Part shown: piece after piece, positions 1 through 64,000 of the stretch
Numbering within the stretch: position 1 is the stretch's first letter
How the letters are laid out: each line of letters starts with the position of its first letter
Origin: Chloroflexota bacterium
GTDB lineage: Bacteria > Chloroflexota > Anaerolineae > Aggregatilineales > Phototrophicaceae
Assembly (NCBI GenBank): GCA_011523705.1
Contig: WTGC01000045.1
Location: forward strand, 11,508 to 75,507
Reading direction: 5' to 3'
DNA: 64,000 nucleotides
Program-made: the position numbers and the translations under genes
The notes under the pieces: model-generated
What the model was told of the DNA's origin: nothing
The model's input: only the letters and a program-made list of their open reading frames with translations
Databases searched by the model: none

Positions 1-8949: not shown

Positions 8950-8992
8950 TTGACATGGTCCACATATCTGCGGTAGAGTGGTACATACCAGT
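8950..8992 (+). promoter_or_regulatory. sigma70-like promoter with overlapping HutC/DasR-type operator
   Basis: TTGACA (8950-8955), 18-nt spacer, TAGAGT (8974-8979). The 16-mer AGTGGTACATACCAGT (8977-8992) is a 12/16 palindrome with core TGGTA-CA-TACCA. It resembles the GntR/HutC consensus of the type A(G/C)TGGTCTAGACCA(G/C)T. Confidence 0.45.
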
Positions 8993-9013
8993 ATACTCCA
9001 GTCTCAACCGCTT

Positions 9014-9751
9014 ATGATGACGTCAATCACAATCGATAAGAACGGCTCAACACCTTTGCATATCGGCGTTCGGACCGCCCTGGCTGAGGCCATTCAACGC
9101 GGCGATTTCAAAGCAGGCGAAAAGCTTCCATCAGAACGCGAACTGCAGAACCAGTTAGGCATCAGCCGGGCTACCATCCGTCAGGCGCTCAATGACCTGG
9201 CGAGTTCCGGCATGATCTATACCAGAAGCGGCAAGGGCACCTACGTTGCTCAACTCAGGATCGCGACATCACTCATCCCGCGGACATCCTTCTCGGAGCA
9301 CATGAGAAGTCTCGGTCATGTCCCGTCAACCCGTCTGCTCGAGATGGCTGTCGAACCCGCTTTCGGTTTGGTTGCCGATTACCTGCAAATCCCGCAAGGA
9401 GCGCAGATTATCCGTATCAAGCGCTTGCGTCTGGCGGACAATATACCCCTCGGCATTCAAAAATCGCACCTGCCTTATGATCTCTGTTATGAATTGCTGA
9501 AAAAAGATTTCAACCACGCCTCAATCTTCGACAGCCTGGTCGAACTGGGGCTCATCCCCCACAGCGCTTCCCAGGTCTTCAAAGCCAGCTTGCCAACCGA
9601 GGAAGAACAAAAGTTGCTTGCGCTACAGGCGGGGGATCCAGTGATGCGCATCGACTGGTCAACCTTTCTGGATAGTGGAAAGCCAATCGAAGCGGCCCAG
9701 CAAACCTACCGAGGCGACGAATACCGGATCGAAACATCCGGCAGAGTCTGA
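9014..9751 (+). CDS. GntR/HutC-family transcriptional regulator (wHTH + UTRA effector domain)
   Basis: Contains KLPSERELQNQLGISRATIRQALNDLASSGMIYTRSGKGTYVA followed by a UTRA-like C-terminus. I chose ATG 9014 rather than GTG 8978 because the putative operator and -10 box overlap 8974-8992. Confidence 0.85.
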   Translation: MMTSITIDKNGSTPLHIGVRTALAEAIQRGDFKAGEKLPSERELQNQLGISRATIRQALNDLASSGMIYTRSGKGTYVAQLRIATSLIPRTSFSEHMRSLGHVPSTRLLEMAVEPAFGLVADYLQIPQGAQIIRIKRLRLADNIPLGIQKSHLPYDLCYELLKKDFNHASIFDSLVELGLIPHSASQVFKASLPTEEEQKLLALQAGDPVMRIDWSTFLDSGKPIEAAQQTYRGDEYRIETSGRV

Positions 9752-9769
9752 AGCGACGCGAGGGTTCAG

Positions 9770-10813
9770 ATGAGAGAATGCATGGTCGACAAAATACGCG
9801 GATGCCTGCTCGGTCTGGCAGCCGGCGACGCGATGGGCATGGTCGGGCTCAGTTCCTATCAGCGGACCGTTGAAATCTACGGCGCCGAGTTGACTACCTT
9901 CATAACGCCGACAGATGACCCGGCGATTGACCCGGTCCACTATTTGCTGCCGAGGGGCACGGTAACGGACGATACTTTCGGCGCGCTGGCAATTGTTGAC
10001 GCCATCGTCGAAAGAGGCGAAATTTCCCTCGACACCTTCGTCGAAAGCAATATCAACTGGGTGACGTACGCCGACGCCCTCAGTTACGAGTTGGGCCGGA
10101 ATCGCGGCCTGGCCGGCCCCTCGACCAGCGCGGCGATTGCCAAACTGCGCAGCGGTGTTTCGCCCTATGAAACGGGCAAGCACGGCGTGACCAATGGCAG
10201 CGCGGCTCGGGTTCCACCAGTGGGTTTTCTCTTTCCCGGCGACCTGGAATCCACCGTAGATGCCGCCGAGTTGAGTTGCATCCCGACTCACAACACGAAT
10301 GTCGCCATTTCGGCGACCGCGGCTGTGGCATGCGCCATCTCCGTCATCGCCGCTGGCGAAACCGACATCGCGGCCATCATCGAGGCCGCCAAACAGGGCG
10401 CGGAAATGGGCAAGGCCAGAGGGCATATCGTCTACAGTCCGTCGGTCGCCAAGAGGATTGACCTGGCTGTACAGTTGGCGTCTTCAGGGAAAGACAGACG
10501 CCAGGCCAGCCAGGATATCTACGATCTCATCGGCTCCGACCTGGCCGCCTATGAGGTGGTTCCGGCCTCTTTCGGCGCCTTCGCGCTGGGAAAGGGCGAC
10601 CCGGTCGATACCATCTTAACCGCCATCAACATTTGCGGCGACTCGGATACCTTGGGCGCCATTGCCGGCGCGCTGGTGGGCGCCCTGCGCGGATTCAAAG
10701 CCTTCCCAGCTGAATATGATGAGACGGTAGAAGAGGCGAACAACCTAAATTTGGCGGATAAAGCGGCGCGCTTTTACGACGCCATCCAGTTGAATCCACC
10801 GCTCGTGAAATGA
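9770..10813 (+). CDS. ADP-ribosylglycohydrolase-family protein
   Basis: Contains LLGLAAGDAMGM near the N-terminus and CGDSDTLGAIAGALVGA near the C-terminus. Both are hallmark metal-site blocks of the ARH/DraG family. Confidence 0.85.
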   Translation: MRECMVDKIRGCLLGLAAGDAMGMVGLSSYQRTVEIYGAELTTFITPTDDPAIDPVHYLLPRGTVTDDTFGALAIVDAIVERGEISLDTFVESNINWVTYADALSYELGRNRGLAGPSTSAAIAKLRSGVSPYETGKHGVTNGSAARVPPVGFLFPGDLESTVDAAELSCIPTHNTNVAISATAAVACAISVIAAGETDIAAIIEAAKQGAEMGKARGHIVYSPSVAKRIDLAVQLASSGKDRRQASQDIYDLIGSDLAAYEVVPASFGAFALGKGDPVDTILTAINICGDSDTLGAIAGALVGALRGFKAFPAEYDETVEEANNLNLADKAARFYDAIQLNPPLVK

Positions 10814-10828
10814 TCGAGGCTCGGCCAG

Positions 10829-11818
10829 ATGGATTGCGGACCGAAGTCTGGAAAGATTGACCTCCTGGTCATTGGCGGCTTGCTTGTGATCGACCACATC
10901 GCTGTCTTGCCCGAGTTGCCAGCGCCGGGAGAAACTGCCCTGTTCCCGGGCTTGACCGCGGCGCTGGATGAAAAGTACTTCGGCGGCAACAACGTGAATC
11001 TGGCGGCGGCAGCGGCGGCCCTGGGTCTGCGTGTCGGCTTGATCGGCTTCACCGGCGCGGATTTCCAGAGCAGTGGCTACCGCGACTACCTTGACCGGAT
11101 CGGCATAGGAGACCGCTGGCTGCAAGTCCTGGATGGGCAGTCTATCGCCCACTGCTATTCGTTCTTTGACGAGGGCGGCGCCAGCCTCACATTCATGGAT
11201 TATCCTGCTGCCGCTGCTGGACTTGACTTGGCAGTCCCCAAGGCAGTTATCGAGAGCGCCCGACAGATCGTGATCATCGGCGGTCGCCGAGATGACCTTT
11301 CCGCCAGCAAAGTGCTTGAGTTTGCCGCGACCGCTCACAAGGCCCGGGTGCCGGTGGCCTTGGCTTGGGCGGGCGACAAGTCCAGCTTCGAGCCTAGATA
11401 TTTCGATCTCGCCGATACACTCCTGTGCAACCATCTCGAGATCGAGGTGATCCTCAAGTGCATGGGCCTGCGCGGCGCGGACGCGATCACGAAGTTAGCG
11501 CCCAAGCGCATTTACGTCACCCGGGGCGCAGCCGGCAGCGCGGTCTATGACGAGGGAAAAAAATCAGATATCCCGGTGGCTCAGCCCCGCCGGGCGGTCG
11601 ATCCAACCGGAGCCGGTGACGCTTACGCCGGCGGTGTGCTGGCGGGACTGGCTTGGGGCAAACCAGCCGAAACCTGCGGCCGGATCGGCGCTGTCGTAGC
11701 CAGTTTTGTGGTGGAGAAGCGAGGCTGCCAGGCGAACCTGCCATCACGCAAGCAACTCGAGGCGCGTTATCTGACTACGTATGGAGAAGTTCTGAATGCC
11801 GGCTCGGACAATGAATGA
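10829..11818 (+). CDS. PfkB-family (ribokinase-like) carbohydrate/nucleoside kinase
   Basis: Contains the C-terminal signature DPTGAGDAYAGGVLAGL and an N-terminal LVIGG.L.ID strand. Confidence 0.85.
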   Translation: MDCGPKSGKIDLLVIGGLLVIDHIAVLPELPAPGETALFPGLTAALDEKYFGGNNVNLAAAAAALGLRVGLIGFTGADFQSSGYRDYLDRIGIGDRWLQVLDGQSIAHCYSFFDEGGASLTFMDYPAAAAGLDLAVPKAVIESARQIVIIGGRRDDLSASKVLEFAATAHKARVPVALAWAGDKSSFEPRYFDLADTLLCNHLEIEVILKCMGLRGADAITKLAPKRIYVTRGAAGSAVYDEGKKSDIPVAQPRRAVDPTGAGDAYAGGVLAGLAWGKPAETCGRIGAVVASFVVEKRGCQANLPSRKQLEARYLTTYGEVLNAGSDNE

Positions 11819-11842
11819 ACCGATGCCATCGGAGGCGACTAG

Positions 11843-13330
11843 ATGAAATTGATAGAGAACGCGCTGGTTGTGACGATGGACCCGGCGCACAAGATCTATG
11901 ACCGGGGCGACATTGTCATCGACGATGGCCGGATCGCCTATGTCGGGCCAGCAGGCAGAGCGCCGTATGCGCGGGCGGGCTACAGCGAGATCGTCGACGC
12001 GTCGAGCCAGATTGTCATGCCGGGCCTGATTAACTCGCACAGCCACTCTCAGTCAGCCTTCACCAAGCTGGCCGGCAGCGGCGACCGCACCAACGTGATC
12101 ACCGCGCTCTGGTATGGCTTCGCCCATGGTTTGAATCGCTCCCTGCGCGACATTCATGTCGGCACGCTGCTGCACGCCATCCAATTGCTGAAGTCCGGCT
12201 GCACCTGCGTGATTGATCAGTTTCGCTTTTACGGGCTGCCGGAGAGCGACGAAATTGAGCAAGCTGCAACGGCCTATCAGAAGTCCGGCATGCGCGCGCT
12301 GGTGGCCTTCGATATGAGAGACCGGCCCAATACCACGCTCTTGCCCAAAGAAGTGAAAGATATTCCCCAGTCGGCGCTCGACATGATGCAGGCGCGCGAA
12401 ATGACTTTTGACGATCAGGTCGCTCTCTATCGCGCAGCCGCGGGCCAGTGGAACGCTGACGCTGCTGGCCTGGTCAAAGTCATACCGACAACCGGCTCGC
12501 CTTTAGGCTGCAGCGACAAATTGCTGATGACAATCATCGAGCTGGCTGAGGAATACGATACCGCCACCACCAGCCATATCCTGGAACACCCGAAAGACAG
12601 GCGGTCAGCTGCCGCCATGTGGGATAAACCGCTGCTGGAGCACCTCGCGGACGTCGGCTATTTGAGCGAGCGTCTGTGCATCGCGCATGCCATCTGGGTG
12701 GAAGAAGATGAGATCGAGCTGCTGGCGCGGCACGGTGCATCGGTGGCGCATAATCCGGAGTTGAACCTGCGCCTCGGCGGCGGGCGCGCATTGATCCGCA
12801 GCATGATGAACGCCGGCGTAAACCTGTCATTAGGCGCAGATAGCGCTACCAGCCAGAACATCTTTGAAGTGATGAAGATCACCGGCTTGATTCACCGCCT
12901 GGGAAAACCCAACCCGTCTGATTGGATCTACGCCGATGAGCTGATCCGCATGGCGACGATCGACGGGGCGCGCTCTCTGCGCCTGGCTGACAAGGTCGGC
13001 TCGCTGGAACCGGGCAAAGACGCCGACCTGCTGTTTCTGAACCTGAACTCGCCCTGGCTGACGCCGCTGAATGACCTGCCCTCGCGCCTGGTTTACTTCG
13101 AAAACGGCGCCGGTATCGACCGCGTGATGGTGAAAGGCGAAGTCGTAATGGAAAACGGCGAGATTCTGACCTTTGATGAACGCAGCGTGGTCGAAGAGGC
13201 GCGAGAGCTCGGCGCCGCTCTCTACGAACGCAATCAAGATTTCTATCGCCTGGCGAGCCAGATGAGCGAGATTCTGAAGCCGGAGATCCAGGCTCTGGAA
13301 GCCGAGGCCTACGAAAGGAGGAAGATTTGA
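11843..13330 (+). CDS. amidohydrolase-superfamily deaminase/chlorohydrolase-like protein
   Basis: Contains MPGLINSHSHS, the HxH metal motif, with length and layout like the MtaD/guanine/cytosine deaminase-type subgroup. Substrate not assignable. Confidence 0.8.
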   Translation: MKLIENALVVTMDPAHKIYDRGDIVIDDGRIAYVGPAGRAPYARAGYSEIVDASSQIVMPGLINSHSHSQSAFTKLAGSGDRTNVITALWYGFAHGLNRSLRDIHVGTLLHAIQLLKSGCTCVIDQFRFYGLPESDEIEQAATAYQKSGMRALVAFDMRDRPNTTLLPKEVKDIPQSALDMMQAREMTFDDQVALYRAAAGQWNADAAGLVKVIPTTGSPLGCSDKLLMTIIELAEEYDTATTSHILEHPKDRRSAAAMWDKPLLEHLADVGYLSERLCIAHAIWVEEDEIELLARHGASVAHNPELNLRLGGGRALIRSMMNAGVNLSLGADSATSQNIFEVMKITGLIHRLGKPNPSDWIYADELIRMATIDGARSLRLADKVGSLEPGKDADLLFLNLNSPWLTPLNDLPSRLVYFENGAGIDRVMVKGEVVMENGEILTFDERSVVEEARELGAALYERNQDFYRLASQMSEILKPEIQALEAEAYERRKI

Positions 13331-13400
13331 CAATCGATCGGTATTCCGCCCTTGAGGGCACATATTTCGCCAGAATTTGCATCTCATAAAGGAGCTTGAA

Positions 13401-14684
13401 ATGAATAACTTAGTCTTTAGACCGATGGCACTCTTGCTGTTATTGAGCCTGGTCCTGTTCACCGGATCCTCGTTAGCGCAGGAATCCAGCGAACCAGTAA
13501 CCATTACCGTGACCCAATGGCACACCATGGAGGCGCAGTTTGAAGCGCCTTTCATGGAGATTGTCGCGGCATTCGAAGCGGAAAACCCCGATATCAAGGT
13601 CGATGTCGTCGGGATTCCCTGGTCGGATACCACGCCGCAGCTAACGGTCCGCACAGGCGCCGGGACGCCGCCCGACGTCGCGCTGGTGAATAGCGGCGAT
13701 CCAGCCATCTTTGCCGCCATGGGCGCCCTGATCCCGATCGACGAGGTCGTCTCGGCCGAGACGCTGGAACGGATGCAGTGGGCCAAAGGCGCGCTCATCG
13801 ACGCCCCGTCCTACCTGGGCACGCAGTATGGCTTCACCTGGTACGTCTTCACCTTCCCGATGCAATACAACAAGAATGTCATGGCGGCCGCCGGGCTTGA
13901 CCCCGAGAGCCCGCCGGCAACCTGGGACGAACTCCTGGATGCCATCATCCAGGTCGGCAATGAAGGCGACGGCGCGATTGGCTTGGGCGGCAACTTCACC
14001 CAGGGGTCGTGGGGAGGCAAGTTTTACGCCGCCTTCTTGTGGGCGCATGGCGCTGATGTCCTCGATGTTGAAGGCAATGTCATCTTTGACAGCCCCGAAG
14101 CGGTCGCTGCCCTGCAGGAACTGGTCGATGTCTACCTGGCAAGCCCGAACGCCATCGGCTTCGGCACGGGCAACTATGAAGCCAGGCTGGGGTTCGCCAC
14201 CAACCAGGTGGCATTCATGCGTGAAGCCGGCTGGATACGCACCATCGCCAGGGATCTCAGCGGCGAAGGCGACGCTTTCGATGACGACTGGGGTGTGGCG
14301 GCCTGGCCCGCCGGCCATACCTACACCGGCGGTCATGTCTGGGTCGTCTTCCAGCAGAGCGAGCATAAAGAAGCGGCCGGCAAGTTCATCGAATTTGTCG
14401 TCACCAATCGGGAGATGCAGGAGCTCTGGTCGGGAGTCTTTGGCTCGATTCCGCCAATACAAGATTTCCACGATTTCGCCATGTATGACGACCCCTTCTT
14501 TGACGAATTCCTCGTCGGTCTAGGAACCGGCAGAAGCGACGCCCCACACCCGCAAGCTGACTTGGTCGCCACCTACCTTTCGATCGCCTTCACCGAGGCC
14601 CTGTCCGGCGCCGCCTCGCCGGAGGATGCCCTGAAGCGGGCGGCCAATAACGCTCGCATCGCGCTGGGACAGCCGATGCAATAA
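13401..14684 (+). CDS. family-1 (CUT1) sugar ABC substrate-binding protein
   Basis: ATG at 13401 follows AAAGGAG. It has a signal peptide (MNNLVFRPMALLLLLSLVLFTGSSLAQ). Composition is typical of extracellular solute-binding family 1. Confidence 0.85.
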   Translation: MNNLVFRPMALLLLLSLVLFTGSSLAQESSEPVTITVTQWHTMEAQFEAPFMEIVAAFEAENPDIKVDVVGIPWSDTTPQLTVRTGAGTPPDVALVNSGDPAIFAAMGALIPIDEVVSAETLERMQWAKGALIDAPSYLGTQYGFTWYVFTFPMQYNKNVMAAAGLDPESPPATWDELLDAIIQVGNEGDGAIGLGGNFTQGSWGGKFYAAFLWAHGADVLDVEGNVIFDSPEAVAALQELVDVYLASPNAIGFGTGNYEARLGFATNQVAFMREAGWIRTIARDLSGEGDAFDDDWGVAAWPAGHTYTGGHVWVVFQQSEHKEAAGKFIEFVVTNREMQELWSGVFGSIPPIQDFHDFAMYDDPFFDEFLVGLGTGRSDAPHPQADLVATYLSIAFTEALSGAASPEDALKRAANNARIALGQPMQ

Positions 14685-14706
14685 GCCCGAGCTGTCGATC
14701 GCCAAT

Positions 14707-14733
14707 GAGGGCGGGGAATGAGACCCCGCCCTC
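14707..14733 (+). terminator. intercistronic GC hairpin after the binding-protein gene (attenuator or mRNA stabiliser)
   Basis: GAGGGCGGGG-aatgaga-CCCCGCCCTC gives a perfect 10-bp stem. No clear U-tract follows. It lies between the binding-protein and permease genes, as is common in ABC operons. Confidence 0.4.
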
Positions 14734-14792
14734 CCGTTCTGCAAAATCAGCCGCTCGGCTGTCGCGCATCGCGGTCGGACAAATAGAGAGCC

Positions 14793-15692
14793 ATGACCGT
14801 CAAACTAAAAGCCTTCCTGGCGCGGGGTCCTGTCTTTGGGCTATTGCTCTGCTCGCCCGCGCTGCTGCTGATGGCATTTGTCCTCATCTATCCGCTGCTT
14901 CGCTCGATATCGCTCAGCTTTCAACGGATGAACCTGGTCTACCCGGGTCTGAATGACCCTTTCGTCGGCTTGGAAAACTATATTCGCCTCTTCACACTGG
15001 AGCCGTACTTTGCCCAGATCCTGGCTACGACCGCACTATTTGTGATCGTCACTGTGCTCTGCGGTTTCAGTCTCGGTTTCATGCTGGCTTTGATCCTGCA
15101 AAGGGTTCGCCGAACACGCGTCATCCTGCAGGCCCTATTCTTGCTGCCCTATGTCTTGCCATCGGTCGCCTTGACCCTGCTCTGGATGTGGATGTTCAAC
15201 CCGACTTTCGGCGTCGTCAATTATGTGCTGAAGGAGCTTCATCTCATTGACCAGTACAAGCGCTGGTTTGTCGATCCCAATTTAGCGCTTGTGCCGCTGA
15301 TGGCGATCACCGTATGGAAGGGCGGCGCCTTCAATATGATCATCCTCTATGCCGGCTTGCAGAATATACCGGTCGAACTCTACGAAGCAGCAAGTATCGA
15401 TGGCGGCAGCGCCCGGCAGAAGTTTCGTTATGTCACCCTGCCACAGATGCGCCCGGTGATCACCGTTCTGCTGCTTCTGTCATCGATGTACCTGATGCAG
15501 TTCTTCACCCCCATCTGGATTCTGACACGCGGCGGTCCCGGTTTTTCAACCACAACCTTGTCCATCTATATCTACCGGATCGCCTTCGAGCGTTATGACT
15601 TCGGTCTGGCATCGGCTCTGGGTACGCTGTGGTTCCTATTTCTGATGATCGTCACCTTCATCATCTTGCGGCTCAGCCGACGCCGGGATTAG
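14793..15692 (+). CDS. sugar ABC permease (MalF/UgpA-like)
   Basis: Six-TM pattern with an EAA-loop region EAASIDGGSARQKFRYVTLP. Confidence 0.9.
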   Translation: MTVKLKAFLARGPVFGLLLCSPALLLMAFVLIYPLLRSISLSFQRMNLVYPGLNDPFVGLENYIRLFTLEPYFAQILATTALFVIVTVLCGFSLGFMLALILQRVRRTRVILQALFLLPYVLPSVALTLLWMWMFNPTFGVVNYVLKELHLIDQYKRWFVDPNLALVPLMAITVWKGGAFNMIILYAGLQNIPVELYEAASIDGGSARQKFRYVTLPQMRPVITVLLLLSSMYLMQFFTPIWILTRGGPGFSTTTLSIYIYRIAFERYDFGLASALGTLWFLFLMIVTFIILRLSRRRD

Positions 15693-15710
15693 CCTGGAGG
15701 CGCGTGAATC

Positions 15711-16559
15711 TTGCTCATGTACCCGCTGCGCGAACGGCTGAACTCAGCGCTATTCGCCTTGCTCATTGCCGCGCTGCTCGTTGTCATCTTGTTTCCCCTG
15801 TTCTGGATGATCAGCACCTCTTTCAAAGAGCAGCAATTCCTCAGCGCGCTTCCGCCCCAATGGATCCCGAATCCGATCACGCTGAAACATTATGACAACG
15901 CCATCTTCTATGAGATGGACTTCTTTGTTCTGCTAAAAAACAGCTTCATCGTCGCTGTGGGAACCAGCCTGCTGGCGATCTTCTGCGGCAGCCTGGCGGC
16001 TTACAGCTTCTCGCGATACATCATCGTGGGGAGTGAATACCTGCTGGTCTTCATGCTGGCTGGGCAGATGTTTCCCGCTGTCATGATGGTGGTGCCCTTC
16101 TTTGTGATCTTGCGGGACTTCCACCTGCTGGATACCTACCTGGGCCTGATCATAGCAACAACCAGCCAGGCCCTGCCCTTCGCCACCTATCTGCTGAAAG
16201 GTTTCTTCGACAGCCTGCCGTCCGATCTGGAGGAGGCGGCCATGATCGACGGCTGCAATCGGCTGAAGGCCTTTTACAAGATTGCTTTGCCGCTGGCGCT
16301 CCCTGGGCTAATCTCCACGGCGCTGATGTCATTCATTGTTGCTTGGGATGATTACGTCTTCGCACTGACGCTGATCACCAGCGATGCTCGCCGCACCTTG
16401 CCAGTCGCCATGGTTGGCAGTTTCGTGGGAGAGTTTGCTGTGAAGTGGGGCGAAATGATGTCGGTATCATTGCTGATGAGCCTGCCAGTCGTTATTCTCT
16501 TCGTTTTCCTGCAGAAATACCTTATCCAGGGGATTACCGCCGGCGCCATCAAGGGATAA
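15711..16559 (+). CDS. sugar ABC permease (MalG/UgpE-like)
   Basis: EAA loop EEAAMIDGCNRLKAFYKIALP. The C-terminus ...YLIQGITAGAIKG is typical of the family. The start may be TTG 15711 or ATG 15717. Confidence 0.9.
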   Translation: MLMYPLRERLNSALFALLIAALLVVILFPLFWMISTSFKEQQFLSALPPQWIPNPITLKHYDNAIFYEMDFFVLLKNSFIVAVGTSLLAIFCGSLAAYSFSRYIIVGSEYLLVFMLAGQMFPAVMMVVPFFVILRDFHLLDTYLGLIIATTSQALPFATYLLKGFFDSLPSDLEEAAMIDGCNRLKAFYKIALPLALPGLISTALMSFIVAWDDYVFALTLITSDARRTLPVAMVGSFVGEFAVKWGEMMSVSLLMSLPVVILFVFLQKYLIQGITAGAIKG

Positions 16560-16674
16560 CGGTCGTTTCTCGGATCTGATCGCGAATCGGTACAGCCTAA
16601 GGCCGGGAATCCGTAAAACCTGGCTGGCGCATGCCACGCTGGCGTTTTGCCGGCGACCTACGTATGCAGGGGCC

Positions 16675-18567
16675 TTATTGCCGCCAATGGCTATCGTCTG
16701 GCTGATAGGCTAAGCCAAAACCAAACGGGTAAAGCGGGTTCTCCGAGTCGAAGGGCACATCCGCCCGCTGCTTGCGCACCGCGTCCATAGATGACGGCAG
16801 TTCAAAAGGCAGCTTGCCTTCCGGACGCGCCCGTCCAAAGATAATGTTCAGCACGGCTTCATCGCTGGCGCCGAACTCCACCAACAATCCTTTCGCCGCG
16901 GCGCTGATTTCTGGAATGACGGCGGGCCGGTCCATGCCTATCACAACGATCGTCGGAGTCGTGCCCAGCAATTTCAATATCGCCGCTTTTGCCTCGCCCT
17001 TGAAGTCGAGATCGCCATGGTGGAATTGGGCAGCGATTGGGTTTGGCGTTTCCGCCGGGTACCAAGGCGTATCCAGCCGTATGATAGCGAGGTCCGCATC
17101 GTCAGGCGCGGCAACCACCTCAGCATATTCAGCGGCAACCGACTCTGAAATATCTCGCACGTAGATCTTCGCGTCACTGCGCAAGGGCAAGACACCCTGG
17201 TCGTTTTTCAGCAGCACCATCGCACGGGATTGGCCAGCTAGCCCGGCCGCTCTCGCTTCCGCCGTGTCAAATAATGCCGCGGCGTAATCCGGATCGCAAA
17301 ATGGATTATCAAACAGACCCAACTGGAATTTCATACGCATCAGTCTGCGCACCGACTGATCAATGCGCTCCTTGGACAGAGCACCTTGTCGAACCAGCTC
17401 AACCACGTATTGCGAGCAGCTCTCGCCCCCGAATTGATCGGCGCCCGCATCCAGCACCTTTTTCACCCGTTCGATCTCGCTGAGGTGTTCGACTCCCCAA
17501 GCCCTGGCTGGCCAAACAACGCCAGACCCGAGCATTTCCATATCGGTGATCAGACCCCAGTCGGTACAGATAACGCCATCATATTGGTAGCGTTCGCGCG
17601 CCAATCCCGTGATGATCTGCCGATTAAAGGACATTGCGACATTCTCATCGGTCTGGTCCATCGGTACGCCATAGTAAGGCATGATAGCCGCTGTGTTCAC
17701 ATCAAAGGCCGCTTCAAAAGGAATGAGGTGATAGTCGAAATTGTCCCCGGGATAGATCTGACCCTTATGCAGCGCGAAATGCGAATCCAGGCCTTCGTTT
17801 TGTGGGCCTCCGCCGGGGAAGTGCTTCGTCATGCAGGCGACGCTGTCTGGCCCCAAGGTTTCGCCCTGAAATGCCTGAATATAAGCCCTGGCCAATCGCG
17901 CGCTCAAGTACGCGTCTTCGCCAAAGGTGCCGCTTATGCGCGGCCAACGCGGTTCAGTCGCCAGATCAATTTGCGGATGCAAGGACATGCGGATGCCTAC
18001 GGCGAGATACTCGCGTTTGACCACTTCAACGTATTCTCGTATGTACTCTTCACTGCCTATCGCCGCCAATCCCAAGGCACTGCAAAACTGCGTGAAGTCC
18101 GCCGGCTGAAGGTCAAAGATGTAGTTGCTGAAATGATTGCGGGGATCGGATGCGATGGTGAGCGGGATGCCCAGCCGCGTCTCCTCGGCAAATCGCTGGA
18201 TATTGTTGGTCCAGAGCGCTGTCGCCTGGGAATTGGGTATCGCCCAAATATTGAAGTGGTTCATCCAATTCTCGATCATCATGCGCTTTGCAAACATCGG
18301 CGGAACATCAATCTCGTCAAAGTTGCCCTCGTCAATCGATCCGTTTTCACCCACGGCCGATCCCTGAATGAAAAGCGAGCCAGCTTTTTCCTCCAGGGTC
18401 ATTTGCCGCAGCAGGTCTTCCACGCGCGCTTCCACCGGTTGACGCGGGTCTTCATAAATATCCAGTTTTCCATTCTTGTTGAGATCACGGTACAAAAGTC
18501 CGCTCTCTTCCTTTGCTAGCGTTGACTGTTGCTGCATGATTTGCTTGCCTTCATCAGCCATTGTCAT
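16675..18567 (-). CDS. glycoside hydrolase family 3 (beta-glucosidase/beta-xylosidase-like)
   Basis: Contains a KHFPGGGPQ block and GVICTDWGL (nucleophile-Asp region), with a C-terminal alpha/beta sandwich. GAGGAGG RBS. No signal peptide. Confidence 0.85.
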   Translation of the reverse strand: MTMADEGKQIMQQQSTLAKEESGLLYRDLNKNGKLDIYEDPRQPVEARVEDLLRQMTLEEKAGSLFIQGSAVGENGSIDEGNFDEIDVPPMFAKRMMIENWMNHFNIWAIPNSQATALWTNNIQRFAEETRLGIPLTIASDPRNHFSNYIFDLQPADFTQFCSALGLAAIGSEEYIREYVEVVKREYLAVGIRMSLHPQIDLATEPRWPRISGTFGEDAYLSARLARAYIQAFQGETLGPDSVACMTKHFPGGGPQNEGLDSHFALHKGQIYPGDNFDYHLIPFEAAFDVNTAAIMPYYGVPMDQTDENVAMSFNRQIITGLARERYQYDGVICTDWGLITDMEMLGSGVVWPARAWGVEHLSEIERVKKVLDAGADQFGGESCSQYVVELVRQGALSKERIDQSVRRLMRMKFQLGLFDNPFCDPDYAAALFDTAEARAAGLAGQSRAMVLLKNDQGVLPLRSDAKIYVRDISESVAAEYAEVVAAPDDADLAIIRLDTPWYPAETPNPIAAQFHHGDLDFKGEAKAAILKLLGTTPTIVVIGMDRPAVIPEISAAAKGLLVEFGASDEAVLNIIFGRARPEGKLPFELPSSMDAVRKQRADVPFDSENPLYPFGFGLAYQPDDSHWRQ

Positions 18568-18607
18568 TTCTCTGCCTCCTCTCTTTATCTTTCGATTGCT
18601 TGATTCA

Positions 18608-19483
18608 TTAAGATTTCAAAGCACCGGCGATCACGCCTCGGATGAAAGCCCGTTGCGCCAGCAAGAAGATGATCAAGGGCGGGATCATCAGCAAGGTTGC
18701 GCCCGCGGCCTGCACCGTGATGTACTGGCCGTATCCGCCGGCGGAGTTTGCCAGGACGGCCGTCAGCGGACGGAGGCTCTGATCCGGGATAATGATCAGC
18801 GAGCGCAGAAGATCATTCCATACCCACAGGAAATCCAGTGTCGCCAGCGATGCCAGCGCGGATCCGGAAAGCGGCACGACCACAAGCAGCATAATGTCAT
18901 GCGTCCTGGCGCCATCGATCTTGGCTGCCTCGATGAGTTCGCGCGGAATCTGGGCGAAGAAACTCCCCAGCAGAAAGACGCCAAAAGGCAGCGCCGACGA
19001 CACGTGGCTCATCCAGATGCCGGGATAGGTGTTGACCAAGCCCACGCCCTTCAGGATGACGAGCGTCGGGTAAAGCGTGATTTCCGGTGGGACCACCAGC
19101 AGCGCGATCATGAAGGCATAGAGCGCCCGCCGATAGGGCAGATCGGTCCATATCAACGCGAAGGCGGCGGCGGCTGACGTGACGACGACAAGAGCCGTCG
19201 TCGGAAATGTTATAAGGACGCTGCTGACAAATCCCGAATAGATTTCACCGTAGGAAAGCGCCGTCCGGTAGTTATCCAATGTGAACACGGGGTTCGTGAA
19301 TACGGTCCACCAGCCTTCACTGGTGGCGTTGGTATAGGGGCGGAATGAATTGACGACCAGCCCAATCACGGGAAGGCTCCAAAGGACAATGGCGCTGGTC
19401 AACACAACAGCAAAGATGATTTGCGGGGCATTCGTCAATCCATTCCGGTTTCCGCGGAAAGGAATTCCCCCGGTTTCAGGCAT
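18608..19483 (-). CDS. sugar ABC permease (MalG-like)
   Basis: ATG at 19483 overlaps the upstream stop (ATGCCTGA, 8-nt overlap). EAA loop IEAAKIDGARTHDIMLLVVVP. Confidence 0.85.
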   Translation of the reverse strand: MPETGGIPFRGNRNGLTNAPQIIFAVVLTSAIVLWSLPVIGLVVNSFRPYTNATSEGWWTVFTNPVFTLDNYRTALSYGEIYSGFVSSVLITFPTTALVVVTSAAAAFALIWTDLPYRRALYAFMIALLVVPPEITLYPTLVILKGVGLVNTYPGIWMSHVSSALPFGVFLLGSFFAQIPRELIEAAKIDGARTHDIMLLVVVPLSGSALASLATLDFLWVWNDLLRSLIIIPDQSLRPLTAVLANSAGGYGQYITVQAAGATLLMIPPLIIFLLAQRAFIRGVIAGALKS

Positions 19484-20381
19484 TATTTTCCTCGACTTCC
19501 GCCTCGCTGAATCGCCTGGCGATAGCGAATGCCGCAACGATAAGCACCGACAATATCACCACGATGGCGGCGCCGTACTGCGGGTTGATGGACACGAAGG
19601 TCTGCTCATAAAAAAGCAGGGCAAGCGTGCGACTCAATCCGGCCGGTCCGCCGCGGGTCATGACGAAGACCACGTCAAATACCTTCAATACTTGGACGAG
19701 CTGCGTGGTCACCAGGAAAGCCATCGGAATGCGGATGGAGGGCAGGGTGACATGCCAGAAGACGCGCCAGCCGCTGGCGCCATCGACGCGGGCGGCGTCA
19801 ACGAGATCGACCGGGACGCCTTTCAGGGCGGCGGCGATGATCACCACGGATATGCCCGTTTGAGCCCATATCCAGGCAGCCATCAGGGAGCCGTTGACCG
19901 TAACTGGATCGCCTAACCAGGATTGTTTGCCGCCGGTCATGGCATTGAGCAAGCCAACATCCGGATTGGGCGCAAATACGAATAGCCAGATGATGCCGAC
20001 GACAGTCCCCGATATGACCATGGGCAGGAAGAAAGCGCCGCGGATCAGCGACTGAAAGCGGGCACGATCTGCTGCCAGGGCGACGACGAGTCCAATCAGG
20101 ATTACGGCTGGCACAGCCACAACGATCCACTGGATACTGTTGATCAAGGCGCCTTTGGGCGGGAATCGATTGGTCTTCAGGAATTTGCTGTCGCTAAAGA
20201 GGCGTTCATAGTTTTCCAGTCCGACATAGCCGGTCATGTGGAAGCCAGGCCCCTCCGCGACGCTCAAGCGCAGCGTATAGAAGACTGGCACAACCTGAAA
20301 CAGCAAGACAAGCGCCAAGGCAGGGGCTACCAGCAATAGCCCCACCTTGGCTGATTCATTGCGAAGAAGGGATTTCTTCAC
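19476..20381 (-). CDS. sugar ABC permease (MalF-like)
   Basis: GTG start. EAA loop VDAARVDGASGWRVFWHVTLP. Confidence 0.85.
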   Translation of the reverse strand: MKKSLLRNESAKVGLLLVAPALALVLLFQVVPVFYTLRLSVAEGPGFHMTGYVGLENYERLFSDSKFLKTNRFPPKGALINSIQWIVVAVPAVILIGLVVALAADRARFQSLIRGAFFLPMVISGTVVGIIWLFVFAPNPDVGLLNAMTGGKQSWLGDPVTVNGSLMAAWIWAQTGISVVIIAAALKGVPVDLVDAARVDGASGWRVFWHVTLPSIRIPMAFLVTTQLVQVLKVFDVVFVMTRGGPAGLSRTLALLFYEQTFVSINPQYGAAIVVILSVLIVAAFAIARRFSEAEVEENNA

Positions 20382-20427
20382 AAGATTGATTCACATAGCG
20401 CGCTTGTGGTCAAGCCGAGTCACTGAT

Positions 20428-21657
20428 CTAGCCGCTGGCGACCGCCTGCAGATCGTCCAGCACCGATTCGATGCTATCCGGATCAAGTATGGCAGCGCCA
20501 ACCGCTTCTATCAGCGCGTTCACGACCTCGTTGGGCAGCGGCGAATTCACATCTGGCCCGATTGCTGATGTGGCTAAGAGCTCAGCAGTCCGAGCTGTTA
20601 GACCGCTATACAAGCTAGGATCAACATGCATATTTGCCACTGTATAACCGCTGGGCGCGAATAGCGCCTGGCCCTCGGCGCTCATCAGGAATGACATCAG
20701 ACCCGTGGTCGCCTCGCTGTCATTGAACATGACGGCAACATCGGCGGAAGCGACGATCGCGCCCTCGCCTGCTTCATCGCCGGGGAAGGCGATGTAGTCG
20801 ATCGTTTCGCCTTCAATGAGATCGGCGTTGATCGCGTTAATGGCGATGCCGCCTGCCCAACTGCCGGCGTTGACGAACTGCGCATCTGGGCTGGTGCCAA
20901 ATACCAAGGCAATGCCGTCTACCAGACCTGTTCCCAGTGCGCCTACTGCGCCACCAGCCGCGTAGTCGTCTCCGTAGAAGGTGGTGATGCGACTGAATGC
21001 TTCGGCCACGCTGGCGTCATTCCAGGGAACATCGCCCGACATCAGTCCGTTCCACATATCCAACCCATGCGTCGACAAGTAGATGCTCGAAAAAAGGATC
21101 GTCAGCGTCCAAGAGGTCTGGCCCAGCCCGGCAGTGCAACTGTTGCCTTCGGCAGCTACAGCGTCACAATGTTCGGTGAAGGCGGCCCATGATGTAGGCG
21201 GCTCGCCCACGACTTCCGGATTGAACCAGAGCACCGTCTGAACGTTGGAACGAGTCGGAATGGCGTAGATCTCACCATCAATCGTAAATTGATCGATCCA
21301 ACCGGCATCGAAGTTTTCCGTAATGGCGTCGCTCATGGAATTGAGTGAAACCAAGGCCCCTTGCGCAGCCAATTCTTTCAAGCCTTGGGCCACTGGCAAT
21401 ATCGCTAAGTCAGGTGGGGAACCAGCCGCGACTCTGGTGGTCAATGCCGCCAAGATTTGGTCGGTACCTTCGTATTCGATAGCTATGCCTGTGCTTTCGC
21501 GGAATCCGTCAAGCACCGCTTCAAAAGCATCCGCCTCCGAAGCGAGCCACGGCCCCATGACCTGCAAGGCGTCTGATTGGGCGGTGACGCTGGTCATGCC
21601 GAGCGGCAAAAGTAAAGCAATTGCGGCAAAGATAAAGAGTAGTCTAGTGTGTTTCAT
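20428..21657 (-). CDS. family-1 sugar ABC substrate-binding protein
   Basis: Signal peptide MKHTRLLFIFAAIALLLPLGMTSVTAQS and a GGAGAG RBS. It heads the GH3-linked transporter operon. Confidence 0.85.
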   Translation of the reverse strand: MKHTRLLFIFAAIALLLPLGMTSVTAQSDALQVMGPWLASEADAFEAVLDGFRESTGIAIEYEGTDQILAALTTRVAAGSPPDLAILPVAQGLKELAAQGALVSLNSMSDAITENFDAGWIDQFTIDGEIYAIPTRSNVQTVLWFNPEVVGEPPTSWAAFTEHCDAVAAEGNSCTAGLGQTSWTLTILFSSIYLSTHGLDMWNGLMSGDVPWNDASVAEAFSRITTFYGDDYAAGGAVGALGTGLVDGIALVFGTSPDAQFVNAGSWAGGIAINAINADLIEGETIDYIAFPGDEAGEGAIVASADVAVMFNDSEATTGLMSFLMSAEGQALFAPSGYTVANMHVDPSLYSGLTARTAELLATSAIGPDVNSPLPNEVVNALIEAVGAAILDPDSIESVLDDLQAVASG

Positions 21658-21999
21658 GATCGCTCTCCAATTTCTTCATAAGCTAGTTTTACGATACTAA
21701 TTTGGACGGGGAGGCGATTGCGTATCCCTCACGTTTTCCTTTCTCCAACCGATGACAGATCAGATAGGCCCGTTATCCCGCGGGCGTCCATCGCAGATAC
21801 AAACTATGAACTCATAATAAAGCCAGTCGCGGGCTGCTCATCACCTTGGCCGGGATTTCGCATTTGGACGGCTAAAACTGATCCTTTGCCGAAATCACCG
21901 CTTGACTTAAGGGCTCTTTGTGCGCTTGTGTGGATTTACTTCGTGGCTTTTGGAGTCCGTCCGTACCCTGCGCCTCCTGCATTTTCATTGTAGCGCACT

Positions 22000-22327
22000 T
22001 TAGCCGCTGACGCACAAGGTCGCTGCTCGCCTATGCCCCCGTATCTGTATATTGCCCGGCACAACATCACAGCCGTCATTGGGCGCGTTGCAAATGAAAT
22101 GGCGCAGGGGGCCTTCGCCGTGAGTCAGCAGCGTGTATATGCGGGCGCCGCTGTCAGCGAGGATTTCATCATTGAAGCCGACGCCGGTGGTCAGGTCGCA
22201 CTGGCCGTCCCAGGTCGAAGACAAGCACCTTCAGGCCCAATCTGGCGAGCGCGCCCGCTAGGTTAATGGTGATCGGCGTTTTGGCCGAGCCGACTTTCTG
22301 ATTCAGAATTGCCACGGCTGTTGACAT
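22000..22327 (-). pseudogene. ParA/Soj-like ATPase remnant (frameshifted, truncated, degenerate Walker A)
   Basis: ATG at 22327 gives MSTAVAILNQKVGSAKTPITINLAGALARLGLKVLVFDL, whereas the family has KGGVGKTT. One extra G in the GGG run (22209-22211) shifts into track ORF 22000-22224 (DGQCDLTTGVGF...IYTLL...GCDVVPGNI). The sequence ends after about 110 aa. Confidence 0.6.
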
Positions 22328-22750
22328 CGGCAACGAATCACTTGCGCATTCACTTGCAGTGTATGTATTTTCGATTCATTAAGAGGCGCAATTCACACAA
22401 TGTTGCTGTTGCGAGCAGAGCGTGTCGCCCGCATCGCTGTCATTGTGCGTGTGGCTGAATGAATTGGCGCCCTGTCCGACATCATCGGGCGCTCCAGCAG
22501 CGAACAGAGTGGCCAGCTCCCGCAGATTCATCACGCGCCAGCGGTCGTCGCCGACAGCTTGTCGCGAACGTCGCGCCGGGCTTATGACTGTATATATCGC
22601 GCCATGCGCGAACGCGCCTTTCTCGGCCAGATCTTAGTCGCTCTGCGAGGTAAAAGTCATTGTCACATCCGGTCGTCTATCAAGTCCGAATAGATGTTGA
22701 CAATATCGTTTCTTGAAAAGAGCGAAGTCAGCAATTGTCCATCTTTCTGG

Positions 22751-24577
22751 CTACGAGTTGCTTTCGATAGCCAGTTGCAGCTCTTGATGGTTCCGCGCAT
22801 ATGCTTCCAGAGATTGTCCCGAAGCGACGGCGTCCCATGCCTGCCGCAGGCTGGCCGCGCCGCCTTTTGGCCCAATCGGATGCGCAAACACCGCGCGTCC
22901 AGGGACGATTCCGAAATCAATAGTCTTCAGCCGCTCATACAGCATGGCTGTAGACGCCGCCCACTGGCTCCCCGCTGGGACAGGCAGAACCGGCTTGATA
23001 TGCCCCCAGGGCTTCAGGCATTCCTGCACGCTCTGCAGTACCTCCTCATCCGGGGTCTTCATCCGAGCGCCAAATCCGGGGAAAATGATGACGTCAAATC
23101 CTGCCAATCGCTGCAATTTGGTCATCACCTTTGTGTGCACGCCAAAATAAGAAATGTGCGTAAGTGGAGCAATGAAATCAAAATGCGCTACCAAAGGCGC
23201 GCGCGTATGCTTGCGTAACATTCTGATGGCGCTTAATCCCGTTGTCATGCCATTGATCATCAGCGCATTTGCCCCGCGCTCAACCGCTACATCGTGCAAG
23301 CGAATCAACTGATCCACCTCATCGGTGATATTTGCCAAGTAGACTTTCTTTTCACCCGTGATTTCTTCTGCCTTCAAGCGCGCCTTTCCCGCTTTCTCTG
23401 CTCTTTCCCGTAGCGGCGACCAGGGCACATCGCTTAGCATCTCATCGTCTTTGGCGATATCGAGGCCGCCCAACCAGCTCTGAAAGGCAAGCTCAGCAAA
23501 ATCATCCGGTGATAGCCCGATGTTGGGCTTAACCACGCCAAAGAATATCGGGCGGTCATAGACTTCCAACATGTCGCGCAAGCCTTGAATGCCAAATTTA
23601 GGACCCTCAAAGTGCTGTAAGAAACTCGCTGGGAACTCAATGTCCATCAGCTTGATCGCGGCAATGCCAGGCGAGTAAAAGGCGCCTTCACCGAGAGCCG
23701 CCGTCAAGATATTTGGGATTCTGGGGCCGAAATTGCCATGCGGGTGCGCGATGCTCACCCGACACTGGTATGTCTTGGCAGCCTCAATTGACGGTAGCGG
23801 ATAGCTTGGCCGATCTAAATTGCCAGTGACCTCCAAATCAATCACTTTGGCGCCAAATTGGTCACGCAGATCTTCATCAACGCCGACCCGTCTCCATTGC
23901 GCGGTGGACTGTTCCTGACAGAGATGTGCTGCCGCCTCTTCTGGGTCTATGACCGACTCGAAGTAATAGTCAAGAACGATGTAGTCTTCCACATTTAGAC
24001 TTGCCCGATCGGCAAAGAATCCTGTGTCGCTGTGCGCTTCGCCTTCGTTTCCAGTATTGCCGCCTCTGTCGGAGCCAGATAACGCAATGTCGGTGTCAGG
24101 ATTGCGTGCTCTTGCGTGTGTTTGGTATTTGGCGTCAATCTCGACCATTCGCTGGACTTTGGGGCCGGAGCGACTGCTCGGATCAAACTCCGACTCCATC
24201 CAGACTTTGGTGACGGCCTTGGCTAATTCGGGGCCGATCACGCGTGAGCCCATCGTCAAAACCTGAGCGTTATTGCTCTTGCGAGCGCGCTCAGCCGAGT
24301 AGGTGTCGTGGCAAGTGGCGGCCCGGATGCCCGGGACTTTGGAAGCGGTCATGGCCATGCCCAAGCCCGTGCCGCACATAAGGATGCCACGGTCAAAGTC
24401 TTCTTCGGCCACCGCCCGCGCCACCCGCTCGGCTACATCCGGGTAGTATTCCGTATCATCGGCATTGGGCACGCCAAAATCGATCACTTCAATGTCGGCA
24501 TATTCTTGCATCAGCAGTTCAGCTATCACCGCCTTCAGCGGAAAGCCGGCGTCATCACACCCAATAGCAACTTTCAT
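22751..24577 (-). CDS. fusion protein: RpiB/LacAB-family sugar-phosphate isomerase + RuBisCO-like protein (form IV large-subunit homolog)
   Basis: ATG at 24577 follows GAGGAG. The N-terminal 150 aa read MKVAIGCDDAGF...ILMCGTGLGMAMTASK (RpiB Cys motif). After a roughly 45-aa linker comes an RLP domain with EQSTAQW, VVKPNIGLS and GGLDIAKDDE (23441-23470). These correspond to RuBisCO motifs around the catalytic Lys and the carbamylated Lys-Asp-Glu metal site. It is one uninterrupted frame. Confidence 0.85.
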   Translation of the reverse strand: MKVAIGCDDAGFPLKAVIAELLMQEYADIEVIDFGVPNADDTEYYPDVAERVARAVAEEDFDRGILMCGTGLGMAMTASKVPGIRAATCHDTYSAERARKSNNAQVLTMGSRVIGPELAKAVTKVWMESEFDPSSRSGPKVQRMVEIDAKYQTHARARNPDTDIALSGSDRGGNTGNEGEAHSDTGFFADRASLNVEDYIVLDYYFESVIDPEEAAAHLCQEQSTAQWRRVGVDEDLRDQFGAKVIDLEVTGNLDRPSYPLPSIEAAKTYQCRVSIAHPHGNFGPRIPNILTAALGEGAFYSPGIAAIKLMDIEFPASFLQHFEGPKFGIQGLRDMLEVYDRPIFFGVVKPNIGLSPDDFAELAFQSWLGGLDIAKDDEMLSDVPWSPLRERAEKAGKARLKAEEITGEKKVYLANITDEVDQLIRLHDVAVERGANALMINGMTTGLSAIRMLRKHTRAPLVAHFDFIAPLTHISYFGVHTKVMTKLQRLAGFDVIIFPGFGARMKTPDEEVLQSVQECLKPWGHIKPVLPVPAGSQWAASTAMLYERLKTIDFGIVPGRAVFAHPIGPKGGAASLRQAWDAVASGQSLEAYARNHQELQLAIESNS

Positions 24578-24667
24578 GATTGTTCTCCTCGCGCTCAGAT
24601 AGCAGCGGACGTGCCGGCTGAAAGGGATTCTGCAACTGGCGAAAACTCCAAGCTTGAGCCATTCAAC

Positions 24668-24771
24668 TTGACACCGACACCCAAAGCCGATATGCTTTTG
24701 CACATACGAGCATAGCATACTCACAAGTGCAAAATCAACGTGACCTTGTCAGTTGCAGCTAGCGACAAGGT
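24668..24771 (+). promoter_or_regulatory. promoter plus two inverted repeats in the divergent control region
   Basis: TTGACA (24668-24673), 17-nt spacer, TATGCT (24691-24696). IR1 is TTTTGCAC-N23-GTGCAAAA (24696-24734) and starts at the -10 box. IR2 is ACCTTGTC-N13-GACAAGGT (24743-24771). Both have perfect 8-bp arms. Confidence 0.4.
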
Positions 24772-24857
24772 ATCAATGATATCTGGCTGTGCTATGCGCG
24801 TTCGAGGCAGTTTTGAGCGCATGTTCTGGCAAGTTCAAGGGCTGAGGCGGGCTTTTA

Positions 24858-25667
24858 ATGAAGTCATGCATAAATGGGGCGACGACTATGCCCTATTCTT
24901 TGGAAGAGGATGTAGCCGCAGCTGCACAGGCGGGATTCGAAGGTTTGGAAATCTGGTGGGATAAACTCGCCATTTATCTCGAGAAGCAGTCTATCGACGA
25001 CTTGAAACAACTGCTTGGGAGCAGCAGTCTGATTCCCGTGAGCATCTGCCCACTCAGAATTTGGCCCTTTCGTGACAGTGCGCCGGCGCGCCAGGAGTTT
25101 CGTGACGCGGTTCGAATTGCCCCTCAGATCGGCTGCGATCTGCTCGCTGTCTGTCCTGACTTTCAGCCAGCGCGCTTGACCCGAGAGGAAGCGCTCGCTA
25201 TCCACGCGCGGGAACTGTCGGACATGGCTGCGCTCGCAGCCGAGAATGGAATCCGCTTGACTGTAGAGCCGATAGGCGGGCATACGCTTGTGCCCGGACC
25301 AACCGAAGCCTTGCAGTTGATCGACATGGCCGGCGCGCCCGCCAATGTTGGCATACTGATGGACACCTTCCACTACTTCCGCTCCGGGGTTTCGGACCAG
25401 GAGATACAAGCCATCCCCTTGGACAAGTTGGATATCGTCCACGTCAATGACTGTGAAGATGGCGCGCTCAACGAGTTGACGGATGCGCAGCGCCTCTACC
25501 CGATGCGCGGCGTCATACCCACTCGCCAGCTGTCTTTGCTGAAGGATATGGGCTATGACGGTTTTCTCTCGGTGGAGATTTTCCGCCCCGAGTATTGGGA
25601 GCAGCCGATTGATGAGATTGCTGGCATGGCCTATTCGACGCTTGGCGAACTGATAGCGAGTCTCTAG
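24858..25667 (+). CDS. sugar-phosphate isomerase/epimerase (xylose-isomerase-like TIM barrel)
   Basis: Contains AGFEGLEIW, LTVEP, DTFHYF and FLSVEIF blocks, typical of the AP-endonuclease-2 / xylose-isomerase-like barrel family. Confidence 0.8.
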   Translation: MKSCINGATTMPYSLEEDVAAAAQAGFEGLEIWWDKLAIYLEKQSIDDLKQLLGSSSLIPVSICPLRIWPFRDSAPARQEFRDAVRIAPQIGCDLLAVCPDFQPARLTREEALAIHARELSDMAALAAENGIRLTVEPIGGHTLVPGPTEALQLIDMAGAPANVGILMDTFHYFRSGVSDQEIQAIPLDKLDIVHVNDCEDGALNELTDAQRLYPMRGVIPTRQLSLLKDMGYDGFLSVEIFRPEYWEQPIDEIAGMAYSTLGELIASL

Positions 25668-25743
25668 CGTAGCCCATGCATAAAATGGGCAATTGCAGGT
25701 CGACAAGCGCAATGACACGCATCCAACAGGAGGAGGTAAAGCA

Positions 25744-26667
25744 ATGTATCTAGGCGCAACAACTTGGACCTTTAGCTGGGCGCCGCCTTATGACGAAGCC
25801 CTCAAAACCATCGCCAAGCTGGGCTTTAAGGGCGCGGAACTGACAATTTGGAGCGAAGAGTTTCTGCAGGAATACTACACGGCAGAGACGAATAAACACT
25901 TGCGAAATCTAATGGCGGATTTGGGTCTGGTTCTAGCCAGCGTATTCTGTATCCCGGTAGGAATCGGAAGTGCGGAGCCGGAACAGCGGGCTGACGCTGT
26001 TGAACAACTCAAGCGCGTATTGGACGCGGCCGAGCAACTCGGCACAGACAAAATTATCGCGCTCCCGCCCAATCCATTTGACATTGATATTCCGGTGCTG
26101 CTGGGCAAAGCAACCGCACAGGAATGGAGCGTCGAATTCCCGGAAGGTCTGGATTGGGAACAAAATTGGGCTGACATGATCGATGTAATGCGGCAATTTG
26201 CTGAAGCTTGCGAAGAAAGAGAGATGCGAGTTGCATTGGAACCGCATCCGCACCGCATGATGCACAATGCCGCTGGCATGCTGCGAATTATCGACCAGAT
26301 TGAGTCCAAAGCGATCGGACTTAATCTGGATCCCAGCCATCTCTTCCCAATGGGAGAGCTGCCCAACATGGTCGCGTATGAAGTTGGCGACCGAATTTTT
26401 CACACCCATATCTCTGACAACGACGGACAGACAAACGCTCATTGGCGGCCGGGCAAAGGCAAGGTTGATTGGCGCGCATTTCTCATCGCCCTCAAGAATA
26501 TAGGATACGATGGTCCCCTTTCTCTCGAGTTAGAAGATGTGCCGGGCGCCGCCGGCTATCCCGGATTCAACCGCTCGCCGGAGTCCACGCCGGAGATCGA
26601 GCGGCAACACATCCTGGCCAAGGACTACATGACCCGACTCTGCGATGAAGTAGGAATTGAGCTGTGA
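25744..26667 (+). CDS. sugar-phosphate isomerase/epimerase (xylose-isomerase-like TIM barrel), second copy
   Basis: ATG at 25744 follows AGGAGGAGG. Contains LGFKGAELT, VALEPHP, DPSHLF, HISDN and PLSLELED blocks. Confidence 0.8.
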   Translation: MYLGATTWTFSWAPPYDEALKTIAKLGFKGAELTIWSEEFLQEYYTAETNKHLRNLMADLGLVLASVFCIPVGIGSAEPEQRADAVEQLKRVLDAAEQLGTDKIIALPPNPFDIDIPVLLGKATAQEWSVEFPEGLDWEQNWADMIDVMRQFAEACEEREMRVALEPHPHRMMHNAAGMLRIIDQIESKAIGLNLDPSHLFPMGELPNMVAYEVGDRIFHTHISDNDGQTNAHWRPGKGKVDWRAFLIALKNIGYDGPLSLELEDVPGAAGYPGFNRSPESTPEIERQHILAKDYMTRLCDEVGIEL

Positions 26668-26722
26668 TATCAGCGACGCCAGCGGAACTTCATCGACCCA
26701 AGATAGCGACCGGTACAAGTCA

Positions 26723-27763
26723 ATGAGTTTGCCAAAGCGTTCACATTTGCTGCGCAGCTGCTATCTGTTTTATCACGAGAATATGACGATGCAGGAAATT
26801 GCGAAACAGTTGCAAATCTCGCGTTTCAAAGTATCGCGCTACATCAAGGAAGCCGTTGAAAAGGGCATCGTTCAGGTCCACTTCCATGATTCAAACATCG
26901 AGCACGAGAAACTAGCCCTTCAACTTGAACGAACATTCCCGATCAAGCTGGCACTAGTCGTACCGACGCCCTATAGGTCTGATATCAGCGCCGTAAGGCT
27001 GGCAGTAGGGCAGGCTGGGGCCAGTTTATTGGCGGACATCACGCCGGAATCCTCTCTGAGCATAACTTGGGGACGCACCATTGCGCACTTGGTTGACAAC
27101 CTTCCAAGCGACCAGTTGAAGGCGCAGCGTGTGGTCGATCTCGCTGGCGGGTTCGGACAAGTTACCGACGAAATCTCGGCGCGCGCCGTCACTTTGCAGA
27201 TCGCAAGAAAATTGAATGCTGAATGCTTCCAGCTTCCTGCGCCAACCATCGTTGAAAACATCGCGACGGCACACGCATTATCTAAAGAACCGATCATTCG
27301 CAACACGCTGGAAATAGCGTCAGAGTCTGACGTCGCCATCATGGGCGTCGGACCAACCGATGTTGACTCGCTTCTCTATCGCTCCGGTTATGTGTCTGAG
27401 CGTGACTTTGCGACCTTGAAAGCGAACCATGCGGTCGGTTCGATCTTTGGCAGATTCTATGATTTGAATGGCAGGGAATGCGATACTGAGTTCCGAGAAC
27501 GCGCCATTGCCCTTACCTTTGACGACTTGCGAAAAATCCCCGAGCGCATTGCGCTAACCATGGGCGCGCACAGAATCCAAGCCATCCTGGGACTCATGTA
27601 TGGCGAACTGATTACGACGCTTGTTACCGATAGTGACACGGCGACAGCCGTATTGGAAGAGCACTTTGCTCTGCAGGGAAGACGCTCGAAAAACGCTAAG
27701 ACTGAGTCCGGGAACATTGAAGAGCGAGATCAATCGAGCCTCCTGCGGCCTGAAAAAGTGTAG
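26723..27763 (+). CDS. SorC/DeoR-type sugar-binding transcriptional regulator
   Basis: N-terminal HTH MTMQEIAKQLQISRFKVSRYIKEAVEKGIV followed by a sugar-binding domain (ITWGRT...DLAGG...IMGVG). I chose ATG 26723. Confidence 0.8.
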   Translation: MSLPKRSHLLRSCYLFYHENMTMQEIAKQLQISRFKVSRYIKEAVEKGIVQVHFHDSNIEHEKLALQLERTFPIKLALVVPTPYRSDISAVRLAVGQAGASLLADITPESSLSITWGRTIAHLVDNLPSDQLKAQRVVDLAGGFGQVTDEISARAVTLQIARKLNAECFQLPAPTIVENIATAHALSKEPIIRNTLEIASESDVAIMGVGPTDVDSLLYRSGYVSERDFATLKANHAVGSIFGRFYDLNGRECDTEFRERAIALTFDDLRKIPERIALTMGAHRIQAILGLMYGELITTLVTDSDTATAVLEEHFALQGRRSKNAKTESGNIEERDQSSLLRPEKV

Positions 27764-27769
27764 GCAAAC

Positions 27770-28525
27770 ATGACTCATTACACCATTCGTCTGATAAACA
27801 CTGGTTTTCAGGAGTTGGACAAAGCCCAGTACGCCACTTTTAGAAAAGGCGCCGGACATATCATTGAACATCCCGTTTTCGCCTTTCTGGTAGAGGGCGG
27901 CGGACGCAGGATTCTGGTGGACACGGGCATGAGCGACACGCAGCGGTCTGTGACCTACCACCATGCGGGTCGGCAGGAACCCGGCCAGGCTATACATGAA
28001 CAGCTGAGTAAGCTGGGCATTGGTACTGACGACATCGATACGATCATCTTCACCCATCTTCACTGGGACCATTGCTACAACGTCAAGCAGTTTTCCAAAG
28101 CCAGGCTGGTGGTTAGCGCCGTAGAGTACGAATTTGCGCTCAATCCGATACCCCCGTACTGGACCACGTATGAACATCCCAATTGCGGACTCGAGCCACC
28201 CTGGCTGGGTTGTGAATTCGATTTGGCGAAAGGTGAAGAAGAGGTCGTTCCCGGCATCAGCGTCTTTCCGACGCCTGGGCATAGCCCGGGTCATCAAGCG
28301 GTCTCTGTTCAGACTGAAGCCGGCGCCTGTGTTTTGGCGGGCGATCTGTTCTTTGTTCGCGAAAACTTCGCGCCTGATGTCGAGCGCGGCTGGCCGCTAA
28401 CACCAATTGGTCGCTTCGCCAGCTTTGTCGACCTGTGGCACAGCATGGAAACGGCGATTGAGCGGGCCGATCACATTTTGTTGACACATGATCCGTCCCA
28501 ACTTGACGGGCAAATCTTCCCCTAG
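27770..28525 (+). CDS. metallo-beta-lactamase-fold hydrolase (lactonase-like)
   Basis: Contains THLHWDH (the HxHxDH zinc motif) and PTPGHSPGH. Size and layout resemble the AHL/sugar-lactonase subgroup. Confidence 0.75.
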   Translation: MTHYTIRLINTGFQELDKAQYATFRKGAGHIIEHPVFAFLVEGGGRRILVDTGMSDTQRSVTYHHAGRQEPGQAIHEQLSKLGIGTDDIDTIIFTHLHWDHCYNVKQFSKARLVVSAVEYEFALNPIPPYWTTYEHPNCGLEPPWLGCEFDLAKGEEEVVPGISVFPTPGHSPGHQAVSVQTEAGACVLAGDLFFVRENFAPDVERGWPLTPIGRFASFVDLWHSMETAIERADHILLTHDPSQLDGQIFP

Positions 28526-28629
28526 CCCGTAAACGATCGCGAGAAGATCAAGGAGGTGGAGTATAGCCGACACACAAATCGCCAAGGCCCGACACTGGGC
28601 ATCAACTTTCAGCTTTACGGAGGAATGAA

Positions 28630-29913
28630 ATGAGATCCAAATTTGTACGTATCGCATGCGTATTGTTGGCGGTTTCGGTACTTGCGCTGCCAATGGGTTC
28701 CATTCTGGCTCAAGACGACGGGGTCACGCTCATAATCGAAAGCTGGCGCGTCGACGATGCCGACGAATGGAACGACGTGATTCTGCCGGCTTTCGAAGCC
28801 CACTATCCAAACATCAATGTCGACTTTCAGCCGACCATCAATACTCAATACAGCGCCACCTTGGGCACGAAGATTGAAGCGGGCACGGCGGGCGACCTGA
28901 TTATGGTCGAACCCTTTGACTACCGCCTCGAAATGTACCTCAACGGCGACCTGGCCAATCTGAACGACCTGGGCGGCCTGGACAATTTCAGCGCCGGCGC
29001 GCTTAGCGCCTGGAGCACCGATGACGGCGAGCTCTTCGGCGTGCCGCTGGCGGCGGTGATCCATGGCTTTATGTACAACGCCGATATCTTTGCCGAACTC
29101 GGCTTGGAAGAACCCACGACCGCGCAGGAATTTCTCGATCTACTGGAAGCCGTGAAGCAAGACGGCCAGTATGTGCCGCTCGCGATGGGAACGGCTGACG
29201 GCTTTGTGCCCGGTCTGCTGGGTTTGCAGCTGGCGGGCCAGCCCTATTGGCGTGGCGAAGAAGGTCGTCTGGCGCTTATTGATGGCAGCGGTAAGTTCAC
29301 CGACCAAGGTTATATCGATGCCTGGGCCTTCCTGGCAGCGTGGGCGGATTACATGCCCGATGGCTACCAGGCGGTCTCTTACCCGGATATGCAGAATCTC
29401 TTCACCCTGGGCGGCTCGGCAGTATATCCAGCCGGGTCATGGGAAATCTCGATTTTCAACCAGCTGGTGGGGGATGATTTTGCCATCGGCGCTTTCCCGC
29501 CGCCCGTGCCCGAAGATGGCGCGGATTGCTTTATCAACGACCACATGGACATGGGTATGGCCATGAACGCCGATTCCCAGCACCCGGATGAAGCGCAGCT
29601 TTTCCTCGAGTGGCTGGGCTCGGCCGAGTTCGCTGAACTTTGGAATAATGCGCTGCCCGGCTTCTTCGCCATGTCTAACCATTTGGTCGAAGCATCCGAT
29701 CCGATGGTGCAGGAATACGCGGGCTGGCGCGCGAATTGCGGGTCGTCGCCGCGCAACGCCTACGCCATCATCTCGCGGGGTGAACCCAACACCGACAGCG
29801 AGTTGATTCGCGTGACGCAACTGGTCATGAATGGCGAAATGACGCCCCAAGAAGCCGGCGAAACGGTACAGGCAGGCCTCGCCTCCTGGTACGAGCCGCA
29901 AATGGGGGAGTGA
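28630..29913 (+). CDS. family-1 sugar ABC substrate-binding protein
   Basis: Signal peptide MRSKFVRIACVLLAVSVLALPMGSILAQ. Composition is typical of solute-binding family 1. Confidence 0.85.
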   Translation: MRSKFVRIACVLLAVSVLALPMGSILAQDDGVTLIIESWRVDDADEWNDVILPAFEAHYPNINVDFQPTINTQYSATLGTKIEAGTAGDLIMVEPFDYRLEMYLNGDLANLNDLGGLDNFSAGALSAWSTDDGELFGVPLAAVIHGFMYNADIFAELGLEEPTTAQEFLDLLEAVKQDGQYVPLAMGTADGFVPGLLGLQLAGQPYWRGEEGRLALIDGSGKFTDQGYIDAWAFLAAWADYMPDGYQAVSYPDMQNLFTLGGSAVYPAGSWEISIFNQLVGDDFAIGAFPPPVPEDGADCFINDHMDMGMAMNADSQHPDEAQLFLEWLGSAEFAELWNNALPGFFAMSNHLVEASDPMVQEYAGWRANCGSSPRNAYAIISRGEPNTDSELIRVTQLVMNGEMTPQEAGETVQAGLASWYEPQMGE

Positions 29914-29983
29914 GTTTGCGAGTCTGATGAGAGTCTGAAAAAGTGAGCAGACCCAGAATTCTTGCAGCATAGTCGAATTGTAG

Positions 29984-30050
29984 GGGCGGCATACCATGCC
30001 GCCCGAAAACCACGGTTCACAGCGGCAGTGGGCGACTGGATTGGTCGCCC
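29984..30050 (+). terminator. two intercistronic GC hairpins between the binding-protein and permease genes
   Basis: GGGCGGCAT-acc-ATGCCGCCC (29984-30004, 9 bp) and GGGCGAC-tggattg-GTCGCCC (30030-30050, 7 bp). They lie inside a 273-nt gap. No U-tract. Confidence 0.35.
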
Positions 30051-30186
30051 CTATAGGGCTCGCGACCGTTGCATGACTTGCTTGGTTGTACTGAGATATA
30101 TTTCCACGATACTTGCCCCGCCCGAAGCAGATAAGCCTCTCAGAACAGAACTGAGCCAAGGTCGAAGTCTGCCGAGGAGAAATTCA

Positions 30187-31134
30187 ATGACAGCCGGACT
30201 GTCGCGAAGAAACCAACCCAACCCCAATAAGCCCTTTCCCACGCATATCATGGTCTTCCTGGCGCCGGCAGTCTTCGTCTACGGTCTCTTCATGATCTAT
30301 CCCTTGTTTGACTCCTTGCGCCTGGGTTTCTTCGCGCAGGTGACGCGCGGCGTGGAGCAGTTTGTGGGCTTCGACAATTACATAACGCTGATGACGGACG
30401 ACGCTATTTTGCAGCCGCGGCTGCTGAATGCCCTGAAGAACAGCTTCCTCTTCTTTGCCGTCAACATGCTCGTCCAAAATCCAATTGCGCTTATGCTCGC
30501 GGCTGTGCTTTCTACGAAGACCAGAGGCGGTTTGCTTTACCGCGTGCTGATCTTCTCACCGGCTATCCTCTCGCTGGCGATTGCCGGATTTGTCTGGAGA
30601 CTCGTATTAAGCCCGCTCTGGGGCATCGTCTACGATATGTTGAAGGCTTTGGGGCTGGGGGCTTACGCGCAGCCTTGGCTGGGGCTCGAGAGCACTGCGC
30701 TGATCACGCTGGCGCTAATCTCCGCCTGGCAGTTCTTGGGCATACCGATGATGCTCTACTACGCGACCCTGATTAGCATTCCCAACGATCTCTTTGAAGC
30801 CGCCTATGTCGACGGCGCGACTGACTGGCAGGTTTTCTGGCGAATTAAGTTGCCGCTATTGATGCCAATGATCGGCATTATTTCACTGCTGACCTACATC
30901 GGCAACTTCAATGCCTTTGATGTCATCTTCGCGCTGAAAGGCGCGGACGCCGGCCCCAATTACGCCAGCGATACCATGATGACCTTTTTCTACCGCACCT
31001 TCTTCGGGTCGGGATTCCAGAAAGCCGATCCGCACATGGGGGCGGCAGTCGCCGGGACGATGTTTGTCATTCTCATGGCCGGCGTATTGATATACTTCTT
31101 CATCCGTCGGCGAGTCAATTCCTATGAGTTTTGA
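30187..31134 (+). CDS. sugar ABC permease (MalF-like)
   Basis: ATG at 30187 follows GAGGAG. EAA loop FEAAYVDGATDWQVFWRIKLP. The longer track ORF from 29962 would cross the hairpins. Confidence 0.85.
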   Translation: MTAGLSRRNQPNPNKPFPTHIMVFLAPAVFVYGLFMIYPLFDSLRLGFFAQVTRGVEQFVGFDNYITLMTDDAILQPRLLNALKNSFLFFAVNMLVQNPIALMLAAVLSTKTRGGLLYRVLIFSPAILSLAIAGFVWRLVLSPLWGIVYDMLKALGLGAYAQPWLGLESTALITLALISAWQFLGIPMMLYYATLISIPNDLFEAAYVDGATDWQVFWRIKLPLLMPMIGIISLLTYIGNFNAFDVIFALKGADAGPNYASDTMMTFFYRTFFGSGFQKADPHMGAAVAGTMFVILMAGVLIYFFIRRRVNSYEF

Positions 31135-31147
31135 GGCGAGGCGCGTC

Positions 31148-32035
31148 ATGGGATGGAAATCTGACGCCAACAAGCAGCAATTGCGGACGCTCACGCCCGC
31201 CATCGACTGGCGTCATCTGACAACCAAGATTTTGAAGCACTGGATGCTGATTGCCTTTGCCTTGCTTTCTACCGCGCCTGTTGCTCTAGTCATCATCAAT
31301 TCATTCAAGGCAAGGCGGGCCATCTTCAGGAATCCATACCACCTGCCCACCGCGGAGACATTTGACCTGGTCGGCTACGAGACTGTATTCGCAAAGTCCC
31401 AATTTCAGGTCTACTACTTCAACAGTTTATTCGTGACGCTAATTGCCCTCGCTCTCATTCTCTTATTCGGAACCATGGTGGCTTTTGCCCTTGCCGAGTA
31501 TTCCTTCCCGGGAAACAACTTGCTTCGGTTATTTTTCCTGTTGGGCATCATTATACCTATACGATTGGGCTCCGTAAGCCTGCTGCGTTTGATCGACTCT
31601 CTGGATCTTATCGGCACCTTATGGGCACTGATCGTAGTGTATATCGCCGGGGGGCTGCCCTTTGCCGTTTTCATATTGACGCAGTTTATGGCTCAGGTGC
31701 CGGGCGAGTTGAAGGACGCCGCGCGCGTGGACGGCGCCAGTGAATACCGGGTGTTTTGGCTCATCCTACCCATCATCCGCCCGGCGACCGGCACCGTGGC
31801 GGCGATTTCCATCATTCCCATGTGGAACGATCTCTGGTTTCCACTCGTCCTGGCGCCGGGGGAAGCGACGCGGACCGTGACCCTGGGTGCGCAGCAATTC
31901 ATGGGGCAATTCTCCAACGACTGGAACGCTTTGCTGGCGGCGCTTTCGCTCTCGTCAGTTCCCGTATTGATCATCTATTTCATCTCCTCAAAGCAGCTCC
32001 TGCAGGGATTGACCGCTGGCGCCATTAAGAACTAG
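31148..32035 (+). CDS. sugar ABC permease (MalG-like)
   Basis: ATG at 31148. EAA loop KDAARVDGASEYRVFWLILP. C-terminus LLQGLTAGAIKN. Confidence 0.85.
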   Translation: MGWKSDANKQQLRTLTPAIDWRHLTTKILKHWMLIAFALLSTAPVALVIINSFKARRAIFRNPYHLPTAETFDLVGYETVFAKSQFQVYYFNSLFVTLIALALILLFGTMVAFALAEYSFPGNNLLRLFFLLGIIIPIRLGSVSLLRLIDSLDLIGTLWALIVVYIAGGLPFAVFILTQFMAQVPGELKDAARVDGASEYRVFWLILPIIRPATGTVAAISIIPMWNDLWFPLVLAPGEATRTVTLGAQQFMGQFSNDWNALLAALSLSSVPVLIIYFISSKQLLQGLTAGAIKN

Positions 32036-32093
32036 AGCAAAGCCAGGATGGGAGAGCAATGTTTCACATAGCATTGAGAAACGACAGCGGACT

Positions 32094-33218
32094 ATGAAAG
32101 GCAAAGTCAAGCTGGGAATCGCTGGCTGTGGGTTCGCCGGCACACAAACGATGTACGCCCCCATTCTGCGCTTGCTTGAGAAGGGTCGGGTCACGGCGCT
32201 GATGGACCCGGATCAGGCGGCGCTGGACTTTATGACCCAGAACTACGGCGACTTCGATTGCTACAAGGACTACGGCGAGTTTCTGGCGCATGCCGATATC
32301 GATGCGGTGCTGGTCGCTTCGCCCGTTCATTTGCATGAGCGACAAGTCATTCAAGCGGCGCAAGCGGGCAAACATATCCTGTGCGAAAAACCAATGGCGC
32401 CTACGATTGAGACATGTGATCGTATGCGTAAAGCGGCCCGGACGCACGATGTGACGCTTATGATCGGCTTCGTCAAGCGCTTCGACAAGAGCCTCCAATT
32501 GGCGCAGAATCTCATACAGGCTGGGAGGCTAGGCCAGCTGTTTCACATTCGCGCTGAGGTGAGCTGGTGCCACGACCTGTCGCCGCTCGGCTTCAACTGG
32601 CGGCAGTCCTTGCGTACGCTGGGCGGCATCTTTCAGGACAATGCCAGTCATATCGTGGATCTGTGCCGCTGGTGGGCTGGCGAGGTTCAAAGTGTCAGCG
32701 GGCAGGCGATGATCCTCAGGCCCGACTGGGAAGTCGAAACGCATGCCCATGCTACCCTTCGACACGAAAGTGGCGTCGTTTCCACCATTCATGCCAGCAA
32801 TGTGTCGCAGAAGCCGATGACTGAGTATTTTCTGATCGAAGGTACGCAAGCGGCGCTGGAGCTTCACTTTGGCCCGGCAATGAAGTACAGCTCGCCGGAG
32901 CCGTATTCCATCCGCCTGTGGGAGCGCGGCCAAACGCAGACAGAATTGACTCTCTTCAATTACGGCAATCTCGACCGGGAATTGCGCGAACACGGACCCT
33001 ACAAGCGGCAGGTTGACCACTTCTGCGAATGCATACTGGAGAGGAGAGCGCCCGCGATAGACGGCTTGACCGGGCGTAAAGCCATTGAAGTGGTCAACGC
33101 AGTCTATCTGTCTTCATGGCAGGACCAAACGATTAAACTGCCGCTGTCTGGATCGGGTGACCTGGAGCGCATATTCCGCGACATGCGGATGCAATTCGGA
33201 GGTCAAGACGATGCATAA
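32094..33218 (+). CDS. Gfo/Idh/MocA-family NAD(P)-dependent oxidoreductase
   Basis: N-terminal Rossmann motif KLGIAGCGFAG and an ILCEKPMA motif. Confidence 0.85.
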   Translation: MKGKVKLGIAGCGFAGTQTMYAPILRLLEKGRVTALMDPDQAALDFMTQNYGDFDCYKDYGEFLAHADIDAVLVASPVHLHERQVIQAAQAGKHILCEKPMAPTIETCDRMRKAARTHDVTLMIGFVKRFDKSLQLAQNLIQAGRLGQLFHIRAEVSWCHDLSPLGFNWRQSLRTLGGIFQDNASHIVDLCRWWAGEVQSVSGQAMILRPDWEVETHAHATLRHESGVVSTIHASNVSQKPMTEYFLIEGTQAALELHFGPAMKYSSPEPYSIRLWERGQTQTELTLFNYGNLDRELREHGPYKRQVDHFCECILERRAPAIDGLTGRKAIEVVNAVYLSSWQDQTIKLPLSGSGDLERIFRDMRMQFGGQDDA

Positions 33219-36200
33219 GGCGCGCTGGACCTTGGAGAAAATCTCCGCTCGTCTGCAGTTCCTATTCGAGGCGGCGATTTACCGGCGGAGCCAGCCCCTG
33301 AGCCCCTTTATGTTCCATGCCGGTTCTCAACCGATGGTGGCGATTGATGTAGACGACCGCGACTGGGAGGTCATCGAACCCGGCAGCTATTGGGGCGAAC
33401 TGCGTCAGGAATTCACGCTGCGGACTCGTTTCACGGTGCCCGCGGATTGGGAGAAGCCGGTCGCGCTTTCTCTCCCCCTGGGCCTTAGCAAGAGCCTGGA
33501 AGCGTTGTCCTTCCTCTATGGGCCCGAGGCATTGGCCTACCTGGATGGCGTCGCCTATCGCGGCGTCGACCCCAATCATCAGGAATTGCTGCTGCCTGAC
33601 CGCGTACTTGACGGCGAGGAACATCAGCTCGCAATGCATGGTTGGGCCGGCATCAAAGACGAGCGCTACGAAATGGGACTTCCCCGCCTGGTACAGATCG
33701 ATCAGCCGACGCGTGACTTCATGACCGCTGCCGAAACCGCACTCGAAGTCGCCATACAGCTCCCGGAAAACAGCCCCATTCGTGTCAATCTGATCAACGC
33801 TTTGGATGCGGCACTTCTGCTGCTCGATTTGCGCGAGCCATTGGAGGCAGCCTTCTACGAGAGTGTTCATGCCGCCCATCGCGAATTGATGGAGGGGATA
33901 GCCAGTGCGGGTCCGCCGATGGATGTCGTCGTTGCTGGCGTCGGTCACGCCCATATTGACGTAGCCTGGCTGTGGCCGCTGCGCCAGACGCGCCAGAAGG
34001 TCGCCCGAACCTTCAGCACGGCGCTGCGCTTGATGGAGCAATATCCGGAATTCACCTTCACCCAGAGTCAGCCGCAGCTTTACCAGTACATAGCCGATGA
34101 TCATCCGGAGATGATGGCGCAGATCAAGAAGCGCGTCGCCGAAGGGCGTTGGGAGACGATTGGCGGCATGTGGGTGGAAGCCGACTGCAACTTGACGGGC
34201 GCGGAAGCGCTCGCGCGCCAGTTCCTGCTTGGTCGCCGCTACTTCCTGGAAACCTTTGGCGAGCGCGAATCGCCAATTCTGTGGCTACCCGATGTATTTG
34301 GCTATGCCTGGCAGCTCCCCCAATTGATTCAGCAAGCCGGGCTCTCGTATTTTGTGACCGCCAAACTCAGTTGGAATCAGTACAATCGCATTCCCTACGA
34401 TCAATTCTGGTGGCAGGGTTTGGACGGCAGCAGAATCCTGACCTATTTCATCACCACTTCAAAGCCCGGTTGGTGGGGCGCCACTTACAGCGCCGACCTG
34501 TCGCCTGAAGAGATCATCGCCACCTGGGATGGCAGCCAGCAAAAGGAACTGCGCAGCGAGTTCATGATTGCCTACGGGCATGGCGATGGGGGCGGGGGAC
34601 CGACGCGCGCCATGCTGGACCGCAGCCGCGAGATGGCGGCGCATCCCGGCTTGCCCAAAGTACGGCTGAGTACCGCTATCGACTTCATGGAGCAGCTCGA
34701 ACGTGATTCTGGTGATAAGCTGCCCACCTGGAATGGCGAGTTATACCTAGAGCTGCACCGAGGCACTTATACCAGCCAGGCGCGCAACAAACGCGAAAAT
34801 CGCAAGTGCGAAGTCCTGCTTCATGACGCCGAATTCTTGGCGGCCTGGGCGTCTCTTAATGGCGATTTCGCTTATCCGCATGAAGAACTTCGCCGCGCCT
34901 GGGAATTGCTCTGCTTGAACCAGTTCCACGACATCATACCCGGCTCGTCCATTCAGCAGGTCTATGCGGACAGCCTGCGCGACTACGAAGAAATCCGGCG
35001 CATTGGCGAGCAAATCCGCGAGGAATCCTTGGTCGCCCTAGATCGTCTCCTGCCGTCGGAGACTGCGCTGGCGATCTACAATCCCACGTCTTTCCCACGA
35101 TCGGAAGTGGTTGAGGTCTCCGGCGAATGGCTTTCGGATGAGACGATCGTAACCACCTTGGAAGGTAGGACTCTGCCGGCGCAACGATTCATTGACGGAC
35201 AATTGATCCAATGCCCGGTCGTGCCTCCGTATGGAGTTCTGGCGCTGCGCATTTGTACCGGCGAGATTCCCGCGACTGAGAACCAACTCTACGTCGGTGA
35301 CATAAGCGGAGCGCCGAAGGATGCGGATGCTTCGGAAATGTGCTCGATTGTGATGGAGAATACACTATTGCGAGTTGAGTTCGATCAGTCTGGCGACATC
35401 GTGAGGCTGTTTGACAAGTGCGCGGATCGCGAAGTTCTGGCTTCCGGACAAAGAGCCAATCAGTGGCAGGTATTTGAAGATCGCCCATTGGACTGGGAGG
35501 CTTGGGATATTGACATCTTCTACGATGAAAAGATGTGGCTGGCTGATCCGGCAGATAGCATCAAAGTCGTGGAGAGCGGTCCCTTGCGCGCATGCCTGGA
35601 GATCAAACGGCGCGCCTTCAATAGCGGCATCACGCAGCGCGTCTATATGGTCGCGGACAGCGCCCAGATCGATTTTGATACCTGGATAAACTGGCAGGAG
35701 CGCCGCCTGCTGCTCAAGGTCGCTTTCCCAGTGGACATCCTTAGTCCGAGAGCGACTTACGAGATTCAGTGGGGCAATGTTGAGCGCCCAACCCATAGCA
35801 ACACCTCATGGGATTGGGCTCAATTTGAAAGCTGCGCCCATAAGTGGGTCGATCTGAGCGAGGGCGATTACGGCGTCAGCTTGCTAAATGACTGCAAATA
35901 CGGCTACGACATTGCCGGAAATGTGTTGCGGTTGACCGCCTTGAAAGGGGCGATGTTCCCCGATCCTGATGCTGATTTGGGCGAACACCATTTCAGCTAC
36001 AGCTTACTGCCGCACACTGGCGATTGGCGCAATGGCACAGTACCGGCTGCCTATAGCCTGAACAATCCGCTCATCGTCCACCGCGTACAGGACGAGCCTC
36101 AGGGCGCTCTTGAAGTAGATCGTAAGTCGCTTATTCATGTCGATGCCCCTCAAATCATCGTTGAAACTGTGAAGCGCGCCGAGGATGGAAACGGCTTAAT

Positions 36201-36408
36201 CGTGCGTCTCTACGAGCATGAACGAACTCATCAAGTGTTTGATTTGCATGCGGGTTTTCCGCTGGCAGAAGTACATCGCTGCAACTTGCTTGAAGAAAAC
36301 GAAGCCTGCCTGGCTGTGACTCAGTACAGAGCTGCCGTGCCTGCGCGCCCTTTTCAGATCGTGACGCTTCGTTTGAAGCCGGCGACTGAAAAGCCTGCGA
36401 CAAATTAA
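33211..36408 (+). CDS. glycoside hydrolase family 38 (alpha-mannosidase-like)
   Basis: ATG at 33211 overlaps the preceding stop by 8 nt and follows GGAGG. Contains GVGHAHIDVAWLW, WLPDVFGY and LHRGTYTSQ blocks. No signal peptide. Confidence 0.85.
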   Translation: MHKARWTLEKISARLQFLFEAAIYRRSQPLSPFMFHAGSQPMVAIDVDDRDWEVIEPGSYWGELRQEFTLRTRFTVPADWEKPVALSLPLGLSKSLEALSFLYGPEALAYLDGVAYRGVDPNHQELLLPDRVLDGEEHQLAMHGWAGIKDERYEMGLPRLVQIDQPTRDFMTAAETALEVAIQLPENSPIRVNLINALDAALLLLDLREPLEAAFYESVHAAHRELMEGIASAGPPMDVVVAGVGHAHIDVAWLWPLRQTRQKVARTFSTALRLMEQYPEFTFTQSQPQLYQYIADDHPEMMAQIKKRVAEGRWETIGGMWVEADCNLTGAEALARQFLLGRRYFLETFGERESPILWLPDVFGYAWQLPQLIQQAGLSYFVTAKLSWNQYNRIPYDQFWWQGLDGSRILTYFITTSKPGWWGATYSADLSPEEIIATWDGSQQKELRSEFMIAYGHGDGGGGPTRAMLDRSREMAAHPGLPKVRLSTAIDFMEQLERDSGDKLPTWNGELYLELHRGTYTSQARNKRENRKCEVLLHDAEFLAAWASLNGDFAYPHEELRRAWELLCLNQFHDIIPGSSIQQVYADSLRDYEEIRRIGEQIREESLVALDRLLPSETALAIYNPTSFPRSEVVEVSGEWLSDETIVTTLEGRTLPAQRFIDGQLIQCPVVPPYGVLALRICTGEIPATENQLYVGDISGAPKDADASEMCSIVMENTLLRVEFDQSGDIVRLFDKCADREVLASGQRANQWQVFEDRPLDWEAWDIDIFYDEKMWLADPADSIKVVESGPLRACLEIKRRAFNSGITQRVYMVADSAQIDFDTWINWQERRLLLKVAFPVDILSPRATYEIQWGNVERPTHSNTSWDWAQFESCAHKWVDLSEGDYGVSLLNDCKYGYDIAGNVLRLTALKGAMFPDPDADLGEHHFSYSLLPHTGDWRNGTVPAAYSLNNPLIVHRVQDEPQGALEVDRKSLIHVDAPQIIVETVKRAEDGNGLIVRLYEHERTHQVFDLHAGFPLAEVHRCNLLEENEACLAVTQYRAAVPARPFQIVTLRLKPATEKPATN

Positions 36409-36422
36409 GAGGACTCCTGGCA

Positions 36423-37439
36423 ATGAAATCACTCATCTCCATGGGTCCGCGTCAGGTTGAGTTCGGGGAACGGGAAGAGCCGAGTTTATTGCCCGGGCAG
36501 GTTTTGATCCAAGTCGCGGCCTGCGGCATTTGCGGCACCGATCTGCATGTATACAAGGGCTTGCCGGCGGCATGGCCGGTTCCAGGCATTAGGGGACATG
36601 AGTTCGCCGGGACTGTGCTCGCCTGGGCTGATGATGTACAGGGATTTCAGGATGGCGATCGAGTCGTCGTGCAACCGCTGGTGTACTGCGGAATATGCCG
36701 CTTCTGCCGTGCGGGTCAAACCAATCTCTGCGCTAACCTGTATCTCATAGGTGGCGAGCAGCCAGGTGGATTTGCTGAGCGAGTAGCCGTGCCGGCGAGT
36801 TCTCTCTATAAAGTACCGGAGAATCTAAGTCTCAAGCAGGCTGCCCTCGTTGAAACACTGGCGACTGCGGTACACGCCTTCGAGCAGAACGTTTCCGGCA
36901 TCCTGCGCAGCGTGGTCGTGCTTGGGGCTGGCGCACAGGGACTCTTCGCAGTCCAACTTGCCCGGCTGGCCGGCGCGAAACTGATTGCGGTATCCGAGAC
37001 CTTGCCTCACCGGCTTGCCATGGCACAGAAGCTGGGCGCGACCCACGTCATCAAGGCCGGGCTAGAAGACATCGTTGAAGCCATACGCGCATTGACAGAC
37101 GGCGAGGGCGTCGACCTGGTGATTGAAGCAGCGGGGAAGGCGGTTACCCGCCAGCAGGCTACGCAGTTGCTGCGCCCGGGCGGGACGGCGATCTTTCTTG
37201 CGCTGGGCGCCGAAACAACACCGATCGACTTCATGTCATTGGTCTCCAGCGAACTTCACCTGCGGGGGACGCAGTGCTATACGGACGCGGATTTTTCCTT
37301 GGCAATCGAGTTGCTGGCCAGCGGAGAGATCGCTGTCGATCCGATTGTTACTACGATGCCCCTCGAAAAAGGGGCAGCCGCCTTTGAAATGCTGGCAAGC
37401 AATCCCGGTGAAATGATCAAAGTAATATTGGCGCCATAG
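36423..37439 (+). CDS. zinc-dependent medium-chain alcohol/polyol dehydrogenase
   Basis: Catalytic-zinc region CGICGTDLH...GHEFAGTV and structural-zinc cluster CGICRFCRAGQTNLC. Rossmann motif VLGAGAQG. Confidence 0.85.
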   Translation: MKSLISMGPRQVEFGEREEPSLLPGQVLIQVAACGICGTDLHVYKGLPAAWPVPGIRGHEFAGTVLAWADDVQGFQDGDRVVVQPLVYCGICRFCRAGQTNLCANLYLIGGEQPGGFAERVAVPASSLYKVPENLSLKQAALVETLATAVHAFEQNVSGILRSVVVLGAGAQGLFAVQLARLAGAKLIAVSETLPHRLAMAQKLGATHVIKAGLEDIVEAIRALTDGEGVDLVIEAAGKAVTRQQATQLLRPGGTAIFLALGAETTPIDFMSLVSSELHLRGTQCYTDADFSLAIELLASGEIAVDPIVTTMPLEKGAAAFEMLASNPGEMIKVILAP

Positions 37440-37447
37440 GCTGAACT

Positions 37448-38092
37448 GTGTCCAAGCGCAAATATAGCTCGCCAGATTCTATCGCGATCACGCGAGTCAA
37501 GCAATCCTTGCAGACAAACGCAAAGCGTGCGTATGAAATCAGGTTACAGACAGGCAACGGAGGCAATCTGAGCGGGCGCGTGCCAGGCACAGATCTGATT
37601 GTCATCAAGGCGAGCGGCTGCTCCTTTGAACAGTGTCAGCCCGACAACCTGATCACGGTGACACTCGGTGGCACACAAATTGATGGCGAGGGCATGCCTT
37701 CCCAGGAGCTGGCTACTCATTTGGCGATCTATAAACATAGACCGGACGTACACGGCATCTTTCACAGTCACTCGCCCTGGGCAATCGCCTGCGCTAGCCG
37801 TGGTGATACGATCCCGACGGTGACTTTTCACGCCAAGTCGAAGCTGGGACGCATTCCAATTCTGCGAGTTCCTGACGAAGCGACCCCAGCCAAACTGGAC
37901 GCCATCAAGGCGCTGCTGGCGGCCGATTGCAATCTGCAGGCATTTGTTCAGGACCGGCACGGCATATTCAGCTTTGCCAGCTCGATAGAACTGGCCCGCT
38001 ATAATGCTGAACTTGTCGAGGAGACCGCTCAAATTGCTTGGTTTATGGCGATAAGCGACTATCTGGCATTGAATCGCGGACCTGACGCTTAA
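37448..38092 (+). CDS. class II aldolase/adducin-family protein (aldolase, epimerase or decarboxylase)
   Basis: GTG start. Contains GNGGNLSGRV, a phosphate-binding-like loop, and HSHSPWA zinc ligands. Confidence 0.75.
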   Translation: MSKRKYSSPDSIAITRVKQSLQTNAKRAYEIRLQTGNGGNLSGRVPGTDLIVIKASGCSFEQCQPDNLITVTLGGTQIDGEGMPSQELATHLAIYKHRPDVHGIFHSHSPWAIACASRGDTIPTVTFHAKSKLGRIPILRVPDEATPAKLDAIKALLAADCNLQAFVQDRHGIFSFASSIELARYNAELVEETAQIAWFMAISDYLALNRGPDA

Positions 38093-38154
38093 TCCAGAAG
38101 GCGGGTTCAACAATGCAAATTGCGATTAAGCCTGGGAACTAAGGAATAATCACT

Positions 38155-39372
38155 ATGCCAAAATCTATCATCGTCATTGGCACACTGGATACCAAGGGGC
38201 AAGAAATTGCCTTTGTGCGAGATCTTATTGCTGAAAGGGGCCACCACGCTGTGGTTGTTGACAGCGGGATCCTGGGTGAACCCGCCATTGAACCCGCGAT
38301 CTCGCGGCACGAGGTGGCTGCCGCGGCTGAGACAAGCATAGAAAAACTCCTTGCTGGGGGCGACAAGAACAATGCAATCAGCACCATGGCGCGCGGCGTG
38401 ACGTCAATATCTGTCAGACTGCATGCCGAGGGAAAGCTGGACGGCGTCATTGCGCTGGGCGGCGTTCAAGGCACGGTCATCGGTACAGCGGCCATGCGCG
38501 CGCTACCGGTTGGCGTGCCAAAGGTGATGGTTTCCACCGTTGCCAACGGGCAAGCTACCTTTGGTCCATTTGTGGGCACAAAAGACGTCACTATTATGCA
38601 TTCAGTAGCCGATATTCTAGGCTTAAACATCATCACCCGGCAGGTACTGTCAGAAGCTGCTGGCGCCGTAGTCGGCATGACTGAGTTGGCGCTAGGCCCT
38701 CAGACCACGGACCGTCCAACTATGGCGATGACCATGGCCGGCGTGACCACCCCAAGCGTCATGCGCGCCCGCGAACTTTTCGAAGCGTGGGGGTACGAAG
38801 TGATCGCCTTTCATTGCAACGGCATTGGGGCGCAAGCCATGGAAGAACTGGCCGATGCCGGACAATTGCAAGGTATCCTGGATCTGAGCCCGCACGATAT
38901 CGGCGGATACCTTCGCGGCGGCTTGATGCAGTCTAGCCCAGACAGACTGGAAGCTGTCGGCCGCCGGGGCGTGCCCATTGTGTTTGTGCCGGGCGGCATC
39001 GACTTTATCCTGTTTGGCCCGCTCCAATCGATTGCGCCCGAGATGCAAGAGCGCAATTACGTTGTCCATAATCCGATCCACACCCATGTGAGAGCCAATC
39101 TAGCGGAGATGAGCGAAGCTGGTCGCTTCGTTGCCGAGCGCCTCAGCCAGGCCGCCGGACCCGCAACGATCATGATTCCCCAACGCGGCTTCAGCCAGCT
39201 TAATATCACGGGCGGCCCATTATTCAATCCGGAAGCTGATCAAGGATTTATTGAGGGTTTGACGGCCGCCGGCTTAGGGAAACTGACATTAATCGAACTG
39301 GATATGCACATTAATGATCCAGCCTTTGCCGAAGCGGCCTCGACAGAGCTGCGCTCCTTGATGGAAAGATAG
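38155..39372 (+). CDS. UPF0261 (Tm-1-like) ATP-binding protein
   Basis: The N-terminus IIVIGTLDTKGQEIAFVRDLI and overall length match the UPF0261 family as I remember it. No adjacent PEP-hydrolase-like TIM-barrel partner gene is present. Confidence 0.6.
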   Translation: MPKSIIVIGTLDTKGQEIAFVRDLIAERGHHAVVVDSGILGEPAIEPAISRHEVAAAAETSIEKLLAGGDKNNAISTMARGVTSISVRLHAEGKLDGVIALGGVQGTVIGTAAMRALPVGVPKVMVSTVANGQATFGPFVGTKDVTIMHSVADILGLNIITRQVLSEAAGAVVGMTELALGPQTTDRPTMAMTMAGVTTPSVMRARELFEAWGYEVIAFHCNGIGAQAMEELADAGQLQGILDLSPHDIGGYLRGGLMQSSPDRLEAVGRRGVPIVFVPGGIDFILFGPLQSIAPEMQERNYVVHNPIHTHVRANLAEMSEAGRFVAERLSQAAGPATIMIPQRGFSQLNITGGPLFNPEADQGFIEGLTAAGLGKLTLIELDMHINDPAFAEAASTELRSLMER

Positions 39373-39943
39373 CTGCTTCGAAAAATGATATTCTGGGCGC
39401 GGCTGACAATTCGCACGCGGAAAACAGATGATCAACCGCCCGATAATATCCATTATCCAGAATTAGTCAGTAAAGACATGTTAGTTGATCGGCTTCGAGT
39501 TAGAGATTGGATTCTGAAGCATTCAAGCAGGCGATAACTGGATGACTCAGCTCAAATAGTCATACGGGCGGTTTGCACCATGGAAGCCCCCTCCTGTGAA
39601 GCAGACGGTGCATGTTGGTAGCGAATTTGGACTAACTTGGGGTCTCTTATTGCGTCTGTTTGCTACAGGAAAGGCTGGCAGACGTCTAATGACCCAAGAG
39701 ATTGTTGTTAAGAATTGTGAATTTGCTACGGGCAAATGGCGACTGTAGGTATTCTATCGAAGGCAGATACGTACAGAACTCCAGTCCGTGTGGTTCGGCT
39801 CCAAGCCTTTCATGACTACAAGCGCTGAAGAAAATCACCGCCTGGGCGGGAGCATCACGCCATAACATTCGCGGATGCAAGTCCTTTCAGATACGTCCAG
39901 ACACTTTTTTGCACTTTGCGGTAGGATAGAGAATGAGAAACGG

Positions 39944-40777
39944 ATGGAGCATATGAGGATGAACGAGACACACAAGGATCCGCGAATCATAACTTCGCTG
40001 CAACGTGCGCTAGATATTCTGTCCTTGTTCGGGCCACAAACGCCGGAATTGGGCATCACAGACATCGCCAAAGCCCTAAATTTGCACAAGAGCACTGCGT
40101 CAGGTCTTGTTTACACGTTGCAGCGCAACGGCTACATAGTGCAGAATTCGGAAAATCGCCGGTATCAACTGGGTCTGCAATTGGTGGAGCGGGCCGGCGT
40201 TCTGCTCGATCAGATTGAAATCCGTAAGATCGCCATGCCCGAACTCGAACACCTGCGCGATTGGTCATCCGAAAGTGTAAACCTGGCGATCCTGGAAGAG
40301 AATCAGATCATCTACATTGAAAGGCTGTTAACCGACAAGAGTCTTGGCTTCCGCAACCACATTGGCAAACGAGCCTGGCCCCATTCAACCGCCTTGGGCA
40401 AGGCGATCCTTTCGCATTTGCCGCCGCATCAGTCGCTTGCGATTCTACAATCTTACCCCCTTGAATCCATGACGCCGAATACGATCACCGACATCGATCA
40501 ATTGATAAGGCAGTTTGAAGAGTTTCGCCATCAAGGATATTCCATCGAACGCGAAGAAAATGAGATCGGCGGTCTCTGCATCTCGGCGCCGATCCATAAT
40601 TACGCCGCTCAACCCGTGGCAGCCCTCAGTGTATCGTTTCCCTTGTCCCGCCTTGATGAATCGATGATTTCAACTTATGGCGCCAAGATTCAGGACGTCG
40701 CCCGGAGCATATCGGAGAAGCTGGGATACTATCTGGAAGCCAGATCGTTGCCTATGGCGGCGGAAGCGCAGGGTTGA
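39944..40777 (+). CDS. IclR-family transcriptional regulator
   Basis: Contains SLQRALDILSLFG...LGITDIAKALNLHKSTASGLVYTL (wHTH) plus an IclR effector domain. The start may be ATG 39944, 39953 or 39959. Confidence 0.85.
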   Translation: MEHMRMNETHKDPRIITSLQRALDILSLFGPQTPELGITDIAKALNLHKSTASGLVYTLQRNGYIVQNSENRRYQLGLQLVERAGVLLDQIEIRKIAMPELEHLRDWSSESVNLAILEENQIIYIERLLTDKSLGFRNHIGKRAWPHSTALGKAILSHLPPHQSLAILQSYPLESMTPNTITDIDQLIRQFEEFRHQGYSIEREENEIGGLCISAPIHNYAAQPVAALSVSFPLSRLDESMISTYGAKIQDVARSISEKLGYYLEARSLPMAAEAQG

Positions 40778-41847
40778 GCGCCATCATGCGATTCGGCAAA
40801 GTCGCCCGTCATCGCGCCTGCAGCATTATCCCACAGTTGATTACCACAGATTAACACTTGTCCATTTACCAGCACCTTGATGCCGCCAGCATCGTTTTCG
40901 TAGATGATATTGCCGTAGACCAGGTTTTCCACGCCATATTGAACGCCGTCTACCAGATGGCCGCCTAACCTAACGCCAGCGCCCACGCTACCGTAAATCT
41001 CGTTGTAACGGATGACGTTGGCTTTACCGCGGGAGACTATTCCACCCGAGTTGGGGTCTTTCTGACCGGTACAGATATTGTATTCGATGATATTGTGCTC
41101 GGTGCCTTCTTTGGATTCGACGCATTCGTTCCCCTGTGTATCGATGACATTATGATGCACCCAATTGTGGGCAGTGACGTCAGGTTCAATCGTCAAGTTG
41201 ATGTCCCACTGATTGCTTGACGTGCCCAGATATATCGCTTCGCCCACGACGCCATGCGCGTCGAAGACGAAATCCCAGATGCCACAATCATGAAATGTCG
41301 AATACGCGATCTCGTTGAGATGGGCGAAGTACTTGATGCGCAGGCATTCTTCGCCGGCGTTGCGGAATGTCATATTGAGGACGCGCATATGATGCACGCC
41401 GTCGCGCACATCATAGCCGATTACGTAGAGGAGTTTCTCGCGAAAGGCGCCCATGCGGTTCGGCTCGGCATTGCGCCGCAAACCGTCGATGGTGAAGCCG
41501 ATCAGGCTGATGTAGTCGTGGTGCACCTGGAAAATCCGATTGCTGGTCAAGCCGTGCACGACGGCACTGGACGTGCCGACAACGGTGATCGGCTTCCCCG
41601 GTGCGCCATCGCGGACAGTATAGACATCCTGGTAGTAGTGTCCCGGCGCCAGATGTATCGTATCGCCGGGCTGCGCCAAATGCAGCGCATGTTGTATTGA
41701 GCGAAAGGACTGCGAGGGGCTAGCGCCGCTGTTGGCGTTGTCGCCAGCAGGGCTTACGAAATATTGGGCGCCGCCCTCCTGAGCCTGACCGGCCAGGCAT
41801 AGCAACGCGCTCAGAAATATTGAGAGGAAAGAATTTTTCATATGCAT
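40729..41847 (-). CDS. secreted right-handed parallel beta-helix protein (polysaccharide lyase/hydrolase-like)
   Basis: Signal peptide MHMKNSFLSIFLSALLCLAGQAQE. It has repeated short beta-helix coils (IRYNEIYGS.GAGVRLGG, VYGNIIYENDAGGIKV, ICGNQLWDN). Its 3' end overlaps the convergent IclR gene by 49 nt. Confidence 0.7.
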   Translation of the reverse strand: MHMKNSFLSIFLSALLCLAGQAQEGGAQYFVSPAGDNANSGASPSQSFRSIQHALHLAQPGDTIHLAPGHYYQDVYTVRDGAPGKPITVVGTSSAVVHGLTSNRIFQVHHDYISLIGFTIDGLRRNAEPNRMGAFREKLLYVIGYDVRDGVHHMRVLNMTFRNAGEECLRIKYFAHLNEIAYSTFHDCGIWDFVFDAHGVVGEAIYLGTSSNQWDINLTIEPDVTAHNWVHHNVIDTQGNECVESKEGTEHNIIEYNICTGQKDPNSGGIVSRGKANVIRYNEIYGSVGAGVRLGGHLVDGVQYGVENLVYGNIIYENDAGGIKVLVNGQVLICGNQLWDNAAGAMTGDFAESHDGAQPCASAAIGNDLASR

Positions 41848-41857
41848 GCGACGAACC

Positions 41858-41886
41858 AGTGGGCATAAATCAGATTCATGCCCACT
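41858..41886 (-). terminator. intergenic hairpin between the binding-protein gene and the beta-helix gene
   Basis: AGTGGGCAT-11 nt-ATGCCCACT gives a perfect 9-bp stem. No U-tract, so terminator function is uncertain. Confidence 0.35.
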
Positions 41887-41901
41887 AGCATCTAGCTGCG
41901 C

Positions 41902-43197
41902 TTACTCGTAGTCTTGGATGTTCTCCAGGATGTAAGCGACTTCATCAGCAATGCGCTGCATGCCTTCTTCGGCCGTCGCCGCGCCGATCCAAACCTCGCC
42001 CAATTCCTGCTTCCACAGGGAATCGAAAGCCGAGTACATGGGATGAATCGGGTCGTACATCGAGAAGTAATTGCCAGCGCCAGCCAGGAAGGCTTCTTTG
42101 TTGGAGCCCGGCAGCAGCTCAGGATCCAGGAAGCGCGGATCACTCTTGAACTCGGTCAACGCCGGGGTCATCACTTGCAGATCCAGCAGCATATTGACGC
42201 CGAGCGAGCCGGGACCAGCCAGGAACTTGACCAATTCCCAAGCTTCCTCCGGATGGTCGGTATCAGCCGAGATGGCGAAGCAGCTGCCATCAGCGCGATT
42301 CACCGCCTCGCCGCTTTCGCCCAGGGGCAGGGCGGCCATATCAAAGTCGAAGCCGGAGCCTAGATAACGCTGCATGCGCCAGTGACCAACGACCTGCATG
42401 CCCGCTTTGCCCGCGGCGAAGAGATCGCTGATATCGGCGCGCTGCTCATCGGATGGCATGACATTGTGCTCCAGGATCAGATCGGCGACGAATTGAACCG
42501 AATCGATCACACCCTGATCCATGCCATAAAATTCGGTCGGGTGGCGGATATCATTGAAGAGACCGCGATCGGTATTGCTCCAGACGACCATGGGCCAATA
42601 GTTGCGGAAGGTATCGACGCCGAATTGGTCGGTGACGCCATCGCCATCGGTATCCAGCGTCAAGGCATCGGCTGTGGCCAGGAAGTCGTCCCAGGTCCAG
42701 CCATCTACCGGATAATCGACGCCGGCCGCGTCAAAGATTTCCTTGTTGTAGTAGACGACCAGCGCGGCATGATCGATCGGCAAGCAATGCAGTTCGCCGT
42801 CGATCTGATAATTTGCCAGGATGGTGGGGTCGTAGACCGAGAGGTCGATCCCATCGCGCTCGACAAATTCGTTGATCGTCAAGAGCGCCCCCTTGCTAGC
42901 GTAGGCGTTCGCGACATGGGTGGCCGGGTAGAAGACATCGGGCGGCGTGCCGCCAGCGACGGTGGTTTGCAGCTTGGTGTAATAATCGCTGCCGCTGCCA
43001 ATGTTCTCGAACTCGATATTGATGCCAGTCTGCTCGGTGAAGGCCTCGGCTACGGGCATGGCGACGTTCTCTACGCGGTTCTGGTCCCAGCGCATGAACC
43101 ACTTAATCGTGACGTCTTGCGCGGACGCGCTTATGCTGAAGGCAAGAAGAATTGCCAACACCAGCAGGATGTTTATGGACTTGCGATTCGTCAACAT
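41902..43197 (-). CDS. family-1 sugar ABC substrate-binding protein
   Basis: I chose ATG 43197 (MLTNRKSINILLVLAILLAFSISASAQ signal peptide). The track ORF extends to 43302 into the upstream gene. Confidence 0.85.
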   Translation of the reverse strand: MLTNRKSINILLVLAILLAFSISASAQDVTIKWFMRWDQNRVENVAMPVAEAFTEQTGINIEFENIGSGSDYYTKLQTTVAGGTPPDVFYPATHVANAYASKGALLTINEFVERDGIDLSVYDPTILANYQIDGELHCLPIDHAALVVYYNKEIFDAAGVDYPVDGWTWDDFLATADALTLDTDGDGVTDQFGVDTFRNYWPMVVWSNTDRGLFNDIRHPTEFYGMDQGVIDSVQFVADLILEHNVMPSDEQRADISDLFAAGKAGMQVVGHWRMQRYLGSGFDFDMAALPLGESGEAVNRADGSCFAISADTDHPEEAWELVKFLAGPGSLGVNMLLDLQVMTPALTEFKSDPRFLDPELLPGSNKEAFLAGAGNYFSMYDPIHPMYSAFDSLWKQELGEVWIGAATAEEGMQRIADEVAYILENIQDYE

Positions 43198-43285
43198 TGT
43201 TTTGCTCCTCTTGTATGTGATTCGATTCCGGTAGATTGGTCTTACAATTGGTCGGTTGCTACACCTCCTTGTGGCGCGCGATATA

Positions 43286-44176
43286 TTAGCCTTTTGATCC
43301 ACCAGATCCGGTAAGGGCGACGCCGCTGATGAAGTACTTCTGCGCCAGGAAGAAGACGACCAAGGGCGCCAGCAAAGCGACGGCGGCGGCCGCCATATAT
43401 AGATGCCAGGCGGTGAAATAATCGTTGCGGAAGGCGGCCAATCCGATTGAAATCGTGTAATTGCGATCCGAGCTCAGGTAGATCAGCGGACCGAAGAAGT
43501 CGTTCCAGGTCGACATGAACTCGAAGACGGCGACCGCGCCGAGCGCGGGCCGCGCCAAGGGCAGGATGATGCGCAAGAAGATTTGGAAGGAACTGGCGCC
43601 GTCCATCTTTGCCGCTTCGTCCAAATCCAGCGGAATCGTCAAGAAGTATTGCCGCAGCAAAAAGATGGAAAAGGCGCCGCCGAAGAAATTGGGCACGATC
43701 AGCGGCAGGAAGGTATCAAGCCAACCCAGATACTTAAACAAGATGAAACGCGGAATGATCAAGATATGGAATGGGATCATCAAGGTGCTGAGCACGACCA
43801 GGAACAGGACGCCGCGCCCGGGAAAGCGAAAACGGGCGAAGCCGTATGCCACCACCGCCGAACTGCAGACCTGCCCCAGGACGCTCAATACCGTGATGAT
43901 TGTCGTATTGACATAATAGCGCCCAAAAGGCCGGGCGGTCAGCGCGTCGGGGTAATTCTCCCATTGCACCGGGTCGGGAATCCAGGTCGGCGGGTACTCG
44001 AGCGTTTGCTGTTCGGTTTTCAGCGAGGTCGAAATCGTCCAGGCGAAGGGAAAGAAGACCATGACGGCGCCCAGCAGCAGTATCGCGTAAATAGCGGCGA
44101 CGCTGAGATGGGGCATGAACTTGCCGAGAAATTGGTTCTTGCGCGCTGGCGCGGCTACTGCAAGATTTATCGCCAT
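43286..44176 (-). CDS. sugar ABC permease (MalG-like)
   Basis: EAA loop DEAAKMDGASSFQIFLRIILP. Confidence 0.85.
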   Translation of the reverse strand: MAINLAVAAPARKNQFLGKFMPHLSVAAIYAILLLGAVMVFFPFAWTISTSLKTEQQTLEYPPTWIPDPVQWENYPDALTARPFGRYYVNTTIITVLSVLGQVCSSAVVAYGFARFRFPGRGVLFLVVLSTLMIPFHILIIPRFILFKYLGWLDTFLPLIVPNFFGGAFSIFLLRQYFLTIPLDLDEAAKMDGASSFQIFLRIILPLARPALGAVAVFEFMSTWNDFFGPLIYLSSDRNYTISIGLAAFRNDYFTAWHLYMAAAAVALLAPLVVFFLAQKYFISGVALTGSGGSKG

Positions 44177-44180
44177 CAGC

Positions 44181-45116
44181 TTAACTATCCCCCGTAAGCT
44201 CGCCTTCGTAGAAGACCCAGGCTTTTGACCAGCGGAATACCAGCAAAGTCAAGGCCATGATGATGATGAAGACCACCACCGCCATCGCCGATGCGTAGCC
44301 CATCTGATATTGCATGAATCCCTTTTGGAATAAGTAGTAGGTGAAAAACAGCGACTGATTGCGCGGGCCGCCCTCGGTCATGACGTAAGCCTGCGTGAAG
44401 AGCTTGAAGGTGTCGATCATGCCGGTGATCAGGTTGAAGAAAATGACCGGCGTCAACAAGGGCAGCGTGATGCGGAAGAACTGCCGCCAGTAGCCGGCGC
44501 CGTCGATGGCCGAGGCTTCATACAATTCGTTGGATATCCCCTGCAGGCCGGACAAATAGATGATCATGTTGCGCCCCGCCGCCGCCCAAACAGCCATCAC
44601 CATCAGCGATGGCAGGACGAGAGCGGCGTCGTCCAGCCAGCGTGGACCGGGTATGCCCAGAAATTGTTGAATCATCGTATTCAGAATGCCGTAGCGGGGA
44701 TTGTAGATCCACATCCAGACCAGCGAAATCGCCACCGGCGGCAGCACCACCGGCATGTAATAGATCGTGCGCCAGATGCCGATGAACTTGATGCGCCGGT
44801 TGTTGAGCAGCAGCGCCGTGCCCAGCGCCACGAAGATGCCCAAGGGCACCCGGCCCAAACCGTAGACGATGGTCACCTCCATCGACTTCAGAAAGAGCCG
44901 ATCGCTGAAGAGCCGCTCGTAATTGCGCCAGCCGACGGCGCGCGGGTCGCCAATTAAATCCCAGCGCTGGAAGCTCAGCCAGATCAAACCGATCATGGGA
45001 CCGATGACAAAGATGAGGAAGCCCAAGACCCAGGGCGAGATGAACACATACCCATTGATGGCTTCCCGCAATCGCGCCGACCGGACTTGATTCCGTTGTA
45101 GATTAATCGCCGTCAT
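44181..45116 (-). CDS. sugar ABC permease (MalF-like)
   Basis: EAA loop YEASAIDGAGYWRQFFRITLP. Confidence 0.85.
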   Translation of the reverse strand: MTAINLQRNQVRSARLREAINGYVFISPWVLGFLIFVIGPMIGLIWLSFQRWDLIGDPRAVGWRNYERLFSDRLFLKSMEVTIVYGLGRVPLGIFVALGTALLLNNRRIKFIGIWRTIYYMPVVLPPVAISLVWMWIYNPRYGILNTMIQQFLGIPGPRWLDDAALVLPSLMVMAVWAAAGRNMIIYLSGLQGISNELYEASAIDGAGYWRQFFRITLPLLTPVIFFNLITGMIDTFKLFTQAYVMTEGGPRNQSLFFTYYLFQKGFMQYQMGYASAMAVVVFIIIMALTLLVFRWSKAWVFYEGELTGDS

Positions 45117-45122
45117 AGCTGC

Positions 45123-46274
45123 TTACTCGCTCACTCCTCTTACATCTATCTCGGGGACCAGAGCGCGCTGATAGATGTCCCGGCGCGTGAAGGCGGTCAG
45201 CGCCTCCATAAAATAGTAGTCGCCGTAGATCAAACCGTGCTCCATCAGGTTGGCGGGCACGGAACGGGCCCCTTCGCGCAAAATCGACGAAGGACCGGAC
45301 GAGTCCCTGATAAGATAGTTCTCGCACAGCGAAATCAGTATGCGCTCTGCCAACCCGACCCAGCGCGACGCGCCTTCGTTATCAACGCCGGCAAGCTCCA
45401 GCAAGCCACAAACCGTGACCGCGGCCGCCGATGAATCGCGATAGGTATCCGGTAAATGCGGGCTGTTGTAATCCCAATAAGGCACCAGGTCCTCCGGCAG
45501 ATGGCGTATCGTGTAGTCCGCCAAGGCTTGCGCTGTCGCCAGGAAGGCCGGGATGTCCGTATGGCGATAACAGGTGGCGAAGCCATAAAGCGCCCAGGCT
45601 TGCCCGCGCGACCAACATGAGTCGTGGCTATACCCCTGATACTGTTCGCGTCTGATCAGCAAGCCAGAATCGGGATCAAAGTCGGCGACATGGGCGGTAG
45701 AGCCATCGCCACGAACAAGCGCCAAGCGCGAGGTACGCGCGTGCAAGGTAGCGATATCGGCCAGCGCAGCGTCTCCAGTCATGTCGCTGGCCCAGTACAA
45801 CAGCGCCAGGTTCATCATCAGGTCGATATTTGTGCGGCCCGCCCACTTGCGGATGCCATCATCGTCCCAAGCCTGCAGGTACTCCCCGCGCGGATTAAAG
45901 CGCTTAATCAAGGTGTAGGCGGCTTCAATGGCGTTGTCGTACCAGGCAGGCTCTCCGGTCAGACGTCCGGCAAGGACATGCGACAGGTAAAAGATGAAAC
46001 CCAAGTCGTGCGTTCCTCTGCTTGTCTTCAGGTTCGCGAGCCTGTTCGTCCAGGCTTCGGCGCCCGATCTCAATTCGGCGTTACCGGTATGCGCATAAGC
46101 CAGCCAGAGCAGGCCAGTCCAAAAGCCATCTACCCAATGCCCGGCAGCGCGTTCCTTCTCGATCGGTTTCCAGGCGCCATGCTTAAAGGACTCGGGAAAC
46201 TCCTCCATTGCTCCCAGGTTGTATCGGGTTGTCTTGATGCTCTGCTTCAACGCATCGTCAAATATGGCGGCCAT
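45123..46274 (-). CDS. glycoside hydrolase family 88 (unsaturated glucuronyl/galacturonyl hydrolase-like)
   Basis: Contains GFWTGLLWLAY, THDLGF, NIDLMMNL, SRGQAWALYGF, VPYWDY and RDSSAAA blocks, characteristic of GH88. Confidence 0.8.
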   Translation of the reverse strand: MAAIFDDALKQSIKTTRYNLGAMEEFPESFKHGAWKPIEKERAAGHWVDGFWTGLLWLAYAHTGNAELRSGAEAWTNRLANLKTSRGTHDLGFIFYLSHVLAGRLTGEPAWYDNAIEAAYTLIKRFNPRGEYLQAWDDDGIRKWAGRTNIDLMMNLALLYWASDMTGDAALADIATLHARTSRLALVRGDGSTAHVADFDPDSGLLIRREQYQGYSHDSCWSRGQAWALYGFATCYRHTDIPAFLATAQALADYTIRHLPEDLVPYWDYNSPHLPDTYRDSSAAAVTVCGLLELAGVDNEGASRWVGLAERILISLCENYLIRDSSGPSSILREGARSVPANLMEHGLIYGDYYFMEALTAFTRRDIYQRALVPEIDVRGVSE

Positions 46275-48519
46275 CTGCCTGCGTACCTCTACCTACAGCG
46301 ATTTCCGTCTTCCCAGCATGCACCTGAACCCAGGCCATACCGGTCGGTGCATCGTAGTGAACGCCGCCGTTTCGCCCGCTGCATGAGTCCGAGCCGGGTT
46401 TGCTGCTCCTAAAGCGGATCCAGGTGGTGTCGACGGCGGTGATGTTGCCTCTCATACCCCCGGCCCACTTCGTCAAAGCCACGTCGACTGGCCGATCGGC
46501 GACAAACTGAAGCTCTCCATCCAGCCAAATGCTTGTAACCTCGCCCGCGAGCACATGATCAAGCTGGCCATTTGTGCGGCGTCCAGCGAACCAACGCCCA
46601 TCAACGTTTAGATCCTCTGTGAGGATTCCGTCCTTGCCCGTTGCGAAGCCAAGCTGCCATTGCCGTACTTCGCCGATCAGACTTGTGGCAACACCGCGTT
46701 CCGACCGCTTAGATTCAACATTGAATCCGGCAAGATCCAAAATGACAAAGAATGCACAGTCCTGTCGTGGTTCGGGCGGGCGCAGCGCCAAAGCATATTG
46801 CGTATTGCTGATAATCCAGTCCGGTTTCGCCGATGTAGGATTCGCCTTTATCTCCTGTTCATGCACCTGATGCGCGATTCCGCTTGGGTGCAGAGCGTGT
46901 AGTTGGCACTCAGTCGCTCCGCTCTTAATGGTGAAACAACCGTTGCCCTTTGGCTCGGCAGGCGCGTCAGTCTGCAGCAGCCATTCATAATGATGTGGAA
47001 CATCGGCTGATATGACATCGCGCAAGACCACGGCTTCGCCTTCAAGAAAAAGCGCCTCCCTGGTGAATTGCCTCAGCTCCAGATCACGCTCGTAGGCGCG
47101 GGCTGCCTCACCGCGAGCGTAGACAACGCCTTCCAGTTCAACACTTGCTTCCAGGCGAGCGCCCCAAGTCTCATCCAAATCTCGAAACGCGTTTTTCGTG
47201 CCTTCCGCGTATTGACCGCGGCCATCAACGAGCAGGGTGCTATGGTTCCGTGTGCGCTTTTCTTTGGCGTAGCCGTCGTCCACTGCCAAGTAGTCATCGC
47301 CGCTGATTATGATGAAGCTGTTGGCATCGGGATGATCATGCCCCGCGCTGAGCGTCTGCCAGTTACGACTGTGGTTCAACGCGTGCCCGCTATGCCAGGC
47401 TTTCATGCCATTGGGCGTGCCACATTTAAAGGCCATGGTGACGGCGTCTGCATTCCAGGAGCTTCGCATCGCCACTAGCCCAAGGTCGGCGAAAGTGCGA
47501 CTGCGCGGCAATGCCTCGACGGGCGATGCCCCGACCTCCTGCTCATACCAGAGGAATTCCAGGCCTGATTCAGCCCAAAGACCGGGCTTCACCAGTCCTT
47601 CCACGCCCTCTCGTTCCCATTCACCGCTTCGATAAAAGTGATGATAGAGCCATTGCGCTTCGCCAATGTTGTAAAGGCCGGCCAAGCGCGCATAGACCGC
47701 CGCGGTGTGAGCGCTGCGTCGATCGTGGCAGTCGCCGAAATTGGCTGTGTCAACTAGGTTAGGCCCGCTCATATAGAGTCGGTAAAAGAACGTGTTCCTT
47801 AGAAACTCCGAATCATGCAGGTTTTCGCCCATTTCCTGCTGGAGAAGGTCGGCGTAGATCAGGAACCAGATGACACCATAGCGCCAGTAAACCGGTCCTT
47901 CATAATTTGAGCCGTCCTCAGCCATGTAGGACAAGGATCGAATGAAGTTGTCTTTTGCCCGCGTCGCCCACCTGCCCGCCTCGCTGTATTCATCACAAAG
48001 GGCATACGCAGCCGTTGCCAATCCGCCGTAGCAGATCCAGTTGTGATTTTGCCAATAGGCGGAGCTCCACCATTTCCCTTTGGTCGCTAGCGCAAAATCA
48101 TAGAGTTTCTTACCCTGCAGGATCAGCTTGTCACGCAGGGCATCCCGCTCGCCAGATGGTAGCGCGTCCTTCAGCCAATCGTAAGCAAGCCCGAGCCCGA
48201 AAAGCAGCCAGGCGGCATCCAGATCATGATCCGGCATCCGCTCCTTGCCCCAGTGGGGGTAGGAAATCGCCCGCTTGATCCAGCGGCTTGCGGCATCTAG
48301 GTGCGCCGGGTCTCCCGCCAGCAAATGCGCCAGTGCCAAGTTCAGCACAGCCGTGCCGATGTAGGTTATGGAGTCGCTGGGATGGTCGGGCGGTGGCAAA
48401 TTGCCGTGATGAGAATCAGCTTGCCGAAGCAAACGCTCAAACTGAGACGAGTGCGTCGTCTCCGCCAGAGACCGCCACTTCTGAAGCGAGTGGCGCTTAA
48501 GAAAGAGATACTCCCGCAT
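46258..48519 (-). CDS. heparinase II/III-like polysaccharide lyase family protein
   Basis: I chose ATG 48519. An alpha/alpha-toroid-like N-terminal half is followed by ...LSAGHDHPDANSFIIISGDDYLAVDDGY..., the heparinase II/III signature region. Its 3' end overlaps the GH88 start by 17 nt. Confidence 0.7.
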   Translation of the reverse strand: MREYLFLKRHSLQKWRSLAETTHSSQFERLLRQADSHHGNLPPPDHPSDSITYIGTAVLNLALAHLLAGDPAHLDAASRWIKRAISYPHWGKERMPDHDLDAAWLLFGLGLAYDWLKDALPSGERDALRDKLILQGKKLYDFALATKGKWWSSAYWQNHNWICYGGLATAAYALCDEYSEAGRWATRAKDNFIRSLSYMAEDGSNYEGPVYWRYGVIWFLIYADLLQQEMGENLHDSEFLRNTFFYRLYMSGPNLVDTANFGDCHDRRSAHTAAVYARLAGLYNIGEAQWLYHHFYRSGEWEREGVEGLVKPGLWAESGLEFLWYEQEVGASPVEALPRSRTFADLGLVAMRSSWNADAVTMAFKCGTPNGMKAWHSGHALNHSRNWQTLSAGHDHPDANSFIIISGDDYLAVDDGYAKEKRTRNHSTLLVDGRGQYAEGTKNAFRDLDETWGARLEASVELEGVVYARGEAARAYERDLELRQFTREALFLEGEAVVLRDVISADVPHHYEWLLQTDAPAEPKGNGCFTIKSGATECQLHALHPSGIAHQVHEQEIKANPTSAKPDWIISNTQYALALRPPEPRQDCAFFVILDLAGFNVESKRSERGVATSLIGEVRQWQLGFATGKDGILTEDLNVDGRWFAGRRTNGQLDHVLAGEVTSIWLDGELQFVADRPVDVALTKWAGGMRGNITAVDTTWIRFRSSKPGSDSCSGRNGGVHYDAPTGMAWVQVHAGKTEIAVGRGTQADGRHI

Positions 48520-48539
48520 GAGGCCAGACTCTCCAGCGC

Positions 48540-49301
48540 CTAGACGAACCAGGCGCCGCCGTTGATTTCGGCTACTTGGCCCGTAACCCACTTACCTAGA
48601 TCCGATACGAAATACAAGACGGCGCCGGCTACATCAGGCGGCAGCCCTGCTTCACCAAGTGGAATGCCGCTGATGATTCCCGCGTAATTTTCCAGCCCGG
48701 TGAAGGTTTCGTGGAAGGGCGTTTCGGCGATGAAGCCGGGCGCGAGCGCATTAACCGTAATCTTCCGCGGCGCAAGCTCTTTGGCAAGCCCGCGCGTCAG
48801 TCCGATAACTCCAGCTTTTGACGCAGCATATGGGACAGTACCGTTGCCACCGCCATTCCGCGCAGCCATGGACGACATATTCACGATCCGGCCGCCGTCC
48901 GGCATGCTCTTCAGGGCTTCCCGCGTACAGTAGAAGGCGCTCGACAGGTTCACATCGATGACGCGGTGCCAGTGTTCGTCTGACATACCGTCGGTCGTCA
49001 CACGATTCACGAGGTGCCCCGCGTTGTTGACCAGTATGTCAATTTTGCCATTCATTGATACAGCGGCTTTCGAAACCACTGTCGCTACTTGGTCGCTGTC
49101 GGTCGCGTCCAATTGAAACATCTTCGCCTGACAAGCAAGAGCTTTCAAGTCCTTCAAGGTATCAACCGCTGCGTTTTCGTGCGAGAAATATGTGATACTC
49201 AACTGCGCGCCACATTTTGCGAGCGCTTTGGCGATGGCGGCGCCAATTCCAACGTTTCCGCCGGTCACCAATGCCGTCTTACCATCAAGATTGATCTGCA
49301 T
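48540..49301 (-). CDS. short-chain dehydrogenase/reductase (KduD/FabG-like)
   Basis: ATG at 49301. Contains TGGNVGIG, NNAG and YAASK motifs. Confidence 0.85.
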   Translation of the reverse strand: MQINLDGKTALVTGGNVGIGAAIAKALAKCGAQLSITYFSHENAAVDTLKDLKALACQAKMFQLDATDSDQVATVVSKAAVSMNGKIDILVNNAGHLVNRVTTDGMSDEHWHRVIDVNLSSAFYCTREALKSMPDGGRIVNMSSMAARNGGGNGTVPYAASKAGVIGLTRGLAKELAPRKITVNALAPGFIAETPFHETFTGLENYAGIISGIPLGEAGLPPDVAGAVLYFVSDLGKWVTGQVAEINGGAWFV

Positions 49302-49313
49302 ACGCCAGTCCTT

Positions 49314-49383
49314 GTTTGATAATATCAAACTGAGTATATCATTATCGTACGTTGATTTTAGACATCGCCACGTGGGTTGTCAA
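49314..49383 (-). promoter_or_regulatory. near-consensus sigma70 promoter plus 17-bp perfect palindrome operator upstream of the SDR-lyase-GH88 operon
   Basis: On the minus strand: TTGACA (49383-49378), 17-nt spacer, TAAAAT (49360-49355). GTTTGATA-A-TATCAAAC (49314-49330) lies between the promoter and the AAGGA RBS. Confidence 0.5.
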
Positions 49384-49976
49384 GGTCGCTGTGAATTCTG
49401 CTTTATCTGTATGTATTTCTATTGTATGAGTGCGGTATGCCTATCTTACGGAAACATAGGCGGGGCTAGACCTTCCAGAAGCCATAAAACTTCAAGGCAA
49501 TTGATCACCGGGAGCGGCGATAGCTTATGTGTCCTATCCGTAATTGTCCAACTCTTGCCCAGTTTAACCCGCCGCAGAAGACTGGCGCATCAGCGAGCAA
49601 TACCGGTCTGCGGGCTGATGAAGACAGTGTATTGCGTGTGGCCAGAATCTCTGTCGCGGCCACGGCAGAGTGCATCCGATAACCGTACACAATGGCGGTT
49701 TTGCTTACTATTCTTGGTAAGCGCAATGACTGACGTAAAGCCGTACCAAAAGCCGCCGGCAATGACATGATGGCATGAAGAGAATAATTGAAGTGGGGGC
49801 CCAACAATAGTTGGCGCTGTGTTCGGTGCGATATCGGAGGAGTTCGGCGGTGCAATCGCAAGTGCAAAATTCTTGCGGCGTGGTTGGGTTCACTGTTGAG
49901 GCATAGAGGTTTCGCTTGTGACAGGTATTGACCTGTTGTACATTAGCGCCGGATTTCGAGGCGAAAGTATGGGGCA

Positions 49977-50864
49977 ATGAAAGCAGACGATTATCAAATG
50001 AGCAAAGTCTTTCTCGGCGGTGGAGATGTCCAATACGTCCTGCCCATCTTCCAGCGAGAAAACGCATGGGAGCAGCCAGATTGGCAGACCCTCATGGACG
50101 ACGTTATTGATACCTATCAGGCCAGCGATGACTCGCGCCACGAACACTTTCTGGGCTCGCTGGTTGTCGGAGACTATCAACAGGTTCTTTGAAGGCGACA
50201 GCCAACTGGCAGCTGCGGGAACCGTGGAACACATTATGCCGCAGATTTTGAGCGCAGAATGGCGGGCGCATCTCGGAGAAACTTGGCAGGATACACATCG
50301 GGAGCTACTTCATACTATCGGCAATCTGACAATCGTCACGCAAAAATGGAATGGGTTGAAGCTCTCAAACAAGCCGTTTTCGCACAATCGCGATGCGCTG
50401 AGCAAACATGGTATTCATCTCAATTCCACTTATTTCGATGGTAAGGTCACGACTTGGAACGCGGACGCAATTCGAGCGCGGACGAACTATCTTGCCGACA
50501 GAATCATCGATGTATGGCCCGCGTTTGCTGCGCAGGAGCCCAAGGGGGAGTCAAAGGAAAAACGCCACAAACGCTGACGGTGCGCGACAAAAGATTCGCC
50601 GTTTACAGTTGGCGTGGCATGGCTCTGGAAATGGTCAACAGACTGCACGATCTTCTGTTACTCTGTGACTTGGAGCGGGCACTTCTCGAATTCGAGTGGT
50701 GGATTACGCAAGATCCGGGCGGGTCAGAGAAGTATTATAAGCAGTCGTCAGATGGCTGGTGGATTCAGCAGAATCTGAGCGCCGAAGACTCCGTTTACTT
50801 CTGCGGAAAGTTGGCCGAGTTCTGTGATTTGGGCGACGATGAATGGAGTTTCACATACGAATAG
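49977..50864 (+). pseudogene. GmrSD-like (DUF262/DUF1524) type IV restriction enzyme remnant
   Basis: There are three fragments in different frames. The first is a DUF262-type N-terminus YVLPIFQRENAWEQPDWQTLMDDV...FLGSLVV, ending at 50192. The second is a DUF1524/HNH-like part TVEHIMPQ...HTIGNLTIVTQKWNGLKLSNKPF (to 50577). The third is a C-terminal part (to 50864). Several hundred aa between the first two are missing. Confidence 0.65.
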
Positions 50865-51033
50865 TCGCCTCACTCTCGTGGCTTCCGCTCCGTGATCTCC
50901 GCATATTCGTGTAAACTCGCCACGCGCTCACCGACAGCTTGCACCGCCTAACGAATTTCAACGGTTCAAATCAGGTAGGCGGAGCTGCACTATGTTCAAG
51001 TGTGCGCAGTCGGCAATGTGGCGGTAACTGAGG

Positions 51034-54000
51034 CTACTCGCGATCAACCGCCATCCAGGCGATTAATTGAATCTCATCTTGATCAATCGGCGGCAGGGCA
51101 TCCGGCGCGCGGAAAGGTTGCAGCCCGAGTTCCCGAACTTTTTCGATAATCGCTGCAGAGACCGCCAGGCGATCATCGCTATCCGGCTTGAATGCCTCGC
51201 GGATCGAATTCTCCATTCTCCTTGAAAGCGGCGCTTCGAGCGACTCGACAATCGCGTTGAGGTTTTCCAGCGTCACATCCGGTGGCGGATTGGTCCGCAA
51301 GTGTTGTGCCGCCCGGCGAAGCAGTGAACTGACTTTGGGCTGTACATTTGCCGGATCGGTGAAGAATGTCCATTCCGCGTGTATATGGTCGCGCGCCTTG
51401 TCCCAGGCGGCATAGGCGCCCAAGCGCATATCTTCCGGTAAATGGCGCTCAGTGTTGGGTTCACAAGTGACGAGACGCAAGCAGCCCAAGCGATCACTGA
51501 TGATGTCCCCGCAATCAGCGGGAACAAAGCGCAGATACGGTGTGTCGCCGATCCTGGCGCAAAAAAAGTGGCCTCTGCGCTGACCTTTGAAGCCGGAGCC
51601 GGCTGCCCATGGGAGCGAAGTGAGTTCTTCACCGTAGTCATCTAGTCCTTGGCGGAGCTCTTGGCGATATTCTTCGCCAGAGTAGGCGTTTGCGCCCTCG
51701 CCGTTATTCTCCAGCAGGCCAGCCTCTTCGCGCCTGAGCGCATCAATTTGCTCGCGGGTTTCCGTGAAGACTCGCTGACTGACGGCGCCCTCGGGGATGA
51801 CCTCGTCTTCAACACCGATGGACCTGGCAGCCTGCTCCAGCTTGGCGCGAATGCGTTCTTCGAGCGAGAGCAAGGCATCCAACTCGCGATCGGGGAAGAA
51901 ACAGCGAATGAAAACATCGAGGTGGGGACTGCCAATTCGGTTTATGCGGCCGTTCCGCTGGACCAGACGCATGGGATTCCATGGCAAATCGTAGTTGATG
52001 ATGTGCCGGCATTGCTGAAGGTTCTCGCCTTCGGCGAGCACGTCGGTAGTGATCAAGATATCGAAGCGATCGGACTGATTCGGCGCGTGCGTTGAGCGCG
52101 GCACAAATCCAAATACAGCGTCGCGGCGGTTGATTTTGTGCTGCTGCTCGCTCGACGACACCGAGACAACACGCCCGCTATAAGCCGCCAAGCGAGGATC
52201 GGTTTCGACCGCGCCGAAGAGAAACTTCTCAATCCAGCCGACGGTATCGGAAAAGTAGCAGAAGATGACGACCTTTCGTTTATCCACACTCTCCTGTTCG
52301 TTGATGGCTTCCCGTTCCGCTTCGGCGGCGATTTCCGCAAGTTCCTCAACCAGCTGTTCCAATTTGGGATCGTTCTCGCGCTGCACTTGAAATGCTCTCT
52401 CTGACAAGCGGCGCAATATGTCCCGATCCAGCTCGATATCGCGGCGCAGATCCGCCTCTCGGTACAGCTCAATCGGTTCCGAGCCGGCGACTGCCAATAG
52501 TTCTTCCAGCGCTTCATCATTATCGATTTCGCCCCAGTCACCCAGCGCTTTGGAGTTGGGGACAACACCCCGGTCCATCGCAGCCAGGAATTGGTCGTGC
52601 GAATCCGCCATGCGCTTGGCTGTGCGGGCAAAGGCATTTACCGAAGACTCGAAACGCTTGAGCAGGCCGGAGCGGAGCAGGCCGACCAAGGCGGCTTCCC
52701 GCTGATTGATTTCCGGGTCGGGTTCATGCCGGTAGCGCGATGGCCAGTAACGAGCCAAGGTCAGTTTCGGATCGCCTTCAACGGGCGCCAACGCCTCTGC
52801 GAAGTCATCGAAAAAGCCTGGCAGCACCGCATCCAGGCTGTACTCCACTTGTTTGACTTTGGGTTCGGGAAAACGAATGACCTGGCCACCCATGCCTGGG
52901 ATCGGTTCGTTGGGATAATACTTCTTGATGAAGTGGCGGGTGCGCCGGACTGTCGTCTCGTCCAGCACATCGAATAGCGTATCGGGTCGCAAGTCGGAAG
53001 GGTTTTGGTCCGTGGCGGACTTAAAGCGCCCCCGAAGCGACCGTATGCCCTGGCTCGCGAAGGCGGCATCGTGCCCGACAAAATAGGACAGCAGGTTGTA
53101 CAAATCCCAGAGCGAATTATTGACCGGCGTGGCGGTCATCAGCACCAGTTTCTTTGGCGGATGCCCCTGCAGCATCCGGCGCAAGGCGCGCACATAAGTC
53201 GTATCCGGATTGCGCAGGGCGTGCGCTTCGTCAATGACGATCATCTGGTAGTCATTGACGGGGAAGCGCAGGTTCGTATTGCCGCTGCCGCCGAGCGCGG
53301 GCAATTCAGCAAACTCTTGATAGGACAGCGCCTCGAATTGCATACTGTACTGATTCTTGAACCAGTCCCAGGCGCCATCGCGCAGAACGGCGGGCGCGAT
53401 CAGAAGCACGCGCTGACGCTGTTCATAGACGATATCACGGATGAGTTCGCCGCCGATGAAGGTTTTGCCCAAGCCGACGCCATCAGCGATGATCACGCCA
53501 TTGTAGTTTTCAAGAATGCGGCGGGCGCGGAATAAGCCATCATTCTGAAAGCTGGTCAGCTCCAACTCATTCGCTTTCTTGGCCGCCTGTTCTTGACGCA
53601 GCTCGTCACCGTAGAGTTCATACAGCACACGCAAGTAAATCAGGTAGGGGTCATAAGGCAAGAAGCGCGCTTCATAGATGGCCGCCAGATCGTAGTCTTC
53701 CGATTCTGCCCACAGCTCTTCAAACCAGGCGGCGACTTGATTGACCACGCGCGGTTCATAATGCCCGAGATTGAGTTCTCGGTTTGATGTGAGCCCGGCA
53801 GGCGTCAGGTTCGACGAGCCGGCGATGACGCCTTCTCCCTCGCCCTCATGGCCACTGAAGAGATAGGCTTTGCCGTGCAAGAAGCCATGACTGTAGCGGC
53901 GCACTTCGATCTTGTCAGAGGCGAGGAAGTCGAGCAGCTTCTGAATGGTCTCATCCACTTCTTGCGAGAAGCCGAGGATATCACGGTCTTCACGCAGGCC

Positions 54001-54318
54001 GCTCTCCACCGCTTTGAGCGCGGCATTGATGCGCTGCGCCTGATATGCCGGTCCGCGTTTGTCGCCTGGTTTGCGGCGCGGGATTTTCGGCGGAGCAGTC
54101 GGTTCGGCGCCGAGCAGGAGACGCACACCTTTGGTCTCTCGCAGTTGATCAGCCAGCAGGGCGAGAGCAGCGGGGTGGAAATAACCGGTGGCGATATCGA
54201 CGGATACCGGCTCTTTGTAGGTATCGGCGAGCCAGTTCAGATGACCGCGCAGCGCCGCCACCATCTCGCGGCCTTCGCGGTTGTCGATGAATTCGGGGCG
54301 ATTGAAGTTGTCGCTCAC
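51034..54318 (-). CDS. HKD (phospholipase-D-like) nuclease domain fused to SNF2-family helicase/translocase
   Basis: The GTG start overlaps the upstream TGA (GTGA). Single HKD motif FLHGKAYLF...IAGSSNLT (53809-53877). Helicase motifs ADGVGLGKT (53461-53481), VIDEAH (53221-53232), LMTATPVNN and helicase-C PWNPMRLVQRNGRINRIGS. The roughly 290-aa C-terminal region has no motif I recognise. Confidence 0.9.
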   Translation of the reverse strand: MSDNFNRPEFIDNREGREMVAALRGHLNWLADTYKEPVSVDIATGYFHPAALALLADQLRETKGVRLLLGAEPTAPPKIPRRKPGDKRGPAYQAQRINAALKAVESGLREDRDILGFSQEVDETIQKLLDFLASDKIEVRRYSHGFLHGKAYLFSGHEGEGEGVIAGSSNLTPAGLTSNRELNLGHYEPRVVNQVAAWFEELWAESEDYDLAAIYEARFLPYDPYLIYLRVLYELYGDELRQEQAAKKANELELTSFQNDGLFRARRILENYNGVIIADGVGLGKTFIGGELIRDIVYEQRQRVLLIAPAVLRDGAWDWFKNQYSMQFEALSYQEFAELPALGGSGNTNLRFPVNDYQMIVIDEAHALRNPDTTYVRALRRMLQGHPPKKLVLMTATPVNNSLWDLYNLLSYFVGHDAAFASQGIRSLRGRFKSATDQNPSDLRPDTLFDVLDETTVRRTRHFIKKYYPNEPIPGMGGQVIRFPEPKVKQVEYSLDAVLPGFFDDFAEALAPVEGDPKLTLARYWPSRYRHEPDPEINQREAALVGLLRSGLLKRFESSVNAFARTAKRMADSHDQFLAAMDRGVVPNSKALGDWGEIDNDEALEELLAVAGSEPIELYREADLRRDIELDRDILRRLSERAFQVQRENDPKLEQLVEELAEIAAEAEREAINEQESVDKRKVVIFCYFSDTVGWIEKFLFGAVETDPRLAAYSGRVVSVSSSEQQHKINRRDAVFGFVPRSTHAPNQSDRFDILITTDVLAEGENLQQCRHIINYDLPWNPMRLVQRNGRINRIGSPHLDVFIRCFFPDRELDALLSLEERIRAKLEQAARSIGVEDEVIPEGAVSQRVFTETREQIDALRREEAGLLENNGEGANAYSGEEYRQELRQGLDDYGEELTSLPWAAGSGFKGQRRGHFFCARIGDTPYLRFVPADCGDIISDRLGCLRLVTCEPNTERHLPEDMRLGAYAAWDKARDHIHAEWTFFTDPANVQPKVSSLLRRAAQHLRTNPPPDVTLENLNAIVESLEAPLSRRMENSIREAFKPDSDDRLAVSAAIIEKVRELGLQPFRAPDALPPIDQDEIQLIAWMAVDRE

Positions 54319-57300
54319 AGCCGCGCCTCCCAGTCGTGGAAGTGTTCCAGCACGGCGTTGAGCCGCTCGTGATAATCCCAGCCGAGATGGAAAGTGGCGA
54401 AGATATGCGTCAGCTGATCGGCGTTGAGGCCGTAAAGATGGGCGACTACGGCATCCAGCTCGAAGATCATGTCGTCTTTGGCGTCGTCGTCGAGGGGCCC
54501 GTGGTCGACGCCGACGGCAGCCGCCCAGTCGGCGTAATCCTCGTTGACCGCCGCAAGTCTGCCGGACAGAGCCACCATCCGCCGCCAGAGGGGGTTCTCG
54601 CGGGCAGGCCGAGGCACGGGAAGCGCGTTGACAATGTGTGGGTCCATATTTAGTTCTACAAAACGACGAGCATACCAGTCAAACGGCTTTGAGGACATAA
54701 TACCAAGCAGGTATGCCTCAAACTTTTCGTCACCGTTTCGTACAAGAATCAGTTGCGCACCATGCTGTGCGATCACGTTTGGTGGAATCAGCGCTACGAT
54801 TGTTGTGCGAGTATTGGTGCGATTTGTAATTTGCCTATATGCAATTCTCGGTTTGCACGCAGGGTAAGTGCGAGCATTCTTTGCCCATGTTTTGCTCATT
54901 CTGTAGAATGCCGACGTCTTGTATCTGATTCCACGCATTCTCTTTTTCAATAGGCGTTTGAATACAGTCTGTGGTTTTGCCCAAGCATAGTAGGTATCTG
55001 CGCCCTTATCGGGTTCCCAGATATCGAATGACTTGCCTGCAAAGACTGGCCACCAACCATCTTCAGGCTCGTCAGAATCTTCCATATATTTCTTATCGTT
55101 TTTCGCATGTAGGTCAATGTAGACCCGCACATAACATCCTGCCTCGTCAACCTCGTCGAAGTTGGGCGATAAACTCATCTGAACCATCGCTGGTAAAGAG
55201 TTCGTTTCAGGGAGAAGCGGAACGGTTGCAGCTTCAGTCCAACCGTATAGAGTTTCCAGCTCTAACTCAATCGCTTCGTTGCGCAAAACATCACAATAGT
55301 GAGCGTAGCTAGAACAAGGGCCTGCCCGCAAAGGAATGATACTGTGAGACTGTGATCTGGTCTTCTGAACTGCAACTAGCGCCATTGTGTATCGGTGTTC
55401 GGCATCGTCGAAAACCCATCCCCCGGAGTTCAGGAGAAAAGTCAAGTCTCTTACGGTCCCTTTGTCGAAAATTGTTTTCCGAAAACTCGCAGTCCCTTTG
55501 GTAGCGAATGCGGAACGAGGCAACACCACACCTAATCGTCCGTGAGGCCTATTGACCAAGTCCCAGAATCGCCAAACAAAGCCCTTGTAAAGATCAGGAT
55601 CGCCTTTACCCATTCCTGGGAACGGGCCAGTTACCAGAACATTCCGCACCAAGTCTGTTTCGGCAAGCTCCTGTACCATTCGACTCACTAAGTCAGGACG
55701 CTGATCACGCTGCTGTGAAATAATCCGATTGCGTACACTTGCGCTCTTTCCATGTAAGCCGGGCGTGTACCGTGCCCAAAAGCGATGTTCTTCTAGTTTC
55801 GCCTTTTCCCAGGGTGGATTCCCCAGAATCACATCAAAGCCGGCCCGCTCGCGCAGGAAGACCTGCGGGAAGGCGATGGGGAAGTGGAAGGGCGGTGTCG
55901 CTTTCAGCGCATTCTTCGCCACTTTGTGCGGCACTGAGTTGGACAGTTGATGCCGCGCTTCCGCAGCGATCCAATTGACCAGCTCACCCTCGTTGAGCTG
56001 TTTCTGTAAGTCCACCTCCAAACGCGATGCCGTCAGAATATCGAAGAGCGCCGAAGTTGGCGCCAGCAACTCGCGCGCCGCCTCGTAGGCAGCACGAGCC
56101 TCTTTGATCTGCGACGCGTCAGCATCCGCCAGCCGCGCAATTCTGTCCAATTGCTCTTGGGCGTCACCGAGCAAGCTCATGGCGTTGAAGGTCCAGAGTG
56201 GATAACCCTCGGCGAGAATGTCTTTGGCTTCCTGAATGGTGGCGATGCCGACGAGAGAGTTACCGCAGACAAGATTGTAATCAAGCAAGGACAGCGGTAG
56301 ACCGGGCACGAAGGTATGCACCCAGATCGAAAGCCGCGCCAACTCGACCGCCAGCGGGTTGAGATCGACGCCGTAGACGCAGCGCCGCGCGATCTGTCGG
56401 CGCAGCAGTTGCGTGTCATCAAATGTTTGGCTTTCGCCATAGTCCGCCAGGATTTCAAGCGCGTGTTCGCGCAGCCGCGCCAGCTCGTTGGTCACATCGG
56501 GTATGGGACTGTCTGCCAGATATGTCGAAAAGCGCTTCTCGATCCGGTCGATGGCGGCGACCAGGAAATGCCCCGAGCCCATGGCGATATCAGCGACGCG
56601 GAAGTCGAAGAAATCGTCGCTGGTGGCGCTTTCGCCGAGCTCCTTCAGACGTGCCAGGTGGTCATCCAACGCCGGCTCCAACGCGTGATTCAGCAGGTGC
56701 TCAACGGCGAAGCTCTTGGTGTAGTAGGAGCCGGTCGCCTTGCGCTTGCCAGAGGCGTTGTGCAAGTAGATCTCGCCTTCGCGGACAACGATGCGACTTT
56801 CGCGTGTCTCCGGCACGTACAAGCCGTCTTTGCCCAAACCGAGATCAGTCTGCGCCAGCGAAAGCTCACTCTGCAGCAAACCTTCGTAGATGGTGCCGAA
56901 CTCCCGAACGCTCAAGCTGCGGAAATCAACAGGTCCAGGTATTCCGTCAAGCGTCTCGTCAATCAACAGTTTGTTCAGGATGGGTCCGAATTGCTTGTCG
57001 CTCAGTGAGATGTCCTTGATGGCTGCGCCAACGGGCGCGTTAGCCGGATCGGAATCGAATAAGCCACCGTTGTAGGGCGGAATGCCCAAACCGTGGTTGC
57101 CACGGTCAATGGCGCCGAACAGATCCTTCACGCGATTCCACAGCAATGGAGCATCGTCAAAGGGCGTCCGTTTCCGCTCTCTTTCGAGCAACTGTTGCGC
57201 TCTCAAGTTGAGCGAGTAGTCTTCGTATTCATTATTCGTCCGATATGGCAGCAAATTCTTGTCTTCGGCATAGGCGATGAAGAGCAGCCGGAACAATACC

Positions 57301-58373
57301 GTCAGCGCCATCTGATAAGTAAGATCAAGCGCCTCCCTGTCTGCGGCGATCATGCCGCGCGATTCGGCGATGGACTCCGCTAGACCCGGAATAACGTCTT
57401 CGTAGATCCGATTGCGCAGGCGGGTACCGAGGTCAGTGGCGTATTGGCGCGAATCGGCGAGCACTTCGCTGAACGTGCCGTTGGGTTTGAGGGCGTCCGC
57501 GGAGAACAAGAGCCATAAGTAGCCAATTTCGTCGTCCGATAGCAGATCGGGGTGCAATTGGATGAAGGTCTCGCTGCGCCCGCGCTGGCCGACGCCGACG
57601 CCGGTATCCGCCGGGTAGAGACGGATTGCATCATCAGTAGCGGCAATGACGTAAGGCAGCGAATCGTTATCGGCGCGCGCCAGGGCGGCTTCGATGGGAC
57701 TGCGATTGCCAAAGCGTTCGCTGCGGCTATTGACAGTCTCGCCCTGGTTGAGGAATACGGCGATCGCCAGCGCTTTGTCGGCGGCTCGCAGCGCCCACAG
57801 ATTGCCGGTAAGTCTTTCGATGTTGTATCCCAGCTTTTGCAGCAGCGGCCGTTTGCGCTGTCGCCGTAAGGGTCTGCTTCGGCGAACGGATTCCCGCCAG
57901 TCAAGGCGTTGGACGACGCCGTACTCAAGCTCGTGCGTCGCCAGCAGACCTTGATTGAGCACGCCTAGTATTTTGTCACTTGCCTCAGGCAGTGTGTCTT
58001 GGAGAAAACCCAAGGCAGCGTGACGGTCCGGCAGTGCTAGGGCGGATCGACTGATGCGTTCTGCCTTTTCAGCTTCCATGGGCGGGTAAACCGGCAGCTT
58101 CTTCGTATGCGCTGGCGCTACCGGTCCGCAGATTGAAACATTCGCTTGGTCGGGATGCAATGCGACTACGAGGATCGGACTTGCTCGGCCCTCAGATCGC
58201 TTGGTCCATGCGGCGCGCAGGTTTGTTGCCGTTGGGCGCTTATCGGCTTGTACGACGACAACTTCAAGCGGGTTCGGTCCGTCGCCAAACGTGATGCCGA
58301 TTGGGTCGAATTCAATCTCACTCGAATACGTCGGCGGCAGCGCGCGTAATTCCAAGTCTGAAAGAAAGACCAT
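54315..58373 (-). CDS. large gamma-class N6-adenine DNA methyltransferase with specificity domain (MmeI/Eco57I/BREX-PglX-like architecture)
   Basis: ATG at 58373 (GAGG 10 nt upstream); the track start is TTG 58379. Helical FRLLFIAYAED and NGGLF segments, then GSYYTK, motif I DIAMGSGHFL (56562-56591), CGNSLVG, a long helical insert, motif IV NPPW (55809-55820), and a roughly 490-aa TRD-like C-terminus. The first 340 aa or so have no recognisable nuclease triad. Confidence 0.9.
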   Translation of the reverse strand: MVFLSDLELRALPPTYSSEIEFDPIGITFGDGPNPLEVVVVQADKRPTATNLRAAWTKRSEGRASPILVVALHPDQANVSICGPVAPAHTKKLPVYPPMEAEKAERISRSALALPDRHAALGFLQDTLPEASDKILGVLNQGLLATHELEYGVVQRLDWRESVRRSRPLRRQRKRPLLQKLGYNIERLTGNLWALRAADKALAIAVFLNQGETVNSRSERFGNRSPIEAALARADNDSLPYVIAATDDAIRLYPADTGVGVGQRGRSETFIQLHPDLLSDDEIGYLWLLFSADALKPNGTFSEVLADSRQYATDLGTRLRNRIYEDVIPGLAESIAESRGMIAADREALDLTYQMALTVLFRLLFIAYAEDKNLLPYRTNNEYEDYSLNLRAQQLLERERKRTPFDDAPLLWNRVKDLFGAIDRGNHGLGIPPYNGGLFDSDPANAPVGAAIKDISLSDKQFGPILNKLLIDETLDGIPGPVDFRSLSVREFGTIYEGLLQSELSLAQTDLGLGKDGLYVPETRESRIVVREGEIYLHNASGKRKATGSYYTKSFAVEHLLNHALEPALDDHLARLKELGESATSDDFFDFRVADIAMGSGHFLVAAIDRIEKRFSTYLADSPIPDVTNELARLREHALEILADYGESQTFDDTQLLRRQIARRCVYGVDLNPLAVELARLSIWVHTFVPGLPLSLLDYNLVCGNSLVGIATIQEAKDILAEGYPLWTFNAMSLLGDAQEQLDRIARLADADASQIKEARAAYEAARELLAPTSALFDILTASRLEVDLQKQLNEGELVNWIAAEARHQLSNSVPHKVAKNALKATPPFHFPIAFPQVFLRERAGFDVILGNPPWEKAKLEEHRFWARYTPGLHGKSASVRNRIISQQRDQRPDLVSRMVQELAETDLVRNVLVTGPFPGMGKGDPDLYKGFVWRFWDLVNRPHGRLGVVLPRSAFATKGTASFRKTIFDKGTVRDLTFLLNSGGWVFDDAEHRYTMALVAVQKTRSQSHSIIPLRAGPCSSYAHYCDVLRNEAIELELETLYGWTEAATVPLLPETNSLPAMVQMSLSPNFDEVDEAGCYVRVYIDLHAKNDKKYMEDSDEPEDGWWPVFAGKSFDIWEPDKGADTYYAWAKPQTVFKRLLKKRMRGIRYKTSAFYRMSKTWAKNARTYPACKPRIAYRQITNRTNTRTTIVALIPPNVIAQHGAQLILVRNGDEKFEAYLLGIMSSKPFDWYARRFVELNMDPHIVNALPVPRPARENPLWRRMVALSGRLAAVNEDYADWAAAVGVDHGPLDDDAKDDMIFELDAVVAHLYGLNADQLTHIFATFHLGWDYHERLNAVLEHFHDWEARL

Positions 58374-58813
58374 GCTCAATTGGCCTCGCTGAGAACACTA
58401 TGACTGAGAATAAGCGTTACTGTACCGGTGTTTAGCTTGATCTCACAGTCTTACTCTTCGGCCACACTCACAGAGAGCTGTCCCAAACTCTTTTCAAGCA
58501 CCAGATCGCGGCGTTCGGCGCGGCTGATCCGGCAGACCGTAACCAAACTGGAGGTGCTGACAATTGAAGACTGCGCAAATGGTGTTGCACCGCGTGTGAT
58601 GAAGGTCCTACTTGAGCCGCCGGACGTTCTTCCAGGCCCCGTCAATAGTGCAGAGATTATACCGATCACGAAAGTATCCGGGCCTGAATCACCAATACAC
58701 AACAAATAGCAGTCGCGCCTCTTCGTGGCAAATCAAATCATATCCTGCTGACTCTCCTCATCCACTAGACTTTGCCGCGAGCAGCGCAACTGCCTTCCGG
58801 TAGCGCTTTCAGC

Positions 58814-58860
58814 TATAATGAGCGTGTTGATTCATCACCTGGAGCGCGACGCCGCTCCAG
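58814..58860 (+). promoter_or_regulatory. TATAAT box and palindrome upstream of the antitoxin gene
   Basis: TATAAT at 58814-58819. CTGGAGCG-cgacgc-CGCTCCAG (58839-58860) has perfect 8-bp arms and is a plausible autoregulatory operator. I did not find a convincing -35 box. Confidence 0.35.
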
Positions 58861-58891
58861 CTGGAGGTTACAGTAGACTGTTGAAGAGATT

Positions 58892-59122
58892 ATGCGCGTG
58901 GTCGACGAATTGAATGACGAGGAGCGTCGGCTATTGCGCCAGCATATTGACCAGCGCTCCGAAAAGCCGGCTCGGTTGACACCAAAAGAACGGACGCGGC
59001 GACTCAATGCGGCCTTTGACGCAATGAGCGAAGGCTTGACTCAAGCGCAGCTCGACGAGATGACCGCGGCCATGACAGAAGACTACATCGAACCCTGGGA
59101 TGAGTCCGAACGGACCCAGTGA
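58892..59122 (+). CDS. putative type II antitoxin (VapB-like partner of the PIN gene)
   Basis: 76-aa charged helical ORF. Its stop overlaps the PIN gene start by 4 nt (ATGA-type coupling at 59119-59122). The family is not recognisable from sequence alone. Confidence 0.55.
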   Translation: MRVVDELNDEERRLLRQHIDQRSEKPARLTPKERTRRLNAAFDAMSEGLTQAQLDEMTAAMTEDYIEPWDESERTQ

Positions 59123-59532
59123 TCTATATCCTGGACATCAACGTTATTGCCGACCGCTTTAATCGCTTACCGCAAGTCCTTGACCGCTTGAACCGCGTCG
59201 GCGAAGCTGGGCACGTCTTGGGCCCGTGTGATCCAGTCCGGTATGAAGTCTTGCGCGGATTGCTCAAAGTCATTGCCACGCAGAAATTCCGTTTTTTCCA
59301 CGAAACAATTATGCCCTTGATGGATCGCCTGGCGCTGATCGATGACGATTGACAAGTGGCCGCCCGATTATTGGCGACCATGCGGAATCAGGGGAAACAA
59401 TTCTCCGATGTCGATCCACTCATTGCTGTCTTAGCCCAGCGTTTGAACGCGGTTGCGGTGACAGGTGATGACGACTTCGCAGCACTATCGATCCAGCGCG
59501 AAAACTGGGCACTGCCCCATAAATGTCTATGA
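59119..59532 (+). pseudogene. vapC: PIN-domain (VapC-like) toxin with in-frame TGA
   Basis: MIYILDINVIADRF... reaches an in-frame TGA at 59350-59352. The same frame continues for 59 more codons (QVAARLLATMRNQGKQFSDVDPLIAVLAQRLNAVAVTGDDDFAAL...) to TGA at 59530-59532. PIN-type acidic positions lie on both sides of the stop. Confidence 0.65.
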
Positions 59533-60057
59533 CACCTGACACGAAGGTTATTGCAGTCACACGAAGGGAAACCAGGCGGGGGATCCGATGTGGACGCTCC
59601 AGACAGCCGGCGGGGACCGAATCAATGTCTTCAATAACACGCCGGAGCGGCATATCCACACCCGTGCCCGCAGGGCAGAACTGAGGGCAATCCCATACTT
59701 TTGCCAACACAGAAATTGTCGCAAATAGCCGCGTGATCTATGATTTTGAACCGCGGTATAAAACCAGAAGGCTCGCCGTATATGTCGCGAGCCTCCTAGA
59801 GACGTATTCCAGCTGTCTTCCCCTAACCCCGTCTATTCAGAGCGGCCTAGGGGTCAGTGTCGGAGCCTGCCGACACCCATTTGCAAGCTTACCACATAGC
59901 GACAGACGCTCCCAAGCGCGGCTTGCTCGCGGCAATCCGGAGATTCCTCTTCGGATAATCAGCACCTGATCTTTGCCATCTCTTACAGCAGTTCGCCTGC
60001 TGTTGCCTGAAGCTCGCTGATACGCGATACTTCGCTCATTCATCTTTGGTTGTGTAG

Positions 60058-60088
60058 AAAAAGCCAGGACCCGGCATTGGCGGGTCCT
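60058..60088 (-). terminator. orphan intrinsic-terminator-like hairpin (minus strand)
   Basis: On the minus strand: AGGACCCG-ccaatgc-CGGGTCCT (60066-60088, perfect 8 bp), then GGC, then TTTTT (complement of 60058-62). No convincing minus-strand gene lies upstream of it. Confidence 0.35.
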
Positions 60089-60347
60089 TGGGGCCGATTG
60101 GCCTCCCTCGACACGGTCCGTTCGGAGCAGTCCGAGGGCCAACACATGTTGGTAAACGTTTTATACCACGAACCGAGGCGAATGTAGTTTCGATCCCAGA
60201 GAAAAATAGCATCGATTCGGCGCTGCCGCTCACCCTCACCGGCTGTAAAGGCATCCACCGCGAAAGCATAGCGAGGAGAAGGCAGATGGCCATCGATGTG
60301 AAGGTGATCAAGGTCACGCGGTCGGAAAACCGCTACGGCAAGCCGAT

Positions 60348-61214
60348 GTGGATTCTAAACACGGCTGGTGGAGACAGCATTTACGTTTTCGCCAACATGC
60401 TGGAGGGGCGCCCTGGGACAAATCCAGGTATCGCGTCTTATTCGAGGAGATGGAGAACCAGCAGGCGGACCGCTGGCAAACTTTCCCGATTCTGGCTACT
60501 GCCACCGAGAAGGGCAAATACCTGACCATCATTTCCTTGCAGGCGCCAGCGCCGGACGCTAGGCCGGACAGAGCGCCGGAACTGGAGAATCTGTGGGAAG
60601 TATACGGCCCGCGCTGGTGGAGCGTGTTGCATTCGCTGGGCGCCGAGGACACCATCGTCTTCGATATCGAGACCACCGGGACAGAAACGGATCTGGATGA
60701 GGCAGTATCCATCGCCTTGCGCAGCTACGCGTCGCCGTCTAGCGCGCCGGTCAAGTATCACAGCCTGATCGCGCCGCGTTTTCCGGAAAAGCTGCTTGAG
60801 CGGAATGCGAAGGGGGAGTGCGCCTACAACATCCATGGCATCCACCCGAGCGATCTGGCGGGTCAGCCGCCCTTCCCGGCCGTGCACCAGGCGCTGTGGG
60901 AGATCATGTGGGAGAAGAACTGGGTGTGCTGGAACACCGACTTTGATGTGGCGCTGCTGGACAGCCTCTGCCTGCGCCACCACCTGCCGCTGATCCCGCG
61001 CAAGCGGGTGCTGTGTGCGATGAGGCTGTTGTCGCCACTGGCGGGCAAGTGGGACGCGGGCCACAGCGCCTACCGCAAGGCGAAGCTGGAGGAGATGGCG
61101 CAGGTGATGGGCATGGCCTTTCCCGACGCCCACGATGCGGCGGCCGATGTCAAAATGACGATTGCAGTGATGCGCTGGGCTTACGCCGAGGCGCATAAGC
61201 GGGCGCGTGTCTGA
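60348..61214 (+). CDS. DnaQ-like DEDDh 3'-5' exonuclease with extra N-terminal region
   Basis: Exo I TIVFDIETTG, Exo II-like WNTDFDVALL and Exo III HDAAADVKMT motifs. A better start (ATG 60286 after AGGAGAAGG; MAIDVKVIKVTRSENRYGKPMWILNTAGGDSIYVFANMLEG) is in another frame. It would join this ORF if the G4 run at 60405-60408 had one more G. Confidence 0.7.
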   Translation: MDSKHGWWRQHLRFRQHAGGAPWDKSRYRVLFEEMENQQADRWQTFPILATATEKGKYLTIISLQAPAPDARPDRAPELENLWEVYGPRWWSVLHSLGAEDTIVFDIETTGTETDLDEAVSIALRSYASPSSAPVKYHSLIAPRFPEKLLERNAKGECAYNIHGIHPSDLAGQPPFPAVHQALWEIMWEKNWVCWNTDFDVALLDSLCLRHHLPLIPRKRVLCAMRLLSPLAGKWDAGHSAYRKAKLEEMAQVMGMAFPDAHDAAADVKMTIAVMRWAYAEAHKRARV

Positions 61215-61540
61215 TGGGCGACGTGTCGTATCGAATCGCGGCGATCGGGCTTTCAGCCAGGACGTCCACCCCCGGATTCCCAGCATTGGCGCGGCTTTCC
61301 GGGCGTTATGATAAGAATTTACACGCAATAATCTGTCAAAATTCACATATCCATAATGTTTGACACTCCTGGAAAATGAGTATTCTGGTGGAGAAGACGC
61401 GCGGCAGGTATCGTCAATAACGGACCTGCAAAATTGACGATCTTGCCGCAATTTGGTTCTTCTAATGCGCTCTTAGCAGCAATTCAATTGCCAAAGCTCT
61501 CCATCGCGGTTGGCCAATTCAGTCATCAATGATTTCAAGA

Positions 61541-62341
61541 TTACGCTTTTGCAAGTGTATTTTGGCGGTATCTGCTGGGGGTTTCGCCGGTGAAGCGTGT
61601 AAATGCCTGGGTGAATCCACTAAGACTATTGTAGCCAACATCCAGAGCTGTTTCACTCACGGGGGAGTCGGCAGCTAGCAACTCCATAGCGCGCATCATA
61701 CGCGCTTTATGCAAGAACTGGTACCAAGACTGACCGGTCTCCTGATTCATGCGGCGGCGCAGGGTGCGAGCGGATAAATTGGCGACTTTCGCTACATCGT
61801 CGAGACGCGCTTCACGCAGATTCGCCAGTGTGTAATCTATCGCTAAGGTGAGCGCTGGTGACTTTGCGAGAGGCAGGCGAAAGGGGTGTTCCTTTGCCAT
61901 CCACTCATGACACAGCGCGGCCATCGTTTGAAAAAAGAGATTGGCAGTGAGGTCATTAGGATCCCTGTCAACGCCCCAACGCACACTGTGCAGAATCATT
62001 TCTCGAAGCAGAGGCGGTACTGAAAAGATCCGGCACTTGCTATTCGGCACGCCCGGAAAATCGGGATCAAAGCAGATCGTCCGCAGCGAGACTCTTGTCA
62101 TAAAGTCGGTCGAGTGTGGTACGCCGCTTGGCATCCAGACAGCCCGCAGCGGTGGCAAAAGAATTTGCGTTGAGTCCACCTTGATATGCAATATGCCGCG
62201 AATCGCATAAACCAGGTTGTGACGCAAATGACTATGTAATCCGTGCGTTCGTTTTTCGGAATCAATGGCGTAGCAAAAGGCTGGCGCTTGCGACCCGTCA
62301 ATTTCAGGATCAGGATGGCCCATCTCATCTCTCGCTTTCAT
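61541..62341 (-). CDS. AraC-family transcriptional regulator with cupin-like sensor domain
   Basis: C-terminal double HTH (ARTLRRRMNQETGQSW...DVGYNSLSGFTQAFTRFTGETPSRYR). The N-terminal cupin region has HSHLRHNLVY. I chose ATG 62341; the track start is 62416. Confidence 0.85.
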   Translation of the reverse strand: MKARDEMGHPDPEIDGSQAPAFCYAIDSEKRTHGLHSHLRHNLVYAIRGILHIKVDSTQILLPPLRAVWMPSGVPHSTDFMTRVSLRTICFDPDFPGVPNSKCRIFSVPPLLREMILHSVRWGVDRDPNDLTANLFFQTMAALCHEWMAKEHPFRLPLAKSPALTLAIDYTLANLREARLDDVAKVANLSARTLRRRMNQETGQSWYQFLHKARMMRAMELLAADSPVSETALDVGYNSLSGFTQAFTRFTGETPSRYRQNTLAKA

Positions 62342-62625
62342 ACTCGTTTCTCTACCGTAATCTACTCCATGTGACCGTTTGGAACAAATACTTGTCCGAA
62401 ATATGCGAGACGACATATAGAATTGGGAATATAGTGTAAGAAGCCTGATGAGATTCTTGGCAACCTTGATCTAGCTTAGGGGCGAAAATCATCATGCTCA
62501 ATCGGCGATCAAACAGACTTCTTTGTCGGTAGCGAGAAGCAGATTTGGGACTGTGAATGCGCAGTTTCGGGATTGGCTCATCTAGGTCGGATGCAACTCA
62601 CGGAGTTCGTCAAGGGGCTACAGTC

Positions 62626-63696
62626 ATGCCAACAGTGCGCGTCGATCTTTTCAGCGACAACCTCGCCAAGCCAACACCAGAGATGCGGCAGTTTATGTGT
62701 GAGGCTCCGGTCGGCGACGAAACGAAACATGAGGATCCAACCGTCAATCTCCTGCTTGATATGACGATCGATTTGTTGGGCAAAGAAGCCGCTGTGTTTA
62801 TGCCAACAGGGACGATGTGCAATGAGATTGCCTTTGCAGTCCACTGCCGTCCCGGCGATGAAATCTTTATGGATAAAACCGCCCATCCGCTCCACTATGA
62901 GGGCGGGGGACCCGCGGCTCTGGCCGGTGTGTCAATCCAGGCGCTGGATGGGGATGGCGGCATCTTCTCGCCTGATCAGCTAAAATCCGCAATTCGACCG
63001 CCAAGCCGGTTCTTTCCGCGTCCGTCCTTAGTTTCTGTCGAGCAATTCAGTATGCTTGGCGGGGGAAGGATTTGGTCTTTAGAACAGATCCACGCCGTTA
63101 CAGATGTTGCCCGCGAGTCCGGACTTGTAACACATCTTGATGGCGCGCGCCTCCTGATTGCCTCAGCGGCAACTGGCGTGCCTGCTGCCGCGTATGCTGC
63201 CCCATTTGATTCCGTCTGGATAAGCCTTGACAAAGCGATTGCGGCGCCGGTAGGGGCTGTCATGGCAGGTTCCAAGGAGTTTATTGAAGAGACATTGTTC
63301 TGGAAGTTGCGACTAGGGGGTAGTTGGAGACAACCAGGAATGATCGCGGCCGGTGGCGTCTACGCCCTTCAGCATAACGTTGAGCGTATCCCTGAATTGC
63401 TGAAAAACGCCAAGCTTCTTGCCAAGTTATTGCGAGGCACTCCAGGCATTGAAATTGAGCCGGAGTCCGTCACCACCGATATCGTCTTCTTCGAAATAAC
63501 GGATCCCGATATGTCAGCCACCGCATTTCAAAAACATCTTCTGGATGAATGCCAGATTCGCGTTAGCGTTATGGGACCACAACTTGTGCGTATGTGCATG
63601 AATCTGGACATTTCGACCGAAAACGTCCGTGAGGCTGCTGCGTCAATCCGAGAGGTTTTCACTAAAGCCGCTGCTACAACAGGACAGATAGCGTGA
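62626..63696 (+). CDS. PLP-dependent threonine-aldolase / beta-eliminating-lyase family protein
   Basis: ATG at 62626 (MPTVRVDLFSDN...). Contains GDETKHEDPTVN, MPTGTMCNEIA and LDKAIAAPVG (PLP-lysine region). Confidence 0.8.
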   Translation: MPTVRVDLFSDNLAKPTPEMRQFMCEAPVGDETKHEDPTVNLLLDMTIDLLGKEAAVFMPTGTMCNEIAFAVHCRPGDEIFMDKTAHPLHYEGGGPAALAGVSIQALDGDGGIFSPDQLKSAIRPPSRFFPRPSLVSVEQFSMLGGGRIWSLEQIHAVTDVARESGLVTHLDGARLLIASAATGVPAAAYAAPFDSVWISLDKAIAAPVGAVMAGSKEFIEETLFWKLRLGGSWRQPGMIAAGGVYALQHNVERIPELLKNAKLLAKLLRGTPGIEIEPESVTTDIVFFEITDPDMSATAFQKHLLDECQIRVSVMGPQLVRMCMNLDISTENVREAAASIREVFTKAAATTGQIA

Positions 63697-63816
63697 ACGG
63701 TTTCGATTGCCGGCGGCAAAACATAAGCGCTTTTTAGCAAGGAGCAGATTATGGACTAAGTCGACTGATTGTTCGATTCCCTCAGCAAGGGAAAGTTTAT
63801 GAAGGAGAGAAACACA

Positions 63817-64000
63817 ATGGTTTCAAAAAGAGAGTTCAAAAGGAAAGCAGTTCTGAGTCGGCGGGAGTTTCTTAAACTTTCAGCTGCAGGCGGCGGTTCG
63901 CTAGCAGTCACATCGGGACTTGGTGGCATCCTGCTTGCTAGAACAGCTCCAGTCTTTGCCCAAGGAGATTCGAATTTGGTAGCGGCTGTAGGCGCCGAGC
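63817..64000 (+). CDS. Tat-signal substrate-binding protein, N-terminal fragment (runs off window)
   Basis: GAAGGAGAG RBS, then ATG 63817: MVSKREFKRKAVLSRREFLKLSAAGGGSLAVTSGLGGILLARTAPVFAQGDS. SRREFLK is a twin-arginine motif. The frame is open to the window end. An in-frame alternative ATG lies at 63799. Confidence 0.7.
   Translation, partial: MVSKREFKRKAVLSRREFLKLSAAGGGSLAVTSGLGGILLARTAPVFAQGDSNLVAAVGAE

What the first reader, a model, noticed from the sequence alone, without database searches (positions are those of the whole stretch)
22751..24577. Single-chain fusion of an RpiB/LacAB-type isomerase with a RuBisCO-like protein
What the sequence shows. One uninterrupted 609-codon frame starts at ATG 24577 with a strong RBS. 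Its N-terminal 150 aa are RpiB-like and include the catalytic-Cys block LMCGTGLGM. After a roughly 45-aa Gly/Asp/Asn-rich linker, the remaining 410 aa or so are RuBisCO large-subunit-like. That part has VVKPNIGLS and GGLDIAKDDE (23441-23470), so the carbamylated Lys and the Asp/Glu metal ligands are retained. The second Lys of the KPK motif is Asn, as expected for a form IV (non-carboxylating) protein. Established knowledge, from memory. RLPs act as enolases/isomerases in methionine salvage. They also act as 3-oxo-isoapionate-4-phosphate decarboxylase or transcarboxylase in D-apionate catabolism. RpiB-family enzymes include D-erythrulose-4-phosphate isomerase. Inference. A covalent fusion would couple an RLP reaction to isomerisation of its ketose-phosphate product. 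I do not recall this fusion being described.
Basis: partly seen in the sequence, partly recalled or inferred. Interest (0 to 1): 0.7.

Follow-up and report, generated by a model that had tools for sequence, protein, structure and literature searches.

The report
RpiB isomerase fused to RuBisCO-like protein
A real, conserved gene in a group of Chloroflexota joins a sugar-phosphate isomerase to a "Photo-type" RuBisCO-like protein whose job has been unknown since 2001, and the fusion and its neighbouring genes point to a testable role in sugar breakdown.

Summary
Window 22751-24577 (-) is one 608-codon gene: an RpiB/LacAB domain (aa 1-152), a 32-aa variable linker, and a form IV RuBisCO-like protein (aa 185-608).

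The fusion is not an artefact. The same single ORF occurs in at least 10 independent Chloroflexota assemblies, including complete chromosomes. Both halves are under strong purifying selection (dN/dS 0.12 and 0.09). The linker varies but always stays in frame.

The sister lineage (L091) has the same locus with rpiB and the RLP as separate genes 72 nt apart, so the fusion arose by read-through. Some descendants later deleted the RpiB part.

The RLP half belongs to the IV-Photo clade (Chlorobium tepidum RLP type), whose function is unknown. An rpiB-like gene also lies directly beside IV-Photo-type RLP genes in Desulfobacterota, Spirochaetota and a gammaproteobacterial MAG. It usually comes with an MBL-fold lactonase-like gene, a UPF0261 kinase and a class II aldolase-family gene. 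All of these are in the window's 15-kb sugar locus.

The most likely reading is two successive enediol-type steps on a monophosphorylated keto-sugar or sugar acid. The exact substrate is unresolved.

No paper describing this fusion was found.

The parts
22751..24577 (-). Complete fused gene: 608 codons plus stop. RpiB-like isomerase, linker, IV-Photo RuBisCO-like protein.
   Evidence: The same single ORF of 607-614 aa occurs in other assemblies.
24122..24577 (-). RpiB/LacAB-family domain, aa 1-152. Cys68 and Thr70 (CGTGLG) are kept. The two His of canonical RpiB are replaced by Asp9 and Ser101 (KSNNAQ).
   Evidence: Pfam PF02502 E 7e-49. NCBIfam best hit is D-erythrulose-4-P isomerase at 193.8 bits, under its cut-off of 240; the RpiB subfamily model is met at 167 against 135. 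PDB alignments and motif comparison. dN/dS 0.12.
24026..24121 (-). Linker, aa 153-184. Variable, rich in Gly/Asp/Asn/Thr, always in frame.
   Evidence: 37% mean identity and dN/dS 0.52 among 9 fused orthologues. Its length matches the rpiB tail plus 72-nt spacer plus RLP head of the unfused sister locus L091.
22754..24025 (-). RuBisCO-like protein, form IV, IV-Photo type, aa 185-608.
   Evidence: PDB 1TEL/1YKW E about 1e-182 and 2QYG E 1e-168. Active-site pattern identical to the RLPs of phototrophs. dN/dS 0.09.
24585..24590 (-). Shine-Dalgarno-like GAGGAG, 7 nt before ATG 24577.
   Evidence: Read directly from the sequence.
24578..24857 (.). Divergent intergenic region between the fusion gene and the sugar operon. 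It contains GTGAGTATGCTATGCTCGTATGTGCA (about 24699-24724), which is shared with relatives that lost the RpiB part.
   Evidence: The generic promoter scan found no more sites than expected by chance.
24858..25667 (+). Xylose-isomerase-like TIM barrel protein. Closest solved structure is B. subtilis IolI.
   Evidence: Pfam AP_endonuc_2. PDB 1i60 E 3e-28. Syntenic in all fused loci.
25693..26667 (+). Second xylose-isomerase-like TIM barrel protein, with weak ketose 3-epimerase-like matches. Called as 307 aa in orthologues.
26657..27763 (+). SorC/DeoR-type sugar-phosphate-sensing regulator. ORF limits given; orthologues are 346 aa.
   Evidence: Pfam Sugar-bind E 1e-61. DeoR and LsrR models both score below their cut-offs.
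27770..28525 (+). MBL-fold hydrolase, lactonase-like. This is the gene family that most often accompanies IV-Photo-type RLPs (25 loci).
   Evidence: Family F1.
28630..32035 (+). ABC sugar transporter: one solute-binding protein and two permeases.
32094..33218 (+). GFO/IDH/MocA oxidoreductase, IolG-like but below the cut-off.
   Evidence: Syntenic (family F17).
33085..36408 (+). GH38 alpha-mannosidase-family glycosidase. ORF limits given; the true start is probably later.
   Evidence: Also present in L021 and L091.
36423..37439 (+). Zn-dependent dehydrogenase, Tdh/IolM-like.
   Evidence: family F32.
37448..38092 (+). Class II aldolase / epimerase / decarboxylase-family protein.
   Evidence: family F14, 11 loci.
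38155..39372 (+). UPF0261 protein, the candidate ATP-dependent kinase of the pathway.
   Evidence: family F8, 15 loci. Kinase activity of the family was shown for MarK (PMC12624787).

Best explanation
This is a genuine bifunctional enzyme gene maintained by selection.

**How it arose.** An rpiB-like gene and a IV-Photo-type RuBisCO-like protein (RLP) gene were once adjacent and co-transcribed. They fused in frame in one lineage of Chloroflexota (MAGs labelled Phototrophicaceae, Aggregatilineales and 'Anaerolineae'), and the former spacer became a flexible 32-aa linker.

**Where it sits.** The gene is transcribed divergently from a carbohydrate-utilisation locus of about 15 kb. That locus encodes an ABC importer, a GH38 glycosidase, two dehydrogenases, two xylose-isomerase-like TIM barrels, an MBL-fold lactonase-like hydrolase, a UPF0261 kinase, a class II aldolase-family enzyme and a SorC regulator.

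**Proposed mechanism (inferred, not shown).**
1. The imported sugar is oxidised and/or ring-opened, then phosphorylated by the UPF0261 kinase.
2. The RLP half uses its retained carbamyl-Lys/Asp/Glu Mg2+ site and Lys350 base to make a 2,3-enediolate of a keto-sugar or keto-acid monophosphate. It then shifts the carbonyl, epimerises, or decarboxylates.
3. The RpiB half uses its Cys68 base to interconvert the resulting ketose phosphate and an aldose phosphate.

My single best guess is a tetrulose phosphate converted to D-erythrose 4-phosphate. That would be a LerI/EryH-plus-DerI/EryI pair in one chain.

**Confidence by tier.** The fusion is real and functional: about 0.95. The two halves act in one pathway on consecutive or nearby steps: about 0.6. 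The tetrulose-to-erythrose-4-P chemistry: about 0.25.
For: **Shown: the fusion is real.**
- The ORF is uninterrupted and has two domains.
- The same single ORF occurs in 15 clusters at 82-95% identity, and in 10 species-level genome loci including 3-4.5 Mb chromosomes.
- dN/dS is 0.12 for the RpiB half, 0.09 for the RLP half and 0.52 for the linker. No frame break occurs.

**Shown: how it arose.**
- The sister lineage L091 (NJ bootstrap 98) has the identical synteny with separate rpiB (75% identical) and RLP genes, 72 nt apart and in the same frame.
- The rpiB tail, spacer and RLP head together make 30 codons, against a 32-37 aa linker in the fused forms.

**Shown: the coupling is independent of the fusion.** A separate rpiB-like gene lies directly next to the RLP gene in 15 of the 80 species-level loci, in three arrangements:
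- upstream: L018, L019, L022, L024;
- downstream on the same strand: five Desulfobulbales-type loci and two spirochaete loci;
- convergent: four Desulfobacterales loci.

**Shown: a recurrent partner set.** MBL-fold hydrolase (25 loci), UPF0261 (15), class II aldolase family (11), and a SorC or GntR regulator accompany the RLP. All are present in the window. UPF0261 is a kinase family.

**Shown: catalytic residues.**
- RLP half, kept: E60, W66, K175, K201, D203, E204 and H294 equivalents.
- RLP half, changed: the distal-phosphate residues R295, H298 and H327 are Phe, Ile and Ile; K177 is Asn and K334 is Arg.
- RpiB half: Cys and Thr are kept. The two His of canonical RpiB are replaced in every RLP-linked RpiB, as in PDB 5ifz and 3qd5.
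- The best NCBIfam model for the RpiB half is D-erythrulose-4-P isomerase.

**Shown: no obvious competitor for the RLP's role.** No TIM-family (LerI/EryH-like) gene occurs in the window or in any RpiB-linked locus.

**From established knowledge.**
- All characterised RLPs start from an enediolate (PMC10176493).
- LerI plus DerI convert tetrulose phosphates to erythrose-4-P (PMC12994016).
- The ring-opening role of the missing RpiB His is from my memory of the RpiB literature.
Against: - No substrate or product is known for any IV-Photo RLP, so every chemical step is inference.
- The D-erythrulose-4-P isomerase model is below its cut-off (193.8 against 240). The generic RpiB subfamily model is met, so ribose-5-P activity is not excluded.
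- Close relatives (L003/L004, L020, L090) deleted the RpiB part and kept the RLP and the whole locus. The RpiB step is therefore dispensable in cis.
- 55 of the 80 loci have no rpiB within 10 kb. These include all green sulfur bacteria, Chromatiaceae and Alphaproteobacteria.
- In the window the kinase and the aldolase-family gene lie 13 kb from the fusion gene.
- The hydrophobic Phe/Ile/Ile pocket may fit a deoxy or methyl tail better than the CH2OH of a tetrulose.
- The order of the two steps is not determined.
Confidence: 0.6

Rival explanations
1. Apionate-type chemistry. The RLP half is a 3-oxo-acid-phosphate decarboxylase like OiaX. The RpiB half is DerI, finishing the route to erythrose-4-P.
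For: - OiaX is the top NCBIfam hit for the RLP half, and DerI is the top hit for the RpiB half.
- The locus has a dehydrogenase, a lactonase-like hydrolase, isomerase-like TIM barrels and a kinase. This matches the logic of oxidative sugar-acid routes (PMC12994016).
Against: - OiaX scores 231 bits against a cut-off of 700, no better than the form III RuBisCO model at 225.
- The RLP is 60-65% identical to C. tepidum-type RLPs, and only E 1e-56 to the next RLP clade.
- No DUF1537 kinase was detected among the genes examined.
- The class II aldolase-family gene, which is OtnC-like in L077, could already be the decarboxylase.
- The minimal operons L077 and L018 contain no dehydrogenase to make a 3-oxo acid.
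Confidence: 0.2
2. Diketone-phosphate chemistry. The IV-Photo RLP enolises or isomerises a 2,3-diketo or deoxy-keto sugar phosphate with a small hydrophobic tail, in the manner of MtnW, the DeepYkr RLP or LsrG. The RpiB half handles a neighbouring aldose-ketose step.
For: - The distal phosphate site is replaced by Phe, Ile and Ile in the whole clade.
- R. palustris RLP2 slowly isomerises 5-methylthioribulose-1-P in vitro (reported in PMC5893883).
- In green sulfur bacteria and in L026 the RLP gene lies near a gene that passes the LsrF (P-HPD thiolase) equivalog cut-off, at 450 against 297 bits.
- SorC regulators of the LsrR/DeoR type are present.
Against: - Deleting RLP2 has no methionine-salvage phenotype.
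- No LsrF-like gene occurs in the window or in the RpiB-linked loci (no F11 hit).
- The transporters are generic sugar types.
Confidence: 0.12
3. No pathway coupling. The RpiB half is simply the cell's ribose-5-phosphate isomerase, and it became attached to a neighbouring gene by chance.
For: - The RpiB subfamily model is met.
- The domain can be deleted without loss of the RLP.
- Many Chloroflexota use RpiB as their Rpi. This is from memory and was not tested.
Against: - Adjacency recurs in three gene orders and several phyla.
- All RLP-linked copies share the non-canonical His-to-Asp/Asn/Pro and His-to-Ser signature.
- A housekeeping gene would not be expected to be lost by deletion in close relatives.
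Confidence: 0.07
4. Artefact or pseudogene: an assembly join, a frameshift, or a recently lost stop codon with no function.
For: None beyond the prior possibility. One relative, P0030, carries a frameshifted C-terminus.
Against: - At least ten independent assemblies carry the fusion, with linkers of different sequence and the same frame.
- Both halves are under strong purifying selection.
Confidence: 0.01

Closest known systems
IV-Photo RuBisCO-like proteins: Chlorobium/Chlorobaculum tepidum RLP (PDB 1TEL, 1YKW) and Rhodopseudomonas palustris RLP2 (2QYG)
   Same: The RLP half aligns end to end at E about 1e-182 and 1e-168. Twenty of the 21 RuBisCO active-site positions examined are the same residue as in the phototroph RLPs; the S379 equivalent is Ala here and Gly in them.
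   Different: The known proteins are stand-alone, about 430 aa, come from phototrophs and have no rpiB nearby. Their reaction is unknown. The protein here carries an N-terminal RpiB domain and sits in a heterotroph-type sugar locus.
Tetrulose-phosphate isomerase pairs: LerI plus DerI (M. smegmatis tetritol route) and EryH plus EryI (Brucella erythritol route)
   Same: These are two consecutive enediol isomerisations ending at D-erythrose-4-P. The second enzyme is RpiB-family (from memory). The RpiB half scores best on the DerI model and shares the HDTYSAERA and SNNAQ motifs with PDB 5ifz. PMC12994016 describes LerI and DerI.
   Different: The first enzyme in the known pairs is TIM-family (from memory), not an RLP, and the known pairs are separate proteins. 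The DerI equivalog cut-off is not met. No tetritol kinase or dehydrogenase set is evident here.
D-apionate pathway: RLP OiaX (3-oxo-isoapionate-4-P decarboxylase) followed by LerI and DerI (Carter et al. 2018, cited; pathway details from memory)
   Same: An RLP and an RpiB-family isomerase work in one sugar-acid catabolic route, preceded by a dehydrogenase, a lactonase and a kinase.
   Different: It is a different RLP clade (the OiaX model scores 231 against 700). The kinase family is DUF1537 there (from memory), against UPF0261 here. The proteins are not fused.
Form III-c RuBisCO fused to ribose-1,5-bisphosphate isomerase in CPR bacteria (Jaffe et al. 2018, PMC6389311)
   Same: This is a precedent for a RuBisCO-superfamily protein fused to the sugar-phosphate isomerase of the adjacent pathway step. 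The authors used it as evidence for pathway membership.
   Different: That case involves a bona fide carboxylase and an e2b2-family isomerase in the AMP pathway. This case involves a non-carboxylating form IV protein and an RpiB-family isomerase.
DeepYkr RLP (R. rubrum and R. palustris RLP1), a 5-methylthioribulose-1-P 1,3-isomerase
   Same: It shows that an RLP can move a carbonyl along a ketose 1-phosphate through enediol intermediates. This is the kind of reaction proposed here.
   Different: It is a different clade that works in methionine salvage with a cupin partner. RLP2, the Photo type, does not take part in that pathway.

Membership tests
RuBisCO superfamily, form IV (RuBisCO-like protein) | RuBisCO large-chain N-terminal and catalytic domains are present. 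| tested here: met
   PF02788 (28 bits against a cut-off of 20.7) and PF00016 (183 bits against 30.1).
RuBisCO superfamily, form IV (RuBisCO-like protein) | Residues essential for carboxylation are substituted, while the carbamyl-Lys/Asp/Glu metal site may be kept. | tested here: met
   Alignment to form III 2cwx gives K177N, R295F, H298I, H327I, K334R, S379A, G381S and G404R. K175, K201, D203, E204 and H294 are kept.
IV-Photo clade of RLPs | Closest relatives are the C. tepidum RLP and R. palustris RLP2 rather than other RLP clades. | tested here: met
   1TEL scores 609 bits and 2QYG 563 bits. The next clade, 3nwr, scores 194 bits, and MtnW structures score about 140 bits. In the NJ tree the non-phototroph sequences form a clade with bootstrap 100, next to the phototroph RLPs (the rooting is arbitrary).
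IV-Photo clade of RLPs | Shared active-site signature. | tested here: met
   Of the 21 positions, 18 are invariant in all 50 sequences compared. Two have a single exception each. The S379 equivalent is Ala in most non-phototrophs and Gly in phototrophs.
Bona fide RuBisCO (forms I-III) | Curated family score and a complete catalytic residue set. | tested here: not met
   TIGR03326 (type III) scores 225 against a cut-off of 497. NF003252 scores 209 against 438. Catalytic residues are missing.
OiaX, 3-oxo-isoapionate-4-phosphate decarboxylase | NCBIfam equivalog cut-off. | tested here: not met
   NF042437 scores 230.8 bits against a cut-off of 700.
MtnW, 2,3-diketo-5-methylthiopentyl-1-phosphate enolase | NCBIfam equivalog cut-off. 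| tested here: not met
   NF007095 scores 201.5 against 409. TIGR03332 scores 169 against 513.6.
RpiB/LacA/LacB sugar-phosphate isomerase family | Family domain and curated subfamily scores. | tested here: met
   PF02502 scores 165.8 against 24.7. TIGR00689 scores 134.3 against 88.3, and NF004051 scores 167.4 against 135.
RpiB/LacA/LacB sugar-phosphate isomerase family | Catalytic Cys and Thr in the CGTGxG motif. | tested here: met
   C68-G-T70-G-L-G is invariant in the 15 fused proteins and in all RLP-linked RpiBs.
Canonical ribose-5-phosphate isomerase B | rpiB equivalog score, and the two His of the GxDH and HND motifs seen in C. thermocellum RpiB (3he8). | tested here: not met
   TIGR01120 scores 137.1 against 138.65. 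GCDD and KSNNAQ replace GSDH and EHNDAN. Enzyme activity was not tested.
D-erythrulose-4-phosphate isomerase (DerI/EryI) | NCBIfam equivalog cut-off. | tested here: not met
   NF051858 scores 193.8 against 240. It is nevertheless the highest-scoring RpiB-family model.
D-erythrulose-4-phosphate isomerase (DerI/EryI) | Interconversion of D-erythrulose-4-P and D-erythrose-4-P. | not testable with these tools
   This needs an enzyme assay.
Functional gene fusion (Rosetta-stone type) of pathway neighbours | One conserved ORF, both domains under purifying selection, and the same two genes found separate but adjacent elsewhere. | tested here: met
   Searches show L091 with separate genes in the same synteny.

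The most novel reading that the evidence does not exclude
The whole IV-Photo RLP clade, including the orphan Chlorobium tepidum and R. palustris RLP2 proteins, catalyses one and the same enediolate-based isomerisation or decarboxylation of a sugar (acid) monophosphate. This step belongs to a so far undescribed catabolic module made of an MBL-fold lactonase-like hydrolase, a UPF0261 kinase, a class II aldolase-family enzyme and an RpiB-like isomerase. The fused protein is then a two-step isomerase, with the RLP replacing the TIM-type LerI/EryH, that delivers an aldose phosphate such as erythrose-4-P.
Probability: 0.25. Interest if true: 0.8.

Novelty: new variant of a known kind. Interest (0 to 1): 0.62.

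Why it matters
The IV-Photo RLPs were the first RuBisCO-like proteins studied, in 2001. Crystal structures exist, but no reaction is known for them, and knock-outs gave pleiotropic or no phenotypes.

A conserved fusion and repeated adjacency to an RpiB-like isomerase give a concrete hypothesis for this orphan clade. So does the recurrent set of a UPF0261 kinase, an MBL-fold hydrolase and a class II aldolase-family enzyme. The biochemical search narrows to ketose or keto-acid monophosphates that the locus's own kinase can make.

Because the active site is essentially invariant across the clade, an answer obtained with the fused enzyme would probably transfer to the phototroph proteins.

It would also add a second physiological role for the UPF0261 kinase family, whose first activity was reported only in 2025. 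And it is a second case of a RuBisCO-superfamily protein fused to the isomerase of a neighbouring step.

Tried and rejected
- **AlphaFold2 on the full-length protein.** Using the 15-sequence alignment of fused proteins gave mean pLDDT 38 and pTM 0.34. The model is unusable, so I made no fold search and say nothing about domain packing.
- **Search of 1.84 billion cluster representatives.** None of the best 150 hits was a two-domain protein. The fused proteins are apparently hidden under unfused representatives at 50% clustering, so this search cannot measure how widespread the fusion is.
- **Generic promoter/terminator scan of 21600-24900.** It found no more sites than shuffled sequence.
- **L046 as a possible UPF0261-RLP fusion.** The RLP seemed to lie in a 759-aa open frame. 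That is an artefact of a masked run of N joining two genes.
- **"Unfused" close relatives in the protein database.** At least one is a mis-called start. P0025 is an internal Met of a 613-aa fused ORF, and P0023 and P0024 look the same but were not checked.
- **RLP replacing UlaD in Desulfocapsaceae.** I considered this for the ascorbate-like cluster next to the RLP module. It is rejected because a bona fide UlaD equivalog is present there.
- **Insertion of rpiB into an unfused ancestor.** I considered this for the RpiB-less variants. The sister locus L091 already has rpiB, so deletion is the simpler reading.
- **Papers not held in the library.** Tabita et al. 2007 (PMC2168653) and Carter et al. 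2018 (PMC6435334) could not be read. Statements about them rest on citing papers and on memory.
- **First tree script.** It timed out and was redone.
Full report
**1. Observation.**
Translating window 22751-24577 on the minus strand gives 608 codons and a stop, with no interruption. The ATG at 24577 is preceded by GAGGAG at 24585-24590. A longer GTG-started frame exists mechanically, but all orthologues begin at MKVAIGC.

Pfam finds LacAB_rpiB at residues 3-143 (E 7e-49), RuBisCO_large_N at 199-319 and RuBisCO_large at 329-606 (E 7e-54).

The linker is about 32 residues (153-184). This follows from alignment to RpiB structures, which match through residue 152, and to the C. tepidum RLP, which matches from residue 184-186.

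**2. The fusion is real and maintained.**
- A search of 5.8 billion proteins found 15 clusters of 607-614 aa at 82-95% identity with both domains. Their contigs reach 4.5 Mb.
- A scan of one genome per species returned 80 loci. My ORF and HMM analysis shows a single two-domain ORF in ten of them, all Chloroflexota MAGs labelled Phototrophicaceae, Aggregatilineales, Anaerolineae or Chloroflexota.
- Among nine fused orthologues the RpiB part has dN/dS 0.12 and 88% mean identity. The RLP part has dN/dS 0.09 and 87% identity. The linker has dN/dS 0.52 and 37% identity, and is always in frame.
- An assembly join, a frameshift or a decaying pseudogene is therefore excluded.
- Public annotation partly hides the fusion. 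P0025, annotated as a 413-aa RuBisCO-domain protein, is an internal start of a 613-aa fused ORF.

**3. Origin and later loss.**
- In a neighbour-joining tree of RLP domains, the fused proteins form one clade (bootstrap 91) with P0026 as sister (bootstrap 98).
- The P0026 locus (L091) has the same synteny as the window: GH38, permeases, binding protein, MBL-fold gene, SorC regulator and two divergent xylose-isomerase-like genes. There, however, a 153-aa rpiB gene (75% identical to the window's RpiB half) and the RLP gene are separate. They are 72 nt apart, with an RBS, and in the same frame.
- The rpiB tail, spacer and RLP head together equal 30 codons, against linkers of 32-37 residues. The linker is thus most simply the former spacer read through.
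- Three independent assemblies (L003/L004, L020, L090) have the same synteny but an RLP of 429-442 aa with no RpiB part.
- Their upstream DNA shares the window's promoter-proximal element GTGAGTATGCTATGCTCGTATGTGCA. The last 15 nt before their ATG match the end of the fused linker (GNKR-M against GNER-V).
- With L091 as outgroup, this is a secondary deletion of the RBS, the RpiB part and most of the linker.

**4. What the RLP half is.**
It matches the Chlorobium tepidum RLP (1TEL, 1YKW; E about 1e-182) and R. palustris RLP2 (2QYG; E 1e-168). These scores are far better than for any other RLP or RuBisCO. It is therefore the IV-Photo type.

No curated functional model is met: OiaX scores 231 against 700, type III RuBisCO 225 against 497, and MtnW 201 against 409.

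Aligned to a form III RuBisCO (2cwx), the pattern at the RuBisCO active-site positions is as follows:

| Status | Positions (RuBisCO numbering) |
|---|---|
| Kept | E60, W66, K175, K201, D203, E204, H294, G380, G403 |
| Changed | T65Q, N123G, T173V, K177N, R295F, H298I, H327I, K334R, S379A, G381S, G404R |

Across 50 family members, phototrophs included, these 21 positions are essentially invariant. Only the S379 equivalent differs, Ala against Gly.

So the metal and carbamate site and the enolising base are kept. The distal-phosphate site is replaced by hydrophobic residues, which fits a monophosphate substrate. The chemistry is probably the same throughout the clade.

The literature I could read says the Photo RLP reaction is still unknown. 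It also says RLP2 plays no role in methionine salvage (PMC5893883).

**5. What the RpiB half is.**
- The catalytic CGTGLG motif (Cys68, Thr70) is invariant.
- The RpiB/LacAB family and RpiB subfamily models are met. The strict rpiB equivalog is just missed (137.1 against 138.65).
- The best-scoring model is D-erythrulose-4-phosphate isomerase, at 193.8 bits against a cut-off of 240.
- Compared with a canonical RpiB (3he8: GSDH, EHNDAN), the window protein has GCDD and KSNNAQ. PDB 5ifz and 3qd5 show the same kind of replacements, and all 14 separate RLP-linked RpiB genes share the SNNA motif and lack the first His.
- From memory of RpiB mechanism, one of these His residues assists furanose ring opening. 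Its absence would fit an acyclic substrate such as a tetrulose or tetrose 4-phosphate. This is inference.

**6. Coupling beyond the fusion.**
Of the 80 species-level loci, 25 have the RpiB-like module directly attached to or beside the RLP gene:

| Arrangement | Number of loci | Where |
|---|---|---|
| Fused | 10 | Chloroflexota |
| rpiB immediately upstream | 4 | Two Anaerolineae-type MAGs, a Caldilineales MAG, a gammaproteobacterial MAG |
| rpiB immediately downstream, same strand | 7 | Desulfobulbales-type and spirochaetes |
| Convergent | 4 | Desulfobacterales |

None of the green sulfur, purple sulfur or alphaproteobacterial loci has an rpiB within 10 kb.

I clustered all neighbouring ORFs into families. 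The families that recur with the RLP are:
- an MBL-fold, AiiA- or pyridoxolactonase-like hydrolase (25 loci);
- UPF0261 (15 loci);
- a class II aldolase-family protein (11 loci);
- Zn-dependent dehydrogenases;
- SorC or GntR regulators.

UPF0261 was shown in 2025 to be an ATP-dependent kinase family (PMC12624787).

A spirochaete operon (L077) is a compact version of the set. It has the MBL hydrolase, a ribose-type ABC importer, UPF0261, a SorC regulator, the class II aldolase-family gene (best hit 3-oxo-tetronate-4-P decarboxylase, below cut-off), the RLP and RpiB.

**7. The window's locus.**
The plus-strand operon that diverges from the fusion gene runs from 24858 to 39372. It encodes, in order:
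- an IolI-like TIM barrel and a second xylose-isomerase-like TIM barrel;
- a SorC regulator;
- the MBL hydrolase;
- a binding protein and two permeases;
- a GFO/IDH/MocA oxidoreductase;
- a GH38 glycosidase;
- a Zn-dependent dehydrogenase;
- the class II aldolase-family protein;
- UPF0261.

The window therefore holds the complete recurrent set, plus an apparent upper pathway for an imported glycoside or cyclitol-like sugar.

No TIM-family gene (the family of LerI/EryH) is in the window or in any RpiB-linked locus.

**8. Mechanism.**
Shown: a two-domain enzyme, both domains with intact catalytic residues, in a sugar catabolic locus with a candidate kinase.

Inferred: the sugar is oxidised and/or ring-opened, then phosphorylated. 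The RLP half forms a Mg2+-stabilised 2,3-enediolate, as all characterised RLPs do (PMC10176493). It resolves this by reprotonation (a carbonyl shift or epimerisation) or by decarboxylation. The RpiB half performs the adjoining ketose-aldose isomerisation.

My most specific guess is conversion of a tetrulose phosphate to D-erythrose-4-P. This would parallel LerI plus DerI (PMC12994016), with the RLP in place of the TIM-type enzyme. I give it about 0.25.

The apionate-like decarboxylase version (about 0.2) and a diketone or deoxy-sugar version (about 0.12) remain open. The diketone version is suggested by the hydrophobic pocket and by the LsrF-equivalog gene near the RLP in green sulfur bacteria.

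The loss of the RpiB part in close relatives shows that the isomerase step need not be supplied in cis.

**9. Comparison and novelty.**
- The RLP half is a member of the IV-Photo clade (features tested and met).
- The RpiB half is a member of the RpiB/LacAB family. It is not a certified RpiB or DerI equivalog.
- The nearest precedent for the architecture is the form III-c RuBisCO fused to ribose-1,5-bisphosphate isomerase in CPR bacteria (PMC6389311). That involves different families and a carboxylating enzyme.
- Full-text searches for RLP together with RpiB or with gene fusion found no description of this protein. The database entries carry no names.
- I rate it a new variant of a known kind.
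- Its main value is as Rosetta-stone evidence for a long-standing orphan enzyme clade.

Noticed in passing
window 21700-22750: About 1 kb downstream of the fusion gene has no long ORF. It holds only fragments, including a ParA-like N-terminus (22169-22333, minus strand: MPMSTAVAILNQKVGSAKTPITINLAGALARLGLKVLVFDL). It looks like a degraded remnant and not a gene.
   Followed up: no
L062, L069 and other green sulfur bacterial loci; L026 4535-5410: In green sulfur bacteria the RLP gene directly follows a DeoC-family gene (family F11). The L026 member of this family, which lies a few genes upstream of the RLP there, passes the NCBIfam equivalog cut-off for LsrF, the 3-hydroxy-5-phosphonooxypentane-2,4-dione thiolase (450 against 297 bits). 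In green sulfur bacteria this gene follows a bifunctional class II aldolase/short-chain dehydrogenase gene, and an SDR gene follows the RLP.
   Followed up: partly
L091 10293-14281: In the sister locus with separate rpiB and RLP genes, the RLP is followed by a GH31 glycosidase and a two-subunit Dak1/Dak2 (dihydroxyacetone/ketose kinase family) pair. These were not found in the window or in any other locus.
   Followed up: partly
L043 1978-6849: In Desulfocapsaceae the RLP module (UPF0261, MBL, aldolase II, RLP, RpiB, MFS transporter) lies beside an ascorbate-type set. The UlaD gene passes its equivalog cut-off. The UlaG-like, UlaE-like and UlaF-like genes and an FGGY kinase were assigned only at Pfam-family level.
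   Followed up: partly
L001 7401-9242 (GCA_026708115.1); proteins P0023, P0024, P0025: Public gene calls truncate the fused ORF to an internal Met, so the RpiB half is missing from the deposited protein. This was verified for P0025 and only suspected for P0023 and P0024. P0030 has a frameshifted C-terminus.
   Followed up: partly
L003 7941-8000, L020, L090 (upstream of the unfused RLP genes): The 5' untranslated region of the RpiB-less variants still reads in frame as the end of the former linker (FGNKR-M...). This marks a deletion whose upstream end falls near a short TGGA/TGGG match.
   Followed up: yes
L046 4280-6556: A run of masked N joins a UPF0261 gene and the RLP gene into one apparent 759-aa frame. 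It is not a fusion, but it shows UPF0261 directly upstream of the RLP in another spirochaete.
   Followed up: yes
L030 11535-12242: A triose-phosphate-isomerase-family gene lies about 260 nt downstream of an RLP gene in a Desulfobacterales genome that has no rpiB nearby. It is the only TIM-family hit in all loci held.
   Followed up: no
protein P0159: A 308-aa protein from the representative library matches the RpiB half twice, so it is a tandem RpiB-RpiB protein.
   Followed up: no
window 16675-21657 and 40729-48591: The window carries further carbohydrate loci. One has a GH3 glycosidase with an ABC importer. Another has a beta-helix protein, a GH88-like protein and a second ABC importer with an IclR regulator (39875-40777). 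Together these indicate a glycan-degrading heterotroph.
   Followed up: no

Follow-up and report, generated by a model that had tools for sequence, protein, structure and literature searches.

A methylase gene and a helicase gene overlap on the reverse strand of a 64,000-nt window (the whole stretch of DNA analyzed) of a Chloroflexota contig, which raises the question of whether they form one defense system, and of what kind. A sequence-only reading had proposed a two-gene defense module that fits no canonical system. Features are collected in table 1, with all coordinates given on the window.

Two Intact, Overlapping Genes in a Small Island

The two ORFs span 54315-58379(-) and 51034-54318(-) and overlap in a GTGA (54315-54318), as the sequence-only reading had it, with a correction to the start of the first gene. 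The alternative start TTG 58379 gives 1354 aa; ATG 58373 is the likely start by comparison with a 100% identical database protein (P0121), because the resulting 1352 aa equal its length. The helicase also has a 100% identical counterpart (P0001). Database searches return homologs of the two proteins in the thousands, so both ORFs are real genes and not chance ORFs. Both genes are intact and their catalytic motifs are all invariant across the family; the motifs that had been claimed for each protein (table 1) appear in the translations as claimed. A Shine-Dalgarno-like site, GGGAGG, lies inside the methylase gene, 7 nt before the GTG of the helicase gene.

The pair is set in a small island flanked by housekeeping genes, and the dead GmrSD gene and VapBC pair claimed for its flanks were both found. 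Of GmrSD only the C-terminal part is left, with no DUF262 part found upstream, and the PIN domain of the VapC-like gene is detected (2.5e-07) only when an in-frame TGA at 59350-59352 is read through. No PglZ, BrxC, DrmA, or DUF1998 was called within 10 kb on either side in the identical public contig, which agrees with the absences claimed earlier.

Table 1. Features of the methylase/PLD-SNF2 locus and its flanks, in window coordinates
Feature	Coordinates	Strand	Details
GmrSD remnant	50020..50577	+	C-terminal HNH/DUF1524 part only; Pfam GmrSD_C 6e-20; 185-aa ORF
PLD nuclease-SNF2 ATPase fusion gene	51034..54318	-	1094 aa; proposed Res-like restriction subunit
Conserved C-terminal domain of helicase (aa about 906-1094)	51037..51603	-	Beta-meander and helical bundle
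SNF2-type ATPase core (aa about 250-800)	51919..53571	-	GLGKT 282; DEAH 363 (53221-53232); TATPVNN 395; Helicase_C 676-796; QRNGRINRIG 787
PLD-family nuclease domain (aa 39-203)	53710..54204	-	Single HKD motif H148-x-K150...G167-S-S-N170 (HGK...GSSN, 53809-53877)
Gene junction	54315..54331	-	GGGAGG (54326-54331), 7-nt spacer, GTG (54316-54318) overlapping TGA (54315-54317)
Methylase/specificity gene	54315..58373	-	1352 aa from likely start ATG 58373; TGA overlaps GTG of next gene
C-terminal target-recognition region (aa about 901-1352)	54318..55673	-	Hypervariable core aa 1001-1100 (55074-55373)
Gamma-class N6-adenine methyltransferase core (aa about 521-900)	55674..56813	-	SYYT; motif I DIAMGSGHFL (56562-56591); helical insert; motif IV NPPW (55809-55820)
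Helical region of methylase (aa about 341-520)	56814..57353	-	FRLLFIAYAED (aa 361); NGGLF (aa 435); strongly conserved columns
Family-specific N-terminal domain of methylase (aa 1 to about 340)	57354..58373	-	Two alpha/beta subdomains
VapB-like and PIN/VapC-like pair	58892..59532	+	VapB-like 58892-59122; PIN/VapC-like 59119-59532

The Methylase Lacks a Nuclease Signature

Pfam identifies Eco57I in the methylase (residues 667-864), and PADLOC aligns its REBASE-derived "Type IIG restriction enzyme-methyltransferase" model (REase_MTase_IIG, PDLC03620), nominally a complete one-gene system, along residues 36-1346 (E 1.2e-290). The claim that the pair fits no canonical system has to be narrowed by this match, although the locus does fall outside the definition of every multi-gene system. 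The term "PglX-like" used earlier is too loose: PglX models match weakly (PADLOC E 4e-10; in NCBIfam 27 bits, where the cut-off is 500).

A helical region of the FRLLFIAYAED/NGGLF type precedes the catalytic core in Eco57I-, MmeI-, and PglX-type enzymes, and is found in the same place here. Within the core, D595, M598, G599, S600, F603, N852, P853, and P854 do not vary among 41 diverse members. The recognition region is hypervariable: compared with the three closest homologs, aa 1001-1100 show 31-39% identity against 80-90% elsewhere, and in several loci the tblastn alignment of the methylase ends near aa 1003.

No nuclease signature is present in the methylase. Its N-terminal domain, modeled by AlphaFold with a pLDDT of 91, has neither a Pfam match nor a PDB structural match at E ≤ 1e-3; the polar residues that it conserves among the same 41 members are E37, R59, N140, E212, R220, and R251, and a conserved D...(D/E)xK is absent. 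Since these 340 aa hold no conserved nuclease motif and match no nuclease structure, the "Type IIG" label given by PADLOC is probably a misnomer. Weak, nonsignificant Foldseek matches to proteins of the PD-(D/E)xK fold, e.g., CidB, Hjc, and SPARDA, leave a small chance that the domain holds a cryptic nuclease fold; we propose for it a partner-docking or regulatory role. It occurs in 726 clusters at 50% identity and, in full-length matches, at the N-terminus of proteins of ~1310-1430 aa. A single-chain fusion of methylase and helicase was not seen among the listed relatives of the domain, which therefore lend the pair no Rosetta-stone support.

A Single HKD Motif Is Fused to an SNF2 Core

In the helicase, Pfam detects PLDc_2 (1.5e-13, with RE_NgoFVII at 1e-4 for the same domain), SNF2-rel/ResIII, and Helicase_C, and the division of parts proposed earlier, with methylase and target recognition on one chain and nuclease and translocase on the other, is borne out. 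The chain has only one HxK/GSxN pair, and H148, G149, K150, G167, S168, S169, and N170 do not vary across the family; the same holds for the motifs GLGKT, DEAH, TATPVNN, and QRNGRINRIG of the complete ATPase core. The PDB sequence matches of this core are RapA (the best for the C-lobe), ISWI, and Sulfolobus Rad54-like proteins. The C-terminal domain, with invariant C920, C946, C952, W972, and T987-D-P989, is modeled from about aa 914 at pLDDT >90 over most of its length and has no match in Pfam or the PDB (best E 0.44). Among defense models, PADLOC reports C3a139 "HKD+Snf2" (7e-62), a partial DrmD (3e-40), and a weak, partial HmaA (6e-25), and NCBIfam reports DISARM_DrmD (1e-47).

The Two Genes Are a Conserved, Coinherited Module

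In 46/49 evaluable genome loci (45 by script and L007 by inspection), the helicase gene is immediately preceded by the methylase gene in the same orientation; five further loci, on plasmids of Halorubrum and Rhodococcus and on three IMG/VR contigs, have the same gene order. The exceptions include L056, in which the helicase gene is interrupted. Carriers belong to at least seven phyla, archaea included (Planctomycetota, Acidobacteriota, Gemmatimonadota, Actinomycetota, Chloroflexota, Pseudomonadota, Nitrososphaerota, and Halobacteria), and the identities of both proteins fall together (Spearman 0.78, p 4e-11). Of 50 related loci, 31 have the two genes overlapping or at most 100 bp apart; the remaining junctions hold variable cargo genes (AlbA_2+HATPase_c_4, ImmA/M78+DUF4411, HNH, Uma2, and toxin-antitoxin pairs), and a conserved third component was not found in the loci of relatives.

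These data bear on a reading of the genes as independent neighbors, namely a self-sufficient Type IIG enzyme and a stand-alone helicase-nuclease of the SauUSI/Type IV or single-gene kind. Besides the full-length Type IIG match, it is favored by a partial match of the helicase to the NCBIfam family "phospholipase D-like domain-containing anti-phage protein" and by a PLD, SF2, and C-terminal layout resembling that of the single-chain enzyme in PDB 7clg (sequence match to helicase aa 131-420), which we take to be SauUSI, an ATP-dependent PLD restriction enzyme. The likeness to SauUSI comprises an N-terminal single-HKD PLD, an SF2 ATPase followed by an extra C-terminal domain, and the same logic of cleavage through PLD dimerization; SauUSI, however, is stand-alone, modification dependent (Type IV), and without a methylase partner, and no structural counterpart was found for the C-terminal domain of the helicase. 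We consider independence very unlikely: gene order and strand stay fixed in seven or more phyla, where stop and start codons often overlap, the proteins codiverge, every intact close helicase homolog with enough upstream DNA has the methylase beside it, the methylase has no conserved nuclease motif of its own, and a modification-dependent nuclease encoded beside an active methylase would be toxic to its own host.

A role outside defense, as an epigenetic or DNA-repair module in which an SNF2 remodeler and a methylase act on host DNA, would accord with the housekeeping roles of SNF2 proteins such as RapA, the best C-lobe match. The pair's scattered occurrence in distant phyla and on plasmids, the hypervariable recognition segment, the fused nuclease, the defense-type cargo inserted in relatives' operons, and the GmrSD remnant and toxin-antitoxin pair next to the genes here make it exceedingly improbable.

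A distant PLD-SNF2 relative in Lactococcus is encoded in an operon with a genuine Type III Mod (MTase_III 4e-187), where it replaces the canonical Res; here the fusion serves restriction alongside another class of methylase. The Lactococcus matches, on pUL021B and similar plasmids, share about 27% identity, and in the one locus examined the gene order is reversed.

The sequence-only reading was aware of no functional work on this arrangement, and we found only passing mentions in the literature; the arrangement itself is nevertheless already in print. On Lactococcus pLd8 (orf33/orf34), a methylase filed by REBASE as "Type IIG" and lacking a restriction domain adjoins a PLD+SNF2 protein, the probable restriction supplier (PMC6098607, 2018), and a 2023 table lists PLD(cd09178)+SNF coding sequences adjoining Type II R-M coding sequences (PMC9881135). 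These are one sentence and one table row, with no family-wide analysis and no experiments. The pLd8 and Cj0031-like loci belong to other lineages and are likened to the pair by description, not by alignment. Overall, the earlier interpretation survives in its core, a real and conserved two-gene module, and is qualified by the Type IIG label, the prior mentions, and the loose "PglX-like".

Comparison with Known Systems

The pair is not DISARM, BREX, ARMADA, a BREX-related system, Type ISP, or canonical Type III. It resembles Type III R-M (Mod and Res, e.g., EcoP15I) in having two genes in mod-then-res order, with methylase and target recognition in Mod and SF2 ATPase and nuclease in Res. It differs in its large gamma-class methylase of the Eco57I/DrmMI type (Type III Mod is beta-class), in its SNF2 motor (Type III uses the Res helicase family), and in its N-terminal PLD nuclease (Type III has a C-terminal PD-(D/E)xK). 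With Type ISP (LlaGI/LlaBIII) and Type IIG/IIL (MmeI, Eco57I) enzymes it shares the helical region, the gamma N6A core, and the C-terminal recognition domain, and with Type ISP the overall parts list. Those are single-chain enzymes, whereas the functions here are divided over two chains, the methylase chain has no nuclease motif, a PLD nuclease takes the place of Mrr/PD-(D/E)xK, and an SNF2 motor that of an HsdR-like one. A profile of the methylase family detected no entry among PDB sequences, MmeI and LlaBIII included.

The best named matches of the two proteins are DrmMI (3e-74) and DrmD of class 1 DISARM (DrmD, DrmMI, DrmA, DrmB, and DrmC), followed by BrxHII and DpdE, and a PLD nuclease is also a DISARM component. 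The DISARM likeness noted earlier is in this sense correct, but it is limited to the catalytic cores (DrmMI models in PADLOC align only to methylase residues 524-860) and lies far below equivalog cut-offs (163 vs. 610 bits); moreover, PLD is separate in DISARM and fused to the SNF2 protein here. SNF2 helicases are likewise paired with large Eco57I-type methylases in ARMADA (ArmA SNF2, ArmB PglX-like methylase, ArmC YprA, and ArmD) and BREX type 3 (BrxHII and PglXI) (10.1101/2025.09.15.676423), but these depend on PglZ/BrxC or on a YprA/DUF1998 helicase and have an SNF2 subunit with no PLD domain. BREX-related "BR type 2"/Hma-like systems consist of a DUF499 ATPase, DUF3780, an N6-methylase, and an HKD-Snf2 helicase, in which the N-terminal HKD nuclease-Swi2/Snf2 fusion is the proposed effector beside a protective N6-methylase (PMC12839542); DUF499 and DUF3780 are absent here, and the methylase is of a different and much larger family.

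The recurrence of SNF2 and PglX-like methylase pairs in class 1 DISARM, BREX type 3, and ARMADA (10.1101/2025.09.15.676423; PMC13463889 = 10.1101/2025.09.22.677730), together with the DrmMI and DrmD matches, would suit a minimal module of the DISARM/BREX-3/ARMADA type that became autonomous by gaining a PLD domain. SNF2 protein and large methylase would then be a shared self-marking and sensing module, with methylation only a self mark, and phage replication would be blocked without motif-directed double-strand cleavage, e.g., by DNA end or structure recognition, nicking, or a replication block. We regard this as unlikely, since the defining partners DrmA/DrmB/DUF1998, YprA, PglZ, and BrxC are absent from the locus and from all relatives, the likeness stops at the catalytic cores, and a fused invariant HKD nuclease with a hypervariable recognition domain is what a cleaving R-M enzyme needs. 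It should be noted that the systems of the nearest named relatives (DrmMI/DrmD; BrxHII, ArmA/ArmB) do not work by simply cutting unmethylated sites, so the module could act differently.

A Probable Two-Subunit Restriction-Modification System

The pair is probably a two-subunit, ATP-dependent R-M system of a Mod-like methylase/specificity protein and a Res-like PLD-SNF2 protein. In favor of this reading are the intact, invariant catalytic motifs, the conserved pairing, the codivergence, the hypervariable recognition segment, the absence of a nuclease signature from the methylase, the Lactococcus relative paired with a Type III Mod, the island context, and the domain layout shared with PDB 7clg. 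The Mod-like subunit, a gamma-class N6-adenine methyltransferase with a rapidly swapping C-terminal target-recognition domain, would read a short DNA motif and methylate the host copies; the Res-like subunit would combine an SNF2 double-strand DNA translocase with the N-terminal PLD (HKD) nuclease. With mod ahead of res and the stop codon of the one overlapping the start of the other, production of the two subunits would be coupled. Presumed anti-phage activity would begin with the methylase subunit finding an unmethylated motif on incoming DNA and recruiting or licensing the SNF2 subunit, likely through the methylase N-terminal domain and/or the conserved C-terminal domain of the helicase; ATP hydrolysis would then power translocation along the duplex. 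In PLD nucleases two HKD motifs build one active site. With one HKD per chain, cutting would require two paired nuclease domains, supplied by a standing dimer or by the meeting of two complexes. Annotation tools either assign the pair to one-gene "Type IIG" enzymes or give it no name; the simplest view of it is that of a variant ATP-dependent R-M system.

The Methylase and Helicase Genes

Both genes are long open reading frames on the minus strand (table). The motifs quoted for them from the sequence alone are borne out by translation: DIAMGSGHFL (56562-56591) and NPPW (55809-55820) together with SYYT, NGGLF and FRLLFIAYAED in the methylase, and HGK...GSSN (53809-53877) and DEAH (53221-53232) together with GLGKT, TATPVNN and QRNGRINRIG in the helicase. 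As had been noted, the stop of the methylase (TGA) and the start of the helicase (GTG) overlap (GTGA, 54315-54318); with a GGGAGG 7 nt before this GTG, translational coupling of the two genes appears plausible. The methylase ORF is as described except for its length, given as 1354 aa: the more likely start, ATG 58373, yields a 1352-aa protein identical to the database protein P0121. A scan for promoters and terminators gave a number of sites not above chance.

Features of the window and of related loci (L###, loci with helicase relatives)
Feature	Sequence	Position	Strand	Remarks
Methylase	Window	54315-58379	(-)	Long ORF; Pfam Eco57I
Helicase	Window	51034-54318	(-)	Long ORF; Pfam PLDc_2 (39-203), SNF2-rel/ResIII, Helicase_C (676-796)
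GmrSD_C fragment	Window	50020-50577	(+)	C-terminal DUF1524/HNH half of GmrSD-type Type IV enzyme only
VapB-like antitoxin ORF	Window	58892-59122	(+)	76 aa, intact; overlaps PIN gene by 4 nt
VapC-like PIN gene	Window	59119-59532	(+)	In-frame TGA 59350-59352
RNase_T/DnaQ-like exonuclease gene	Window	60348-61214	(+)	288-aa ORF
Cargo between pair	L005	8164-9933
Cargo between pair	L011	7099-8631
Cargo between pair	L029	8282-9493
Cargo between pair	L045	8207-9995
Cargo between pair	L066	8398-10014
Cargo between pair	L050	9380-9967
Disrupted helicase	L056	10001-14920		Insertion of ~1.6 kb
PLD-SNF2/Type III Mod operon	L083	6734-13022		Lactococcus lactis pUL021B

Conserved Pairing of the Two Genes

A scan for helicase relatives, with one genome per species, returned at least 599 encoding stretches, and the best 79 loci were kept for synteny. 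Evaluable loci (n = 49) were those with a near full-length helicase at least 33% identical to that of the window and at least 4.5 kb of upstream sequence. The conservation of the genes as neighbors, proposed as a check in the sequence-only reading, is upheld: a near full-length methylase homologue lies upstream on the same strand in 45/49 evaluable loci, and L007, filtered out by the script, is clearly positive on inspection, which brings the count to 46/49. The exceptions are a partial methylase match (L004), an interrupted helicase gene (L056), and a member of a more distant subfamily (L063). Five more loci have the methylase-then-helicase order, namely Halorubrum lacusprofundi pHLAC01, Rhodococcus erythropolis pCRE138, and three IMG/VR contigs. 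At 50 loci, both genes are near full length; they abut or overlap in 31 of these (gap of at most 100 bp), are separated by 100-500 bp in 3, and by more than 500 bp in 16.

Carriers of the pair are found among the Planctomycetota, Acidobacteriota, Gemmatimonadota, Actinomycetota, Chloroflexota, and Pseudomonadota, as well as among ammonia-oxidising archaea and haloarchaea; the identities of methylase and helicase to the window copies drop together across these loci (Spearman 0.78, p 4e-11). Judged by this genomic record, methylase and helicase are one unit. Two independent systems that happen to be adjacent are a very unlikely explanation of the shared order and joint divergence. Clustering of all ORFs of the 79 loci gave no third conserved gene, with only the pair and antisense shadow ORFs recurring, and the 150 best matches to the methylase N-terminal domain, of up to 1432 aa, include no single-chain fusion of methylase with helicase. 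Only three full-length family members were found in IMG/VR, so that the pair is essentially cellular or plasmid-borne.

The helicase is disrupted in L056 and in L053 (truncated to aa 390-1091), and the methylase is missing from both, which suggests that the pair decays together. In L063 and L076 (Ktedonobacterales), the helicase belongs to a subfamily that is 33-34% identical and is without the last ~130 aa of the query; a weakly similar Eco57I-type methylase is encoded 1.4-5 kb upstream, not adjacent, and the organization of these loci may be different.

The gaps of more than 500 bp hold genome-specific cargo: AlbA_2 with HATPase_c_4, ImmA/M78 peptidase with DUF4411, HNH, Uma2, and toxin-antitoxin pairs (table). 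As this cargo varies across the 16/50 loci, junction genes were rejected as a component of the system. Type I R-M operons often harbor hitch-hiker genes of this kind, and by analogy the methylase-helicase junction looks like an insertion hotspot.

Genomic Surroundings of the Pair

A public metagenome contig of 153 kb, listed in ENA as ERZ27234776 k141_2025874, contains the same DNA; in it, the pair is flanked by housekeeping genes (ABC transporters, glycoside hydrolases), and a 149-aa GmrSD_C remnant together with two small genes makes up its only defence-type neighbors. The dead GmrSD gene and the VapBC pair (58892-59532) recognized in the earlier reading are both present. The ORFs directly upstream of the GmrSD_C fragment contain no DUF262 half; the fragment is a decayed defence gene abutting an intact pair. 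The PIN domain of the VapC-like gene is recognized by Pfam solely when its in-frame TGA is read through; this is probably a pseudogene, or a case of read-through/recoding. Beyond the toxin-antitoxin genes, beside an AraC-type regulator, lies a gene for an RNase_T/DnaQ-like exonuclease. A housekeeping role for the pair itself is poorly supported beside the decayed defence gene and the toxin-antitoxin pair, and we regard it as the most improbable of the explanations weighed here.

A Methylase without a Recognizable Nuclease

The methylase combines a gamma-class N6-adenine methyltransferase core with a target-recognition region at the C-terminus (Pfam Eco57I). In family alignments of 41 diverse members, the SAM-binding motif (D595, M598, G599, S600, F603) and the NPPW motif (N852-P854) are invariant. 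Compared with the three closest homologues, aa 1001-1100 are hypervariable, with 31-39% identity versus 80-90% over the remaining protein, a pattern that reads as the usual signature of a specificity-swapping target-recognition domain.

The first 340 aa form two alpha/beta subdomains with a confidently modeled fold (pLDDT 91), for which there is no Pfam match and, in Foldseek searches with this high-confidence model, no significant PDB neighbor. The weak Foldseek matches are PD-(D/E)xK-fold proteins (E >= 0.009, best 0.009; TM <= 0.2) and are not relied on. Among 41 mutually diverse members, a conserved D...(D/E)xK or lysine is absent from this domain, the conserved polar residues being E37, R59, N140, E212, R220, and R251; PDB sequence and profile searches with the methylase gave nothing at E <= 0.01. 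A nuclease within the methylase was thus supported neither by Pfam, nor by the model with Foldseek against the PDB, nor by conservation, and we conclude from sequence and model that the chain contains no recognizable endonuclease. The N-terminal domain is family-specific: it comprises 726 clusters at 50% identity, and its full-length matches place it at the N-terminus of proteins of ~1310-1430 aa. In two database proteins, P0242 (712 aa) and P0299 (1023 aa), it begins at residue 345 and 169, respectively, which could be due to additional N-terminal fusions or gene-calling artefacts.

A PLD Nuclease Domain on an SNF2 Motor

Each helicase chain carries a single HKD motif (H148-x-K150...G167-S-S-N170; PLDc_2 1.5e-13), which is invariant across the family and conforms to the HxK(x)nGSxN pattern of the PLD superfamily. 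Membership of the motor in the SNF2 family is evident from its SNF2-rel_dom and Helicase_C domains and from GLGKT, DEAH, TATPVNN, and QRNGRINRIG, all invariant; in the family alignments, the same holds for Walker A (G282-K285), the DEAH residues D363 and E364, motif III, and motif VI. With their catalytic motifs invariant, methylase and helicase both look active. The sole PDB entry matching across the PLD-helicase junction is 7clg, which we take to be SauUSI, an ATP-dependent PLD restriction enzyme. The last ~190 aa are conserved (invariant C920, C946, C952, W972, and T987-D-P) and have a confident predicted fold, for which neither a structural match in the PDB nor a Pfam match was found; a SauUSI-like "reader domain" in this part of the protein is thus a conjecture. 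The PLD-SNF2 arrangement is already catalogued as cd09178, presumably the PLD domain of Snf2-like proteins. PADLOC has an HKD+Snf2 model named "C3a139," a cluster name derived from a compilation of type III CRISPR neighbors (PMC6546367).

Comparison with Named Systems

In PADLOC, the methylase matches the REBASE-derived "Type IIG restriction enzyme-methyltransferase" model end to end (1.2e-290), which in an automated pipeline would pass for a complete one-gene R-M system, the helicase being overlooked. The methylase does resemble Type IIG/IIL enzymes (MmeI/Eco57I) in its gamma-class core followed by a C-terminal recognition domain, but differs in having no PD-(D/E)xK endonuclease domain in the chain and, on the genomic evidence, in not acting without a partner gene, given the PLD-SNF2 gene downstream in 46/49 and five further loci. 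Because there is no recognizable endonuclease and the partner gene is conserved, we consider the label a misnomer for this family. The view that the pair fits no complete known system therefore has to allow for one nominal match, to a one-gene "Type IIG" enzyme whose nuclease is absent.

The best named relatives are DrmMI for the methylase and DrmD for the helicase (PADLOC, NCBIfam), with similarity limited to the catalytic cores (methylase 524-860, PADLOC DrmMI; helicase 520-866). The scores are far below the equivalog cut-offs, with 163 bits versus 610 for NCBIfam DISARM_DrmD and 16-27 bits versus 400-900 for the BREX PglX models. In agreement with the sequence-only reading, no gene for PglZ, BrxC, or DUF1998 lies within 10 kb of the pair on the identical public contig, nor does one for a second helicase. 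DISARM class 1 was rejected since DrmA and DrmB (DUF1998) are absent and the PLD occurs only as a fusion, not as a separate DrmC; BREX/Pgl was rejected since PglZ and BrxC/PglY are not in the neighborhood. ARMADA, defined by the YprA-family ArmC with ArmA/ArmB (10.1101/2025.09.15.676423), does not apply, as the YprA-family (DUF1998) ArmC is absent from the locus and not conserved in relatives. BREX-related type 2 systems encode a DUF499 ATPase and a DUF3780 protein with an HKD-Snf2 helicase (PMC12839542), and Hma has a C-terminal PD-(D/E)xK nuclease and other partners (PMC11232893); this Hma-like type was set aside since DUF499 and DUF3780 are absent from the neighborhood and the relatives. 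Type ISP was excluded because the functions lie on two separate ORFs rather than one polypeptide, and canonical Type III because the methylase is gamma-class instead of a beta-class Mod and the motor family differs; the nuclease is also an N-terminal PLD here as opposed to the C-terminal PD-(D/E)xK nuclease of Res, and the likeness is one of mod-res logic only.

A related arrangement is found in L083, where an operon encodes an HTH regulator, a PLD-SNF2 protein, a DUF4391 protein (no PADLOC match), and a true Type III Mod methylase (MTase_III 4e-187); genes for another methylase and a DEAD/DEAH helicase come next. This PLD-SNF2 protein is 27% identical to the window helicase and matches the same PADLOC "HKD+Snf2" model over its full length. 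Here the fusion would thus supply restriction to a different class of methylase, and L083 looks like a Type III-like system with PLD-SNF2 in place of Res.

A Two-Subunit Model

The pair probably constitutes a two-subunit ATP-dependent R-M system, which is the simplest model and, in our judgment, the most likely one. The methylase would be a Mod-like methylase/specificity protein and the helicase a Res-like subunit, an SNF2 translocase bearing a PLD nuclease. In Nuc, BfiI, and related PLD nucleases, two HKD motifs make one active site; with one HKD per chain, cutting should need two nuclease domains to pair, either in a dimer or when translocating complexes collide. Subunit interaction, licensing by unmethylated sites, translocation, and cleavage geometry are what we infer for such a system. 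The occurrence of the fusion with a Type III Mod in L083, the 7clg match, and the single HKD motif all fit the R-M model. Its main rival is that the pair acts in the manner of the SNF2-methylase component of DISARM, BREX-3, or ARMADA and not by motif-directed cleavage; the DrmMI and DrmD similarities would agree with this, but we think the rival rather unlikely.

Beyond the two-subunit R-M system as such, the chances seem to us evenly balanced that the pair stands for a separate and widespread class of ATP-dependent restriction enzymes in bacteria and archaea, the signature domain of the methylase forming ~700 clusters at 50% identity. In such enzymes, a Type IIG-like subunit would direct an SNF2 remodeller-type translocase that cuts with a PLD, the methylase N-terminus and helicase C-terminus forming a new coupling interface.

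Discussion

We found no literature that names, surveys, or tests the two-gene system, in a search that left subscription journals mostly outside its coverage. The supposition of the earlier reading that functional work is absent thus agrees with our search; the inference itself had not gone unnoticed, being in print since 2018 (PMC6098607). There, Lactococcus pLd8 orf33/orf34 are described as a methylase, Type IIG in REBASE, that has no restriction domain, and an adjoining PLD-SNF2 protein that probably restricts, and the domain set is likened to DISARM class 1 (PMC6098607); a survey of programmed inversions published in 2023 has similar adjoining pairs in a table (PMC9881135). Added here are the strict synteny in bacteria and archaea, the co-divergence, the nuclease-less methylase, the two orphan domains, and the hypervariable recognition segment.

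RefSeq names the methylase "hypothetical protein" and the helicase "helicase-related protein," and the "Type IIG" label implies a nuclease that is absent from the methylase; between the PADLOC/REBASE label and the vague RefSeq names, hundreds of loci are mis-filed or unnamed. If confirmed, the system would extend the known ATP-dependent R-M family without a new principle of immunity. Cultured carriers include Halorubrum lacusprofundi ATCC 49239 (pHLAC01), Rhodococcus erythropolis R138 (pCRE138), Mycobacterium gallinarum, and Euzebya pacifica. DISARM class 1, BREX type 3, and ARMADA share a poorly understood core, an SNF2 motor with a PglX/DrmMI-like methylase, and the pair, if the proposal is true, would be a minimal, tractable, self-contained two-protein version of this module. 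With its own nuclease, it would offer a simple system for the passage of methylation status to an SNF2 translocase, and would also reveal how a single-HKD nuclease is assembled for cutting. The pair is useful for correcting annotation and, as a minimal model, attractive for the study of SNF2-methylase defence modules.
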